Part shown: piece by piece, positions 1 to 64,000 of the stretch | How positions within the stretch are numbered: the first letter of the stretch is position 1 | How the letters are laid out: each line of letters opens with the position of its first letter | Source: Macrostomum lignano | Taxonomy: Eukaryota | Assembly (NCBI GenBank): GCA_002269645.1 | Contig: NIVC01000660.1 | Span: 124,001 to 188,000 of the forward strand | DNA: 64,000 bases | Direction: 5' to 3' | Made by a program: the position numbers and the translations under genes | Notes under the pieces: generated by a model | Database searches by the model: none | What the model saw: only the letters and a program-made list of their open reading frames with translations | What the model was told of the DNA's origin: nothing

Positions 1-2097
1 CGAGCGAGCTGGCGAAATGATCGCCTGCCTGCACACCTGCCAGGATCAGTTCGAGGCCGCTGTGCTTGAGTCTGTCGACGTGTCCGCAGTGCTCAAAGTG
101 CTGTCTCCGCTTTTACTAATTGCGAGACATCCTAGCGTTCCTAACCCGCAGTAGTAACCGGAACAGGACGTGTTTGTTTTAAATGTCTCTAAATTAACTC
201 TAGCGGCCCGTTATCTGCAGATTCCAGGAAGGAGTGTTCTAAAAATAGAATCTACACGTATTACATAGGATTTCCTGGAAATTCTCGACCGAAAGTGTAC
301 ATTTTTGCGACTGATAAATTCACGAGTAAATTCAGCTTGTTGTTGCTAGAATTTTTTCTCAAAGAATTTATATTCTGAACGATTCGTGGAGGCACCCTAC
401 AAAGGTGTAAGCTGTGCTTTTTCGGATGGTGAGGTTGCAGGAACTTACCCACGTACCCACGCACGGAACTTATACACACGTAGGGAATATAAGTTTTGTT
501 TTGCCAATCCCGAGATCCCGAGATTAAAAAGTTTCTAATCTTTGCAATGTTGATTTACGAAGCCATCTAATCTGATTTTAAAGGGCCTTCAATAATAAAG
601 TAGAACAAATGAGGGAGGGTTCAAATGAACAAGGATTTGACTCCAGTCTGGTAAGCTATAGCGCTGTGATCGGAAATAATGAGGAATTGGCCTCTCTTGC
701 TTTAGACTCTGTGCACAGGGTTTAGAATATTAACTAAATTTGTCTGCGACTACCATATGCACACAGTTGCACGTACATTATTACACCTGAAATCTCCTGC
801 TTCAGTTTTGTATCTCTGCAGCCCTAGCCTTCTCACTAGCCTGCATGTTTAAAAGATTATTAAATCAAAAGCAGGCCAACTGCATGGGTTATGATTTTCA
901 CCTGACAGTAGCTCAGCTGCAGATACTATACAATTCGAGAATGAATTATTGAATTATTGCAAACCGGGATCGGGATCCCGATGGTCAATCCCGGGATTTT
1001 CGAATCCCAGACTTGGGCGGTGGGTAGATCCCGGGATTTAGAACAATCATCATCTGATCATTGGATCATCTGGCCAATTTTCGTGCACCCACAAGCCCCA
1101 AATGAATATGGATGAGCCCAATTGAGTGAGTCTACTGTGATTGCCGGCCCGGCCGAATTAGACCGAATTAAACAGACTTTGTGTAACAAATAGTCGCCAA
1201 TAGCACACACTATTAAAAGGTCCGCCCACCCACTACTGCGTGGGCAATCAAATTCAAACTGACTGACCCGGACATAAATAAACAACAATTGAACGTTCAA
1301 TGCAAATATAAGAGTCTTGAGTTGGTAATAAACTCAAAATATATTCGGAACAGTGAAATTCAATGTAAGCCAGTCTGCAGTGTGTGGGTGTGTGCGCACA
1401 CCTTGGGTTCACGTTTATCCAGTTTAATCACTATTTTAATTCGGCTACATACCTAAAAAAAGTCTACAAGTGTGGGCGGTCGCATTATAATCATTTTAGT
1501 AGCTAAACAGCCAATCCTGCTAATTCTTTTTTGGAGCAAAATCATTTTTCTAAATCCTTCAGACTATTAATGCAAAAACGCGTTACGTCCTACTGGTTTA
1601 TTGTATAATAGTTAAAATTAGAAAGCACATTGTTTTAATATTAATTTTCATTTCAAAGTTTCGTCTTGACTTTGCAGTGCAAAGACGTCCTAGTAGCGTG
1701 ACGTCGTGCATATCTCAGCTCAATTTTGTCTAATTCTATTGGCGTAGGTGTCAGGGGCTGACTATGTGTGCATAGACCAAATTAGGCACAGACCTACCTG
1801 TATATAGCTGGTGTGTCACTCAGTGTTTGCCTGTCTCTTTCTCTCTCTGCCTACCGCCCAACAACGCACGCACACTGAAAACTTACGTACGTTATAAAAT
1901 CTACTTTGACTGTTAGCGCAGCTGTCCTTTTCTTTTCTTTTTTTGCTCCTGTTTCTTGTATAAATTAGTCATAATTCACGATCGTGCAAACTGCTGACAG
2001 ATGTCGACATGCATCAGCACAGGCGTCAACTAATTAACAAGTGTAACACGTTAAATGACGTACTAATTAAATACACCGTGCCAAAATAGACCTCAAC

Positions 2098-3625
2098 GTA
2101 GGTGTCAGAGTTGTCAACTTATAGGTGTCAGGGGTTGTCAACTTATAGGTGTCAGGGGTTGTCAACTTATAGGTGTCAGAGTTGTCAACTTATAGGTGTC
2201 AGAGTTGTCAACTTATAGGTGTCAGGGGTTGTCAACTTATAGGTGTCAGGGGTTGTCAACTTATAGGTGTCAGAGTTGTCAACTTATAGGTGTCAGAGTT
2301 GTCAACTTATAGGTGTCAGAGTTGTCAACTTATAGGTGTCAGAGTTGTTAACTTATAGGTGTCAGAGTTGTCAACTTATAGGTGTCAGGGGTTGTCAAAT
2401 TATAGGTGTCAGAGTTGTCAACTTATGGGTGTCAGAGTTGTCAACTTATAGGTGTCAGAGGTTGTCAAATTAGGTGTCAGGAGTTGCCAAATTGTAGGTG
2501 TCAGGAGTTGTCAAATTATAGGCGTCAGAGGTTGTCAAATTATAGGTGTCAGGAGTTTTCATATAGGTGTCAGGGGTTGTCAAATAAGGTGTCAGGAGTT
2601 GCCAAATTGTAGGTGTTAGGAGTTGTCAAATTATAGGCGTCAGGGGTTGTCAAATTATAGGTGTCAGGAGTTGTCAAATTATAGGTGTCAGGAGTTGTCA
2701 TATAGGTGTCAGGGGTTGTCAAATTAGGTGTCAGGAGTTGCCAAATTATAGGTGTCAGGAGTTGTCATATAGGTGTCAGGGGTTGTCAAATTAGGTGTCA
2801 GGAGTTGCCAAATTGTAGGTGTTAGGAGTTGTCAAATTATAGGCGTCAGGGGTTGTCAAATTATAGGTGTCAGGAGTTGTCATATAGGTGTCAGGGGTTG
2901 TCAAACTAGGTGTCAGGAGTTGCCAAATTATAGGTGTCAGGAGTTGTCATATAGGTGTCAGGGGTTGTCAAATTAGGTGTCAGGAGTTGCCAAATTGTAG
3001 GTGTTAGGAGTTGTCAAATTATAGGCGTCAGGGGTTGTCAAATTATAGGTGTCAGGAGTTGTCAAATTATAGGTGTCAGGAGTTGTCAAATTATAGGTGT
3101 CAGGGGTTGTCAAATTAGGTGTCAGGAGTTGTCAAATTAGGTGTCAGGAGTTGTCAAATTAGATGTCAGAAGTTGTCAAATTATAGGCGTCAGGGGTTGT
3201 CAAATTATAGGTGTCAGGAGTTGTCATATAGGTGTCAGGGGTTGTCAAATTAGGTGTCAGGAGTCGCCAAATTATAGGTGTCAGGAGTTGTCATATAGGT
3301 GTCAGGGGTTGTCAAATTAGGTGTCAGGAGTTGCCAAATTGTAGGTGTTAGGAGTTGTCAAATTATAGGCGTCAGGGGTTGTCAAATTATAGGTGTCAGG
3401 AGTTGTCAAATTATAGGTGTCAGGAGTTGTCATATAGGTGTCAGGGGTTGTCAAATCAGGTGTCAGGAGTTGCGAAATTATAGGTGTCAGGAGTTGTCAA
3501 ATTATAGTGTCAGGGGTTGTCAAATTAGGTGTCAGGAGTTGTCAAATTAGGTGTCAGGAGTTGTCAAATTAAGTGTCAGGAGTTGTCAAATTAGGTGTCA
3601 GGAGTTGTAAAATAGGTGTCAGGAG
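2098..3625. repeat. Minisatellite, ~23-bp unit (ttataggtgtcagagttgtcaac) with 21-24 bp variants
   Basis: Direct tandem repetition is visible. The short ORFs called here are repeat translations. Confidence 0.97.
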
Positions 3626-4123
3626 GTGTCAAATTGGGCCTCAAATCGGGGGTGTATTTACTGATATCTTAATGTTGAATTAACGTCTCCAGAACCTGCA
3701 AATGAGACACCAGTTTAAATAAGCAAATCAAAATACGTTACATACTACTGTTCAAAGCTTAGCTACTTCCAACGCTCAGTAGGGCAAATACTTAAAACTT
3801 GTTTATTTATTGAGAAATAGTAATATTATAATAATTTTGTAATACTAATCCAATACTATAACAGGATTAAATGTAAGATTGAAAATATAAAAGCCCACGA
3901 AAGTTCAAAGTGGAATTCAAATTGAACCAAATCAGGAATAAATTGATATTGAGTTTCGAGTAAACCATCCATAAAAAACAGTAATTAAGCAAATCAGAAA
4001 CTGCTGTGTCGCTGCACTGAGACTTAAATCGTTCCGAGGTCACGGCAATCTTTGCAGAGTCCATCATGGATCTCTTCCGGCTCCGGCTGAAACAAATTGA
4101 GTTCAATAATAAAATTCGGTACC

Positions 4124-4346
4124 CTATAGGTCTGGTCTAAAATCAATAATATGTGAAGCGTCTCTCACCTCGTGCTTGCCGTTTTCGTTAGTTTCATTGA
4201 CGTTGTGGCAGCTGGCGGACAGAGCTGGGTTGGAGTAGGACTGAAATTGCAGGCATTGACAGTGTTGCTTTCGACTGGTTTTGGGTTGGAGACAGAAAAC
4301 AGACAGACAGACAGACACACAGACAGACAGACAAACAGACAGACAC

Positions 4347-4425
<79 letters not shown>

Positions 4426-7400
4426 GGCACGAATCGGAGTGACAGACACACGAATCGGAGTGACAGACACACGAATCGGAGTGACAGACACACGAATCGG
4501 AGTGACAGACACACGAATCGGAGTGACAGACACACGAATCGGAGTGACAGACACACGAATCGGAGTGACAGACACACGAATCGGAGTGACAGACACACGA
4601 ATCGGAGTGACAGACACACGAATCGGAGTGACAGACAGTAGCGCCAACTCTCACCAGCTGCGCAGCTGCCGATTGGCCTCCAACAGTAGCCGTGCCCGCG
4701 GTCACACCGGCCGCGGCGGTCCTCCAGTTGTCCTCGGCCAGCTGTCGCCACCGGGCCGGGCTGTCCATGCCGAGAGCGTCCGGGTCACCGGCCGGGTACA
4801 CAGCGGACAGGTAGTGCCTCCGACCATTCCGGCCGAAGACAGACGAGGATCGGCGCTGGGCCAAGACGGCGAAGACAATTGCCGCAATTGCTACTAGAAG
4901 CAGCAGACAGAATGCAATGCTCAAACCAATGACTGCAGATGACGTTTGCTGCTGATTTGGTTGCGTCTGCTGTAGCTGCTGCAGACAGTCGGGTCCTGAA
5001 TAACCCGGCTTGCACAGGCACAGTGCTGGGCCATCACTTGCTCTCATCTGACAGACCCGGTTGCTACCCGGACAGGTGTCGCTTGAGCACAGTTGAGCGC
5101 ACGAGCTGCCAGACAGTCGCGGGTTCAAATCCGCGTAGCCGGGATGGCAGGCGCAGGTGTAGGCGCCGGTGGAGACCGACGGACGGCAGGTGGCGTAGCC
5201 GGAGCACAGGTTCGCAGTACTGCTCCGGCATGGGTTCGCATCTGAGTTGGATCGAATGGTTCCCTAAAGCGAGTTAAACAGCTTGTTTCGCCGGCCTAAA
5301 ATGTCTGTTTTGAAGCAGCTGAGATCTTATAATGATGTTTTAATTATCATGTTCGCAAAAAGGCTATGGTCACCCTCAGGGGCGTCGCCATGGATTTTAT
5401 TGTGGAAGGGACAACCAAGAATTCTACATGTACATTATTTTCAGAATCCGTGTTGTCAGCGCTTATTTAGCGCAGCAGGAACTCATTTTAGCCCCGCAGA
5501 CACTCATTTTGGTGCTGCAGACACTCATTTTGGCGCTGCAGACTCATTTTGGTGCCGCAGACACTCATTTTGGCGCCGCAGGCACTCATTTTGGCGCCGC
5601 AGACACTCATTTTGGCGCCGCAGACACTCATTTTGATCAATTTAACCGTGCATAAAATATATGCTCACATTTAACAGTAAGATTCGAGCCAAAGGTGGCA
5701 TTGCTCAGCGTCATGCTGTTGTGCAAAGCTTCCAGCAGTTGACCAGATGAGACAGAGTCCTTAGTTACCGAAGCATTAGGTGGGAATCTTGCAGTCAGTT
5801 CAAGCTCAGCGATGACTGAACCCTGACGCAAGGCAGTCAGATTGCAGCCATAGATGGCCAGTTCGAACTGAGGCTGGCCGGAACTTCGAATCGTTCTGAG
5901 CACCTGTCAGGTTTGCGATTTTTTTGACGTCATTGAATTTCAGTTTTTTTGGAGCGCCAGTCTACGAGCTAGAACACTGTCACTGCCTATTGGACCACCG
6001 CATTGAACCCCCAGAACTGAAATTCCCTAGGAACTGAAATTCCCTCGGAACTAAAATTCCCTCGGAACTGAAATTCCCTCGGAACTGAAATTTCCCTAGG
6101 AACTGAAATTCCCTCGGAACTGAAATTCCCTCGGAACTGAAATTCCCTCGGAACTGAAATTCCCTCGGAACTGAAATTTCTCTAGGAACTGAAATTCCCT
6201 CGGAACTGAAATTACCTCGGAACTGGAATTCCCTCGGAACTGAAATTACCTCGGAACTGAAATTCCCTCGGAACTGAAATTCACTCGGAACTGAAATTCC
6301 CTCGGAACTGAAATTACCTCGGAACTGAAATTCCCTCGGAACTGAAATTCCCTCGGAACTGAAATTCCCTCGGAACTGAAATTCACTCGGAACTGAAATT
6401 TCCCTAGGAACTGAAATTTCCCTAGGAACTGAAATTCCCTCGGAACTGAAATTCCCTCGGAACTGAAATTCCCTCGGAACTGAAATTCCCTCGGAACTGA
6501 AATTACCTCGGAACTGAAATTACCTCGGAACTGAAATTACCTCGGAACTGAAATTCCCTCGGAACTGAAATTCCCTCGGAACTGAAATTCCCTCGGAACT
6601 GAAATTCCCTCGGAACTGAAATTCCCTCGGAACTGAAATTTCCTCGGAACTGAAATTTCTCTAGGAACTGAAATTCCCTCGGAACTGAAATTCCCTCGGA
6701 ACTGAAATTCCCTCGGAACTGAAATTTCCTCGGAACTGAAATTCCCTAGGAACTGAAATTCCCTCGGAACTGAAATTCCCTCGGAACTGAAATTCCCTCG
6801 GAACTGAAATTCCCTCGGAACTGAAATTCCCTCGGAACTGAAATTCCCTAGGAACTGAAAGTCCCTCGGAACTGAAATTCCCTCGGAACTGAAATTCCTT
6901 CGGAACTGGAATTCCCTCGGAACTGAAATTCCCTCGGAACTGAAATTCCCTCGGAACTGAAATTTCCCCAGGAACTGAAATCCAACCGGAAATGATATTC
7001 TTAAAGAACTGAAACCCCCCGGAACTAAAATCCCGTGGAATGTACTTTTAAATAAACTCAAAACGATAAGCCTACCTGATCGCACAGAAGTTTGCCCAAT
7101 CTTCGGCTCTCCTCAGAGTGCAGCTGGCCATGAAGTGTCGCATTCCAGACCAGAGGCTGACCAACCTCATCATTAACCAGCAAGGTTAAATTGTACCAGC
7201 GTTCAACTGTAGGTAAGTGTAGACAAGTAAAATTGAAGCAGTTTCAATAGAAAACATTCTCAGTTTGACGCAATAGGACAAGTGCTAAATGACTAGTAAT
7301 TTAATTGACTTACTATCAGCACACAGATCGCCAACAAAACCCGGTTGACAGTTGCAAACTCGGCTGCTGTTCTTTTCAGATACCGAGCATAGACCATTGT

Positions 7401-9965
7401 TGCTGCAGTAGTCTTTTTCGCAGGCAGAAAGTCCAGCTAAGGTTGAAGTCAGCACTGCAGAAGTCGATGCTGCAGTTTTGTCCTCAGGTACAGCAGTTGT
7501 GTCCGCCGGTGCAGCAGTTGTGTCCTCCCGTTCAGCAGTTGTGTCCACCGGTGCAGCAGTTGTGTCCTCAGGTACAGCAGTGGTCTCCACCGGTACAGGA
7601 GTTGCGTCCTCAGGTGTAGCGGTTGTGCCTTCAGATGAAGCGGTTGTGTCTTTAGGTGCAGCAGTTGTGTCCACTGGTGCAGCAGTTGTGTCCTCAGGTA
7701 CAACAGTTGTGTCTACCGGTGCAGGAGTTGTGTCCACCGGTACAGCAGTTGTGTCTTCAGGTGCAGCAGTGGTGCCCACCGGTGCTGTAGTTGTGTCCTT
7801 AGGTGCAGGCGTTGTGTCCACCGGTACAGCAGTTGTGTCTTCAGGTGCAGCAGTGGTGCCCACCGGTGCTGCAGTTGTGTCTACCAGTGCAGGCGTTGTG
7901 TCCTTAGGTGCAGCAGTTGTGTCCGCCCGTTCAGCAGTTGTGTCCACCCGTTCAGCAGTTGTGTCCGCCGGTGCAGCAGTTGTGTTCACTGGTGCAGCAG
8001 TTGTGTCCACCGGTGCAGCAGTGGTGTCCACCGGAGCAGCAGTTGTGTCTTCAGGTGCAGCAGTGGTGTCCACCGGTGCAGCAGTTGTGTTATTAGATGC
8101 AGCAGTTGCGGTATCCATTGGTGCAACTGTTGTGTCCACTGCTGCAGCAGTTGTGTCTTCAGCTACAGCAGTTGTGTCCTCCGGTGCAGCAGTTGTGTCC
8201 TCCGGTGCAGCAGTGGTGTCCTTAGGTACAGCAGTTGCGTCCACCAGTGAAGCAGTTATGCCCTCAGGTGCAGAAGTGGTGTCTTCAGGTACAGCAGTTG
8301 TGTCTACCGGTGCAGGAGTTGTGTCCACCAGTACAGCAGTTGTGTCTTCAGGTGCAGCAGTGGTGCCCACCGGTGCTGTAGTTGTGTCCTTAGGTGCAGG
8401 AGTTGTGTCCTTAGATGCAGCAGTTGCGGTATCCATTGGTGCAACTGTTGTGTCCACTGCTGCAGCAGTTGTGTCTTCAGCTACAGCAGTTGTGTTCTCC
8501 GGTGCAGCAGTTGTGTCCTCCGGTACAGCAGTTGCGTCCACCAGCGAAGCAGTTGTGCCCTCAGGTGCAGAAGTGGTGTCTTCAGGTACAGCAGTTGTGT
8601 CCATCGGTGCAGCAGTTGTGTCTTTAGCTACAGCAGTGGTGTCCTTAGGTACAGCAGTTTTGTCCACCGTTGCAGCAGTTGTGTCCTCAGGTGCAGCAGT
8701 TGTGTCCTTAGGTACAGCAGTTGTGTCCGTAGTTGCAGCAGTTATATCCTCAGGTACAGCAGTTGTGTACACCGTTGCAGCAGTTCTGTCCTCAGGTGCA
8801 GCAGTTGTGTCCGCCCGTTCAGCAGTTGTGTCCGCCGGTGCAGCAGTTGTGTCCACCGGTGCAGCAGTTGTGTCCACCGGTGCAGCAGTTGGGTCCACCG
8901 GTGCAGCAGTTGTGTCCTCAGCTGCAGCAGTTGTGGTATCCATTGGTGCAACTGTTGTGTCCACTGCTGCAACAGTTGTGTCTTCAGCTACAGCAGTTGT
9001 GTCCTTAGGTACAGCTGTTGTGTCTTCAGGTGCAGCTGTGGTGTCCTTAGATATAGCAGTTGTGTCCACCAGTGAAGCAGTTGTGTCCTTAGGTACAGCA
9101 GTTGTGTCCTCCGGTGCAGCAGTTGTGCCGTCAGGTGCAGAAGTGGTGTCTTTAGGTACAGCAGTTGTGTCCACCAGTGAAGCAGTTGTGTCCATCAGTG
9201 CAGCAGTTGTGTCTTTAGCTACAGCAGTTGTGTCCTTAGGTACAGCAGATGTGTCCTCCGGTGCAGCAGTGGTGTCCTTAGGTACAGCAGTTTTGTCCAC
9301 GGTTGCAGCAGTTGTGTCCTTAGGTACAGCAGTTGTGTCCTTAGGTACAGCAGTTGTGTCATTAGGTACAGCAGTTGTGTCCTCAGGTGCAGCAGTTGTG
9401 GCCTTAGATACAGAAGTTGTGTCCACCAGTGCAGCAGTTGTGTCCACCGGTGCAGCAGTTGTGTCCTCAGGTGCAGCAGTCGTGTCCTTAGGTACAGCAA
9501 TTGTGTCCACCGGTGCAGCAGTTGTGTCTTCAGATGCAGCAGTGGTCTCCACCGGAGCAGCAGTTGTGTCTTCAGGTGTTGCTGTGGTGTCCACCCGTGC
9601 AGAAGTTGTGTCCTCAGATGCAGCAGTTATGTCCTCAGATCCAGCAGTTGTGTCCTCAGATCCAGCAGTTGTGTCCTCAGATGCAGAAGTTGTGTCCTCA
9701 GATGCAGAAGTTGTGTCCTCAGATCCAGCAGTTGTGTCCTCAGATCCAGCAGTTGTGTCCTCAGATGCAGAAGTTGTTTCTTTTGGTGAAGCTGTGGTGT
9801 CCGCTGGTGCAGCAGTTGTGTCCTCGGGTTTAGATGTAACGTCTACTGGTGAAGCAGTTGTGATCAGCAGCGCCGCATTTCTGTTCACCGGTACAACAGT
9901 TGTGTCCACTGGTGCAGCAGTGGTGTTCACCGATGTAGTTACTTGGGCGTTGGTCACCTTTCCAC
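4124..9965 (-). CDS. Transmembrane mucin, MUC13-like architecture (PTS repeats - EGF - SEA - EGF - EGF - TM - cytoplasmic tail); 5' exon(s) not located
   Basis: Exons read by eye on the minus strand with AG/GT boundaries: 9965-7314 (Thr/Ala/Pro heptads DTTAAPx, then [15 protein letters not shown]...[12 protein letters not shown]), 7206-7076 (SEA start, [11 protein letters not shown]...[14 protein letters not shown]), 5903-5669 (SEA with RQGSVIA), 5263-4655 (two [31 protein letters not shown]) and 4240-4124 (SYSNPALS...stop). Phases agree except at 5669/5263, which is unresolved. Confidence 0.85.
4300..4638. repeat. Intronic (GACA)n microsatellite plus 21-bp minisatellite (gacacacgaatcggagtgaca)
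   Basis: Tandem repeats inside the last mucin intron (4241-4654). Confidence 0.95.
5483..5634. repeat. Intronic 21-bp minisatellite (cgcagacactcattttggcgc)
   Basis: About 7 tandem copies are visible. Confidence 0.92.
6010..6975. repeat. Intronic 17-bp minisatellite (ggaactgaaattccctc)
   Basis: Long tandem array between the two SEA exons. Confidence 0.97.
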
Positions 9966-10432
9966 CTATACAGAAATGAATGTTTTTAATTACGCAATGA
10001 TTATTTTTTGATGAACTGGTAGCTTTGATTGCAATTTGAATGCTGAACAAAAAATCACAAAAAATGAAACTGGCTTACCCAAAATCAGGGATGCTATAGC
10101 AAACAATACAAATAGTTTCATTTTTAGTTGGTATCGCAAGATACGTTAATGAAAGCTATGTTTGCAATGAATCGAATGAATAGTCAGATATAAACTTACT
10201 TCCATCAGGAGTCTACATGTACAATATATATGGGCTTCTTGTCCCCCACGTGCCCGTCGCTTAATGCCTTTTACGGCCGTTCGCATGTTGCTCGAGGTGA
10301 GACACGTTGAGGCTGCATTCGTGCCAGCTATAATTAGTCTATAGCATATATGACGCAGGATTGCCTGCTCAGATACCAGTATCAGACAGTGGGTAAGACA
10401 CGCACTTTGTCTTCTTTACATGATTTAATGCA

Positions 10433-11160
10433 GTCCCACTGTCTCTCTAATGCAGTCCCACTGTCTCTCTAATGCAGTCCCACTGTCTCTCTAATGCAGT
10501 CCCACTGTGTCTCTAATGCAGTCCCACTGTCTCTCTAATGCAGTCCCACTGTGTGTGTAATGCAGTCCCACTGTGTGTGTAATGCAGTCCCACTGTGTCT
10601 CTAATGCAGTCCCACTGTCTCTCTAATGCAGTCCCACTGTCTCTCTAATGCAGTCCCACTGTCTCTCTAATGCAGTCCCACTGTATCTCTAATGCAGTCC
10701 CACTGTCTCTCTAATGCAGTCCCACTGTCTCTCTAATGCAGTCCCACTGTGTCTCTAATGAAGTCCCACTGTCTCTCTAATGCAGTCCCACTGTGTGTGT
10801 AATGCAGTCCCACTGTGTGTGTAATGCAGTCCCACTGTCTCTCTAATGCAGTCCCACTGTCTCTCTAATGCAGTCCCACTGTGTGTCTAATGCAGTCCCA
10901 CTGTGTCTCTAATGCAGTCCCACTGTGTGTCTAATGCAGTCCCACTGTCTAATGCAGTCCCACTGTCTAATGCAGTCCCACTGTGTCTCTAATGCAGTCC
11001 CACTGTCTAATGCAGTCCCACTGTCTAATGCAGTCCCACTTTCTAATGCAGTCCTACTGTCTAATGCAGTCCCACTGCCTCTAATGCAGTCCCAATGCCT
11101 CTAATGCAGTCCTACTGTCTAATGCAGTCCCACTGTCTCTAATGCAGTCCTACTGTGTCT
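10433..11160. repeat. 22-bp minisatellite (aatgcagtcccactgtctctct), shortening to 18-20 bp units at the right end
   Basis: Direct tandem repetition. Confidence 0.97.
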
Positions 11161-12785
11161 CGAATGCGGTCTTAGGCTTGTGCAGAATTCATACAACGTT
11201 GGCTGAAAAACAGGCCATCTATAACTGTACATGGGGATGTACATGCAACTGGGAGTAATAATTTAACGTATTTGAATATTTTTTCGTCATCAAATTATTT
11301 AAAGCATGATTTTCTTTGGCATGAAGAAGTCAGTTTTACACGAAAAAAACAAATAACAGAAAAAGAAATTCTTTCATAAATGATTTCTTTTTTTTAAGCA
11401 GCAAGTAATTAACTCAGATAAATGTTTTACTATCAATAAATAATAGCTCTTTTACAATTTTTCAATAAATATTACAGATTGTAGCGACTACTTTAACTAG
11501 TAACTAGCTCGATCATTTGCTACTATAAAAATAAAATATTGTTTTAGCTTGCATGTACACCAGAAATCTCACAAGCTTAAACAGCTGAAAAATTCTTTTT
11601 CATCGTCGAATTCGTTAAAATAATAAATTTCGAGCCAGCAGCAAAAGTGAAAAGTCATTGTTCTTAAAAAAATAGAAAAAATGAGACTCCAAAAGTGTGG
11701 TCATCCAGTTGAACTTGGTAGAAAAAAACACACCAGACTTCCAGCAATACAGCCGTAAAATTCAAGCAGGTCTGTAATTAATTACTGACTGTCTTCTGCA
11801 TGACAAAAAGGTCAAATAGAATTTTCCATTGCCCTATGCTTAAACAAACTTTAAAAAGCACTTTTACGAGAGCCAAAGAGCATTCGAAGGAGTCGCTGAA
11901 ATCATAAGCTTTGTGCAAGTATCACAGATACAAAAATAACTAGATGGGCCACTCAGGCAGATATACTTAGTAAAACAGCTTTCTACTTTCAGTTCAGTAG
12001 AAAAGAGGAATACACAAGCTATTGTATAAAAGTAAAGGCAGCTGAAATTACTTTATAAGTTTAGAAGCCCAAGCTAGCAGGCGTAAACAACTTGCTAATT
12101 GGTTCAGCAATAATGTACATTGGCCAGTCTACTGAAATGTACATGGCTGCTTTAGGCTGGAATTCCGAGAAAGGCAATAAAAATTGGGGTGGGGCTGGGG
12201 GGTAGTGTGGGGAGGCGCGGTTGGAGGGTTTAAGGCTGTGGGTAAGAGCCAATTTGCCTTGGCTTTCAAAATACATTAAAAAGCTACAGTTTAACTTACT
12301 ACTGAACTGAAGTAGCTTACACGAAAATGTGCTGAGTGGCCCATATACTTATTCTAGTATCTGTGGCAAGGATAAAAAATAACAATAAACAGAATAAGTA
12401 CAAGTATAAGTCTACCAATAAAGTACAAAAAGGAATAATAAAGTATGCGCGTCTATGTAATTTTGTAGCGAAGAATCCATGCGAAGAACGCATTAGCACA
12501 AGAGCCGCGCACGAGCAGTGGCACACAGACGGGCATAAACGCGTAGATTTTCTAACTTTAAACTTTAAATTTGAAAAACAAAGTTCAAATAAATGGCCCC
12601 AAGTGGAGTGTAAAACTTTAGTTGATAAAGTTAACTGATATAACTTTTCAGCACAAGTCAAAATTGAATTGTTAAGTTATGGTACAAAAACTTTAAGTCG
12701 AAAGTTAACTAATATAAAAAATCAAGTACGACAAAATGTCACGTCAAGGCGCTGGCCGGATGCTGCTGGTGAATACGTACAATAC

Positions 12786-13700
12786 TAACTAACAACAACG
12801 ACAAAACCAAACGTGGGACAATGTCGCAGACCGCGTTTCAAGGCGAACGTCGGCCGCACCGCCGGCTGTGTCTGGCAGTCGACGAAACGCCGAGTGCGCG
12901 CCTGAACCGCCGGTAGGGCGCCTGCAGCGTCAGCAGCAGCACCTCCTGCACCGGCTGCGGGCAGTACGACTCGGCTCGGATGATGTGGCCTGCCAGCTGG
13001 AGTCGCCGACGGCGCAACAGGTCGCTTGGACGGACCAGGCTGGCGCGGTGATACAAAGCCGCGTTGGTCACTCGCTCGTAGCCGATCTTGAAGGCGGCGC
13101 GCAGCAGGCCAGCGTGCGCCGCGTGAACTTGATGCTCGAGCGACTCCGTCAGCATCCAGGTCTCGGCGTTGTACAGCAGGACAGCCTGGAACAACGCCGC
13201 CCTTTGGCGGTCAGGTAAGGCCTCGGACTGCAGGACTGCCCTCACAGAACGAAAAGCAGCCCAGGCAAGCCCGCGGCGACGCCGCAAATCCTCGCGGACG
13301 CCGGGAACCAGACCGCCGAGGTAGACGAACTGCTGACAGCGCAGAAGCTTCGTCTCCTGCCCGTCAGCGCTTCGGCAAAAAATAGCAGCCTAGATGTCGT
13401 CCGACATGCAGAGCACAACGGTCTTCTGCGTGTTGACCACTAGGCCGACACTCGCCGAAAAGCTGGCCAGCTGGTCCAACTGGCGCTGGGTGCCCTCGAC
13501 GGTCGAGGACAGCAGGGCGAGATTGTCGACGCAGCCAAGCACGTTAAGCCGCCTCTCCGGTTGGCGTCGACCCATGCGTCGCTGCAGCAGGAAGCCGTCG
13601 TCGTTAGAATGAAGGGCAGTCCGCAGCATCCAGTCAAGCACCAGGACGAACAGGAATGGCGCAAACAAACGATCTCCCTGAAGCACCTCAGAGGATGCCT
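12786..13700 (-). mobile_element. 5'-truncated non-LTR retrotransposon (RTE-like), degenerate RT C-terminal half
   Basis: Minus-strand motifs VLQGD..APFLFVLVLD, LGCVDNLALL (degenerate YADD), QFVYLGG and RRRLQLAGHIIR, with stops and frameshifts. It ends in a short-repeat tail (gttgttgttagttag). The clade call is from motif resemblance. Confidence 0.85.
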
Positions 13701-13799
13701 CAAAGAACAGGTCGTCCGACCAGAGACCAGCTGATGCGAATATACGAGATGACGCGATTATACGAATATTTTTTCAACTATTTGAAACTGTTAACGCCG

Positions 13800-15026
13800 T
13801 TAAAAATGTGGCATCTCAGGCGGAGAAGGATTATCGGTAATAACAACGGGCAAAGTTGTCTGCTCAGCCAATACTGGGCGCAAATTATCTCTGACAGGCT
13901 GTCTCTGGGTAGACGAATCCATGGTATCCATAGTACGCCTGTGTACTTGGTCGGAGCTTGGATTTCTAAAAACCCGACCGGAAGGAGCCCTGATGGATGA
14001 TCTGGCGCCGGCTTCGCCATCCGATCTGGAACCCAGATCTTCGTGTAGAGAGCCGCAATCAAAAGACGAGTTACCGGAGCTTCCATTGGCTAAATTGTTA
14101 GAGAATGCTTCACTGCAATGGACTGACACGTTGCTAACAGCAGCACTGGCTCCGTTTGGGCTGGAGCTATTGCTTCTGACTGGTGTAGCGACAGCAGCTT
14201 CCACGACGCTTGAATGTGAAGATGACCCGTGAACTTCACCGGAATCTTCTGGGCTTTCTCGAATTGACGAAGCTCGTTCTAATGGTGGCGTAGGCTCCTG
14301 GTGAACGTCAGCATTGATGGACAAGGTTTGGTGTCCGCTGACAGACGTGGGAACCGATACAAAAGGCTCAACAACTGAAGCTTCGTCATTCATGGACTCG
14401 GAGTCTGAATTACGTACGAGCTCCAAGTCATTATTGGTCGGGACGTTCAAAACCGTAGTTTGATCATTTTCAGCTTGTGACTTTTCTTCTTCGTTGAATT
14501 TCGTATCAGTAAACGGATTAAGAGGAATGCCAGCTTCGTTATCGCTTGTCCTACGTTTCTTCTTAGACTTGAATCTCTTACACAAGGGACAAACAATTAT
14601 GACTACAATAACAATAACAATTCCACAGATCACAGGTATCTGCCACGAAAGACTGCTGTTATTCAATGTAGATGTAACTGTTGTCTGAGATGCAACTGTT
14701 GTCTGAGATGTAACAGTTGGCTGAGGTGTAGATACTGACTGTGACTGCATTTGAACTAATGGAGACCTACGAAAAAATTCTGTGCACCGCATTGAATCAT
14801 TGATTTTCTTGCACTTCGAGTAATCAACTGGTTTTATAGGGTCGCTGCAACGACTCTCGATGGTTGAGCATGGCTCGCAAGTGCAGCCAAGCCCTATGTA
14901 TTGAATAGTAGAGTTGCATACAATTTTGCAGCTTGGATCGATTGCATAGCCAATAACGCTCTTTGTAAAGATTGTTATTATAAAGCAGAGGTAGAAGAAA
15001 ACCCGGATTATTAATTGTAACTTCAT
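13800..15026 (-). CDS. Intronless type I membrane protein (408 aa): signal peptide, 8-Cys ectodomain, Thr/Ser stalk, TM, long Ser-rich cytoplasmic tail; TNFR-like candidate
   Basis: Uninterrupted ATG-to-TAA ORF in non-repetitive sequence. It has a hydrophobic N-terminus, Cys cluster CKIVC...CTCEPC...C...C...C, TM IPVICGIVIVIVVIIVC and a basic stop-transfer segment KRFKSKKKRR. The family is not established. Confidence 0.78.
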   Translation of the reverse strand: MKLQLIIRVFFYLCFIITIFTKSVIGYAIDPSCKIVCNSTIQYIGLGCTCEPCSTIESRCSDPIKPVDYSKCKKINDSMRCTEFFRRSPLVQMQSQSVSTPQPTVTSQTTVASQTTVTSTLNNSSLSWQIPVICGIVIVIVVIIVCPLCKRFKSKKKRRTSDNEAGIPLNPFTDTKFNEEEKSQAENDQTTVLNVPTNNDLELVRNSDSESMNDEASVVEPFVSVPTSVSGHQTLSINADVHQEPTPPLERASSIRESPEDSGEVHGSSSHSSVVEAAVATPVRSNSSSPNGASAAVSNVSVHCSEAFSNNLANGSSGNSSFDCGSLHEDLGSRSDGEAGARSSIRAPSGRVFRNPSSDQVHRRTMDTMDSSTQRQPVRDNLRPVLAEQTTLPVVITDNPSPPEMPHF

Positions 15027-15525
15027 TAGAAAATTCCTTATCAGAAATATAGGAATTAGATGTGTGCTTAATATTTTATCTAAGCAGAAAGTTGATATAG
15101 ATGTACATAACAGAGTCTACAGAGGCACTAGCAAAATAATTTAACCTAGAAACTGGACTTTGTTATATCTATATGCATCTATAGAACTTCTATAGTATTG
15201 AAATGTTAATTTTTTATTATAAGATCAATCACAATTATGCCAAGAAAAATATTCCTTGCTTTGGAATTTTATAAATAGACATTTTTAATATTTGGTAATT
15301 ATTGAATCAGTTTAGTGAATAAAGAACAATACAAAATGCAATGGCTTTATACTCCTAGCCATAAGGTTAAATGGCTATAGTTCTAAATAACTATAGGCAA
15401 ATAATATAGCTTAAAAGATAGGGTCATAGTTGATATTACAGAGAAATTAGATTATACTAAATAAATACTTAAAAGTAACAAAATTTAATAGCTTGTATAA
15501 ATGTTTGATTAAAAAAATACAAACC

Positions 15526-15727
15526 CAGGGACTACTCAAACACTGGGATGGGAAACTAGGGATTTTTTATGAGGCTAGTCTTTTAGCAGCAGTAGAAAAA
15601 TAACCATAGTCAACAAAGTAACATAGCTTTGCTCTAATGAAAATAAGCCAGCCAGCCTTGTCAGCTACTAAAAGACTAGCCTTGTAAAAATTCCTAGTTT
15701 CCTATCCCAGTGTTTGAGTAGTCCCTG
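15526..15727. mobile_element. hAT-family MITE (202 bp)
   Basis: TIR CAGGGACTACTCAAACACTGGGAT at both ends and an exact 8-bp TSD TACAAACC (15518-15525, 15728-15735). Confidence 0.93.
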
Positions 15728-17894
15728 TACAAACCCTTAATAATACATTAAGTTATTTATTAAGATAGGATATATAGCCAAACATCCTTATATAGGCTCA
15801 GCCTCTAAAAATCATTCACATTAATCATTACATATGAATTAATGACAATAAATGCATAAAATTGCACTATAAGTATAAAAACCTATATGAGATTTCAAGA
15901 ATGTCTTTTTTATATTTCTAATACATAGTATATACCAATGGTATGACAAAATAAATAGAAATATAACATTTTATACCTACTAAAAGAATATTGGCCTTAT
16001 AAGATTACTTACTATTTATTGTAATTTTAACAAAAATCAAATTGATTTTATATATATCTTTCTAAGTTCTTTTAGGAATATAAATAAATATCACAATTGC
16101 TAGCTAACCTAGAAAAATACAAAAATCTTTCTTGAAATCTTGAAAAAAAAGAAAAATCTTGAAAAAAAGCATACTTATTGATAAATCTATGTCTTTAAAA
16201 CAAATCTAATTTTGCATAGAAAGACTGATTTGAATAGGCTCTTTCTAGGGCCTAATAAAACTAGAAAACTAGAAGTATTGCCATTAACTAGGCTTATTTA
16301 GCTTTTTTTCAATAATTATCAATATTTTGTAGGTCCATAATAGAGCAACATTGAACATCAAAGCATATTATTACAAGTACATAGTAGAAGCCTGGGCGAA
16401 GAATATAGCCTTTTTTACACATTAGTCATGGGCCTTAAATGTAGTAAAATGGGCTAGGCATAAACGAATTTATTGTAGATTAAATAGGAGGCACTTTCAT
16501 TTTGAATGCTATGCCATTGTTAGATATTGGATTTTTGTCATCCAAAAAGCAGGACAAAAAAGTGAAATATTTTATGAAAAAATGCTTCGGCCAAGACATG
16601 ATAATAAACATGATTATTCATTGAGAGTGCAAAAGATCTTGACTAAAAAATTAAAAGCTCTAGTCAAAGTCAAGTGACAAATCAAAGACAGTCAGTAACA
16701 GAAAATAAAAGCTATAAAAGTAAAGTTTAAGATATTAATTGGCAGCTTTATAAATTAAATCACTCAAAATCGATAAAAAAAACACAGATGAAAAAACTAC
16801 TTGGTTCTTGGCTTCCAACATGGAACTAAAAAGTCAGCTTCAGCCTTAAGTACGAATCCTCTCGGTACAAGGTTGTACCGAGTACGGCACGAAAATTGAA
16901 ATTTACTAACATTGCGGGCCATTTCTGTTAGCAAATGAGAAGTAAAAACTTCATATTATTTTAAAATTAAAAATAATTATCTACAGGTCTAAATTTACTG
17001 TAACAAATTTACGCTCGTACTTCCGTCGAATATAAATGATTTTTGTTTAAGGTATTCATTGTTGCAGACACCGTTAGCCTTCACTTGTTCTTTTCATTGC
17101 CGATAGCATAACGAGAACATTGAACGACTGAAATACCTTTTTATGTGTAATATTAAACGCCGTTTGATTCCAGTTCTTTGTTGAGAATCTTTATTTTCAA
17201 TTCATGGACCTTTTACTAGATTCATTATTTACTATTATCGTCTCCGGCCACTGCTTCCATTTGTATGTTTACGATAGATTTCTTCAGAGAAGCAGGTTTA
17301 AATGCTTGCTTTTCTAGCGCTCCAGAGAAAAGTAAACTTGCTCTTTGCGGGAAACTTTGTGCTACTCCTGTCTTATTTAATCGCATAGAAAAAATAGCCG
17401 TCGTCGCATGCATGTAAACTTTCATCGGTTCGTACATAAGTACATGCATGTACATGTATAGAATCGAATCGCAATTTTTACGTTTAACCAAATATGCAAG
17501 TAAAATCCTGTGAAAATAGTGCACTCTGACGTGATCTTGGATGATTGGATCTCGAGATGCATTGCCTAATAAAATTTGCACGATCGCAGATCGTGCTGGC
17601 AATGCTTAATGAGAAGTCTGAGATCGAGAATCAGTTCGGAACTTTCATTTTGCTTTTTCCATTTTTGTAATCGGTTACAGTTAGAACTTACTTATGGTTC
17701 CGCGGAGTCCCTTAAATCTTTTCAAAATTGCCTCTGATCTGTTGTATTTGTAATTACACTGTAACACGGGTCCGTAAATACTCCGGGCCGCGGACAAGCG
17801 GCCATCGAAGCCTCTAATCGGCTCCCGGGTCCTTTGAAACTTTGAAATTTAGTAATCTGGCCTGCTCAAGGTTTGTCTCTTCTCAGCTTTCTCT

Positions 17895-17920
17895 TTTTTG
17901 TCTCTCTCTCTCTTCTTTCC

Positions 17921-17983
<63 letters not shown>

Positions 17984-17995
17984 TTCCCTCTCTTC
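17895..17995. repeat. (CT)n microsatellite
   Basis: Direct observation. Confidence 0.95.
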
Positions 17996-18039
17996 GATCT
18001 TCTCTCACATCAATTCTTTTTTCCCGATCTACTTTTGTA

Positions 18040-18159
18040 GTGCGATGCACAATAATGGCGAGCGCAAATATCTCGCTTGCCTTATTCAAACACTGCCTTC
18101 CGATGCAAATTAAATCATTGTTGACGCTGGCCCGGCGGGGCTGCTGGCCTAGCTGGGTG
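18040..18159 (+). mobile_element. Gypsy LTR-retrotransposon pol remnant, left piece (start of RNase H: IIVDAGPAGL)
   Basis: The translation IIVDAGPAG-L joins GALLSQ at 27061+ to rebuild the DASxxGLGAVLxQ RNase H motif. Confidence 0.75.
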
Positions 18160-21100
18160 ACTACTAAGCAACGGCAGATGGCTTGATTTTGGAGGTGAGG
18201 TGGGTGTCAACCCTCCTCGCCTCTCATTGGCTGGCGCCCCGATCACTAGGTGATCGATACCCGTATCGATATCGGCGACTCGAACCCGCGACCCTCCCCA
18301 GCCGCAGGCGCACCTACCGATATTAGATCCCAATAAATCAATCAGATCCCAAATCAATCAGATCCCAAATCAATCAGATCCCAAGCGCACCCTCCCGAGC
18401 CGCAGGCGCACCCTCCCGAGCCGTAGGCGCCCATGCCGCAGACGCCCATGCCGCAGGCACCCCGAGTGTACACTCTACCGAGCCGCAGGCACCCCGAGTG
18501 TACACTCTCCCGAGCCGCAGGCACCCCGAGTGTACACTCTCCCCAGTACGGGTGTACACTCTCCCCAGTACACTCTCCCGATATGTAGTCAACGATACGT
18601 ACCCCGCAGGCACCCTATACCTCACGCCCTGCCCCCACCTAGCCTCTTCCCCTCTCTCACCCACATCTCAACTAGCGAAATCGAACCCAGGTCGCGCCCA
18701 TACTAGGCCACTACACGGTTTGGGGGTATAGGGAGCAAGAAGTTTCTACCCTAACGCTGACGCAGCCCTGTACAGAGAGGCATGTACGGGCAGAGAGGGG
18801 TGGGTGGACAGAGAGACGGCCACTAGGTTATTATACTGTTGAAGCATAGGGAGCGAGAAGTTTTAACCCCGATGCTGACGCAGCCCTGTACAGTGAGCGT
18901 GTACGGGCAGAGGGTGGGTGGAAAGAGATGTGAATAACACAGCCTGCTGCAGGAGCCGGATAGAGAGGCGCATGCTAGGACAGAGAGACAGTGTGAGTCA
19001 CACAAACCCCCACAGAGAGAGCCGTACAGAGGATAGAGAGCTCCCTCCCCAGTTGCAGGGGACAGAGAGGCAGGCAGGGTATGCAGGGGCACGCGAACAG
19101 TCAAGGGGCCACGCGAGGATAGAGTGGAGGAGCAGAGATGTGTATGGACAGAGAGCCGGCCACGCGTGCGTAGTGTGAGGGAACAGAAACATATGGAGCA
19201 GGAGGGAGATAGGAAGCAAACGCGCAGGGTAAAGGAGCCACACAGGGCGGTACAGTGAGACACGGGCAGGGGTGGAGCCGTGCGTGGACAGAGCTGAACG
19301 GCACGGTCGGCTGCAGGAATAGGATGATAGAGAGGCGCGGAGAGGAGGGGACAGAGAGCAGTGTGCAGGGGTAGGCAGCCACGCTGGCAGGGGAACAGAG
19401 GCGCGTGTAGCCAGTTGCAGCCCGGGACAGAGAAGTGTGAAGGGGGCCTGGGACAGAGTTCCGAGCAAGGCACAGAGAGAGGTAGGGTCCGGTAGCTATG
19501 TATAGACAGGGACCCACGCGAGGGCAGGACAGGGGAGTAGACATGCAAGTTGCATGCAAGGCCAGAGAGGTGTGCGCGGAGGGAGACAGAGAGCAGTGTG
19601 TAGGGGTAGGTAACAGCAAACTTTAGTAGAGGTGCGTGCGGGGACGGAGAAACCAGTCTGAGCGTACAGAGCACATGTGTAGGGACAGAGACGTGAGGGA
19701 GAATCGACCAAAACACGCTATGTATTTTCAAAAGTTGGTTTTAGTGCAACATATTTAATAGTGGGTAGTATAATAGTATGTACATAGTAGGTATAATAGT
19801 AGTAATAATGGTAAGTATATTAGCCCAAAAGGTAGGCTAAAACAGGCTAAACTGTGTGTACGCATCCTCATCACCCCACAAGCCCCCTCTCCCGCCAGAC
19901 TCACTCTTCCATACCCTCCTGTATTGCTGTATGAAGGAAAATATAGTGTAAAAATACAGATCTTAACCGTCAGACCGCTGAAATCAGGGCACACTAGAGG
20001 GGTTTCGGGGTCTGCATGCTCTATGTAAGCTGTTTCAATTATGTTTTGAAAAAACTAGGGGCTTAAATACAACGTTTTATTCAAAAAGTAGGTTATTTTA
20101 ATGAAATAGCTGACACAATCATTGTCGAGAGTAGAAATTTTTATAAGAAACCAGGCATTTTAGCAAAAATAAACCTTCAAACCACATAAAATTGAATAAA
20201 AAGCAGACATTTTCAATTATAAACCGCAAGTATTTTAATAGAAAAGTAAGCAAACAAGGCACAAAACCAGCAAATTTTACCTTTTTATTTTAATGTTACT
20301 GATAAGGTAGAGAGTAGAAACTTGTGAGCTGTACGGAGTTAGAAAGTATTAACCATTATGTATCGTATGAATTATTAGTTCAGTACCAGCCATTGGTCAA
20401 GCGAGCATTTATGAAGTTATTACGAGTGATGAAGGGATAGAGAGCTATATACAGGAAGACAGTATCCTTCTAAACCACCACGAACAGATTGCTAATAGAG
20501 ATAAGCTTTGTCTGTGTGCAGTATGAGTAAGCGAAGGCGGGGCAAATACTTTTCCACATACCGGACAGAACAGTATTGTGCTAGGATTTCTCTCGAAATC
20601 ACGGTACGTTACTAGTTTTTATCACACCATCCAGATGCGTCAACTAGTCAGCAGTAGTCATTTATATGTTATTAGAACTTACAAACCCAGGTCAAGTAAA
20701 TATTACAAAGAGTATATTACGTACACACGCCAACTCCGAATACCAAGCCATACTAGTCTACTTGCAGTGCTCCTGGAGGGAAGGGACGGCGGGGTGTACA
20801 CCCGGCAGGGTGGGCGTCCAGCGAGTGTACATCTGACAGGATGGGTGTTCAGCAAGTGTACATCTGACAGGGTGGGCGTTCAGCAAGTGTACCTTCAGCG
20901 TCGAGTAGGTGTACACCCGTCAGTGGGGAACTCCACCCCTCCCACCAATGTCGTGTGCATGCGGTTAGTCAGTATAGTGGTGGGGTAGACGGTGCAGGAA
21001 GGAAACCCAGATGCTGACGCTGCCCTGTACAGCGAGCAACCAGCCCCCCTGTAGCAGGAGGGGGACAGAGAGTGCGTGGAGGCAGTAGGAGATAGAGGAC

Positions 21101-24100
21101 GCTACCCGGCATGTCGCAGCACGCGGCGCGGGACAGAGGCAGTGTGTAAGTCACCCCCGCGGAGAGAGCTCCCCTGGCAGGAGGCGCGGGACAGAGAGGC
21201 GGTGAATCACACCCCACGGAGAGAGCCGTACAACGAGCTTCCCCACCCGAGTCCGGTAAATATTACAGAGTATTACGTGCACACACCAGCCCTGAATACC
21301 AAGCCATACTAGTCTATCTGCAGTGCTCCCAGAGGGAAGGGATGGTCAGGAGTTACACACCAAGAATGCATTCATACAAAGAGTACACAACTCGAGCCCA
21401 GACACCAAGTCACAGTCTACTTACAGTAGAGATGGTAGATTAATAGCAAGATTATATTACAATTAGACCTCTCTAGCACATGAGGAGTGAAATTCAATAA
21501 TAATTGAATTCAATAATAATACAACATTTAGACGTAGTAATTTAATTACAAAATACCACTAACACTGAGCCAACGAATTGTAGGTTACAAAGGAGTTGCC
21601 ACTCATATGGAAAGCCAGTATAATGCAGGTGTGTATTATTAAAACATAGACAAAAACGATGCAGACGTATATACACACTATTGATTTTGTACATGTACAT
21701 TTCGGCATATTACCACACATCGCGGGCACATATTATATATCGGGGGATAGGTTAAAATACACACATCGTAGATGTAGAAGCAGACACAATGCAGGAAAAT
21801 TATGATACGAGTGTACATATTAGTGCGTAAAAGTATCATATTATGACACCCTGTAGCACATATTGACATAATGCAGGGGAAAATATTGACAGAAATAGTA
21901 CACAATTGTAGAGGTAACAACCAGCCAACTAGTAAGGGCATCCAGCACTTGTTCAGGTTTTTTTTATTTCGAGACGAGTGTCATGCCCCCGCAAGAGATC
22001 TTATCAGAAATTTGTTGAACTCCACTGCAACTCTCCCAGAGCCTCCAAATGGGAGTTTTAACACTTGAGGGGATCCCGCTCAATGTACAGTGCGGACGGA
22101 GAGGGGTAACAGAAAGCGCTGCATCAGACCGCGGAGCTGCATTCCTCCCCCGAGGTAGGCGCGTCAGCTCCCACTCCTCATTTAACCATCAAGTAAACTA
22201 AAGAAGTCAAGCAGAAAGCCTTACAATCACCCGCAACCAGCACAAGTAAGAGTACTTTCCACTAGAGAGCCATAGTGCAAGATTCGCGAGCCAAGTTGAA
22301 GAAGCACACCAAATTACACTAAAGACATATGTATTAAAAAGCATACCGGCACCTCTACAAAAACACAGTATGTACCGATTAAAGTTGCTTTTGGTGCAGT
22401 GTATTTAATAAAAAGCAGGTACCTAACACAAAAGTAGGCATCAATGCAGTGCACGGGCTAAACTGTATTTACAAACGCAGGGCAACGAACTACACACAAT
22501 GTAGCGCATAGACATAATTGTACACATAAATGTACGCAATCTCCGGTATATAGGACCAAATGTACGCAAATGTACACAATGCACACAAACACACACACAC
22601 TCAGGCGCATCCTGCAGCGCATCCTGCAGCACCGATCGCCGCAGGCGATGGCGCCATCGGCAGGAAGCTCTTGCTGTGAATACGCCTGAGTGTGTGTGTG
22701 TTTGTGTACATTGTGTACATTTGCGTACATTTGGTCCTATATACCGGAAATTGCGTACATTTATGTGTACAATTATGTCTATGCGCTACATTGTGTGTAG
22801 TTCGTTGCCCTGCGTTTGTAAATACAGTTTAGCCCGTGCACTGCATTGATGCCTACTTTTGTGTTAGGTACCTGCTTTTTATTAAATACACTGCACCAAA
22901 AGCAACTTTAATCGGTACATACTGTGTTTTTGTAGAGGTGCCGGTATGCTTTTTAATACATATGTCTTTAGTGTAATTTGGTGTGCTTCTTCAACTTGGC
23001 TCGCGAATCTTGCACTATGGCTCTCTAGTGGAAAGTACTCTTACTTGTGCTGGTTGCGGGTGATTGTAAGGCTTTCTGCTTGACTTCTTTAGTTTACTTG
23101 ATGGTTAAATGAGGAGTGGGAGCTGACGCGCCTACCTCGGGGGAGGAATGCAGCTCCGCGGTCTGATGCAGCGCTTTCTGTTACCCCTCTCCGTCCGCAC
23201 TGTACATTGAGCGGGATCCCCTCAAGTGTTAAAACTCCCATTTGGAGGCTCTGGGGAGAGTTGCAGTGGAGTTCAACAAATTTCTGATAAGATCTCTTGC
23301 GGGGGCATGACACTCGTCTCGAAATAAAAAAAAACCTGAACAAGTGCTGGATGCCCTTACTAGTTGGCTGGTTGTTACCTCTACAATTGTGTACTATTTC
23401 TGTCAATATTTTCCCCTGCATTATGTCAATATGTGCTACAGGGTGTCATAATATGATACTTTTACGCACTAATATGTACACTCGTATCATAATTTTCCTG
23501 CATTGTGTCTGCTTCTACATCTACGATGTGTGTATTTTAACCTATCCCCCGATATATAATATGTGCCCGCGATGTGTGGTAATATGCCGAAATGTACATG
23601 TACAAAATCAATAGTGTGTATATACGTCTGCATCGTTTTTGTCTATGTTTTAATAATACACACCTGCATTATACTGGCTTTCCATATGAGTGGCAACTCC
23701 TTTGTAACCTACAATTCGTTGGCTCAGTGTTAGTGGTATTTTGTAATTAAATTACTACGTCTAAATGTTGTATTATTATTGAATTCAATTATTATTGAAT
23801 TTCACTCCTCATGTGCTAGAGAGGTCTAATTGTAATATAATCTTGCTATTAATCTACCATCTCTACTGTAAGTAGACTGTGACTTGGTGTCTGGGCTCGA
23901 GTTGTGTACTCTTTGTATGAATGCATTCTTGGTGTGTAACTCCTGACCATCCCTTCCCTCTGGGAGCACTGCAGATAGACTAGTATGGCTTGGTATTCAG
24001 GGCTGGTGTGTGCACGTAATACTCTGTAATATTTACCGGACTCGGGTGGGGAAGCTCGTTGTACGGCTCTCTCCGTGGGGTGTGATTCACCGCCTCTCTG

Positions 24101-27060
24101 TCCCGCGCCTCCTGCCAGGGGAGCTCTCTCCGCGGGGGTGACTTACACACTGCCTCTGTCCCGCGCCGCGTGCTGCGACATGCCGGGTAGCGTCCTCTAT
24201 CTCCTACTGCCTCCACGCACTCTCTGTCCCCCTCCTGCTACAGGGGGCTGGTTGCTCGCTGTACAGGGCAGCGTCAGCATCTGGGTTTCCTTCCTGCACC
24301 GTCTACCCCACCACTATACTGACTAACCGCATGCACACGACATTGGTGGGAGGGGTGGAGTTCCCCACTGACGGGTGTACACCTACTCGACGCTGAAGGT
24401 ACACTTGCTGAACGCCCACCCTGTCAGATGTACACTTGCTGAACACCCATCCTGTCAGATGTACACTCGCTGGACGCCCACCCTGCCGGGTGTACACCCC
24501 GCCGTCCCTTCCCTCCAGGAGCACTGCAAGTAGACTAGTATGGCTTGGTATTCGGAGTTGGCGTGTGTACGTAATATACTCTTTGTAATATTTACTTGAC
24601 CTGGGTTTGTAAGTTCTAATAACATATAAATGACTACTGCTGACTAGTTGACGCATCTGGATGGTGTGATAAAAACTAGTAACGTACCGTGATTTCGAGA
24701 GAAATCCTAGCACAATACTGTTCTGTCCGGCATGTGGAAAAGTATTTGCCCCGCCTTCGCTTACTCATACTGCACACAGACAAAGCTTATCTCTATTAGC
24801 AATCTGTTCGTGGTGGTTTAGAAGGATACTGTCTTCCTGTATATAGCTCTCTATCCCTTCATCACTCGTAATAACTTCATAAATGCTCGCTTGACCAATG
24901 GCTGGTACTGAACTAATAATTCATACGATACATAATGGTTAATACTTTCTAACTCCGTACAGCTCACAAGTTTCTACTCTCTACCTTATCAGTAACATTA
25001 AAATAAAAAGGTAAAATTTGCTGGTTTTGTGCCTTGTTTGCTTACTTTTCTATTAAAATACTTGCGGTTTATAATTGAAAATGTCTGCTTTTTATTCAAT
25101 TTTATGTGGTTTGAAGGTTTATTTTTGCTAAAATGCCTGGTTTCTTATAAAAATTTCTACTCTCGACAATGATTGTGTCAGCTATTTCATTAAAATAACC
25201 TACTTTTTGAATAAAACGTTGTATTTAAGCCCCTAGTTTTTTCAAAACATAATTGAAACAGCTTACATAGAGCATGCAGACCCCGAAACCCCTCTAGTGT
25301 GCCCTGATTTCAGCGGTCTGACGGTTAAGATCTGTATTTTTACACTATATTTTCCTTCATACAGCAATACAGGAGGGTATGGAAGAGTGAGTCTGGCGGG
25401 AGAGGGGGCTTGTGGGGTGATGAGGATGCGTACACACAGTTTAGCCTGTTTTAGCCTACCTTTTGGGCTAATATACTTACTATTATTACTACCATTATAC
25501 CTACTATGTACATACTATTATACTACCCGCTATTAAATATGCTGCACTAAAACCAACTTTTGAAAATACATAGCGTGTTTTGGTCTATTCTCCCTCACGT
25601 CTCTGTCCCTACACGTGCTCTGCCCGCTTTGGTCTCTGTTTGTGTACCTCTCTGTAACGTCTCTGTACGCTCAGACTGGTTTCTCCGTCCCCGCACGCGC
25701 CTCTACTAAAGTTTGCTGTTACCTACCCCTACACACTGCTCTCTGTCTCCCTCCGCGCACACCTCACTGCCCTTGCATGTAATTTGCATGCCTTGCATGC
25801 CCTGTCCTGCCCTCGCGTGGGTCCCTGCCTATACATAGCTACCGGACCCTACCTCTCTCTGTGCCTTGCTCGCAACTCTGTCCCAGGCCCCCCTTCATAC
25901 TTCTCTGTCCCAGGCCCCCCTTCATACTTCTCTGTCCCGGGCTGTAACTGGCTGACACGCGCCTCTCTGTTCCCCAGCCTGCGTGGCTGCCTACCCTGCA
26001 CACTGCTCTCTGTCCCCCTCCGCGCCTCTCTATCATCCTATTCCTGCAGCTGACCGTGCCGTTCAGCTCTGTCCACGCACGGCTCCACCCCTGCCCGTGT
26101 CTCACTGTACACTGCTCCCTGCTGCATGGCTCCCTTACCCTGCGCGTTTGCTTCCTATCTCCCTCCTGCTCCATATGTTTCTGTTCCCTCACACTACGCA
26201 CACGTGGCTGGCTCTCTGTCCAAACACATCTCTGCTCCTCCACTCTATCCTCGCGTGGCCCCTTGACGGTTCGCATGCCCCTGCATACCCTGCCTGCCTC
26301 TCTGTCCCCTGCAACTGGGGAGGGAGCTCTCTATCCTCTGTATGGCTTTCTCTGTGGGGTGTGTGTGACTCACACTACCTCTCTGTCCTAGCATGCGCCT
26401 CTCTATCCGGCTCCTGCAGCAGGCTGTGTTATTCACATCTCTTTCCACCCACCCTCTGCCCGTACACGCTCAGTGTACAGGGCTGCGTCAGCATCGGGGT
26501 TAAAACTTCTCGCTCCCTATGCTTCAACAGTATAACAACCTAGTGGCTGGTTCTCTGTCCGCCCCACCCCTCTCTGCCCGTACACTCTCACTGTACAGGG
26601 CTGCGTCAGCGTTAGGGTTGAAACTTCTCGCTCCCTATACCCCACAACCGTGTAGTGTCCTAGTATGGGCGCGACCTGGGTTCGATTTCGCTAGTTGAGA
26701 TGTAGGTGAGAGAGGGGAAGAGGCCCGTATCGATGACTACATATCGGTGTACACACATATCGGGAGAGTGTACACTCGGGGTGCCTGCGGCATGGGCGCC
26801 TGCTGCATGGGCGCCTGCGGCTCGGGAGGGTGCGCTTGGGATCTGATTGATTTGGGATCTGATTGATTTGGGATCTGATTGATTTATTGGGATCTAATAT
26901 CGGTAGGTGCGCCTGCGGCTGGGGAGGGTCGCGGGTTCGAGTCGCCGATATCGATACGGGTATCGATCACCTAGTGATCGGGGCGCCAGCCAATGAGAGG
27001 CGAGGAGGGTTGACACCCACCTCACCTCCAAAATCAAGCCATCTGCCGTTGCTTAGTAGT
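18160..27060. mobile_element. 8.9-kb palindromic (fold-back) insertion with 6-bp TSD; candidate non-autonomous Polinton/Maverick-like element
   Basis: Arms 18160-22607 and 22683-27060 are reverse complements (mirror ORFs 20578..20988+/24303..24713-, 21678..21941-/23297..23614+). Termini are ACTACTAAGC...GCTTAGTAGT and the TSD is TGGGTG (18154-18159, 27061-27066). No recognisable protein. The structure is certain; the superfamily is inferred. Confidence 0.9.
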
Positions 27061-28500
27061 TGGGTGCACTTCTATCGCAGACGCAATTTGGGCGGGAACC
27101 AGGCTAGCCCATCGCATACGCTAGTCGGACACTGTCAAATATCGAGCAACGCTATTCATAAACAAAGTTACAGAGAAATTAAAGATGCATTGGCTGTGAA
27201 GTTCGGCTGTCTAAGTTTCAATTCTATCTCCACAGCGCGCCGATATTCACGGTGCAAACGGACAACAAGCCACTGGTTGCTCTGTTCGGCAGCATGGTTC
27301 GAGACCTTTCCCAAGAATCGAAGGGATGGCATTGCGCATTTAGCATCTGAAATTCACAGTTGAGTACCAGCCGGGCCCGCTCAACCTGGCAGACGTGCCT
27401 AGCTGGCAGCCCCTGCCGACACCCGCCCGAATGTGGGCAAAGAGCTGGATGCCCTTTCCATCGCCGCTGTTGTGCAGGCGGCCGTACGTCCAAATGTGCT
27501 GTCGATCGCCAGCTTACAGGAGAGATCGCGAAAGGACACACCAATTCAAGCGGCGATTCGCGCCTTGGAGACAGGGCGTTGGAGTCTGGAGTCAGCAGAA
27601 CGGCGGTCGCTGCATGCGCTGCGTCAGGAACTGTGCAGTGGGCGGGGTGCTCCTACGGGACCAGCGAATCGTCGTCCCGGTGGCGCTCCGACGGCTGGTA
27701 CTGGATCTAGCGCAACGGCCGGCACCAGTGCGTACGCAAGACGCTGGGACCGGCTGAACACCAAGGTCTGGAACTTTTCAAATAAAGATGGAGCGCTTCG
27801 TAGCCGTGTGCCAGGCCTGACTGGCCGCTGAATCCGACGCCTATCCCGAATGCGGCATGGCTGACGCTCGGTGCGGATCTGCTCGGACCCATTCAAGGCA
27901 GCATACTGCTAGTCTGCGTCGATCAATACTTCCGATTTTCCGAGGTGAAGGTCAAACGTTAGTCACTGACAATGGTCCACCGCGTTCGCTTCAGCCCAGT
28001 TTAAGAGCTACGGAATCCGTCAGCTCCTCATCATGAATCGTTCCATTAAGAAGGTGGTGCGCTCTGCAATTGCACAGAAGCGCGACTGGAGAGCGGCCAT
28101 TGACGAGTTGCTGCTGTCCTTTCGATGCACGCCTTAGCGAACAACTGGACCGGTGGTCAAATCATGGACCGGCAGCTTCCGCGCAGCGCGAAGCAGCTCG
28201 AAAGACGCAATGCGAACGGATTTAGACAGACCAGAAGCGACTGGCGAGATCGCACAAGCTCAAGGTTTGCGACACTGAATCCGCTCAAGGAAGACACGCC
28301 GTTCGAGTGGGACCCCTGGCTTATCGATGAGGAGATCAAGGCGGACTCGGTGACGATACGACAGGGTGACAGAGTTTGGCGGCCAGCTGAACTAAGTTCT
28401 GCGTGGCGCATTGCTCGAACAGTTGCCGATCTCTCAGGTTGTGATCAGTCAACAATTTGCTCAGGATGCTCGCAGGTGGGAAAACACGACGAGAAAAGCA
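27061..28500 (+). mobile_element. Degenerate Gypsy pol: RNase H and integrase remnants
   Basis: Frameshifted motifs GALLSQ, PIAYASRTLSNIEQRY, ALAVKFGC, FTVQTDNKPLV, RIVVPVALRRLVLDLA, LGADLLGPIQGSILLVCVDQYFRFSEV, VTDNGP and NRSIKK. Confidence 0.9.
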
Positions 28501-28509
28501 GATTGAGGG

Positions 28510-30900
28510 ATTCCTCGGCGGTTCTGGAATAGTTGCCATCCAAATGAAGGAGGGAGTTGCACTGGGCGAAGTTTGTCGTGTCTGAGGGACTTCACCAGCC
28601 GGGCTGTGGGATGCTGGCCCTCCAAACCAGCGCAGAAAGCCTTCCAGGTGTCCTTTTTGGCCTTCCGGATACAGCTCTTGTAGGTTCTCAAACCTGAGTG
28701 GTAGATCTCCCAGTCTTCTGGGGTGTTATTCTGGTTGGCCATCCGATGCAGCCGACGGGAGGTCTTTTTCAAACGGGTGAGATCTTTATTCCACCAAAGT
28801 GAGTACTTCTTCCTACTGACAATAAGAGGGGCGTTTTTCACCGTGGCCGCATTTAGCAGCTCGACAAGCTTGTTGCAACGGGCTTCAATGCTCGGGATTG
28901 CTTCGCAACCGTTCAGGTCTTCGGCCGGTTCGCTGCTGATCAGAGACTCAAGGTCCCTTCTGAAGCCAGCCCAGTCCGCTCTTTTTAAATTGGGACGGTT
29001 CGCCTTGGTGACGCGAGCGCCGCCAGCTGTGACACTGAAATGGATATAGAAATGGTCCGAGAGCGAGGGGGATGTCGTCCAAAGGACTACTCAAGTTGTC
29101 CTTGATGTCGTCTCTGACCATCCAATTTTGAATCCGGTTAAGGATGTTACTGGACGCAAGGGTGAGATCAATGACCTCTTTCCTGCTAACGTTCGCAAAG
29201 GTGGGTTTGCGCCCTTTAGTTGCAAATGTGCAGATTCGAGGTGTTAATGAAGTTAATAAGCATACTACCACTGAGGTTAGTGTTACGGCTAGCCCACACA
29301 GTGTTGTGAGCATTCGCATCGCAGCCAATAATGAGGTTTTTGTTCTCGATGTTACAGAAATTGGCGAGATCCTGCAGGAGGGGTGACGGAAGTTCATTCT
29401 GAATATCCATGTACACGGACGAGAAGATCATCCCGTTCACGGTGAAGGTACAAATGTCTTTATTGCAAAACATCGGCATGAGCATGGCTGGGAGCTTGCG
29501 CTTGACCAGGGCAATGGCTCTAGGGGTTTCACGTCTAGAGAGGGAGAGGATCTGGTAGCCTTTCGGCAGCAGGGTGGGCTTACCCTCACGGTGTAGGGCT
29601 GCTGAATGAGGTAGATGTCCACACCGGTGCCACCAAGGGTGTCGGTCAGGCTGCTGGAGGCTGCGACCGGGTGGCGCAGGTTGATCTGCACAATATGCAG
29701 GTTAGGATCACTGTTTTGCGTGAGCGTGGTAATATCATAATTGGGCCCACCCGGAGGGTTGGCCCTCAGACGGTCACGCCTCATCATAGATGATCTGGGC
29801 ATGGCGGTGGTGCGCTTCCTCCTCGGGATGAGGTGGAAGATTATCTTCCATGCACCAACGTAGGCGGCGTGGTCGTTACCTTGCATGTAGCGCTCCCAGT
29901 CGGCAGAGAGGCCCATGTAGAGGGTTTTTCCGTTGCCATCTTTGGCCGGCACCTCCTTGAAAGCCCGGAGGCCGTCCGCAGGCAACTCGGGTGCTTGGCG
30001 ACAAGACGACCGCGGATCTCCTCGATCGTCCTAGCCCCTGAATAGAAGGCCCTGTACCTCTTACAGGGAGGCGGAGGGCGAGCCTTCTCAACGACCAGCT
30101 CCGGGAGCTGTGCCTTGGAAGTACCCCAGTCGATGCTGGGCAGGTTAGCTAAGGCGGTGTTCGAATGTTCTTCGCTCTTAAAGGCGAGAATGAGATTGCT
30201 ATTGGCGTATCTAACAGACTCGACCTCAACACCGATATGGTCGTTATCCCAGAGGAAGTCGTCAGCATGGGCGACGGCGCCTTCCATCTGGGCATCGCTC
30301 AGTGTCCCACTGGCCGCGCGGACACAGATTTTATGGAGGGGTAGCAACCGCGGGGTTCACGGAGAGCTGCGGGAGTTGCCGGCTCCCTAGCCGGAAAAGA
30401 TTTTTGCTCAGAATCCATAGAGAATAGCTGAAACGGGGAAGAAACACAAATTAGAAAAGGCAGACCTACCGCTCAGGGACTGGATATACACCCAGTCAGC
30501 CAGAGGCTACCCCCTGCCACGGCGAACAGCAGGAAGGCTTTGGGTTACCGTCTTAGCCCAGGATTGCTCCCAGGCGACCAGGCGAGGCTCCGGCAGGCCC
30601 CCGTTTCACACTCCACAAGATCAGGGGGCGGGAGGCCGGCTACGGGCTTGGCACACAAACGCCAGGTCGGGTTGACAGCCGACGCCCGAGCCTTCCCCCG
30701 CAGGTGCGGCCCTCGAGAACCCATGCGGTACCAGTTGCAACTATGGGCTGTCGATGGGTAGTTAGCGCTTAGCCAGCAGCCAACTACTTAGCAGCCACCT
30801 GCCCTGCAAAAAGGCAGCAGGGGGGATCCGTCCTCCACCAGCAGACCAAAACGAAGAAGCTGGACGCTTCCACGCCAAGCCAGAGCGAAAGAGGAGGGGG
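28510..30900 (-). mobile_element. Non-LTR retrotransposon 5' half (R1/LOA-like): 5' UTR, ORF1, APE endonuclease, linker; RT absent
   Basis: Motifs IVQINLRH...[23 protein letters not shown]...RKEVIDLTLAS, SDHFYI and WWNKDL...[17 protein letters not shown], with several frameshifts. Boundaries are approximate. Confidence 0.85.
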
Positions 30901-31243
30901 AAAAGCCTCCTCGAAAAACGAAAAACGAAAAAACTAAAAACAGAGTCCCTCGGTTTAAGTTGCCATTTCTAATAGCGCCGGGGTCTCCTGGTAGTGTCAC
31001 TGTCTCCTGGTAAGTCACTGTCTCCTGGTAGCATCGGGTCTCCTGGTAGCGCCTCTGTCTCAAAAGTTCAACAGAATGAAGAGCAGCGGCAAAACCGGCA
31101 GTTAAACTCGCGCCAACTGGCATGCACTGCTTCATCAGGCCAAGGCCAAGGAGCCTGAAGAGCAACAGTTAGCGATGTAGTGGTAGTAGAAATTTCGTAG
31201 AATTTATAACTTTGTTTGTAAAACAGTTTGCAAAAAAGATGGC

Positions 31244-32100
31244 TTAAGCGATGTCTTCAAGAAGAGAAACTTGGGTTCCCAAATGAAACGATATAGGTGT
31301 AAAGTTGCTCGCTTGGCAAGTAAGATGAATAGGAAGGCAAAAATCAACATTTAATGAATTTAATTGAACGACTCGTTTCGCACGATACTGTGCATCTTCA
31401 GGTTTATTTTTGAGCGAAAGAAACGAGCGAGATCGGCAGTAAATAAATACAAAATTTTGGGGTGTAAATTCAATCCATATTTGAAGTACATGTTTGTTGG
31501 TCCAAAAGTCGAGAGGCAAAGTGCAGGCCCGGAATGATAGCGATATAGTTAGAAGTATATAATGTACATCTAGTGTCCCCTCCCTCAGAACACACGGAGA
31601 ACATGTCCCGCGCCACTGTGTCGGAGTTGAGTGTTGAGGTTGGGGGAATGCGCTTTAATGTACAGCGCTTCAAGTATCTGGAGTTTGGAGTCAAATGAGC
31701 ATTGATCAATGTCTTTGAAGCGCTCTTCGGGTTTGCAGTTGGAGCAACTATTACACTCTAAGAGATGGTTTTGGATAGCCGACGGTTTCAGCCAGTGCTC
31801 CCTGATTCTAGTGTGCAGGTGCCTTTTTGTCTTCCCCACGTAGGAGACGCTCTGGTCATCAGAGCAGTTGAACTGATAAACGACACGAGTACGAAGAGCA
31901 CAGGGAACACGTGACTTCAACCGACCGACAAAGTTGCCAACCTTAGCAGAACGAAAGATGACACGGATGTTGCAATTAAGCGAGTTGCGGAACAATTTGC
32001 AGATTTTATTTTTGAAAAGTTAAGAAGGATAGCCAAAGAAAGGGAGGACAAGAGTTGGTTCGTTGAGATCGATGGGATCAGCTTTAAGGCTTTTGGGTGA
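31244..32100 (-). mobile_element. Penelope-like element 3' end: GIY-YIG endonuclease (31585-31995) plus 3' UTR/pLTR
   Basis: VVYQFNC...YVGKTKRHLHTRIREH...ILEALYIK..PNLN, preceded by LVLPFFG with one stop. Truncated on the 5' side at ~32100. Confidence 0.9.
31362..31409 (-). ncRNA. Minimal type I hammerhead ribozyme in the Penelope 3' region
   Basis: Minus strand reads aac-CUGAAGA-u-gcac(aguauc)gugc-GAAAC-ga-GUC-guu. The core is intact, stem II is 4 bp, stem III is minimal and stem I is aac/guu. Predicted cut between 31370 and 31369. Confidence 0.78.
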
Positions 32101-32124
32101 TTTTAAGTGGGAGACCAACAATTG

Positions 32125-32695
32125 ACCTCTGCAACTTGACCGCCGCAATTTGACCGCCGCAATTTGACCGTCGCAATTTGACCGCCGCAATTTGACCGCC
32201 GCAATTTGACCGTCGCAATTTGACCGCCGCAATTTGACCGTCGCAATTTGACCGCCACAATTTGACCGTCGCAATTTGACCGCCGCAATTTGACCGTCGC
32301 AATTTGACCGCCGCAATTTGACCGCCGCAATTTGACCGTCGCAATTTGACCGTCGCAATTTGACCGTCGCAATTTGACCGTCGCAATTTGACCGCCGCAA
32401 TTTGACCGCCGCAATTTGACCGCCGCAATTTGACCGCCACAATTAGACCGCCGCAATTTGACCGCCGCAATTAGACCGCCGCAATTTGACCGCCACAATT
32501 TGACCGCCGCAATTTGACCGCCACAATTAGACCGCCGCAATTTGACCGCCGCAATTAGACCGCCGCAATTTGACCGCCACAATTTGACCGCCGCAATTTG
32601 ACCGCCGCAATTTGACCGCCGCAATTTGACCGCCGCAATTTGACCGCCGCAATTTGACCGCCGCAATTTGACCGCCGCAATTTGACCGCCGCAAT
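32125..32695. repeat. 14-bp minisatellite (aatttgaccgccgc), with 2-3 inverted copies at ~33862-33890
   Basis: Direct observation. Confidence 0.95.
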
Positions 32696-34686
32696 TGCCG
32701 GCAATTTGGTGTTGAGCACCAGTAACGGAAATGAATGAAAACGGAACGGAATGAACATAACGGAATGAATGAAAAATTTCATTTCCGTTAACGGACGGCC
32801 GTTAAGATTTTCACTAACGGATTAACGAATATGCGTGAATAATTTCGTAAGTTAATGACAAATTTATCGTTAACGTTTAAGACAATGTCAAGTGTGAAAC
32901 CAAAAAGTAAAAAAGAACGAGAAAAAAACATATATAAATATACTATAGATTACAAATAAGAAATAACTTGTACATAATAAGGAGCGAGAGCAAGAAGTTA
33001 AATATATACAATTTAACGGATATACAAATTTAATTTATAACAGTCGTGAAAGTTTGTATTATTTTTTCTTAGGTTTTGAAAAAGAATTAAACATCGTTTT
33101 TATTTATTTTATACGCATTCTTCTCTCATGGTGCCTATTGGGATGTATTCTCACTGTCTATAGTGTGGGTCTAGCGGTTTGGGTTCTTCAGCTCTTTCTT
33201 CGATCTATTAGGCAGTCAGAGAAAACCGTATAAACTGATGGGATCTCCTATAGTATCTAGGCTGCATTTGAATCGCACGAATATTTCGCTTTGCGTAGCT
33301 TTCAAGACAAATGATTGATTTTAAGACTTAGATTTGAGCCAACTTGATAATCCAGAGACCAGCACAAATAGAGCGGGTTAGGATCTGAACTCGCGCAAAA
33401 GAAGAGCGCCGCTCCAGTTTGAGATGGGCGTCTATTTTATACCGATTGGAATTTTTAACCCTCTTCCCCCGCCGCCGGTGGGACGTCTTTGCGTGGTTAG
33501 CAACGGAGAGCGGTTGTAAGCAATAAAAATCTGGGACTCAGTCCCCAGCTAGTTGTACACGAGTTTACTTAGTTCTAGTAGGTTGCTAAGTGTGTGGGTT
33601 AGAGATTATTCGGGTTTTGCTAATCTATGTGTTGAGTTGGATAAATTTTGGGATAGAAAGCTGATTATAGAAAAAGAGCTTCGTTTTCCTTCTCTTAACT
33701 TTGTCCATGGATGATTAAACAGTCCTCTCTCTCTCTCTCTCGGTTGTCGAGCTACTTGGGGTTGATCTCGCCTTCTTGGGCAGCTCCAGCTAGGTTGAAT
33801 AGGAGTCCGTGGGCGGGCCCGTCTGATTCCTCCTCCAAAGTTCGTCAGGTTGAGGCGTTGAGGCGGTCAAATTGCGGCGGTCGAATTGTCGGCGACGAAA
33901 TGTCAGTGAGAGACTTTGCGAAAGTACATGTAAGACTAGCTAACTAGGTTACGAGCGTACGTATGTTTTGTTGCACTTCTGCACATCTGCAGACTGCTTG
34001 GTTCTAAGTCGTACCACTATGGCAATACAACTTGAAGATAAAGTATTTGTGAACAGGATCGTAGAGGCGCACTTTTTTATTCCCATAATGCTTTAGCTCG
34101 CGAGAGATCAGCAACATTGTCTAGCAATTTGACGATCATAATTCACACTTTTAATGCAGAACAATCCATTACTACAAGCAATACATTATCCGTAGGATCG
34201 CCAAACAGAAAAACAATTAATGCAAAGAATCAGCGGTCGCAGCACGTGACAACGATTTGTCTATGGCTCGCGCCGGTATCCCCCACTTGCTCCGGGCAAA
34301 ACGTCTATGGTCTCAGTGTAAATTTCATTTATTTGCATCAGTGCAAATAAACGGTTTATTTCACTCGCCCATAGACAAATTAAAACGCTGCTTCTAACTG
34401 CTCACTTGGCTACATAGAGAGAATTGTCTGAAACAGCAAATTTCACTTTTATTTTCTTCAGCAAATGACCTTCAATCGGCACAACTTGACAATTTTTATG
34501 ACAAGAAAGGGATATTTTCAAACAGCATATCCATTAATATCCAAAACATGCTGGGAAAAGAGCATTCAAGAATCAGGAACTAAACGCTGAATACTTCAAC
34601 AAAAAGCAATCAATTTTGGTACAATAACATTTACAACAAGAATGCAAACTGTTTGCCAGTAAGCAATAATAACCTATTGAATAAGT

Positions 34687-35270
34687 TCATTTCCACATTG
34701 TCCGTTTACTAGCCTGCTTACATCCTGTTTTTACTAATCTTTGCTTGAAAAATGAAATGACAACACGATTCGACTGGCCGCAGGCTTCAATTCTCATCAC
34801 CTTGTCAGGTGGACCAGAAACGGTAGTAACTCCATTTTCACTCGTGCTAGTAGCCTCGCTTGGTTGGCGCACACTTTGGCCACTGAGAACAGCACTTACT
34901 TGTTTTTGCCGATTGACCGATGGTGCAATGTAGCGTTCGAGGGCTTTCGCGCTTGAATGTCCCGTTACTTGGGCGATATCGCCTCGCTCAATCCCAGCTT
35001 CGTGCAACTCAGTCGCGCAAATTTTTCGCAAGCTCTGATTGGTAAATCTACCAGATCCTTCAAGTCGAACGGATGCAACAGCGTCCCGCACTAAAGTCGA
35101 CAGCGTATTTCTACCGATCTGACCAACAGTAAACCAGGATGTAGCGCTTTCCGTTGTCCAATTCTTGTTCGCCGAGAGAAAAAGAGCAGGTTGCACAGTT
35201 TTCTGGACGCAAACTCGCATATTTGCGATAAACGCAAACGATGCATTTTTCACAATCGGCATTCACATTC
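34687..35270 (-). pseudogene. C-terminal third of a second Crypton-type tyrosine recombinase (frameshifted)
   Basis: KCIVCVYRKYASLRPENC, a frameshift at ~35190, then ALFL...RFTNQSLRKICATEL...VTGHSS...LERYI...MRIEACGQSNRVVISFF. It is colinear with the 35652-37018 protein. Confidence 0.8.
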
Positions 35271-35651
35271 ACAATACAGTCATTTTTCACATTTCACTAT
35301 TGGCTCGTGACTGCCATAGACAAAGTATTTTTCGTCTCGTTTTCGTTTTCGTTCCCCTCTGAAAGGTCTGTCCCAGCATAGTATGAGCTCGCATCAAAAT
35401 ATGGTTTCAGCCAATAGGAAGGAACGGGGGGAACGGGATGTTAAAAGCGAAAATCGAGCGAGATAAAAATAATTACTGGCTCAGATTAGCACTCCATTCT
35501 ATTCTTTCCTCCATGTTTGAAACAAGACCGGTTTCACAACACTGAATAGCAACAAATGGGGATCGAAAGTGAAAAATCTAACAACGAACAGTTATAAGCA
35601 GTCTTGTATCAGAGAGCGTCAGAGGGAGTCAGCGAAGGAGGGAGGATGAAA

Positions 35652-37018
35652 CTAATCAAAGTGGAACACCACTCTGTTGCTGTCTCCAAAAGCCTCTATG
35701 CGCATTTTCTTCGTAGGAGCCCGCACCTCCAGAGGAGGCAAGGGCACTTGCACCTGCGCCGCAGTCACCCGAGACTCACTCACCGGTTGGCCGGTTGAGG
35801 AACCACTCAACAGTGCACTCGTGCGTTTCTCCATGGTCACCGAGGTACCGATGTACTTCTCCACTGCACTGGAGCTGTGGCCAGTCGCACGGCAGATATC
35901 CGCCCGTTCCATACCAGCCTCGCCGAGGCGGGTTGCGCAACTCTTACGGAGACTCTGATTCGAGTAGCGTCCAGTGTCAGAGGGAGCAACCACGGCCACG
36001 GCGTCCTTGACGACGGTTGCCAATGAATGACGTCCAATCGGTGCCCTTGTCAACCAGGCAGATCCAGGCTGGCCATTCCAGTTTCGATTCCATCCCAGAA
36101 ACAGCGCCTCGTTGCACTCATTAGGACGCACAGAGACGTACTGCTTGTAGACGCATACAATGCATTTTTGGTGATTCTCAGTGTGGAAAGCACGAACGAC
36201 TTTGGGGGCCCTTCGTAGTCCTTGTAAGCCGCCCTGATGAGTTTTGGTCACGGCATTGTCCACATACTTCAGACACTTTTCATCGTCAGCTGTCTCAAGC
36301 TTGATTTGGCGATCGAACAGCAGATCTCGTAACTCCTGGTCACCACGCAATGCAAAGTGTTTGCCAACGAGCCAAACAAGCGTGATCACCAGCATCTTGG
36401 GTTCCTTCACTCCAAGCACACCTTCGATCCAAAGCTTCTCTTCAATAGACTCGGGGATCACATCTGCCTTCCGCAATCCTGCACCCTTTCCAGCCTTGGT
36501 CGAGATTTTCATGGCGGCATCTAGAGCACGTTTACTGTTGGCGAACTCTTTGTCAAGCCAGAAGCTCCAATTCTCCTTGAACGTGTTTTGCCACTGATAC
36601 TGTAGCATTGAATACAGATCCTTCAGCGTCGGCGCAGAGTAGCGCTCACCATCTTTGTTCCGGGCCTCCATAACAAAAAATTTCAGCAGGTAATTCAGGT
36701 CACATTTGCTAGCATCCTCCAGCTCAGCGAGAACCATAAGTGACGGGCCTTCACCCATCGCCCAGGCACGCTTCTTCTCGTCATGCCACTCGCGGAAGAC
36801 GGAAAAAAGGCCCACTGCGCCTTTTTCTTGGTGGTCTTGGGCACGGTCTCTTCAATGTGTCTGGCAATTTCATTCTCCGAAAGTTGCTCAAACCGGCCAG
36901 TGAGAGCGGCTTCAATAGGTCCAGCGTTATCCCCGGGATTCAGGATGAAATCCAGTAGGTCCGGCGAAATCTCCATATGCGGGGCTTCAACAACGACAGC
37001 AGCAGAGATTTCACCCAT
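35652..37018 (-). mobile_element. Crypton-type tyrosine recombinase (DUF3504/KCTD1-ZMYM-like), ~455 aa when the 36803-36808 frameshift is corrected
   Basis: N-terminus RFEQLSENEI...VPKTTKKKAQWA is in one frame and SVFREW...LLKFFVMEARNKDGERYS...FALRGDQEL...TKTHQGG...NQSLRKSCAT...ATGHSS.AVEKYI is in the next. R, K, (H to Q)xxR, GH and Y positions are recognisable. Intronless. Confidence 0.85.
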
Positions 37019-38195
37019 ATTCGGTATCAAGCTACACACAACTGAAGCTTTTCTGATCTTACACAGAATATTCGGATTTATAGAGCTTTATAGCCAATAG
37101 TCTATGGCCGAGGCTTAGTCTCATTTCCTCCCGCTGGCTGCGGCAATTAAATATTATAATCCCCACTTGATTTCGTTTCTTTGGCCTAGGAACAAACCCG
37201 AAATATCATAACTCCGAAAGTTCTAGCAATGTCCAACATTATTTTGGTTTTTGGACTACGTACTTATGTACTATGGACTTATGTACTACGTACGTACCTA
37301 AACTTTATAATAAATTGAATTCCAAAATATGCAACCGCGGTTTTTTAGCTATATCTCTTGGGCTCTTCGTCAGGCCAAACTTTCGCGTATAATGAAATGA
37401 ATACTAATGGGTTTCAACTATGATTTATGTCAGTCTGATAAAATCGGTGAGCTGATGTACACACATGTACATGTACATAACCGCATTTATCTTGCTCTAC
37501 GTCCAATCGCAGACGTACATTCAACGCGCTTATTATGTTTTTGCAGGAACATCGTCTCCTCCAATCAGAAAATTCGACGCTTGTCGCGCTTGGTCACTGG
37601 AAGACTATATTCAACTTCTAAGTAGGATTTACATTTAAGTCCTAAGTGTCGCGCGAATGGAACTTACATTTACTGTACTGTACATGTAAAATGCATGCAC
37701 AAATATAATACAACATTCTAATGTTACTCGTACTGTACTCTTGATCAAAGCTAAAAGTAAAGCGAATAATTAAGCCAGATAAAAGTGTTGCATAAAAATC
37801 CTACAAGTCGATCGTCATGGTCATAGTGAACCCGACCAAATACAGACAAATTTTCCGCTAATGTTTTTACGACAACGAAGGACTTAATTTGATTGCGTGA
37901 AATAGTTTTAACAAAATCGTTTTGTAAAGAATTTCGTTTAGCAGTTAAATCATAGTTTATTTTAAGACTAACAGCACTTTTGCTTTAAAAGCTACACAAA
38001 TTTGTCATTAATTTTTTGCTTATGTACAATTAAATAACTTTTTGAGTTACATACTTTACAGTTAAATTAATTACCGTATCACTTAATTCATTACCACTAC
38101 TACCGCCGCTATATTTTCGCAGAATCCTTCTCAATCTCCCACCCGCCAACCGCCAGTGACAAACGGTTATAGTTTTGTGTATATTGAAAATAAAA

Positions 38196-41100
38196 ATGGC
38201 TAGATCGCTAGCTTCAGCATTGGTTATATTATATATGTCGAATTGCGTTGCAGCTTTTTACTTGCCAGGATTAGCACCTGTGAACTATTGTCAGAAGGAC
38301 GAACCCAACTGCAAGGTATGCATATTTTTCTTGTTTTATTATTAACTTCATTTGTGTTTTGGCGATATTTCTGTCTTACAGAAATAGCGAATAAATTGAG
38401 CATAGAATTTGGAATTCATTTTATTGTGGTTTTTAAAAAAACTAGTATTTTTTATCATATTAACCTGGTCTTTTTATATTTGTTTAAACAAAAGGACCTC
38501 TGCTTGTATGCCTTGTAACATAATATTTAGAAAAGACAAATTTTTACTACTTTATCAGTCTAGATCATGTGTGGTATATGCCAGAAAATTCATCTGTATG
38601 CCTACTATATGTGCTGCATGTGTAGTGCATGCAAAAGATGCAGCCCATAGCATAGTCCAGAAGAGGGGTAATACGCAGGATTAATCCAGTGTATACTCAT
38701 AACTTTTGGTGTACACTTGGCATACAATTATTTTATTTTTTTTTAAATCTGGCATACTATCTGGCATATAAAAATGGATAGTGAAAAAGTGGCAAATATG
38801 TTCCTATACATACATGCCTAACACTTGTCTAAACTGGACGGGTGAAATGGCCACTGGCCAGGGTAAGTCACAAAATCAAAATTGAAAATTGAATGTAAAA
38901 AAAACTAAAAATTAGGAGAAAAAAGAAAAGAGAAGAAGAGAAAAGGAAAAGAAAGGAGAGAGAAGAGAGAGAGGGGGGGAAAGAGGAGAAAGAGAAAAAA
39001 AGAGAAAAAGGCAAAAAAAAGTCATATACAAAGTAAAAAATTAAAATCACAATCAGGAGGAACTAAGTCGCAATTGGGAGAAACTAAGTCACAAATCTGG
39101 ACAAAACTAAGTTGCACTAGATCAGTAAAATTTTGAAGTTGTTCATATATGTTTCTATAGTTGCAGAATCAAATTGTGAAATAAAAGTAAATTTAGATAG
39201 AAATTAATTATTTTGAAAGAATGAAAGAAGAAATCTTGGCATATATTGACTTCCCACTGTAAAGAGTATCAGCGAAAAAGCAAAAAAGTGGAACAAAGGA
39301 GCAAAAAAGGTCCTTTGGTGCTTTGCAACACTAGAAACAAAGCTTGTAACAAGCCTTATTTTCTTCCAGGATTACAATTTTTTCTGCATTGGAAAAATTT
39401 GGCATACACTCGCGTACTAAAAAAATTGTGAGAGATTTTAGTCTGGCATACATTCAGGGTATTCCGAACTATCGGATGCAAATAATGCCTCAGTAGTCAT
39501 AGTTTTGCTCAAGACTTTTGCATGCTACTATATTTAGTACAGCCCATAGCCAAGAAGGTAGCCATTTCGATAGAAAATGTTGGCATATACAAAGGTTCCC
39601 TAATGCATTATGGATACAATAATTAAGTTATAATATACATTAAGGTCCTTGATGCATGCAGTGTATACTTTTTGGCAAATTTGTTATTTAATGTAATTTT
39701 TAACTTGAGTTTTCAACTGTTAAATTTCTACATGTTTTATATACTCATAGTTTTTATTAGTTAAGATATAGAAATACCACATAGAAATAGCATGCAAATG
39801 GTATAGACAGGTAAGACAACATATAGATCCTCTCCAAAAAATTATTCTAGCACTTAACCCTTTTGATTATATATGGAGTATGACAGAATTATAGATTTAA
39901 TACAATAATTGAATTTTAAAAAATGTAGGCCTAATCATTATTTTTAGAATGTATTTTTGCTTCATTTTATTTAGTGACTTGATCAATTAAAGTTTATTTT
40001 TCCTATATACCTAAACTTATAGTTGTGATTTATTTACATATATAGACAGCAAATTATTATAGATAGCAAATTTCATAATAAATACTATACCATGCATGAT
40101 TCCATTCTACCATGGTACTTTCTATCCCTTTTGCCTTTTGCATACCAGTGCATACCAGGTTTTCAAATTCAAATGAATGCAAATTAGTAAATTTCAAGAT
40201 TCTAGAGATTCTAGAATAGATTCCAAATGTAGAATATGTTTGCTTTCATTCTAAAAACCAACCAATTAACCTCATATATATCATATTATAAATTATATTA
40301 TATATCAAGTTGTTACTCAAATAAATCATTAGAAATTATGCAATAAATTGTTTTTTCTACAGGTGATTTTGTATCTGTTTTCCTTAGGAACTTTTTAGCT
40401 ACATGAGAGAAGTAATTATATTGAATAATGTTTATATATATATTTACAATTTTATAGGTTGAAGCAATATAAAAAACTAGAACATTATCTTATGACATTT
40501 ACAAGTTTATTTACAAGTAGAATAAAGACTGATTCAAAGACACTAATACCAACATTTCCCTACTTAAAATTTGTCACAGTCTGAAATACCCTTGTTTGTG
40601 AATCGGTTGGACTCAACGCAATCTGTGCTACCGTATGAATATGACAAGTAAGTGCTTGTTCAGAATTCTCTGTCATCAATAGACCTTGCTTGTTGTTGAA
40701 ATTTTGCATTGAAAAATACCTAAACCAAAACTCCTCAGATTCGACTTCTGCCAAGTATCCAGCGGCTCCAGCCCAGTTGAAAACCTTGGCCAAGTTGTAT
40801 TTGGCGAACGGATCCGCCCGAGTCCCTACAGCCTGCACTTTATGCAGGACATTGCCTGCAAAAAAATCTGCACTAAAACTTATACAAAAAATGACCCGGA
40901 AAAGTCTAAACAGTTTAAATTTCTTAAGCAGGGAGTTAAACTGAACTATCAGCACCATTGGATTGTTGACAATTTGCCTGTGACTTGGTGCTTCACCACC
41001 ACTACTAATCAGCAGTACTGTGCGCCAGGCTTTCCCATCGGTTGCTATTGCCAGAAAAGGGACAGAGAACCGATCCTTGCTCGTCTAACAGCAGGTAGTC

Positions 41101-44100
41101 TCGGAGTATAATTTAATTATCTAAGTTTGAGCTGTAGCCTGTACGCTATTTAAAGCTAAGTTTTTAAGCTACCCAGATCCTCAGTTGCTGGGCCAGCCTC
41201 CCAGATCCTCAGTTGCTGGCCAGCCTCCCAGATCCTCAGTTGCTGGGCCAGACTCCCAGATCCTCAGTTGCTGGGCCAGCCTTCCAGATCCTCAGTTGCT
41301 GAACCAGCCTCCCAGATCCTCAGTTGCTGGGCCAGCCTTCCAGATCCTCAGTTGCTGAACCAGCCTCCCAGATCCTCAGTTGCTGGGCCAACCTCCCAGA
41401 TCCTCAGTTGCTGGGCCAGCCTCCCAGAGTGTTAGTTGCTGGGCCAGCCTCACAGATCTTCAATTGCTGGGCCAGCCTCCCAGATCCTCAGTTGCTAGGC
41501 CAGCCTCCCAGAGTGTCAGTTGCTGGGCCAGCCTCCTAGATCCTCAGTTGCTAGGCCAGCCTCCCAGAGTGTCAGTTGCTGGGCCAGCCTCCCAGATCCT
41601 CAGTTGCTAGGCCAGCCTCCCAGAGTGTCAGTTGCTAGGCCAGCCTCCCAGAGTGTCAGTTGCTGGGCCAGCCTCCCAGATCCTCAGTTGCTAGGGCATC
41701 ATTCGGGTTACCAATCTCGCTCATTCATTCATAATTTACTCAACACCGCAGGTATTCAACGCGAAATTCGTTCTACCTGTTCAACCACGTCCATCTGCAA
41801 GTGACTTACCACGGCAGCCAGTCTGAGAAGTGGGGCTCAACGCTATCCGGCGAGGGCGGTCGCATAATTTCCGTGAAGGCGTCTCTTCGCAGTCTGAACC
41901 AGATCAATAATGACGCTCCTACGTGCGATGAAGCTAACCTACCGCCTTTGATGTTGCCCATCGATGACTCGAACGAAGATCTCAACAGTATAAGCATAGT
42001 TTACACCTATTCGGTTAAATTTGTACGAGACGATTCGATTAAATGGAGCTCGCGCTGGGATTACATTTTGGACACGATGCCGCACTCGAATGTCCAATGG
42101 TTCAGCATTCTTAATAGCCTAGTAATTGTAGTATTCCTTAGCGGAATGGTTGCTATGGTTTTGTTGCGCAATTTGCACAGGGACATTTCCCGCTACAATA
42201 GTCAGAGCGATCAGGTTAGTAGAAAGAATTTTTTTTTCTTATATGTTTTAGAACGCCAAACAGATAAAAAGTAAAATAAAAATAAAAATAAACTATCTTG
42301 GCTGTCGGGGGTAAAATGTAGAAGAGTGTATATTCATGCATCATGCTCTCAGTCAATAGAAATCAAGTCTAAAGGCTACAGGGGGGGGGCAAGAAAACTC
42401 TAGAAGAATGTACATTTAGGCTGTTAACCAATAAAAATCAAATTGTTGGGCTAGTAAATAGGGATAGGGAAACTAAAAAAGTGTACATTCATACCCTCAA
42501 CTATACAAATCAAAGTGTCTAGGCTACAAAGAAACTCTAGAATAATGTACATTAATGCTCTCAGCCAATAGAAATCAAGTGTCAAGGCTACAGGGGGGGT
42601 AAGAAAACTCTAGAAGAATGTTTATTTATGCTCTCAGCCAATATATTTCAAGTGTCAAGGCTACAGGGGGGTAAGAAAACTCTAGAAGAATGTTCATTTA
42701 TGCTCTCAGCCCATAGAAATCAAGTGTCAAGGCTACAGGGGGGTAAGAAAACTCTAGAAGAATGTTCATTTATGCTCTCAGCCAATAAAAATCAAGTGTC
42801 AAGGCTACAGGGGGGTAAGAAAACTCTAGAAGAATGTTCATTTATGCTCTCAGCCAATAGAAATCAAGTGTCAAGGCTACAGGGGGGGGGTAAGAAAACT
42901 CTAGAAGAATGTTCATTTATGCTCTCAGCCAATAGAAATCAAGTGTCAAGGCTACAGGGGGGGGTAAGAAAACTCTAGAAGAATGTTCATTTATGCTCTC
43001 AGCCCATAGAAATCAAGTGTCAAGGCTACAGGGGGGTAAGAAAACTCTAGAAGAATGTTCATTTATGCTCTCAGCCAATAAAAATCAAGTGTCAAGGCTA
43101 CAGGGGGGTAAGAAAACTCTAGAAGAATGTTCATTTATGCTCTCAGCCAATAGAAATCAAGTGTCAAGGCTACAGGGGGGGGTAAGAAAACTCTAGAAGA
43201 ATGTTCATTTATGCTCTCAGCCCATAGAAATCAAGTGTCAAGGCTACAGGGGGGTAAGAAAACTCTAGAAGAATGTTCATTTATGCTCTCAGCCAATAAA
43301 AATCAAGTGTCAAGGCTACAGGGGGGTAAGAAAACTCTAGAAGAATGTTCATTTATGCTCTCAGCCAATATAAATCAAGTGTCAAGGCTACAGGGGGGGG
43401 GTAAGAAAACTCTAGAAGAATGTTCATTTATGCTCTCAGCCAATAGAAATCAAGTGTCAAGGCTACAGGGGGGGGTAAGAAAACTCTAGAAGAATGTGTA
43501 CATTCATGCTCTCAGCCAATAAGAATGTTTTGAGACCCCAAAGTTTCTTATCCTCAAAAAAGGAGGACGCCCAAGAGGAGTTCGGTTGGAAGCTGGTCCA
43601 CGGCGACGTGTTTCGACCCCCTAGAAACGGCATGCTACTATGCATATTCATTGGCAATGGCGTACAGATGCTGTGCATGACTCTAATCACTCTGACATTT
43701 GCCTGTCTCGGCTTTCTAAGCCCAGCTAATCGAGGCGCCCTAATGACTTGCGCCCTGGTGCTGTACGTCCTGCTTGGCGCACCGGCTGGTTTCGCTTCGG
43801 CTCGACTCTACAAACTTTTCGGGGGTATTCATTGGAAACTGCACGTTTTGCTAACCGCCCTGCTGTGCCCCGGCCTGGTCTTTACAATCTTTTTGGTGCT
43901 CAATCTGGTACTTTGGGAGCAGGGCAGCTCAGCTGCGGTGCCATTCACTACGATTGTTGCTATGCTGGCTCTGTGGTTTGGCGTGTCCGTGCCGCTCTGC
44001 TTTCTCGGAGCTTATTTCGGTTTTAAACAGCCACCAATCAGTGTACCAGTGCGCACCAATCAAATTCCGAGGCAGGTGCCGGAACAGTCGTTCTATACTA

Positions 44101-46147
44101 GACCTCTGCCTGGAATTTTAATGGGCGGCATACTGCCGTTTGGCTGCATCTTTATCCAGCTATTCTTTATACTCAATTCCATATGGGGGCCCGATGTAAG
44201 TTTTAATATTTTTATTATGTTTTTTAGGCCTGGCTGATGCTAATTCTGTAAACTATTTACTGAGTAAAGAAAATCTAGTCCGGAGAAATCTCCAATAAGT
44301 CAGGAGAAATCTCCAATTAGTCAGGAGAAATCTCCAATAAGTCAGGAGAAATCTTCAATTAGTCAGGAGAAATCTCCAATTAGTCAGGAGAAATCTTCAA
44401 TTAGTCAGGGGAAATCTTCAATTAGTCAGGAGAAATCTTCAATTAGCCGCACTAGGCCTGGCCGGAAACCATCAGCATCATGAGCATGATCCCAACAATG
44501 CCATCCAAACACAGGTGTACTACATGTTCGGCTTCCTGTTCTTGGTGTTCATCATCCTGTTAGTGACCTGCTCGGAGGCCACAATCCTGCTGTGCTATTT
44601 CCACCTGTGCACAGAGGACTATAACTGGTGGTGGAGGGCTTTCCTCACCTCCGGCTGCACCGCTATGTACCTGCTCATCTATTCGGTGCATTATTTCTTT
44701 GCCAAAATGGAGATTGTTGGCGGCGCCTCGATATTTCTGTACTTTGGCTACACTCTCATCATTGTGCTGCTGTTCTTTCTACTTACCGGTGAGTTAGTGT
44801 GTAGCACTGAGTTTGTTTAAAGCGTCAGAATAACTGTGCCATTTTTTCGTTTGGTATCTGTTTCAAACGTTTGAGTTGAAGCCTTTTGGCCGTCTGATCT
44901 TGAGGCGTCCGACTCTCTGCATTAATTTTGACAGTCGTGCACGGCGATTATTGGCATGGGGTGGGGCTTGTCGCGCGTGATTTCGACCGGGAATTAAGCA
45001 AGTGGCTTATAGCAAATATTGTTGTTGAGTTCTCCCGGAGTACGCGCCGTGTGGCAGAGGTGCATAATATAAACGGCATTTAAAGCGAATCAACATATTA
45101 GGCCGTATGCAGAAAGCTCTGTCTAGGGTAGTCCGGTCTTGAAAAGCTAGTCTGGACTTGGATTTGGTATGCAGAAACACAAAGTCAGACCGGTCTACTA
45201 TAGACAGAACTAAGGTAGCTAGACCATAAACTATAGACTGAACTACCCAAGTCCGGACTAGCTAGTCTGGACTAAGCTTTCTGCATACGGCCTATTGTTG
45301 TTTCTGACTGTCGTTGAGAGGGGCTCGCATTTGATTGAGTTGGATGCATGCTCACTAACTATTCTTTGCTGAAGTTTTTTCCTCACGTTTATTTGCACTT
45401 TTTCCTAATCCTACCACGAGAAAAACAAAGTTTTATGGTGACACAATGTCGCATAATTCCTTTGTGGTAATAATCCAGTGCAAATTTTGCTGCAAAATGG
45501 CAATAAGGAGATTATAAAACTGTTTTTTTCTCAGCACTTAATTCCCAAATATCTCACCTTGGGGTTAGCCTACATGTGTAGGCTATTGGTTATTTTAATT
45601 TTATTTTTAGTGGAATTTTATTACATGCTAGGGATTTGGTAGTTCGCTGCCGTCAGGTTCCTGCCGTTCTTTAATCCCATCACGTGAATTGAAGCCTAGA
45701 CGATCCCGACGAACAAGGGCCCCCAACTGCTTTTTACTTGCAGGAAATCCCACAATACCTTACCTAAACTGTCTACTGACATTTCTGGGACTGACACTAC
45801 TAATAGTAGCGTAAAAGCAAATCTTCGTTTACCCCTTAAACTGTGCCTTTACTACAGAAGCATATATTTCTTCTAAGGTAGATTTACAAGTTTCTTAAAT
45901 GAAAAATTGAAAAAGATATTATTAAAGAGTGCATTGCAACGCTTAAACCAGCAGATTTGTGTTTTCTAAATGGATTTCGCGAAGATTTCCTATTGCGCTT
46001 ATGTTGCTCATTGAGATGTTGAAGCACATGACTTACACTTACATGCACTTAACGCGCACTTAATCCTCTCAAATTGCAGGATCCATTGGCTTCTTCGCCG
46101 CTTTCTGGTTCGTTAGGAAGATCTATAGTGCCGTGAAAGTCGACTAA
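38196..46147 (+). CDS. TM9SF2: Transmembrane 9 superfamily member 2-like (nonaspanin/EMP70)
   Basis: Exons 38196-38315 ([13 protein letters not shown]), 40580-40647, 40739-41094, 41752-42214 (FNHV...WSSRWDYIL...QWFSILNS), 43563-44195 ([20 protein letters not shown]), 44515-44788 and 46080-46147 (...KIYSAVKVD stop). All boundaries are GT-AG. One 1-nt deletion near 41047 must be assumed. Confidence 0.93.
41170..41693. repeat. Intronic 28-bp minisatellite (cctcccagatcctcagttgctgggccag)
   Basis: Tandem array in TM9SF2 intron 3. Confidence 0.95.
42500..43525. repeat. Intronic ~72-bp minisatellite with variable G-run
   Basis: Tandem array in TM9SF2 intron 4. Confidence 0.95.
44281..44446. repeat. 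Intronic 21-bp minisatellite (aggagaaatctccaattagtc)
   Basis: Tandem array in TM9SF2 intron 5. Confidence 0.93.
45101..45292. mobile_element. MITE (192 bp), TA-flanked
   Basis: TIR GGCCGTATGCAGAAAGCT / AGCTTTCTGCATACGGCC with TA on both sides, in TM9SF2 intron 6. Confidence 0.85.
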
Positions 46148-47109
46148 GCTCTGACTTTGATGTTCATTTTTTCTAACAAAAAATAATAGGACGCCTAGTG
46201 ATAGCGATATGGAAATGCTGCTGAGATTCTTGTGTTAGTAAGTGATACGTCATGTTTTTTTTAAACTGACTATGCCGAAATGAAGTGCTGTGGATTGCTT
46301 TTTTCTTATATTTGTATCTAATCGCCGTGTGTTAAAGTTCGTTATAAAGTTTTAATAGATATTCATATGTTGCACATTAGATCCAAAGTTCTAGTAGGAC
46401 TTTTTGTTTTTTTCCCTTATTTTTATTCTTCTTTGTCTCCTACTAATCTCAGTAAAACGACATACATATAGAGAAATTTTTATCAGATTTCTTCGTTTTT
46501 TAATGAACAAAACCGGATCGAAATAATTTTTGAGTATATGAATTTTTGTTTTGCATTGCACACTACCCCAGTTTTTTTATACTTCGCTAACAGCTCCTGT
46601 ATGTCAAATCTGTGTTTATTTTGCGTTTTGTGCACTATTTAATTTCTTTATCGCCAGTCTGAACACGTCAATATCACTACTATCAAAGGTATCACTTGTT
46701 TTCTGTGCCAAAAAAAGCAACAAAGGAAGCAGAAATGCGAACAATAGCTATGTTGATCAATCTTTTTGTGTCGAATGCGGTGCGTTCCGAATTGGATCTA
46801 AATGGCTTTTTCTGTTTAGTGTGGCTATGTTATACTTTAGCTACTCATTTTAATGGTTGGATAGGCTAACAGAAAGCTCTCGTTTCTGTTTCTGCATCGA
46901 CTAACACAAAGGTTTAACAATATAAGGATTTAGAAATTTTAAGCACCAAGCTCTACTTAAAGCTCTCTTTAAAAAGCAATCACTATGCGTTTTTTATTTG
47001 TTTGACTTATTGATTAAATTGCTTTCGCTTTAACACGTCAGTACATACTTGACCCCATGCTTGAAATGCTTGACTTCAGCTATAACCCCCAGCTCAGTAG
47101 CTATGTGCA

Positions 47110-48183
47110 GTCCAGTTTGTTGCAGTCCTGCAAGGCACTCCAATGGGCAATAGCTGTTTTGTTGCAGTCCAACAAGGCACTCTAATAGGCAATAGTTGTG
47201 TTTAGTTTGTTGCAATCCAACAAGACACTCTAATAGGCAATAGTTGTGGTTAGTTTGTTGCAGTCCAACAAGGCACTCTAATAGGCAATAGTTGTGGTTA
47301 GTTTGTTGCAATCCAACAAGGTACTCTAATAGGCAATAGTTGTGGTTAGTTTGTTGCAGTCCAACAAGACACTCTAATAGGCAATAGTTGTGGTTAGTTT
47401 GTTGCAGTCCAACAAGGCACTCTAATAGGCAATAGTTGTGGTTAGTTTGTTGCAATCCAACAAGACACTCTAATAGGCAATAGTTGTGGTTAGTTTGTTG
47501 CAGTCCAACAAGGCACTCTAATAGGCAATAGTTGTGGTTCGTTTGTTGCAGTCCAACAAGGCACTCTAATAGGCAATAGTTGTGGTTAGTTTGTTGCAGT
47601 CCAACAAGGCACTCTAATAGGCAATAGTTGTGGTTCGTTTGTTGCAGTCCAACAAGGCACTCTAATAGGCAATAGTTGTGGTTAGTTTGTTGCAGTCCAA
47701 CAAGGCACTCTAATAGGCAATAGTTGTGGTTAGTTTGTTGCAATCCAACAAGACACTCTAATAGGCAATAGTTGTGGTTCGTTTGTTGCAGTCCAACAAG
47801 GCACTCCAATGGGCAATAGTTGTGGTTCGTTTGTTGCAGTCCAACAAGGCACTCCAATGGGCAATAGTTGTGGTTCGTTTGTTGCAGTCCAACAAGGCAC
47901 TCCAATGGGCAATAGTTGTGGTTCGTTTGTTGCAGTCCAACAAGGCACTCCAATGCGCAATAGTTGTGGTTCGTTTGTTGCAGTCCAACAAGGCACTCCA
48001 ATGGGCAATAGTTGTGGTTCGTTTGTTGCAGTCCAACAAGGCACTCCAATGGGCAATAGTTGTGGTTCGTTTGTTGCAGTCCAACAAGGCACTCCAATGC
48101 GCAATAGTTGTGGTTCGTTTGTTGCAGTCTAACAAGGCACTCCAATGGGCAATAGTTGTGGTTCGTTTGTTGCAGTCTAACAA
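47110..48183. repeat. 48-bp minisatellite
   Basis: Tandem array downstream of the Fox gene. The 16-aa periodic ORFs in several frames are repeat translations. Confidence 0.96.
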
Positions 48184-48390
48184 AGCACTTGGTGTGATTT
48201 ATTCTCCTGATATTAACCCCAAGTGTGGTTTGGTCAGCCTAACAAGATACTCCATTCATTATGCAGAATTTCCCGGCTATTCATAATTACGTAAAAGCAA
48301 GAAGCAGGCAAATTTCATAATGATTTTAAAACACGTTCTGGTTCTGCTAAAATTAGTTCCTTCTGAAACAATATTGAATTCGAACTCCTA

Positions 48391-49098
48391 TCAAATGGAG
48401 AACCCGAGTTGTTGAATCCAGACAAAATTAGTCGGTGGCCAATAGAAAAACTTTTCGCTCTCATCTGGCCATTGTTGCTGTTGAATGCGACGCAGATGTT
48501 GCAGGACTTGTAACCGATAGTGCAATTGCAGCAGCTCTTTTTCATGTCGAATATCGTCTTTTACTGCTAACGTCAATTGCTGCTGCTTGCAGATTTCTGT
48601 TCGGCGATGACGCTGCAGTTTGCCAGAGTCGGCGCTGATAAACACGCTGTCTCGACAGGCCGGATCCAGCGTCCAGTAGCTGCCTCTACCGGCGCCGCCG
48701 ACCCCTTTAGGCAACCGGACGAAGCACTTATTAAGCGACAGATTGTGCCGAATTGAATTCTGCCAGCCTCGTTTGAATTTTTCGCTGCAGATTCTATAAT
48801 AGGCAAAATTTGTTTGGATGTAGTTGTAGATGCTTGACAAGGTGAGCCGTTGGTCCTTGCTGCTACTGATGGCCAGCATAATCAGCGCATTATAGCTATA
48901 TGGCGGTCGTTTGCTCCCGTTTTCTGCTGCAGGAGACAAGATTGCTTTCGTGCTTCTTTGATCTTCTTTCTCGTGCACGCCAAGTACGCTGCGAATGGAG
49001 AAGCTTCCTGCAAATTGCTCCGAAGTCGATTCTTTCTGTTTTCGGCGCTCCATACTGTGTAATTTTTTGGTCTGAGAAAGTAAGCTGAATTTGTGCAT
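48391..49098 (-). CDS. foxG: Forkhead transcription factor, FoxG-like, intronless (235 aa from first ATG)
   Basis: Forkhead domain [14 protein letters not shown]...[17 protein letters not shown]...GSYWTLDP. It also has the FoxG-type post-domain DSVFI...GKLQR and an N-terminal eh1-like FSIRSVL. The subclass call is from motif recall. Confidence 0.88.
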
Positions 49099-50836
49099 CT
49101 GCTTTTGTAGAGGAGAGGCAACCAATGGAAAATGTTAAGCCTAAGGAAAAGTTTCCCCAGTCTTTTTACATTTTTCCTTTCGTTTACGTAAGTGTAACTT
49201 CACAAAGGGAGAACTTTTTCTAACTACCGAGGAAGCAAGCTTTGACTCAGTGACAAGTTGCGAAGGAAAAATGTTTTCTAAAGAAAGCATATTTTTGTTT
49301 GAGTGTTGCAACTAGCTATTTCCGAAGTTGTAACGTATACACAGATTGACAGCTGCTCAGCGGGAGGTGGCAAAAACTGGAACTTTTTTATCTAGACTGC
49401 TTGGTGGACCTCCCGTTGTGCGACCGTCGAAGTCTCTGTGTTCCGCTATGCAGCAAAAGGTCATCCAATTATTAACCCAATCAGGGGCTTTGAGTGTAGT
49501 AGAGGTTGGTGTCAGTCAGTCAATCACTCTGTAGTATTGCCTTCTGATGAAACTGTGCTCCGAGCTCCACACGAATGCAGTGTGTACAAGGTCTGTTTCC
49601 TAGAAAAAATTGGTCTTTTGTAACTGTTTTAACAGTTTCTATGAGCATAAATACTTAACAACATTAAAAAGTCGCCACCTTTGAGTGAGCAGTAAATCCT
49701 AGCTCAGTATTGACTTTTGAGTGACGCAACCTGCGTTACGTGATGCAGAGTTTGGCTGGGTGAGGAGGGATTGGGAAGAGCGGAGGGCGAAGATTGGATA
49801 GATTGAAGCTTCCGATTGGTTTTCATTGTTTTTTTTCAAGTATTTTTTAATATCAAAATGGTTGGCCAGGTGATAGACGCTGGTCGAAAGACACTGCTCA
49901 CTGGGGCAAAGGGTGGCGACTTTTCAATGTTGCTAAGTATATTTTGCAGGATCGCTACGAAGGTCCAACTGGTGTTAACCACTATACCCAGAAGTACTAG
50001 CCAACCTAATTAGGTTCTCAACTAGCTATTATTTGGTCTATTGTATTGACCTGATGGGTTGGAACGCGTTTAGTGTAATGTGATGATATCAGAGCATAGT
50101 GAAATGGGAAATTTATAGGTTAAACAATCATTTTTAGTATTATAGGATTGCGAAGTGTAAGATACTGAAGTAATATAAGAATTGGACAGTGTAATGATTG
50201 TGAGGAAAGGCACAGGTGTCGATTTGCCGAGACTCGAGAGTATAGTTAAAAATGCGTTATGTGCAGTGCAATTTTCCTTGTTTACCTACTTTAAGTAGTA
50301 AACTACAGAGAACTATCGATATTAGACTTACAGGTGCGAAACAGCTTACAACCAATTCCAGTCAACCTCAAGCAAAGAAAAAATCAAAATGACTAAATCC
50401 ATTGGCATTGCTTAAAATTCGATCAATCGATTCGATTTAATCTCGGCAATGGCAAAGACGTGACTCATATTTCCGCTTAAAATATAAGCGCGCGCCGGTG
50501 CTCTGGTCCCTTTGTCAGGATTGTGGGGGAAACAAAATCAATATTTTTTCGGTTACTAAAAATAGAGCATTGAACATTTTATTAACACCGGGATTTCATT
50601 CGTCTACCAAAAATCTGTGGGCAGGGCAGAGAATATGCAGAGAGTATTGGGCAGGGCTAATGGCTCAAGCAACTGGTTAGTGCCTGTGTTAGTGCCTGCA
50701 CAACTGGTTAGTGCAGTCAAGTCAGTCAGTACGTTCGTAGTAAAGAATAGTAGCGGAAAATTAAAGCGTTTAGACTTAGACGTGCATTATATTATTAATA
50801 CTCAGATAAAAAACCTAAAAAAACTAGCGCAAATTA

Positions 50837-51373
50837 GGGGTCGCCATCATAAACCCGAAAGATCACAACTCCGAAAGCACTTCCCATCATAAACCCGAAA
50901 TATCACAAACCCGAAATATCATATCTCCGAAAACCAAAATAGCAACGTCCATCATAAACCCGAAATATCATAAACCCGAAATATCATAACTCCGAAAGTG
51001 CTAGCACTGCTAGCATGATGGGCGTTGCTGTTTTGGTTTTCGGAGATATGATATTTCGGGTTTGTGATATTTCGGGTTTATGATGGACGTTGCTAGCACT
51101 TTCGGAGATATGATATTTCGGGTTTGTGATGGGCGTTGCTATTTTGGTTTTCGGAGATATGATATTTCGGGTTTATGATATTTTGGGTTTATGATGAACG
51201 TTGCTAGCACTTTCGGAGTTATGATATTTCGGGTTTATGATATTTCGGGTTTGTGATATTTCGGGTTTGTGATATTTCGGGTTTATGATATTTCGGGTTT
51301 ATGATATTTCGGGTTTATGATGAAAAGCGCTTTTCGGAGTTGTGATTTTTCGGGTTTATGATGCCCCCCCCCC
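50837..51373. mobile_element. Fold-back MITE with modular inverted arms (catcataaacccgaaa / tttcgggtttatgatg)
   Basis: Arms are built from internally repeated modules, with the centre at ~51000-51015. AAATTA flanks both sides (50831-50836, 51374-51379) as an apparent TSD. Confidence 0.82.
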
Positions 51374-52570
51374 AAATTAGAGACAGAACAGAACAAGCGA
51401 CAGGTTTTTCTTACGCAAAGAAAGTGATCAGGAGCAGGACTAATAGAAAATACTCAGGGGGTTGGGCTGGGCGACGGGGACAGACAAGAATGGAGAGAAA
51501 GCCCGCTGTGTACATACTGTACAGATTATATGATCCTAGAGAGCTATGTACATTAACCCCTAACAGAGGCCCCAGTTAGTCAGAATTTGAGTGTACCCCG
51601 TACGCACCAAATTTTCTCACTTTGCTCCAGGCCCCCCATGGCGCGCTGTTAGGACCAGACTGAGTGTGCGCGAACGATCAATTCCACTCAAGCCACCCCC
51701 ACTCCGCCCCACCCGATACGATAGATATAGCCTTCTTAAGACTAAAAGTTAACCCCCGCCCGTTTTGTTCCGTCATGCGCCGCGAATTGTAAAAGTTTTT
51801 ACTTTCTGGCCTATCTGCGACTCTTCAGTCTTCGTCATTGCAAGGATCGTAAAAACCAATTAAAAAAGACACAAATTACTCGTAGCTTAAAGAAAAGCAG
51901 CTTTTTGCGAATCCACATTTCGCAGCCTATCGATTAGAGAAGGTCGAAGAAAAAACATCGACGTTAATTAGGTCGACAGTCGACCCGACGACCTACAGCA
52001 GGTTAGCTATAATTGCGCGCATAACTTTAGAAACTTGAGCTAGCTAATTTATAATTGTCTTAGAATCATAGACATACTGTAGGCTTAATCATAAGTTGTT
52101 GCGATTTAATTAAATAATTTAATTAAACAAATGAATAACCAAAATAAAATTTTACAACTGCAGTAAGTGCGGCCAAACTTTTCTACGAATCAAAGGAGAG
52201 GAATCGGATTCCATATTTGGTAAGTTAGATTAGAAGTTAAAATTAATTACCTAATTTCAAAGATAACTGTTTAAATAACTGCTTTTACTCGTAGTCGTAG
52301 AAAATGAAACTAAGAAAAACAAATACGCCAGTCGAGGAACTAATATTTTAATTTAAAAAGTAAGTTAATTATATACAGTATATAACATAAAATGTACTTT
52401 TATTAAATTCATCCAGGCATCCGAGGCTCCAAACAATCTCAATATACAAACCAGAAAAGGCCTTGTCGGCATTAGTCGTTAATTTTCTTAAACGAATCGT
52501 GAGAATTGTAAAGCTAATTTCTGCTCCTCCACCGAATAGAAAGAATCAGTTATTATTTACAACTTGAAGC

Positions 52571-55500
52571 ATGACGACTCTAGAAGTGGCGCTTCAGACG
52601 ACCATGGCGCCTAGTCTTAAAGAGCTGGGCAATATTTGGGATTACATTGGTGAGTGCACACGTTTTTGGTGCTTCGCTAACACTCAACTGTCGTTACCTT
52701 ATTCATTTTCTTTCTCTAGTCAAAGTCTAATTATTTTTATTGCCGTTGTAATTTCTTTGTTTAATGATTCGTTTCCTTGTTTTCTTGGCGCCAGTTAATT
52801 GCTTGAAGTATGTTATATTAGTTATTTAGCTACTTCTTTCTTAGTTAAATTTTATAGGAGTTTTTACATCGTTCTGAATGTTTTTTTGAAAATTCTCAAC
52901 TTATCAAAAATTGCCTTTTAGGCATAGCCAGTTTCAGTAATAATCGCCCTCAAACCCTTTGAAGAATGGCCCTTGGCCCTTAAACTCTTTAAAGAATCGC
53001 CATCAAACCCTTTAAAGAATCGCCATCAAACCCTTTAGATCGCTCTCAGACCCTTTAAAGAATCGCCATCAAACCCTTTAGATCGCTCTCAGACCCTTTA
53101 AAGAATCGCCCTCAAACCCCCTTAAAGAATCGCAATCAAACCCTTTAAAGAATCGCCATCAAACCCTTTAAAGAATCGCCATCAAAGCCTTTAAAGAATC
53201 GCCATAAACCCTTTAAAGAATCGCCCTCAAAGCCTTTAAAGAATCGCCCTCAAACCCTTTAAAGAATCGCCCTCAAACCCTATAAAGAATCGCCCTCAAA
53301 CCCTTTAAAGAATCGCCCTCAAACCATTTAAAGAATCGCCCTCAGGCCTCAAACCATTTAAAGAATCGCCATCAAACCTTTAAAGAATCGCCCCTCAAAC
53401 CATTTAAAGAATCGCCCTCAAACCCCCTTAAAGAATCGCCCTCAAACCCTATAAAGAATCGCCCTCAAACCTTTTAAAGAATCGCCCTCAAACCATTTAA
53501 AGAATCGCCCTCAGGCCTCAAACCATTTAAAGAATCGCCATCAAACCTTTAAAGAATCGCCCTCAAACCATTTAAAGAATCGCCCTCAAACCCTTTAAAG
53601 AATCGCCCTCAAACCCTATAAAGAATCGCCCTCAAATCATTTAAAGAATCGCCCTCAAACCCTTTAATGAATCGCCCTCAAACCCTTTAAAGAATCGCCC
53701 TCAAACCCTTTAAAGAATCGCCCTCAAACCCCCTTAAAGAATCGCCCTCAAACCCTTTAAAGAATCGCCCTCAAACCCTAAAGAATCGCCTTAAAACCCT
53801 TTAAAAGATCGCCCTCAAAGCCTTTAAAGAATCGCCCTCAAAACCTTTAAAGAATCGCCCTCAAACCCTTTAAAGAATCGTCCTCAAACCCTATAAAGAA
53901 TCGCCCTCAAACCCTTTAAAGAATCGCCCTCAAACCCCCTTAAAGAATCGCTTTCAAACCTCTTAAAGAATCGCCCTCAAACCCCTTAAAGAATCGCCTT
54001 AAAACCCTTTGAAAGATCGCCCTCAAAGCCTTTAAAGAATCGCCCTCAAACCCTATAAAGAATCGCCCTCAAATCATTTAAAGAATCGCCCTCAAACCCT
54101 TTAATGAATCGCCCCTCAAACCATTTAAAGAATCGCCCTCAAACCCTTTAAAAAATCGCCCTCAAACCCTTTAAAGAATCGCCCTCAAACCCTTTAAAGA
54201 ATCGCCCTAAAACCCTTTAAAGAATTGCCCTCAAACCATTTAAAGAATCGCCCTCAAACCCTTTAAAGAATCGCCCTCAAACCATTTAAAGAATCGCCCT
54301 CAAACCCTTTAAAGAATCGCCCTCAAACCCTATAAAGAATCGCCCTCAAACCATTTAAAGAATCGCCCTCAGGCCTCAAACCATTTAAAGAATCGCCATC
54401 AAACCTTTAAAGAATCGCCCTCAAACCCTTTAAAGAATCGCCCTCAAATCATTTAAAGAATCGCCCTCAAACCCTTTAATGAATCGCCCTCAAACCATTT
54501 AAAGAATCGCCCTCAAAACCTTTAAAGAATCGCCCTCAAATCATTTAAAGAATCGCCCTCAAACCCTTTAATGAATCGCCCTCAAACCATTTAAAGAATC
54601 GCCCTCAAAACCTTTAAAGAATCGCCCTCAAACCCTTTAAAGAATCGTCCTCAAACCCTATAAAGAATCGCCCTCAAACCCTTTAAAGAATCGCCCTCAA
54701 ACCCCCTTAAAGAATCGCTTTCAAACCTCTTAAAGAATCGCCCTCAAACCCCTTAAAGAATCGCCTTAAAACCCTTTGAAAGATCGCCATCAAACCTTTA
54801 AAGAATCGCCCTCAAACCCTTTAAAGAATCGCCCTCAAATCATTTAAAGAATCGCCCTCAAACCCTTTAAAGAATCGCCCTTAAACCCTTTAAAGAATCG
54901 CCCTCAAACCCTTTAAAGAATCGCCCTCAGGCCTCAAACCATTTAAAGAATCGCCATCAAACCTTTAAAGAATCGCCCTCAAACCCTTTAAAGAATCGCC
55001 CTCAAATCATTTAAAGAATCGCCCTCAAACCCTTTAATGAATCGCCCTCAAACCATTTAAAGAATCGCCCTCAAAACCTTTAAAGAATCGCCCTCAAACC
55101 CTTTAAAGAATCGTCCTCAAACCCTATAAAGAATCGCCCTCAAACCCTTTAAAGAATCGCCCTCAAACCCCCTTAAAGAATCGCTTTCAAACCTCTTAAA
55201 GAATCGCCCTCAAACCCCTTAAAGAATCGCCTTAAAACCCTTTGAAAGATCGCCCTCAAAGCCTTTAAAGAATCGCCCTCAAACCCTATAAAGAATCACC
55301 CTCAAATCATTTAAAGAATCGCCCTCAAACCCTTTAATGAATCGCCCCTCAAACCATTTAAAGAATCGCCCTCGAACCCTTTAAAAAATCGCTCTCAAAC
55401 CCTTTAAAGAATCGCCCTCAAACCCTTTAAAGAATCGCCCTAAAACCCTTTAAAGAATTGCCCTCAAACCTTTTAAAGAATCGCCCTAAAACCCTTTAAA

Positions 55501-58500
55501 GAATCGCCCTCAAACCATTTAAAGAATCGCCCTCAAACCCTTTAAAGAATCGCCATCAAACCCTATAAAGAATCGCCCTCAAACCCTTTAAAGAATCGCC
55601 CTCAGGCCTCAAACCATTTAAAGAATCGCCATCAAACCTTTAAAGAATCGCCCTCAAACCCTTTAAAGAATCGCCCTCAAACCCTTTAAACTAAAGAATC
55701 GCCCTCAAACCCTTTAAAGAATCGCCCTCAAACCCTTTAAAGAATCGCCCTCAAACCCTTTAAAGAATCGCCCTCAGGCCTCAAACCATTTAAAGAATCG
55801 CCATCAAACCTTTAAAGAATCGCCCTCAAACCCTTTAAAGAATCGCCCTGAAATCATTTAAAGAATCGCCCTCAAACCCTTTAATGAATCGCCCCTCAAA
55901 CCATTTAAAGAATCGCCCTCAAACCCTTTAAAGAATTGCCCTCAAACCCTTTAAAGAATCGCCCCTCAAACCATTTAAAGAAACGCCCTCAAACCCTTTA
56001 AAGAATCAACCTCAAACCCTTTAAAGAATCGCTCTCAAACCCTATAAAGAATCGCCCTCAGGCCTCAAACCATTTAAAAAATCGCCATCAAACCTTTAAA
56101 GAATCGCCCTCAAACCCTTTAAAGAATCGCCCTCAAACCCTTTAAAGAATCGCCCTCAAACCCTTTAAAGAATCGCCATCAAACCCTTTAAAGAATCGCC
56201 ATCAAACCCTTTAAAGAATCGCCATCAAACCCTTTAAAGAATCGCCATCAAACTCTTTAAAGAATCGCCCTCAAACCCTTTAAAGAATCGCCATCAAACT
56301 CTTTAAAGAATCGCCATCAAACCCTTTAAAAAATCGCCATCAAACCCTTTAAAAGATCTCCCTCAAAGCCTTTAAAGAATCGCCCATCGCCCTCAAGCTC
56401 GTTAAATAATCGCCCTCAAACCCTTTAAAGAATCGCCCTCAAACTCTTTAAAATGACCCAAAAACTGTTTAGCCAACGAGAAGAATCTGATCTTTCGCCA
56501 AATCACAATTCCTCAGGCTATCCAGAAGACCAGAAAACTGCCAAACTCAACAGCCTGGCAGATTCTCTGCAGCGCTGCCTGCTTGAGTTCATCAGAACCG
56601 AGAATGAGTACAGAATCGGATTGGAGTCTAGAATTGAGTCGCTAAAACGTAAAGCTGCTCAGGTGTGTTTAAAAATACTTTTTATCGGTAATGTACATGT
56701 TTCTGGATTGCGTTCAATCAGACAGACAGACACAGACAACTTGTACTCGTAGATACGTGTAGACACTATGCATTTTAGACAGACAGGCCAGACACATAAA
56801 GACAGAAATTAAGATAAGCAGACACGAAAAGACAGACACAAGCAGACACAGGAAGACAGGCACTAAGACAAGCGGACAGGCAAGAAGACAAGCAGAAACA
56901 GAAAGAACTAGTGCAAGTAGACACAAAGAAAGGCACAAGCAGACACAAGAAGACAGGCACTAAGACAAGCGGACAGGCAAGAAGACAAGCAGAAACAGAA
57001 AGAACTAGGGCAAGTAGACACAAAGAAAGGCACAAGCAGACACAGGAAGACAGGCACTAAGGTAGACTAGAGAAGACAGGCACTGGGACAAGTGGACACG
57101 CAGGAAGACAGATACAAGATGCTTGTATCGTACAAACAATTGATGACATTAAAATTGAAAACCATATAGAACAAAAAGTGCCTTAAACGAGTCATAGCAG
57201 TAACATTTTAACCAAAACTGTTTTTTATTTCAACAGGTGTGCCAAAGTCTCCGCCTGCCGCCGTACTTTCCACCCCGCGGCCTGCCCTCGCTGCATTTGC
57301 TGACTCAACTTGAGCAGCATATTGCTCAGTACGAGGTTGAAATCACTGCCAGACAGGGCAGTTTCAACCAGAAATTGCAGGCGATTAAAGATTTGTGTGG
57401 CCGTCTCGGTCTGGATGTTGATGCTCAATTGCAGGTGAGAAATTAGGGAGTGTTCTCAGCAGTCCGACTCTCGAGCCATGCACGACCCCTGGCTCGATTC
57501 CGTGCACGGGCACCTAATTGTGTGTGGGATTCTGAAGTATGGATTGTGGGATTCTGAAGTATGGAGTGTGGGATTCTAAAGTGTGGAGTGTGAGATTCTG
57601 AAGCATGGAGTGCGGGATTCTGAAGTATGGAGTGTGGGATTCTAAAGTATGAAGTGTGGGATTCTGAAGTATGGAGTGTGGGGTTCTGAAGTATAGAGTG
57701 TGGGATTCTGAAGTATGGAGTGTGGGATTCTGAAGTATGGAGTGTGGGATTCTGAAGTATGGAGTGTGGGATTCTGAAGTATGGAGCGTGGGATTCTAAA
57801 GTGTGGAGTGTGAGATTCTGAAGCATGGAGTGCGGGATTCTGAAGTATGGAGTGTGGGATTCTAAAGTATGGAGTGTGGGATTCTGAAGTATGGAGTGTG
57901 GGGTTCTGAAGTATGGAGTGTGGGGTTCTGAAGTATGGAGTGTGGGATTCTGAAGTATGGAGTGTGGGATTCTGAAGTATGGAGTGTGGGATTCTGAAGT
58001 ATGGAGCGTGGGATTCTAAAGTGTGGAGTGTGAGATTCTGAAGCATGGAGTGCGGGATTCTGAAGTATGGAGTGTGGGATTCTAAAGTATGGAGTGTGGG
58101 ATTCTGAAGTATGGAGTGTGGGGTTCTGAAGTATGGAGTGTGGGGTTCTGAAGTATGGAGTGTGGGATTCTGAAGTATGGAGTGTGGGATTCTAAAGTGT
58201 GGAGTGTGAGATTCTGAAGCACGGAGTGCGGGATTCTGAAGTATGGAGTGTGGGATTCTAAAGTATGGAGTGTGGGATTTTAAAGTATGGAGTGTGGGGT
58301 TCTGAAGTATGGAGTGTGGGATTCTGAAGTATGGCTTGTGGGATTCTAAAGTATGGCTTATGGGATTCTAAGGTATAGATTGTGGAATTCTGAAGTATGG
58401 ATTGTGGAATTCTGAAGTATGGATTGTGGAATTCTGAAGTATGGATTGTGGGATTCTGAAGTATGGAGTGTGGGATTCTAAAGTATGGCTTGTGGGATTC

Positions 58501-60211
58501 TAAAGTATGGCTTGTGGGATTCTAAAGTATGGCTTATGGGATTCTAAGGTATAGATTGTGGAATTCTGAAGTATGGATTGTGGAATTCTGAAGTATGGAT
58601 TGTGGGATTCTGAAGTATGGAGTGTGGGATTCTGAAGTATGGAGTGTGGGATTCTGAAGTATGAAGTGTGGGATTCTAAAGTGTGGAGTGTGAGATTCTG
58701 AAGCACGGAGTGCGGGATTCTGAAGTATGGAGTGTGGGATTCTGAAGTATGGAGTGTGGGATTCTGAAGTATGGAGTGTGGGGTTCTGAAGTATAGAGTG
58801 TGGGATTCTAAAGTATGGAGTGTGGGATTCTGAAGTATGGAGTGTGGGGTTCTGAAGTATGGAGTGTGGGATTCTAAAGTATGGCTTGTGGGATTCTAAA
58901 GTATGGCTTATGGGATTCTAAGGAATAGATTGTGGAATTCTGAAGTATGGATTGTGGGATTCTGAAGTATGGAGTGTGGGATTCTGAAGTACGGAGTGTG
59001 GGATTCTGAAGTATGGAGTGTGGGATTCTAAAGTATGGCTTGTGGGATTCTAAAGTATGGCTTATGGGATTCTAAAGTATGGCTTATGGGATTCTAAGGT
59101 ATAGATTGTGGAATTCTGAAGTATGGATTGTGGAATTCTGAAGTATGGATTGTGGGATTCTGAAGTATGGAGTGTGGGATTCTGAAGTATGGATTGTGGG
59201 ATTCTGAAGTATGGAGTGTGGGATTCTGAAGTATGGAGTGTGGGATTCTGAAGTATGGAGTGTGGGATTCTGAAGTATGGAGTGTGGGATTCTGAAGTAT
59301 GAAGTGTGGGATTCTAAAGTATGGAGTGTGGGATTCTGAAGTATGGAGTGTGGGATTCTAAAGTATGGAGTGTGGGATTCTGAAGCATGGAGTGCGGGAT
59401 TCTGAAGTATGGAGTGTGGGATTCTAAAGTATGGAGTGTGGGATTCTGAAGTATGGAGTGTGGGGTTCTGAAGTATGGAGTGTGGGGTTCTGAAGTATGG
59501 AGTGTGGGATTCTAAAGTATAGAGTGTGGGATTCTGAAGTATGGAGTGTGAGGCTCAGGACTCATACACGTTGATAATTATATTGGGATCTGAGATCGCA
59601 CATTGTTAAAGCTACGATCTCATTAATCCCATAAAAAATCGGCAGTCGCTTCCATCGCCCGGCGCAAATCCTGACGAGTTCATACCCAGCGAGCAGGATC
59701 TCAACAAGATGCAGCGGAAGCTGGACGAACTGCAAGCTCGACACGACCAAATGCTGGCCTCGTTTACCAACTTTTGCCAGGATATTCGCAGGTTTGGTAG
59801 TTTTTTATAACCTTTTTCTGACATATCGCTCTGGAAACAACCTACCCTAGAAATATCCTCTCCTGACTTCAGAATCGCCACGGACATCGAGTACTTGCCA
59901 GAAACGGCAGCTGAAGCCGCCATCCTCAGCGACTCTACTCAATATTCTATGGCTTCCACGTCTTCAAAGTCTTTGAATAACAACAATAACGAAAAGCCTT
60001 TGTCGTTGACAGAATCGGCTGCGCCAGCCGCTTGGCCTCTGACAGACACCAGCCTGTCAGAGCTGGCGGCTTGGCGACTCCGCCTGGTGAAGCACAAGGC
60101 AATGCTGGTTGGCACCTGCGACGAGCTTCGAGCGCAGGTTGCGTTGCTAAGGCAACGGCTGAGGCTCGGCGATGAGGATGACGAATTTCAGGTGAGACAG
60201 CTGTCTGTCTA

Positions 60212-60252
<41 letters not shown>

Positions 60253-60257
60253 CTGCC

Positions 60258-60308
<51 letters not shown>

Positions 60309-62314
60309 GTCTGTCTGTCTGTCTGTCTGTCCGTTTGTCTGTCTGTCTGTCTATCTGTCTGTCTGTCTGTCTGTCCGTTCAGCTGTCCGTGTCTGCGTGT
60401 CTGTCTGTTGGTCTTTAGTTTCTTGGCATCTCGCAGCTTTCTACACCAAGCCAGTCCCTTAAACCTGCTTTCACCCAACAGCTTAGCCGTCACCAAGGCT
60501 ACCGGCCCAGCGACCTCGCAGCCCTGCAGTCCGAGCTGGCCCGCTGCCAGAATCTACGCGACGGGCCCATGGCCTCCGCCTACGCAGCCAGCCTGCGGCG
60601 GGAGGCGGCCGAACTGGCCGCGCTGTGCTTTGCCTCCATCGAGGATGCTGTTGGAGCTGGAGGTGAGGGGAAATCAAAAATTTAAATTTAAATTACTTAA
60701 TTGGGACACAGGATTTAACATTCAGACTCGGGATTGAGCATTGGGACTCTGGGATTCAAGATTGGGACCCGGGGATTCAACATTGGGACTCTGGGATTGA
60801 ACATTGGGACTCTGGGATTCAATATTGGGACTCGGGAGCGAACATTGGGACTCTGGGATTGAACATTGAAACTCGGGGATTATTCGTATATCCTTCCTTG
60901 AACTGTTCACAGACCCAGGCCTCACTAACGAAGCGCTGGAAGCTCGAGTTGAGCAACTTCGCAATCGCTACGAGTCCAGTAGAGAACTTTATGACACCGT
61001 GCGGCTGTACCAGCTCACCTGGGAAGCTTACCTGGATGTTGAGCAGCGGATGAAGGATCCCAGCATCTTCAGCAATCGCGGCGGTATCCTGCTCAAAACG
61101 GAGAAAGAGAAGAAGCACCTGTTGAAAGAGCTGCCCCGTGTGGAGGCTCGCGTGGCTGAGCAGCTTCGAGCTTGCCGAGGCGGTGACAGGTTCAAGATCG
61201 ACGGCCGGAGCTTCGAGGAGCACGTGCAGCACCTGTGGGACGGGTTCAAGGCCGAGCGGGAGGCCGCCAAGGCTAATCGGCGTGTTGGCAGGTGAGCGGA
61301 TGAGGTGTGAAACTTTATGCGCAAATCCCCTAAAACTTAACTCGCTTTATTAGGTACTAATAGTGTATGGCACTTTAACTGACCAGGTCTAGTGTGGCGC
61401 CTCTTCTGACCATGTCTAGTGTGGCGCCTCTTCTGACCATGTCTAGTGTGGCGCCTCTTCTGACCATGTCTAGTGTGGCGCCTCTTCTGACTGACCATGT
61501 CTAGTGTGGCGCCTCTTCTGACCATGTCTAGTGTGGCGCCTCTTCTGACTGACCATGTCTAGTGTGGCGCCTCTTCTGACTGACCATGTCTAGTGTGGCG
61601 CCTCTTCTGACTGACCATGTCTAGTGTGGCGCCTCTTCTGACTGACCATGTCTAGTGTGGCGCCTCTTCTGACCATATCTAGTTTGGCGCCTCTTCTGAC
61701 CATGTCTAGTTTGGCGCCTCTTCTGATCATATCTAGTGTGGCGCCTCTTCTGACCATGTCGAGTTTGGCGCCTCCTCTGACCATGTCGAGTTTGGCGCCT
61801 CCTCTGACCATGTGGAGTTTGGCGCCTCTTCTGACCATGTCGAGTGTGGCGCCTCTTCTGACCATATCTAGTGTGGCGTCTCTTCTGACCATGTCGAGTT
61901 TGGCGCCTCTTCTGACCATATCTAGTGTGGCGCCTCTTCTGACTGACCATGTCGAGTGTGGCGCCTCTTCTGACCATGTCTAGTTTGGCGCCTCTTCTGA
62001 CCATGTCTAGCTTGGCGCCTCTTCTGACCATGTCTAGCTTGGCGCCCCCTGACCATTTATTTGTCAAGTTCGGCGTCCCTCTAACCAAGTGATTTCTTTC
62101 ATCATTTTTCAGAGTCAGCATGGCCGGCAGTTCCAGCGACCTGTCGCTTCATCAGTCGGGCCAGCTGCCCGCTGCGGCACAAGCAACCCCAGCTGCTAAT
62201 CATCATCAGCAGCATCAGCAGCAGCCAATTTCGATGCAGCACTCGGCCGCGCCGTCTAGGAAGTCCCTGGCTCCAGCTGTGACGGCGGCTGGCAACACGT
62301 CAAAGCGATGGTGA
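52571..62314 (+). CDS. PRC1: PRC1/MAP65/Ase1-family microtubule bundler
   Basis: Phase-consistent GT-AG exons 52571-52649 (LGNIWDYIG), 56517-56662, 57237-57434, 59646-59791, 59873-60191, 60482-60662, 60913-61291 (DPSIFSNRGGILLKTEKE...FKIDGRSFEEHVQHLW) and 62113-62314. The last exon might instead splice onward at ATG/GTGAAT. Confidence 0.85.
52940..56450. repeat. Intronic 23-bp minisatellite (aaagaatcgccctcaaacccttt), ~3.5 kb
   Basis: Tandem array in PRC1 intron 1. Confidence 0.97.
57515..59550. repeat. Intronic 22-bp minisatellite (gaagtatggagtgtgggattct)
   Basis: Tandem array in PRC1 intron 3. Confidence 0.97.
60195..60400. repeat. Intronic (CTGT)n microsatellite
   Basis: Begins directly after the 60191 donor site. 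Confidence 0.95.
61380..62060. repeat. Intronic 27-bp minisatellite (ctgaccatgtctagtgtggcgcctctt) with 31-bp variants
   Basis: Tandem array in PRC1 intron 7. Confidence 0.96.
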
Positions 62315-63486
62315 ATGAATCTAGTTAGCTGTTTTAAAATGAGAAACAGATTTCATAATTGTTCAATATTGATATTGATGCCCGCTTCTATGTGTGTGCC
62401 GTTTTCATCCGGCTGTATTTTTACCGAATAACATACATGCGCAACCACCTGATTTACACTTTTTGACAAAAATGCGACTCACCTATGACAGAAACCCTAA
62501 AGCCAAATTAACGCTATTTTGGATAAACGGGAAGAGTAACTATAACTGTCTTAATGAGGCTAAATGCCTCGTCAGCTAATTAATACTCTGTCTATTTTTC
62601 CGTGTGGGCATCTTTGCGACTTGGATTGGCTGAACCCTTTGCCGGATCAAAGAATAATATCAAAGATAGTTGATGCCAATTAAATGCTTGAAATTTTTAC
62701 ATTCCAAACAGGCTTCACATCTAGACAAACTTGAACAAAGGCACGATCAAGTTAATGGTTCAATCGCCCAATTTATTGCCAGTATATAACTCGTATGGTA
62801 TTTATTGCTTCGTTAAATGATTTACTCAACATATCGGTGGTGCATCTCTTTTTTGTCAATTAATAATTCTAGAGTTTTCCAAGCAACTTCAGTAACAAAA
62901 CTTCAGACTTCCAACGTGTAAATTGTTCAACTGAGTCATTTTATGCACCTATCTTAATTACAAATGAGAGCTCTATAATAAGATGTTTCTTAGATTTTCG
63001 CTTAAGTTTTTATTGTTTTAATCTGTTAAGAATAACTTTTACCTTCCCTGATGGAGTAGTTTTTGGTTTTTATTCAAAACAGTTTTTGTTCAGCTTTTCG
63101 TAGTTTATTTGTTCTTATTTCGCAATTGTTATTTTATGCTACTAAAGGCGCGAAGTTAGTAGCATAGTATGTGCATATTGGCTATATTTATTTAGGTTTA
63201 TTCCTATGTCACGATCTTATAAATATTCAAACGTTATATTCAGGATTTGCTAATGAACTTTATTGAACAGTTTTTTTGAATACAACCCCAAATATATGAG
63301 CCCGTCTTGATTTATGTTAATAATTAAGATTTTGCCGATTCTTTACCTAATAAATCACATTCTGATCTAGTAAGTAATATGTAAGTAGTATGTTTAGCAT
63401 TTAAATTGACTTTCGGAGCAGTACGCTCGTAGTGTAGACAAGATTTTCATCTGAAAGGGGCAGGGTCACGAGCGAGCCAGAGCCAC

Positions 63487-63880
63487 GAGCAAGATTTTAG
63501 CGCTACAAGCAAGATTTTAGCGCTACAGGCAACTTTTTAGCGCTATAAACAAGATTTTAGCGCTATAAGCAAGATTTTAGCGCCGCAAGCACGATTTTAG
63601 CGCCGCAAGCACGATTTTAGCGCCACAAGCAAGATTTTAGCGCCGCAAGCAAGATTTTAGCGCCGCAAGCACGATTTTAGCGCCACAAGCAAGATTTTAG
63701 CGCCGCAAGCACGATTTTAGCGCTACAAGCAAGATTTTAGCGCCACAGGCAACTTTGTAGCGCTATAAACAAGATTTTAGCGCCGCAAGCAAGATTTTAG
63801 CGCCGCAAGCACGATTTTAGCGCCACAAGCAAGATTTTAGCGCCGCAAGCACGATTTTAGCGCCACAAGCAAGATTTTAG
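63487..63880. repeat. 20-bp minisatellite (agcaagattttagcgcyrca)
   Basis: Direct tandem repetition. Confidence 0.95.
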
Positions 63881-64000
63881 CGTCATGGGTAAGGTTTTCG
63901 CGCCAATTTAGCCCTAAAAATTGAGTCTAAAGTTCCCTGTGTCATCGTATGTACGTTAAAATGTCAATACAGCTTTATCTCTGGCTTAATAGATAGGTTT

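What the first reader, a model, noticed from the sequence alone, without database searches (positions are those of the whole stretch)
18154..27066. 8.9-kb fully palindromic mobile element with 6-bp TSD and ACTACT/AGTAGT termini
Seen: two ~4.4-kb inverted arms, a 75-bp spacer, termini ACTACT...AGTAGT and an exact TGGGTG duplication. Removing the insert rejoins a Gypsy RNase H motif (VDAGPAG-L / GALLSQ), so this is one clean integration event. Known: a 6-bp TSD, long TIRs and short-repeat termini used for slide-back protein priming characterise Polintons/Mavericks, whose ends usually read AG...CT rather than the AC...GT seen here. Inference: this is a gene-less, entirely fold-back satellite of a Polinton-like virus or transposon, mobilised in trans. 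It may represent an undescribed class of defective or parasitic replicon.
Basis: partly seen in the sequence, partly recalled or inferred. Interest (0 to 1): 0.9.

Follow-up and report, generated by a model that had tools for sequence, protein, structure and literature searches.

The report
Gene-less palindromic transposon in a flatworm
An 8.9-kb non-coding DNA insertion in a Macrostomum flatworm genome is almost a perfect palindrome, and its ends and 6-bp target duplication resemble those of Maverick/Polinton virus-like elements; that link and its mobility in trans remain unproven because no second copy or helper could be found.

Summary
Window 18160-27060 (8,901 bp) starts with ACTACT and ends with AGTAGT. 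It is flanked by an exact TGGGTG duplication and pairs with its own reverse complement along its whole length, apart from a 69-nt asymmetric centre.

It has no detectable coding capacity, tRNA or curated RNA family. The host is a Macrostomum flatworm.

- The 244-bp tips are identical.
- The next ~1.4 kb, built of degenerate short repeats, is only 95.9% identical with 20 indels.
- The inner 2.7 kb is 99.96% identical.

Published vertebrate Mavericks have 6-bp duplications and tandem end motifs that begin with A, such as (AGT)2 at the 5' end. (ACT)2 follows the same design but is not a documented motif. IS3EU/GingerRoot (TA..TA ends) and Dada (no inverted repeats, small-RNA-gene targets) do not fit.

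A Maverick-dependent, non-autonomous fold-back element is therefore the best reading (about 0.45). However, no other copy, helper or empty site was found in any collection I could reach.

Fold-back, gene-less transposons are a known kind, so "undescribed class" is not supported. Interest is moderate.

The parts
18154..18159 (.). Left copy of the 6-bp target-site duplication, TGGGTG
   Evidence: Read directly; identical to 27061-27066.
27061..27066 (.). Right copy of the 6-bp target-site duplication, TGGGTG
   Evidence: Read directly.
18160..27060 (.). The whole element: 8,901 bp, non-coding and almost fully palindromic
   Evidence: Self reverse-complement alignment gives 8,537 matches and 110 mismatches. 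Inverted-repeat blocks were found. There is no other copy in the window.
18160..18165 (+). Terminal motif (ACT)2. Its complement (AGT)2 lies at 27055-27060, so both 5' ends read ACTACT.
   Evidence: It has the same design as the published Maverick end motifs, a short unit repeated in tandem and starting with A (PMC8097293).
18160..18403 (.). Zone A, left tip. It is a perfect 244-bp terminal inverted repeat with 26817-27060. It contains nested short palindromes at 18233-18274 and a 16-bp unit repeated 3.1 times at 18335-18384.
   Evidence: 0 differences in 244 bp. At zone B's rate of change the probability of this is about 1e-6. Short palindromes were found and the tandem repeat.
26817..27060 (.). 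Zone A, right tip, the mirror of 18160-18403. Its 16-bp repeats lie at 26836-26885.
18404..19810 (.). Zone B, left subterminal region. It is G+C-rich (57%) and built of degenerate 14-52-bp repeats and short tandem arrays.
   Evidence: 95.9% identical to 25481-26816, with 51 substitutions and 20 gap events covering 241 bases. The repeat families were found.
25481..26816 (.). Zone B, right subterminal region, a diverged mirror of 18404-19810
19811..22540 (.). Zone C, left inner arm. It is unique, 44% G+C, and has no protein family match.
   Evidence: 99.96% identical to 22750-25480, with 1 substitution and 3 homopolymer one-base indels. Pfam found nothing credible. The largest open frame has only one spurious repeat hit among 1.84 billion representatives.
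22750..25480 (.). Zone C, right inner arm, a near-identical mirror of 19811-22540
22541..22749 (.). Centre. It comprises zone D (22541-22610 / 22680-22749, 3 substitutions in 70 bp, with CA/TG-rich runs) and the asymmetric 69-nt spacer 22611-22679, which holds small hairpins of its own.
   Evidence: The sub-threshold Rfam mir-3149 hit (45 bits against a gathering score of 100) reflects only the hairpin shape.
18054..27347 (+). Degenerate Ty3/gypsy-type pol fragment (RNase H-like part) into which the element is inserted. It is given as one broken gene from first base to last. It carries at least six in-frame stops, one 5' truncation (a CT microsatellite lies upstream) and this insertion. Further frame changes downstream were judged by eye only.
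   Evidence: Pfam RT_RNaseH at E=0.0019 for the piece 27183-27347, below the cut-off. The frames were read. Macrostomum LTR elements are mostly Ty3/Mdg4 (PMC12801592).

Best explanation
This is a genuine, single insertion of a non-autonomous, gene-less fold-back DNA element in a Macrostomum genome.

Shown:
- Exact ends and a 6-bp target duplication.
- Perfect 244-bp tips.
- Whole-length self-complementarity.
- No coding capacity.

Inferred, integration: the element was inserted by an integrase that makes cuts staggered by 6 bp. Its ends, a trinucleotide beginning with A and repeated twice, follow the design of Maverick/Polinton ends. It most likely depends on a Maverick-like helper in two ways. 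The helper's integrase would recognise the tips. If the element is replicated as a linear molecule, the helper's protein-primed polymerase would start on the repeated terminal triplet and jump back.

Inferred, structure: the palindromic build gives two identical origin-bearing ends. It also lets a displaced single strand snap back into a full hairpin. This is the kind of defective derivative that strand switching produces in protein-primed replicons.

Inferred, history: the arms have two ages. An older inverted duplication is now about 4% diverged in a repeat-rich subterminal zone. The inner 2.7 kb was renewed very recently, by arm-to-arm conversion or fold-back repair of a break near the centre. 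That event left the asymmetric 69-nt spacer.
For: - Ends, duplication and palindrome.
- Tips are perfect while the neighbouring zone is 4% diverged (probability about 1e-6), which argues that the tips were under constraint up to the last integration.
- No credible protein family match in 20 arm pieces, no homologues, no tRNA and no curated RNA family.
- Published Maverick features (PMC8097293): 6-bp duplications, inverted repeats of 46-1,447 bp, and end motifs (AGT)2, (AG)3 and (AC)3A that all start with A and are read as jump-back repeats. Roughly 2-kb inverted repeats are reported in butterfly polintons (bioRxiv 10.1101/2025.02.07.637071).
- The other 6-bp families do not fit. IS3EU/GingerRoot ends are TA..TA (PMC10045372). 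Dada has no terminal inverted repeats and targets small RNA genes (PMC3706591).
- The reading phase of the interrupted RNase H-like frame is the same on both sides of the duplication.
Against: - Only one copy is known. There is none elsewhere in the window, in a 29-kb M. lignano locus, in IMG/VR or in JGI metagenomes.
- No Maverick gene remnant lies inside the element or among the window's larger open frames.
- (ACT)2 is not one of the documented Maverick end motifs.
- At 8.9 kb the element is below the 13-25 kb given for Polintons (PMC10748475).
- Imperfect subterminal inverted repeats made of short subrepeats are more typical of cut-and-paste fold-back transposons.
- Protein-primed replication of any Maverick is itself a model, not a demonstration.
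- The near-identity of the inner arms may have arisen at this locus after insertion.
Confidence: 0.45

Rival explanations
1. It is a fold-back, non-autonomous cut-and-paste transposon of another or a not yet described DDE superfamily that happens to make 6-bp duplications. A transposase would bind the perfect tips and the subterminal short repeats. There would be no protein-primed replication and no virus.
For: - The architecture is the classical fold-back one: very long inverted repeats, subterminal arrays of degenerate short repeats whose copy number differs between arms, and no coding capacity.
- The tips are perfect while the subterminal repeats are diverged, as in transposons where only terminal and repeated binding sites are constrained.
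- No Maverick gene is anywhere in sight.
Against: - The families known to me or found in the papers that make 6-bp duplications do not fit: IS3EU/GingerRoot have TA..TA ends and Dada has no inverted repeats.
- From my own knowledge, Drosophila fold-back elements, P/Galileo, hAT and Mutator-like elements make 7-10-bp duplications.
- A terminal triplet repeated exactly twice and starting with A is a Maverick trait.
Confidence: 0.3
2. It is a remnant that collapsed in place. A larger element with ~1.65-kb imperfect inverted repeats, possibly autonomous, inserted here. Later a break inside it was repaired by fold-back synthesis or arm-to-arm conversion, replacing the interior with a mirror copy. 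On this reading the full palindrome never moved and is not a replicon.
For: - The arms have two ages: 155 differences are expected in the inner 2.7 kb at the subterminal rate, and 4 are seen.
- The centre is asymmetric, with a cluster of substitutions next to it.
- Only a single copy is known.
Against: - The subterminal zone consists of slippage-prone repeats, so part of the contrast may reflect mutation rate rather than age.
- The intact duplication and perfect tips fit a young insertion equally well.
- Nothing shows that a larger interior ever existed here.
Confidence: 0.17
3. The centre is an assembly artefact. Fold-back chimeric long reads would have made the assembler join the two inner arms directly, dropping a real central segment that could carry genes.
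For: - Fold-back artefacts in long reads are documented (PMC12870357, title and abstract only).
- The inner arms differ almost only by homopolymer length, as consensus errors would.
Against: - An artefact would mirror one arm completely. Here the outer 1.4 kb of the two arms differs by 4% and many indels, and each arm is joined to its own correct flank with a matching duplication.
- The two 4.4-kb arms in inverted orientation are therefore real. Only the absence of cargo between them could be artefactual.
- The 69-nt spacer and the nearby substitutions look like real sequence.
Confidence: 0.06

Closest known systems
Maverick/Polinton virus-like elements (as surveyed in vertebrates, PMC8097293)
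   Same: Both have a 6-bp target duplication and long terminal inverted repeats. Both have a terminal motif that is a short unit repeated in tandem and begins with 5'-A. The 244-bp tip, or the 1.65-kb tip plus subterminal zone, lies within or near the published 46-1,447-bp range.
   Different: This element has no polymerase, integrase, ATPase, protease or capsid gene. It is 8.9 kb rather than 13-25 kb. Its motif is (ACT)2, not (AGT)2, (AG)3 or (AC)3A. The whole element is a palindrome. No helper with the same ends has been identified.
Fold-back transposons (Drosophila FB, Galileo of the P superfamily and similar)
   Same: Nearly the whole element is inverted repeat. The subterminal parts are arrays of short repeats whose number differs between arms. 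There is no coding capacity, and the element is presumed to be mobilised in trans (Galileo papers listed, titles and abstracts only).
   Different: From my own knowledge those families make 7-9-bp duplications, not 6 bp, and their ends are not tandem triplets. The arms here are 4.4 kb, longer than usual.
Palindromic (snap-back or hairpin) defective genomes of protein-primed replicons, such as defective adenovirus genomes and hairpin derivatives of yeast linear plasmids (own knowledge, not checked with a tool)
   Same: These are a copy of one genome end joined to its own mirror image, so both termini carry the same origin and genes are lost. This is the model for how a palindromic Maverick derivative could arise.
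   Different: Those are extrachromosomal molecules seen in infected or plasmid-bearing cells. This one is integrated with a target duplication. Its arms are not of one age, which a single copy-back event does not predict.
IS3EU / GingerRoot DNA transposons
   Same: They also make a 6-bp target duplication and are present in animals (PMC10045372; PMC6839031 abstract).
   Different: Their termini are TA..TA, occasionally TG..CA. Here they are AC..GT with a tandem triplet.

Membership tests
Maverick/Polinton | 6-bp target-site duplication | tested here: met
   An exact TGGGTG lies on both sides. The published feature is in PMC8097293.
Maverick/Polinton | Terminal inverted repeats of about 50-1,500 bp | tested here: met
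   The tips are perfect over 244 bp, and the inverted repeat continues through the whole element.
Maverick/Polinton | Conserved end motif: a 2-3-nt unit repeated in tandem at the very ends [(AGT)2, (AG)3, (AC)3A] | tested here: inconclusive
   The ends read (ACT)2//(AGT)2. This is the same design and the same first base A, but the motif is not among those documented.
Maverick/Polinton | Encodes a protein-primed family B polymerase and an rve integrase, plus ATPase, protease and capsid proteins | tested here: not met
   None of the 20 arm pieces matches any Maverick gene family in Pfam, and no homologues were found. The element can at most be a non-autonomous derivative, not a member in the strict sense.
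Maverick/Polinton | For a non-autonomous derivative: the same termini as an autonomous element in the same genome | not testable with these tools
   The source genome cannot be searched as DNA here. The collections I could reach gave nothing.
Fold-back transposons (structural class) | Long inverted repeats that make up most of the element, built in part of short tandem subrepeats, with little or no unique centre and no coding capacity | tested here: met
Fold-back transposons (Drosophila FB / Mutator-related) | 9-bp target duplication (own knowledge) | tested here: not met
   The duplication is 6 bp.
IS3EU / GingerRoot | 6-bp duplication together with TA..TA (rarely TG..CA) termini | tested here: not met
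   The duplication length fits, but the termini are AC..GT (criteria from PMC10045372).
Dada | No terminal inverted repeats; insertion into snRNA or tRNA genes with 6-7-bp duplications | tested here: not met
   The element is all inverted repeat and sits in a retrotransposon fragment (criteria from PMC3706591).
hAT | 8-bp duplication and the characteristic short terminal consensus (own knowledge) | tested here: not met
   The duplication is 6 bp, and I see no likeness between the ACTACT termini and the hAT terminal consensus as I recall it. Rare hAT groups with shorter duplications are known to me only from memory.

The most novel reading that the evidence does not exclude
The element is a true satellite replicon of a flatworm Maverick-like virus. 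On this reading it is a gene-less, palindromic, defective-interfering-type genome. It would be replicated by the helper's protein-primed polymerase from two identical (ACT)2 origins, integrated by the helper's integrase, and possibly packaged. That would make it the animal counterpart of the small parasitic DNAs that accompany virophages and giant viruses. The (ACT)2 end would then mark a Maverick lineage with a new terminal motif.
Probability: 0.2. Interest if true: 0.75.

Novelty: new variant of a known kind. Interest (0 to 1): 0.45.

Why it matters
Mavericks/Polintons are thought to be viruses that also live as transposons, yet non-autonomous dependants of them are hardly described and their replication mode is still a model. 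A gene-less element that keeps only the Maverick-type ends would mark the minimal cis-acting sequences those elements need. These appear to be the tandem triplet, a 244-bp perfect tip and the subterminal repeats.

The two-age palindrome is also a compact natural example of how long palindromes persist in an animal genome, through renewal of the inner arms and an asymmetric centre.

If the element instead belongs to an ordinary cut-and-paste family, it is one more fold-back transposon in a repeat-rich flatworm genome and of local interest only.

Tried and rejected
Searches for other copies
- blastn of one arm against the rest of the window gave 0 hits.
- The terminal 22-mer with up to 3 mismatches matched only the two ends in the window and nothing in the M. 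lignano locus L017.
- Three patterns against IMG/VR gave 0 hits.
- In JGI metagenomes the terminal 20-mer gave 0 hits. A gapped subterminal-repeat pattern gave 16 loci, none similar to the element beyond the seed.

Coding capacity
- Pfam on 20 arm pieces found nothing credible; the only matches were three zinc-finger families at E>=0.017, below their cut-offs, on one piece.
- The 305-aa piece had no hit among 5.8 billion proteins.
- The 153-aa inner piece had one hit among 1.84 billion representatives (P0241). This is a repeat protein that shares a six-residue motif in each repeat and is spurious.
- An exact look-up of ten window open frames, four of them in the element, found none in the collection.

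RNA
- No tRNA was found.
- Rfam gave only a sub-threshold miRNA-hairpin match at the centre, rejected as a shape effect.

Empty site
- The only related genomic locus I could fetch (L017) is collinear with the window from 37282 onward. It differs entirely in the region that would hold the insertion site, so no empty-site comparison was possible.

Flank
- PDB sequence searches with two flank pieces gave nothing relevant.
- The integrase-like reading downstream of the RNase H-like stretch is by eye only. Pfam did not support it.

Literature
- The founding Polinton paper (PMC1450207) is not held.

Rejected readings
- Dada and IS3EU/GingerRoot, on the criteria given in the membership test.
- A uniform ageing of a once-perfect palindrome, given the zone contrast.
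- A full assembly artefact, because the outer arms differ and each joins its own flank.
Full report
1. The observation

The sequence reads TGGGTG followed by ACTACTAAGC at 18154-18169, and GCTTAGTAGT followed by TGGGTG at 27051-27066. The element is therefore 18160-27060 (8,901 bp), flanked by an exact 6-bp direct duplication. The bases just outside the ends are not complementary, so the inverted repeat ends exactly at ACTACT/AGTAGT and the duplication is exactly six bases.

The terminal 22-mer occurs only at the two ends of the window, against 0 expected. Aligned to its own reverse complement, the element gives 8,537 matches and 110 mismatches. The arms meet at an asymmetric 69-nt spacer, 22611-22679, which folds into small hairpins of its own.

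The arms fall into four zones.
- Zone A, the tips (18160-18403 / 26817-27060), is identical over 244 bp.
- Zone B (18404-19810 / 25481-26816) is 95.9% identical, with 51 substitutions and 20 gap events covering 241 bases.
- Zone C (19811-22540 / 22750-25480) has one substitution and three one-base homopolymer indels in 2,729 bp.
- Zone D, next to the centre, has 3 substitutions in 70 bp.

At zone B's rate, zero differences in the tips has a probability of about 1e-6. At the same rate about 155 differences would be expected in zone C, where four are seen.

Zone B is G+C-rich and made of degenerate 14-52-bp repeats and short tandem arrays whose copy number differs between the arms. Part of its divergence may therefore be slippage. 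However, the elevated substitution density continues about 140 bp beyond the last large arm-to-arm indel (about 19670), into a stretch of lower G+C. A real historical boundary is therefore likely.

3. Content

Twenty stop-to-stop pieces of one arm gave no credible Pfam match. The longest, 305 aa, is low-complexity and has no homologue among 5.8 billion proteins. The longest inner piece has only a spurious repeat hit among 1.84 billion representatives. There is no tRNA. The only Rfam hit is a sub-threshold hairpin match at the centre.

The tips carry nested short palindromes (18233-18274) and a 16-bp unit repeated three times. These are plausible protein-binding sites, but that is inference.

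4. Context and host

Joined as they stand, the predicted exons of the window's TM9SF gene (40713-44817) are 95% identical to a Macrostomum lignano protein. The encoding locus (L017, GCA_002269645.1) is collinear with window 37282-60844 at 88-96.6% nucleotide identity.

Published divergence between M. lignano subgenomes is about 2% (PMC10733133). The window is therefore from Macrostomum, perhaps a sibling species or a more diverged paralogous block.

Upstream of 37282 the two sequences are unrelated apart from one 79% stretch, so no unoccupied site could be compared.

Around the element lie:
- a non-LTR endonuclease fragment;
- a GIY-YIG open frame;
- galaxin-like cysteine-rich frames;
- Crypton-like tyrosine-recombinase frames;
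- many 17-24-bp minisatellites.

No Maverick gene was seen among the window's larger open frames.

5. The insertion site

The right flank, in the phase set by the duplicated hexamer, reads an RNase H-like stretch. A 55-aa piece of it matches Pfam RT_RNaseH at E=0.0019, below the curated cut-off. The left flank holds only about 35 codons of it, preceded by a CT microsatellite.

The fragment is broken by at least six in-frame stops, a 5' truncation and this insertion. The pieces abutting the insertion are too short for any tool. What the sequence shows is that the hexamer sits in the same codon phase on both sides. The claim of a clean insertion into a gypsy-type RNase H is therefore plausible but only partly verified.

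6. Which integration machinery

Among eukaryotic DNA elements, 6-bp duplications are reported for three groups:
- Polinton/Maverick;
- IS3EU/GingerRoot, whose termini are TA..TA (PMC10045372);
- Dada, which has no terminal inverted repeats and targets small RNA genes (PMC3706591).

The last two do not fit.

The survey of vertebrate Mavericks reports perfect 6-bp duplications, inverted repeats of 46-1,447 bp, and conserved end motifs (AGT)2//(ACT)2, (AG)3//(CT)3 and, in one fish, (AC)3A//T(GT)3. It interprets these as the repeats needed for jump-back in protein-primed replication (PMC8097293). All of them start with 5'-A.

The present (ACT)2//(AGT)2 has the same design and the same first base but is not a documented motif. 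This is the main positive argument for a Maverick affiliation, and it is a resemblance, not a membership. The defining genes are absent, and the required test, the same tips on an autonomous element, could not be run.

7. Most likely mechanism

Shown:
- a single integration with a 6-bp stagger;
- tips kept perfect;
- no genes.

Inferred:
- The element depends on a helper's integrase, and if it is copied as a linear molecule, on a helper's protein-primed polymerase starting on the terminal triplet repeat.
- The palindromic build gives two identical ends and allows a displaced strand to snap back. From my own knowledge, such palindromic defective genomes are known for adenoviruses and for yeast linear plasmids. 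I did not check this with a tool.
- The two-age pattern is best explained by an older inverted duplication whose inner 2.7 kb was later renewed, by conversion between the arms or by fold-back repair of a break near the centre.
- The asymmetric spacer and the nearby substitutions would be the footprint of that event.

Whether the renewal happened before the last transposition or at this locus cannot be told from one copy.

8. Rivals

- A cut-and-paste fold-back transposon of another superfamily (0.3). It fits the architecture, including the subterminal subrepeats, but no known 6-bp family fits the ends.
- Collapse in place of a once larger element (0.17). It fits the two ages and the single copy.
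- An assembly artefact at the centre (0.06). It cannot explain why the outer 1.4 kb of the two arms differ and why each joins its own flank. At most a central cargo has been dropped.

9. Novelty and score

Gene-less fold-back transposons are a known kind, and Maverick ends and duplications are known. What may be new is the combination: a fully palindromic, non-coding element with Maverick-type ends, and an (ACT)2 end variant, in a flatworm.

I rate it a new variant of a known kind with interest 0.45. The strongest reading, a satellite replicon of a Maverick-like virus, has a probability of about 0.2.

- the first bases of an animal virus's terminal repeat;
- a short retrotransposon RNase H motif;
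- terminal sequences and terminal consensus motifs of several transposon families.

I also read seven codons across the duplicated hexamer in my head to check the phase. None of these strings went into a tool call, a script or a conclusion, and none is repeated here. No closed-up, repaired or consensus sequence was built or saved.

Noticed in passing
window 37282-60844; L017 9075-28946: The window comes from a Macrostomum flatworm. It is collinear with M. lignano contig NIVC01000023.1 at 88-96.6% identity, which is more diverged than the ~2% published for M. lignano subgenomes. It may therefore be a sibling species or an older paralogous block.
   Followed up: partly
window 2099-3635, 4418-4637, 6014-6981, 7468-9926, 10426-11171, 52976-56452, 57522-59550: The window has an unusual density of long minisatellites with 17-24-bp units, up to 149 copies. 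Several show strong strand skew, and several create long spurious open frames. The arrays at 52976-56452 and 57522-59550 are also present, with different lengths, in the M. lignano locus.
   Followed up: partly
window 44276-44446; L017 16036-16985: A 21-bp minisatellite lies inside the TM9SF gene, between its last two coding pieces. It has about 8 units in the window and about 45 in the M. lignano locus.
   Followed up: no
window 34690-35262 and 35655-36851 (- strand): Two open frames carry DUF3504 and a phage-integrase-type tyrosine recombinase domain. They are Crypton-like elements or genes derived from them, and the longer one is uninterrupted over 399 codons.
   Followed up: no
window 31588-32019 and 32023-32801 (- strand): A GIY-YIG nuclease open frame (E=1e-5) lies directly next to cysteine-rich frames that match galaxin-like repeats. 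This could be a Penelope-like or other GIY-YIG element, or an odd host gene.
   Followed up: no
window 28951-29701 (- strand): A fragment of a non-LTR retrotransposon endonuclease (Exo_endo_phos_2, E=8e-10) lies split over two frames, 1.9 kb to the right of the element.
   Followed up: no
window 48394-49134 and 47033-48238 (- strand): There is a forkhead-domain open frame whose only close relative (96%) is a protein known from a metagenome-derived set. It is followed by a repetitive cysteine-rich frame with zf-C2HCIx2C and vanabin-like matches.
   Followed up: no
window 13803-15116 (- strand): A 408-aa single-exon open frame has a signal-peptide-like start, a cysteine-rich part, one hydrophobic segment and a serine-rich tail. 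It lies 3 kb to the left of the element and matches no family.
   Followed up: no
L017 2243-4564 (- strand): At the place where the window holds the gypsy fragment and the element, the M. lignano locus carries a 773-aa gene with Transposase_21/DUF4218 domains (CACTA-type). This shows rapid turnover of mobile elements in this interval.
   Followed up: no
window 18233-18274 (mirror in 26946-26987): The perfect tip contains a cluster of nested short palindromes (7-8-nt arms, 2-3 nt apart), about 75-115 bp from the end. This looks like a binding site for a dimeric protein.
   Followed up: partly

What the first reader, a model, noticed from the sequence alone, without database searches (positions are those of the whole stretch)
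22601..22690. Central spacer folds like a viral hairpin telomere (branched, alternative hairpins)
Seen: the spacer 22608-22682 has a 12-bp direct repeat (gcgcatcctgca x2), CCGAT/ATCGG pairing on the global symmetry axis, and two overlapping alternative hairpins (atcgcc-gca-ggcgat and the palindrome cgatggcgccatcg). It also carries the gccgcaggcg motif found in the element's terminal repeats. Known: parvovirus and poxvirus hairpin ends are imperfect or branched, and replication through a hairpin gives a head-to-head inverted dimer. Inference: the insert could be the unfolded duplex of a ~4.45-kb linear molecule with one covalently closed hairpin end and one ACTACT open end.
Basis: partly seen in the sequence, partly recalled or inferred. 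Interest (0 to 1): 0.75.

Follow-up and report, generated by a model that had tools for sequence, protein, structure and literature searches.

The report
Gene-less palindromic mobile element's centre
The 75-base stretch is the lopsided middle of an 8.9-kb gene-less mobile DNA insertion built from one end copied head-to-head; it does not fold like a viral hairpin end, though the insertion's tips and 6-base target duplication resemble virus-like Maverick/Polinton elements.

Summary
The spacer 22608-22682 is the asymmetric centre of an 8,901-bp near-palindrome (18160-27060).

- **Insertion:** it has (ACT)2/(AGT)2 tips and a perfect 6-bp target duplication (TGGGTG), so it went in as one unit.
- **Coding:** no Pfam domain appears in any of the six frames.
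- **Fold:** the spacer alone folds no better than shuffles on the + strand (z -0.8). It is marginal and unbranched on the - strand (z -2.0).
- **Symmetry:** only 14 of 37 positions pair about the global axis.
- **Shared 10-mer:** its match to the subterminal repeats is within chance.
- **Arms:** they are a mosaic. The outer 244 bp are identical, the next 1.4 kb differ by about 4.7% plus 14 indels, and the inner 2.8 kb differ by about 0.1%.

Best reading: a foldback-type, non-autonomous element made from one end region by a fold-back (hairpin-primed) copy. The spacer would be the leftover loop. A 6-bp duplication plus an iterated tip is the published end pattern of Mavericks/Polintons, though with a different triplet.

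A parvovirus- or poxvirus-like telomere is not supported. No other copy was found in any collection, so family-level tests remain open.

The parts
18154..18159 (.). Left copy of the 6-bp target-site duplication TGGGTG
   Evidence: the last 6 bases of the left flank equal the first 6 of the right flank. A 7-bp repeat does not fit. Chance for this exact register is 4^-6 (own arithmetic).
27061..27066 (.). Right copy of the 6-bp target-site duplication TGGGTG
18160..18165 (+). Left tip, trinucleotide ACT iterated twice
   Evidence: ACTACTAAGCAACGG occurs only at the two tips in the window (2 hits, 0.09 expected). The pattern matches the published Maverick end-motifs (PMC8097293), but with another triplet.
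27055..27060 (-). Right tip, the same (ACT)2 read on the minus strand ((AGT)2 on the plus strand)
18160..22607 (+). Left arm of the palindrome (4,448 bp), non-coding
   Evidence: aligns with the reverse complement of 22683-27060. No Pfam domain in six frames. No inverted repeats inside one arm.
22683..27060 (-). Right arm of the palindrome (4,378 bp)
18160..18403 (+). Terminal block, 244 bp, identical in both arms (partner 26817-27060)
   Evidence: (I4), 16, 71: 0 mismatches where about 11 would be expected at the rate of the next block.
18325..18571 (+). Subterminal tandem repeats (16-, 21-, 15-, 32- and 22-bp units) carrying GCCGCAGGC[G/A] and GTGTACAC; the partner array at 26760-26885 has fewer copies
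18404..19810 (+). Diverged block (partner 25481-26816): 66 mismatches in about 1.4 kb (4-7.5% per 200 bp) and 14 indel events
   Evidence: Only 14 of 70 mismatches are CpG transitions.
19811..22607 (+). Near-identical inner block (partner 22683-25480): 3 transitions and 3 single-base homopolymer length differences in 2.8 kb
22608..22682 (.). Asymmetric central spacer, 75 nt, 63% GC (the finding)
22605..22630 (+). 12-bp tandem duplication (2.2 copies) straddling the arm/spacer border
22635..22659 (.). Two overlapping small self-complementary motifs: a 6-bp stem with 3-nt loop (22635-22649) and a 14-bp palindrome (22646-22659)

Best explanation
The finding is the centre of an 8,901-bp gene-less, foldback-type mobile element (18160-27060). 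The element consists of one end region present twice, head to head.

**Shown**
- It was inserted as one unit: identical tips abut a perfect 6-bp target duplication.
- It encodes no recognisable protein.
- Its arms have a block-wise history.
- Its 75-nt centre is asymmetric, compositionally unlike the adjoining arms, and not significantly structured.

**Inferred**
- The inverted dimer arose when a molecule, or a broken copy, carrying only one functional end folded back on a short self-complementary stretch. The 3' end was then extended along its own strand, and the resulting hairpin was copied open. The spacer is the loop that could not pair, so it is a scar and not a working telomere.
- The element depends on enzymes supplied by an autonomous relative elsewhere.
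- The combination of a 6-bp target duplication and a short unit iterated at the very tip, (ACT)2, is the published end signature of Maverick/Polinton elements. These use a retrovirus-like integrase and protein-primed replication with 'jumping back'. I therefore think that enzymology is the most likely one, at roughly even odds.
- The identical outer 244 bp would be the part kept alike because both ends must work. The 1.4-kb diverged block is either older inverted-repeat sequence or a patch converted from another family copy. The near-identical inner 2.8 kb is the recent fold-back copy, in other words an inward extension of the inverted repeat.
For: **Insertion as a unit**
- The palindrome, tips and target duplication are seen.
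- No part of the element recurs elsewhere in the window.

**No coding capacity**
- Six-frame Pfam scan of 18160-22690: no family.
- The longest arm ORF has 0 hits among 1.84 billion representative proteins.

**Arm mosaic**
- The mismatch steps are sharp, at about 18404 and about 19810.
- CpG decay does not explain it. Nor does GC content: a 58-66% GC stretch inside the inner block has 0 mismatches.

**Spacer**
- Its fold and symmetry are at or near chance.
- It is 63% GC, against 39% in the adjoining arm sequence.
- It has no significant match to the arms.

**Literature**
- Maverick end-motifs are 5'-(AGT)2//(ACT)2-3', (AG)3//(CT)3 and (AC)3A//T(GT)3, with perfect 6-bp duplications, and are tied to jumping-back priming (PMC8097293).
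- Polinton inverted repeats span 100-1,500 bp with 5-8-bp duplications (PMC10748475).
- Butterfly polintons have ~2-kb inverted repeats that took in internal genes (bioRxiv 10.1101/2025.02.07.637071).
- A Galileo copy of 9,021 bp consists only of two 4.2-4.7-kb inverted repeats with tandem repeats. [quoted passage not shown]
- Fold-back priming at short inverted repeats with unpaired spacers gives hairpin-capped ends that replicate into inverted duplications (PMC10622511).
- Small protein-primed (adenoviral) vector genomes are packaged as direct and inverted dimers (PMC4189039).
Against: - There is only one copy. No relative was found in any collection searched, so family membership, centre variability and the partner element are untested.
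- The tip triplet is ACT on the 5' strand, whereas published Mavericks have AGT, AG or AC units. The match is to the pattern and not to the letters.
- No Maverick gene (polymerase, integrase, capsid, protease, ATPase) appears in the element, or among window ORFs of at least 130 aa outside it and its low-complexity repeat arrays.
- 4.4-kb arms are about three times the longest inverted repeats reported for Mavericks.
- Gene-less Maverick derivatives did not surface in the papers read (in the lizard Anolis they are noted as apparently absent; PMC3014272).
- Subterminal tandem repeats are also typical of cut-and-paste transposons.
- A single fold-back copy predicts fully identical arms, so the diverged block needs a second event.
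Confidence: 0.5

Rival explanations
1. The architecture is the same, but the element is an ordinary cut-and-paste foldback transposon, comparable to Drosophila FB or the long-inverted-repeat copies of Galileo. It would be moved by a DDE transposase of a superfamily that makes 6-bp duplications, and the (ACT)2 tip would be coincidence.
For: - Long inverted repeats filled with subterminal tandem repeats.
- A recurring palindromic octamer GTGTACAC, with 10 of its 12 window hits inside the element.
- A near-twin in size and layout exists in Galileo copy 112: 9,021 bp, only two inverted repeats, no transposase (PMC4168063).
- No viral gene in or near the element.
Against: - Described foldback-like families make 7-9-bp duplications: Galileo 7-8 bp, and FB and Tm1 9 bp (own knowledge). 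None makes 6 bp.
- Dada makes 6-7 bp but has no terminal inverted repeats and targets small-RNA genes (PMC3706591).
- A tip that is an exact 2x trinucleotide or 3x dinucleotide is expected in only about 2% of random hexamers (own arithmetic).
Confidence: 0.3
2. The inner palindrome and its spacer arose in place, after insertion. An older element with ~1.7-kb inverted repeats and a unique interior suffered a break. It was then repaired by fold-back synthesis that ended by annealing within the opposite inverted repeat. This is a one-off rearrangement and not a property of a family.
For: - There is a sharp step from 4-7% to about 0.1% divergence at about 19810.
- The centre is asymmetric, as in fold-back inversions (PMC10622511).
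- Galileo extends its inverted repeats by recruiting internal sequence.
Against: - The outer 244 bp are identical although the adjacent 1.4 kb differ by 4.7%. The probability of this under uniform in-place divergence is about 8e-6 (own arithmetic).
- Simple in-place ageing of old repeats therefore does not fit without an added conversion event or constraint.
- Timing cannot be told from one copy.
Confidence: 0.25
3. One reading: the insert is the integrated, unfolded replicative form of a ~4.45-kb linear replicon. That replicon would keep a covalently closed, structured (parvovirus- or poxvirus-like) hairpin telomere at one end.
For: - The geometry is a head-to-head dimer with a short asymmetric centre.
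- The centre contains small self-complementary motifs.
- The - strand fold is marginally better than shuffles (z -2.0).
- The unit size is in the parvovirus range.
Against: - No replication or capsid gene, nor any other domain, in six frames.
- The + strand fold is at chance and the best fold is unbranched.
- 14 of 37 axis pairs.
- The spacer is GC-rich.
- One arm block is 4.7% diverged.
- The target duplication and iterated tips fit integrase-type insertion.
- Nothing matches IMG/VR.
Confidence: 0.05
4. Assembly artefact: a chimeric fold-back long read, or mis-joined haplotypes, created a palindrome that does not exist in the genome.
For: - The inner 2.8 kb is almost perfect.
- Its only length differences are single bases in homopolymers, a typical long-read error.
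Against: - Both flanks are unique and different, and carry a perfect target duplication next to identical tips.
- The outer arms differ by 66 substitutions and 14 indels. A read-level fold-back could not produce that.
Confidence: 0.05

Closest known systems
Foldback-like long-inverted-repeat transposons (Drosophila FB; Galileo of the P superfamily, e.g. D. willistoni copy 112)
   Same: - The element consists almost only of two multi-kb inverted repeats around a short centre.
- The repeats contain tandem repeats.
- There is no transposase gene.
- It is flanked by identical target duplications.
- The ends are better conserved than the rest.
- The inverted repeats can grow by taking in internal sequence (PMC4168063).
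   Different: - The target duplication is 6 bp here, against 7-8 bp in Galileo.
- The tip here is an iterated trinucleotide.
- No sequence relation could be tested.
- The host is an unidentified non-Drosophila animal. Its TM9SF exon is only about 70% identical to any database protein.
Maverick/Polinton virus-like elements
   Same: - Perfect 6-bp target duplication.
- Terminal inverted repeats.
- A short unit iterated at the extreme tip, read in the literature as the mark of jumping-back, protein-primed replication (PMC8097293; PMC10748475).
   Different: - None of the defining genes is present.
- The element is 8.9 kb, against 13-25 kb.
- The arms are 4.4 kb, against 1.5 kb or less.
- The triplet is ACT and not AGT, AG or AC.
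- The whole element is a palindrome of one end.
Fold-back (snap-back) inverted duplications from hairpin-capped DNA ends (yeast, tumours; Tetrahymena rDNA palindrome, the last from own knowledge)
   Same: A large palindrome with a short unpaired centre, which is the former loop between short inverted repeats. The arms are identical next to the centre (PMC10622511).
   Different: Those are chromosome-scale rearrangements. This palindrome is bounded by element tips and a target duplication, so it moved, or was inserted, as a discrete unit.
Parvovirus and poxvirus hairpin telomeres
   Same: Replication through a hairpin yields a head-to-head dimer junction. Small internal palindromes are present.
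   Different: - No viral genes.
- The spacer fold is not significant and not branched.
- It is not an imperfect palindrome about the axis.
- It is GC-rich.
- Flip/flop isomers are not testable.

Membership tests
Parvovirus-type hairpin telomere | A terminal palindrome that folds into a stable T- or Y-shaped (branched) hairpin | tested here: not met
   The spacer alone gives z -0.8 on the + strand and z -2.0 on the - strand. The - strand fold is a single unbranched hairpin. The two small motifs overlap and exclude each other.
Parvovirus-type hairpin telomere | A Rep/NS1 nickase-helicase gene and a capsid gene in the ~4-6-kb unit | tested here: not met
   No Pfam family in any of six frames of 18160-22690.
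Parvovirus-type hairpin telomere | Flip and flop orientations of the asymmetric centre among genomes | not testable with these tools
   Only one copy exists in the window, and none was found in any collection.
Poxvirus-type hairpin telomere | An A+T-rich, incompletely paired hairpin whose unfolded form is an imperfect palindrome about the junction axis | tested here: not met
   The spacer is 63% GC. 14 of 37 positions pair about the axis, a count reached by 8.6% of shuffles.
Maverick/Polinton | 6-bp target-site duplication | tested here: met
   TGGGTG at 18154-18159 and 27061-27066. Feature as defined in PMC8097293.
Maverick/Polinton | Terminal inverted repeats | tested here: met
   The arms are 18160-22607 and 22683-27060. 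They are far longer than the reported 46-1,500 bp.
Maverick/Polinton | A short unit iterated at the extreme termini (end-motif) | tested here: inconclusive
   The tip is 5'-(ACT)2//(AGT)2-3'. Published motifs are (AGT)2, (AG)3 and (AC)3A at the 5' end. The pattern is the same but the unit differs.
Maverick/Polinton | Genes for protein-primed polymerase B, retrovirus-like integrase, capsid proteins, protease and ATPase | tested here: not met
   None in the element. None among the window ORFs of at least 130 aa scanned outside it; ORFs within low-complexity repeat arrays were not scanned. At most this is a gene-less dependant, not an autonomous member.
Foldback / Galileo-like transposons | Very long inverted repeats containing tandem repeats, with a short or absent middle | tested here: met
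   Compare Galileo copy 112.
Foldback / Galileo-like transposons | Target duplication of 7-9 bp | tested here: not met
   The duplication is exactly 6 bp. A 7-bp repeat does not fit.
Foldback / Galileo-like transposons | Ends shared with an autonomous copy that encodes a P- or Mutator-type transposase | not testable with these tools
   No eukaryotic genome or repeat library is available, and no relative was found.
Dada transposons (6-7-bp duplication) | No terminal inverted repeats; insertion inside small-RNA genes | tested here: not met
   The element has inverted repeats. There is no tRNA and no Rfam family at gathering score at the site. Features as defined in PMC3706591.
Fold-back inverted duplication | An asymmetric unpaired centre between arms that are identical next to it | tested here: met
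   A 75-nt spacer, with the inner 2.8 kb differing by 3 transitions and 3 homopolymer bases.
Fold-back inverted duplication | A single-copy progenitor with a short inverted repeat flanking the future spacer | not testable with these tools
   No monomeric relative is available.

The most novel reading that the evidence does not exclude
The element is a 'copy-back' defective derivative of a Maverick/Polinton-like virus-like element. It would be one end region (replication origin plus integrase site) folded back and copied into a gene-less palindrome with two identical working ends. It would then be carried and inserted by the enzymes of an intact relative. This would be the DNA-element counterpart of snap-back defective genomes, preserved as a chromosomal insertion in an animal genome.
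Probability: 0.3. Interest if true: 0.65.

Novelty: new variant of a known kind. Interest (0 to 1): 0.38.

Why it matters
The claim as made, that the spacer is a viral hairpin telomere, does not hold, so by itself the spacer is ordinary.

The element around it is of moderate interest. Foldback-type elements and Mavericks/Polintons are both known. A gene-less, fully palindromic element with a Maverick-type end signature was not described in the papers I could read.

If a family of such elements exists, three things would follow:
- Virus-like, protein-primed elements would be shown to spawn parasitic 'ends-only' dependants, as cut-and-paste transposons spawn MITEs.
- It would give a natural example of inverted-repeat growth by fold-back copying.
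- It would flag a class of repeats that standard annotation, which is gene-based for Mavericks, would miss.

A 2.8-kb near-perfect palindrome is also a likely source of hairpin RNA and of local genome fragility.

Tried and rejected
**Searches for other copies (all empty)**
- BLAST of the arm and spacer against the rest of the window.
- Exact scans with the 22-mer tip, a 24-mer repeat unit, a 24-mer spacer core and two 24-mers from the identical terminal block. Four scans were of IMG/VR and two of JGI metagenomes.
- The 90-aa ORF that spans the spacer, against 5.8 billion proteins.
- The 302-aa arm ORF, against 1.84 billion representatives.
- Exact-product look-ups for the spacer ORF, the neighbouring 408-aa ORF and the 96%-identical forkhead protein.

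**Host identity: not obtained**
- The TM9SF exon is about 70% identical to proteins from many animal groups.
- The forkhead ORF has one unnamed 96% hit, then 60% or less.

**Other tests**
- Rfam gave only a mir-3149 match far below its gathering score, on the (CA)n/(TG)n stem.
- ARAGORN found no tRNA. My impression of tRNA-like T-arm strings in the subterminal region is therefore unsupported.

**Explanations rejected for the arm mosaic**
- CpG decay: only 14 of 70 mismatches are CpG transitions.
- Base composition: a GC-rich inner stretch has 0 mismatches.

**Other rejections**
- The shared 10-mer as evidence that the spacer derives from the terminal repeats (shuffle control).
- Dada.
- The right flank as a recognisable gag or other domain.
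- No literature support was found in the held library for gene-less Maverick derivatives. Nor was any found for one-ended palindromic adenoviral genomes, beyond the dimer statement in PMC4189039. What I recall of that older work is own knowledge and unverified.
Full report
**1. What is at the coordinates**

The stretch 22601-22690 is the centre of a very large inverted repeat.
- The arms are 18160-22607 and 22683-27060. They pair up to 22607/22683, so the symmetry axis is at 22645.0.
- The quoted letters are all present:
  - the 12-mer GCGCATCCTGCA in 2.2 tandem copies at 22605-22630;
  - the 6-bp stem with 3-nt loop at 22635-22649;
  - the 14-bp perfect palindrome at 22646-22659;
  - the 10-mer GCCGCAGGCG at 22638-22647.
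- One detail is off. CCGAT and ATCGG pair about 22646, not about the global axis.
- The hairpin apex (22642) and the palindrome centre (22652.5) are also off-axis.

**2. Is the centre more than chance?**

Mostly it is not.
- **Fold on the + strand.** Folded alone as DNA, the 75-mer gives -16.8 kcal/mol against -14.7 +/- 2.6 for dinucleotide shuffles (z -0.8). 42 of 200 shuffles fold at least as well.
- **Fold on the - strand.** It gives -19.3 kcal/mol (z -2.0, 6 of 200). The fold is a single unbranched imperfect hairpin.
- **The impressive z of -5.6.** The value for 22590-22700 exists only because 18 bp of each arm are included.
- **Small motifs.** A loopless palindrome of this size appears in 2.2% of shuffles. 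Any stem of 7 bp or more with a loop of 8 nt or less appears in 10%.
- **Symmetry.** Only 14 of 37 positions pair about the global axis, a count reached by 8.6% of shuffles.
- **The shared 10-mer.** It does occur only in the subterminal repeats and the spacer (5 hits, 0.04 expected). But the proper control is how well any shuffled spacer matches a 4.4-kb arm. That gives scores of 20.5 +/- 2.2 (maximum 29), against 23 observed. The match carries no weight.
- **The one non-random feature.** This is the 12-bp tandem duplication, a slippage-type event that straddles the arm/spacer border.
- **Composition.** The spacer is 63% GC, while the 300 bp of arm on either side are 39%.

**3. The element around it**

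- **Ends.** The palindrome ends sharply at 18160 and 27060 with identical tips, ACTACTAAGCAACGG.... That string occurs nowhere else in the window.
- **Target duplication.** The six bases outside each tip are the same direct repeat, TGGGTG. A 7-bp repeat does not fit. For that exact register the chance is 4^-6 (own arithmetic). The 8,901 bp were therefore inserted as one unit.
- **Empty site.** Joining the flanks with one TGGGTG gives the putative empty site. It leaves a 212-codon open stretch over the junction. Part of that stretch is encoded by a (TC)n run, and the right-hand piece has no Pfam match. I draw nothing from it.
- **Coding.** The unit encodes nothing recognisable.
  - No Pfam family appears in six frames.
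  - The ORFs are low-complexity.
  - The longest ORF has no relative among 1.84 billion representative proteins.
- **Internal structure.** One arm contains no inverted repeat of its own, so the monomer is a half-element and not a complete transposon.
- **Repeats.** Each arm carries:
  - subterminal tandem repeats of 15-32 bp (18325-18571);
  - further dispersed direct repeats;
  - a strong excess of the palindromic octamer GTGTACAC, with 10 of its 12 window hits inside the element.

**4. The arms are a mosaic**

The global alignment has 4,297 aligned pairs, 70 mismatches and 17 indel events.

| Block (left arm) | Length | Differences between arms |
|---|---|---|
| 18160-18403 (outer) | 244 bp | none |
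| 18404-19810 | about 1.4 kb | 66 mismatches (a flat 4-7.5% per 200 bp) and 14 indel events, mostly repeat-unit copy number |
| 19811-22607 (inner) | 2.8 kb | 3 transitions and 3 single-base homopolymer differences |

- The steps between blocks are sharp.
- CpG decay does not explain the pattern: only 14 of 70 mismatches are CpG transitions.
- Composition does not explain it either: the 58-66% GC stretch at 20800-21200 has no mismatch.
- Uniform ageing in place would leave 244 bp untouched with probability of about 8e-6 (own arithmetic).
- The three blocks therefore have different histories. The inner part is a young copy.
- The middle block is either older inverted-repeat sequence or a patch converted from another family copy.
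- The outermost part has been kept or made identical.
- Either reading of the middle block implies that relatives exist or existed in the genome.

**5. What it most likely is**

Architecturally this is a foldback-type, non-autonomous mobile element.
- The closest documented look-alike is a Galileo copy in Drosophila willistoni. It is 9,021 bp and consists only of two inverted repeats of 4,246 and 4,680 bp, with tandem repeats and no transposase.
- In Galileo generally, ends are better conserved than the rest, and the repeats are extended by recruitment of internal sequence (PMC4168063).
- That family makes 7-8-bp duplications. The host here is not a fly: its TM9SF exon is only about 70% identical to anything in the database.

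Two end features point elsewhere.
- A perfect 6-bp duplication plus a short unit iterated at the very tip is the published end signature of Mavericks/Polintons. The published motifs are 5'-(AGT)2//(ACT)2-3', (AG)3//(CT)3 and (AC)3A//T(GT)3. The iteration is interpreted as the template for 'jumping back' in protein-primed replication (PMC8097293; see also PMC10748475, and PMC3014272).
- Here the tip is 5'-(ACT)2//(AGT)2-3'. The pattern is the same and the triplet is different.
- An exact 2x3 or 3x2 iteration is expected in about 2% of random hexamers (own arithmetic).
- Among DNA-transposon superfamilies, few make 6-bp duplications. Dada does, but it lacks inverted repeats and targets small-RNA genes (PMC3706591).

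I therefore put roughly even odds on the element being a gene-less dependant of a Maverick/Polinton-like element, and about 0.3 on an ordinary cut-and-paste foldback transposon. It is not an autonomous Maverick, because none of the defining genes is present in the element. None was found among the window ORFs of at least 130 aa scanned outside it either; ORFs within low-complexity repeat arrays were not scanned.

**6. How the centre arose (inferred)**

- The standard route to a large palindrome with a short unpaired middle has four steps. A 3' end folds back on a short inverted repeat. It is extended along its own strand. The end becomes hairpin-capped. The next replication then opens it into an inverted duplication whose centre is the former loop (PMC10622511).
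- In that work, repeats of 3-15 bp and loops of tens of bases suffice.
- For a linear, end-primed element, the same event on a molecule retaining only one end would create a palindrome with two identical working ends.
- Small protein-primed (adenoviral) vector genomes are indeed packaged as direct and inverted dimers, and subgenomic packaged DNA carries only one end (PMC4189039).
- Butterfly polintons have ~2-kb inverted repeats that swallowed internal genes (bioRxiv 10.1101/2025.02.07.637071).
- On this reading the spacer is a scar. Its small palindromes and the 12-bp duplication are by-products, and no function need be sought in its fold.
- Whether the fold-back happened before insertion (family property) or in place (one-off) cannot be told from one copy.

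**7.

- The geometry is right: a head-to-head dimer, most simply made through a hairpin intermediate.
- The specific claim, a structured and branched parvovirus- or poxvirus-like telomere of a small linear replicon, fails every test that could be run:
  - the fold is not significant and not branched;
  - the spacer is not an imperfect palindrome about the axis;
  - it is GC-rich;
  - the unit has no genes;
  - one arm block is diverged;
  - nothing matches IMG/VR.
- Flip/flop isomers could not be tested.

**8. Limits**

- No second copy was found in the window or in IMG/VR (4 scans).
- None was found in JGI metagenomes (2 scans) or the two protein collections.
- None was found in the contig index.
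- The host species is evidently not represented in these collections, and no eukaryotic repeat library was available.
- The family-level predictions are therefore open, and the assignment of enzymology rests on two end features and on the literature.
- An assembly artefact is unlikely, given unique flanks, the target duplication and the diverged outer arms. Read-level confirmation was not possible.

**9. Verdict**

- The thing itself is a gene-less palindromic mobile element with a Maverick-type end signature. I rate it a new variant of known kinds, of moderate interest.

Noticed in passing
window 7285-10050 and 57391-59500: Two long minisatellites: about 110 copies of a 21-bp unit and about 92 copies of a 22-bp unit. 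They create spurious ORFs of up to 921 aa.
   Followed up: no
window 4290-4430 and 60200-60425: Two short-period low-complexity arrays, 56 kb apart, are reverse complements of each other at 90-95% identity. This is probably the same simple repeat in opposite orientation.
   Followed up: no
window 34687-35262 and 35652-36815 (minus strand): Two adjacent ORFs with tyrosine-recombinase signatures: Phage_integrase, and DUF3504 plus weak Phage_integrase. This is the domain set of Crypton-type elements or their domesticated derivatives.
   Followed up: partly
window 41801-42274 and 43494-44237 (plus strand): Two exons of a TM9SF (EMP70) gene. The best database identity is about 70%, to proteins from many animal groups, so the host is an animal without close relatives in the collections.
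   Followed up: partly
window 48391-49125 (minus strand): A forkhead-domain gene of the FoxG/slp/fkh-2 type. One unnamed Metaclust protein is 96% identical, and all other hits are 60% or less. Next to it, at 47030-48145, lies a cysteine-rich ORF with zf-C2HCIx2C and weak Vanabin-2 matches.
   Followed up: partly
window 27061-32000: The right flank of the element is retroelement debris. It holds a weak endonuclease/reverse-transcriptase match (28948-29397) and a GIY-YIG ORF of the kind found in Penelope-like elements (31585-31995).
   Followed up: partly
window 13800-15026 (minus strand): An intact 408-aa ATG ORF with an N-terminal hydrophobic leader, a Cys-rich part, a Thr/Ser-rich stretch and one hydrophobic span. 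It has only sub-threshold Pfam matches and no exact product on record.
   Followed up: partly
window 18160-27060: The palindromic octamer GTGTACAC is about 28 times denser in the element than in the rest of the window (10 of 12 hits). It lies in several of the tandem-repeat units and near the centre, so it could be a protein-binding motif.
   Followed up: partly
window 17890-17993: A (TC)n microsatellite lies 165 bp left of the insertion site. The joined flanks leave a 212-codon open stretch across the empty site, partly encoded by this repeat.
   Followed up: partly
window 20675-20790 and 21235-21345 (mirrored at 23947-24057 and 24502-24616): Each arm contains a ~556-bp-spaced direct duplication (75-87% identical). 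This shows an older internal duplication that predates the inverted copy.
   Followed up: no
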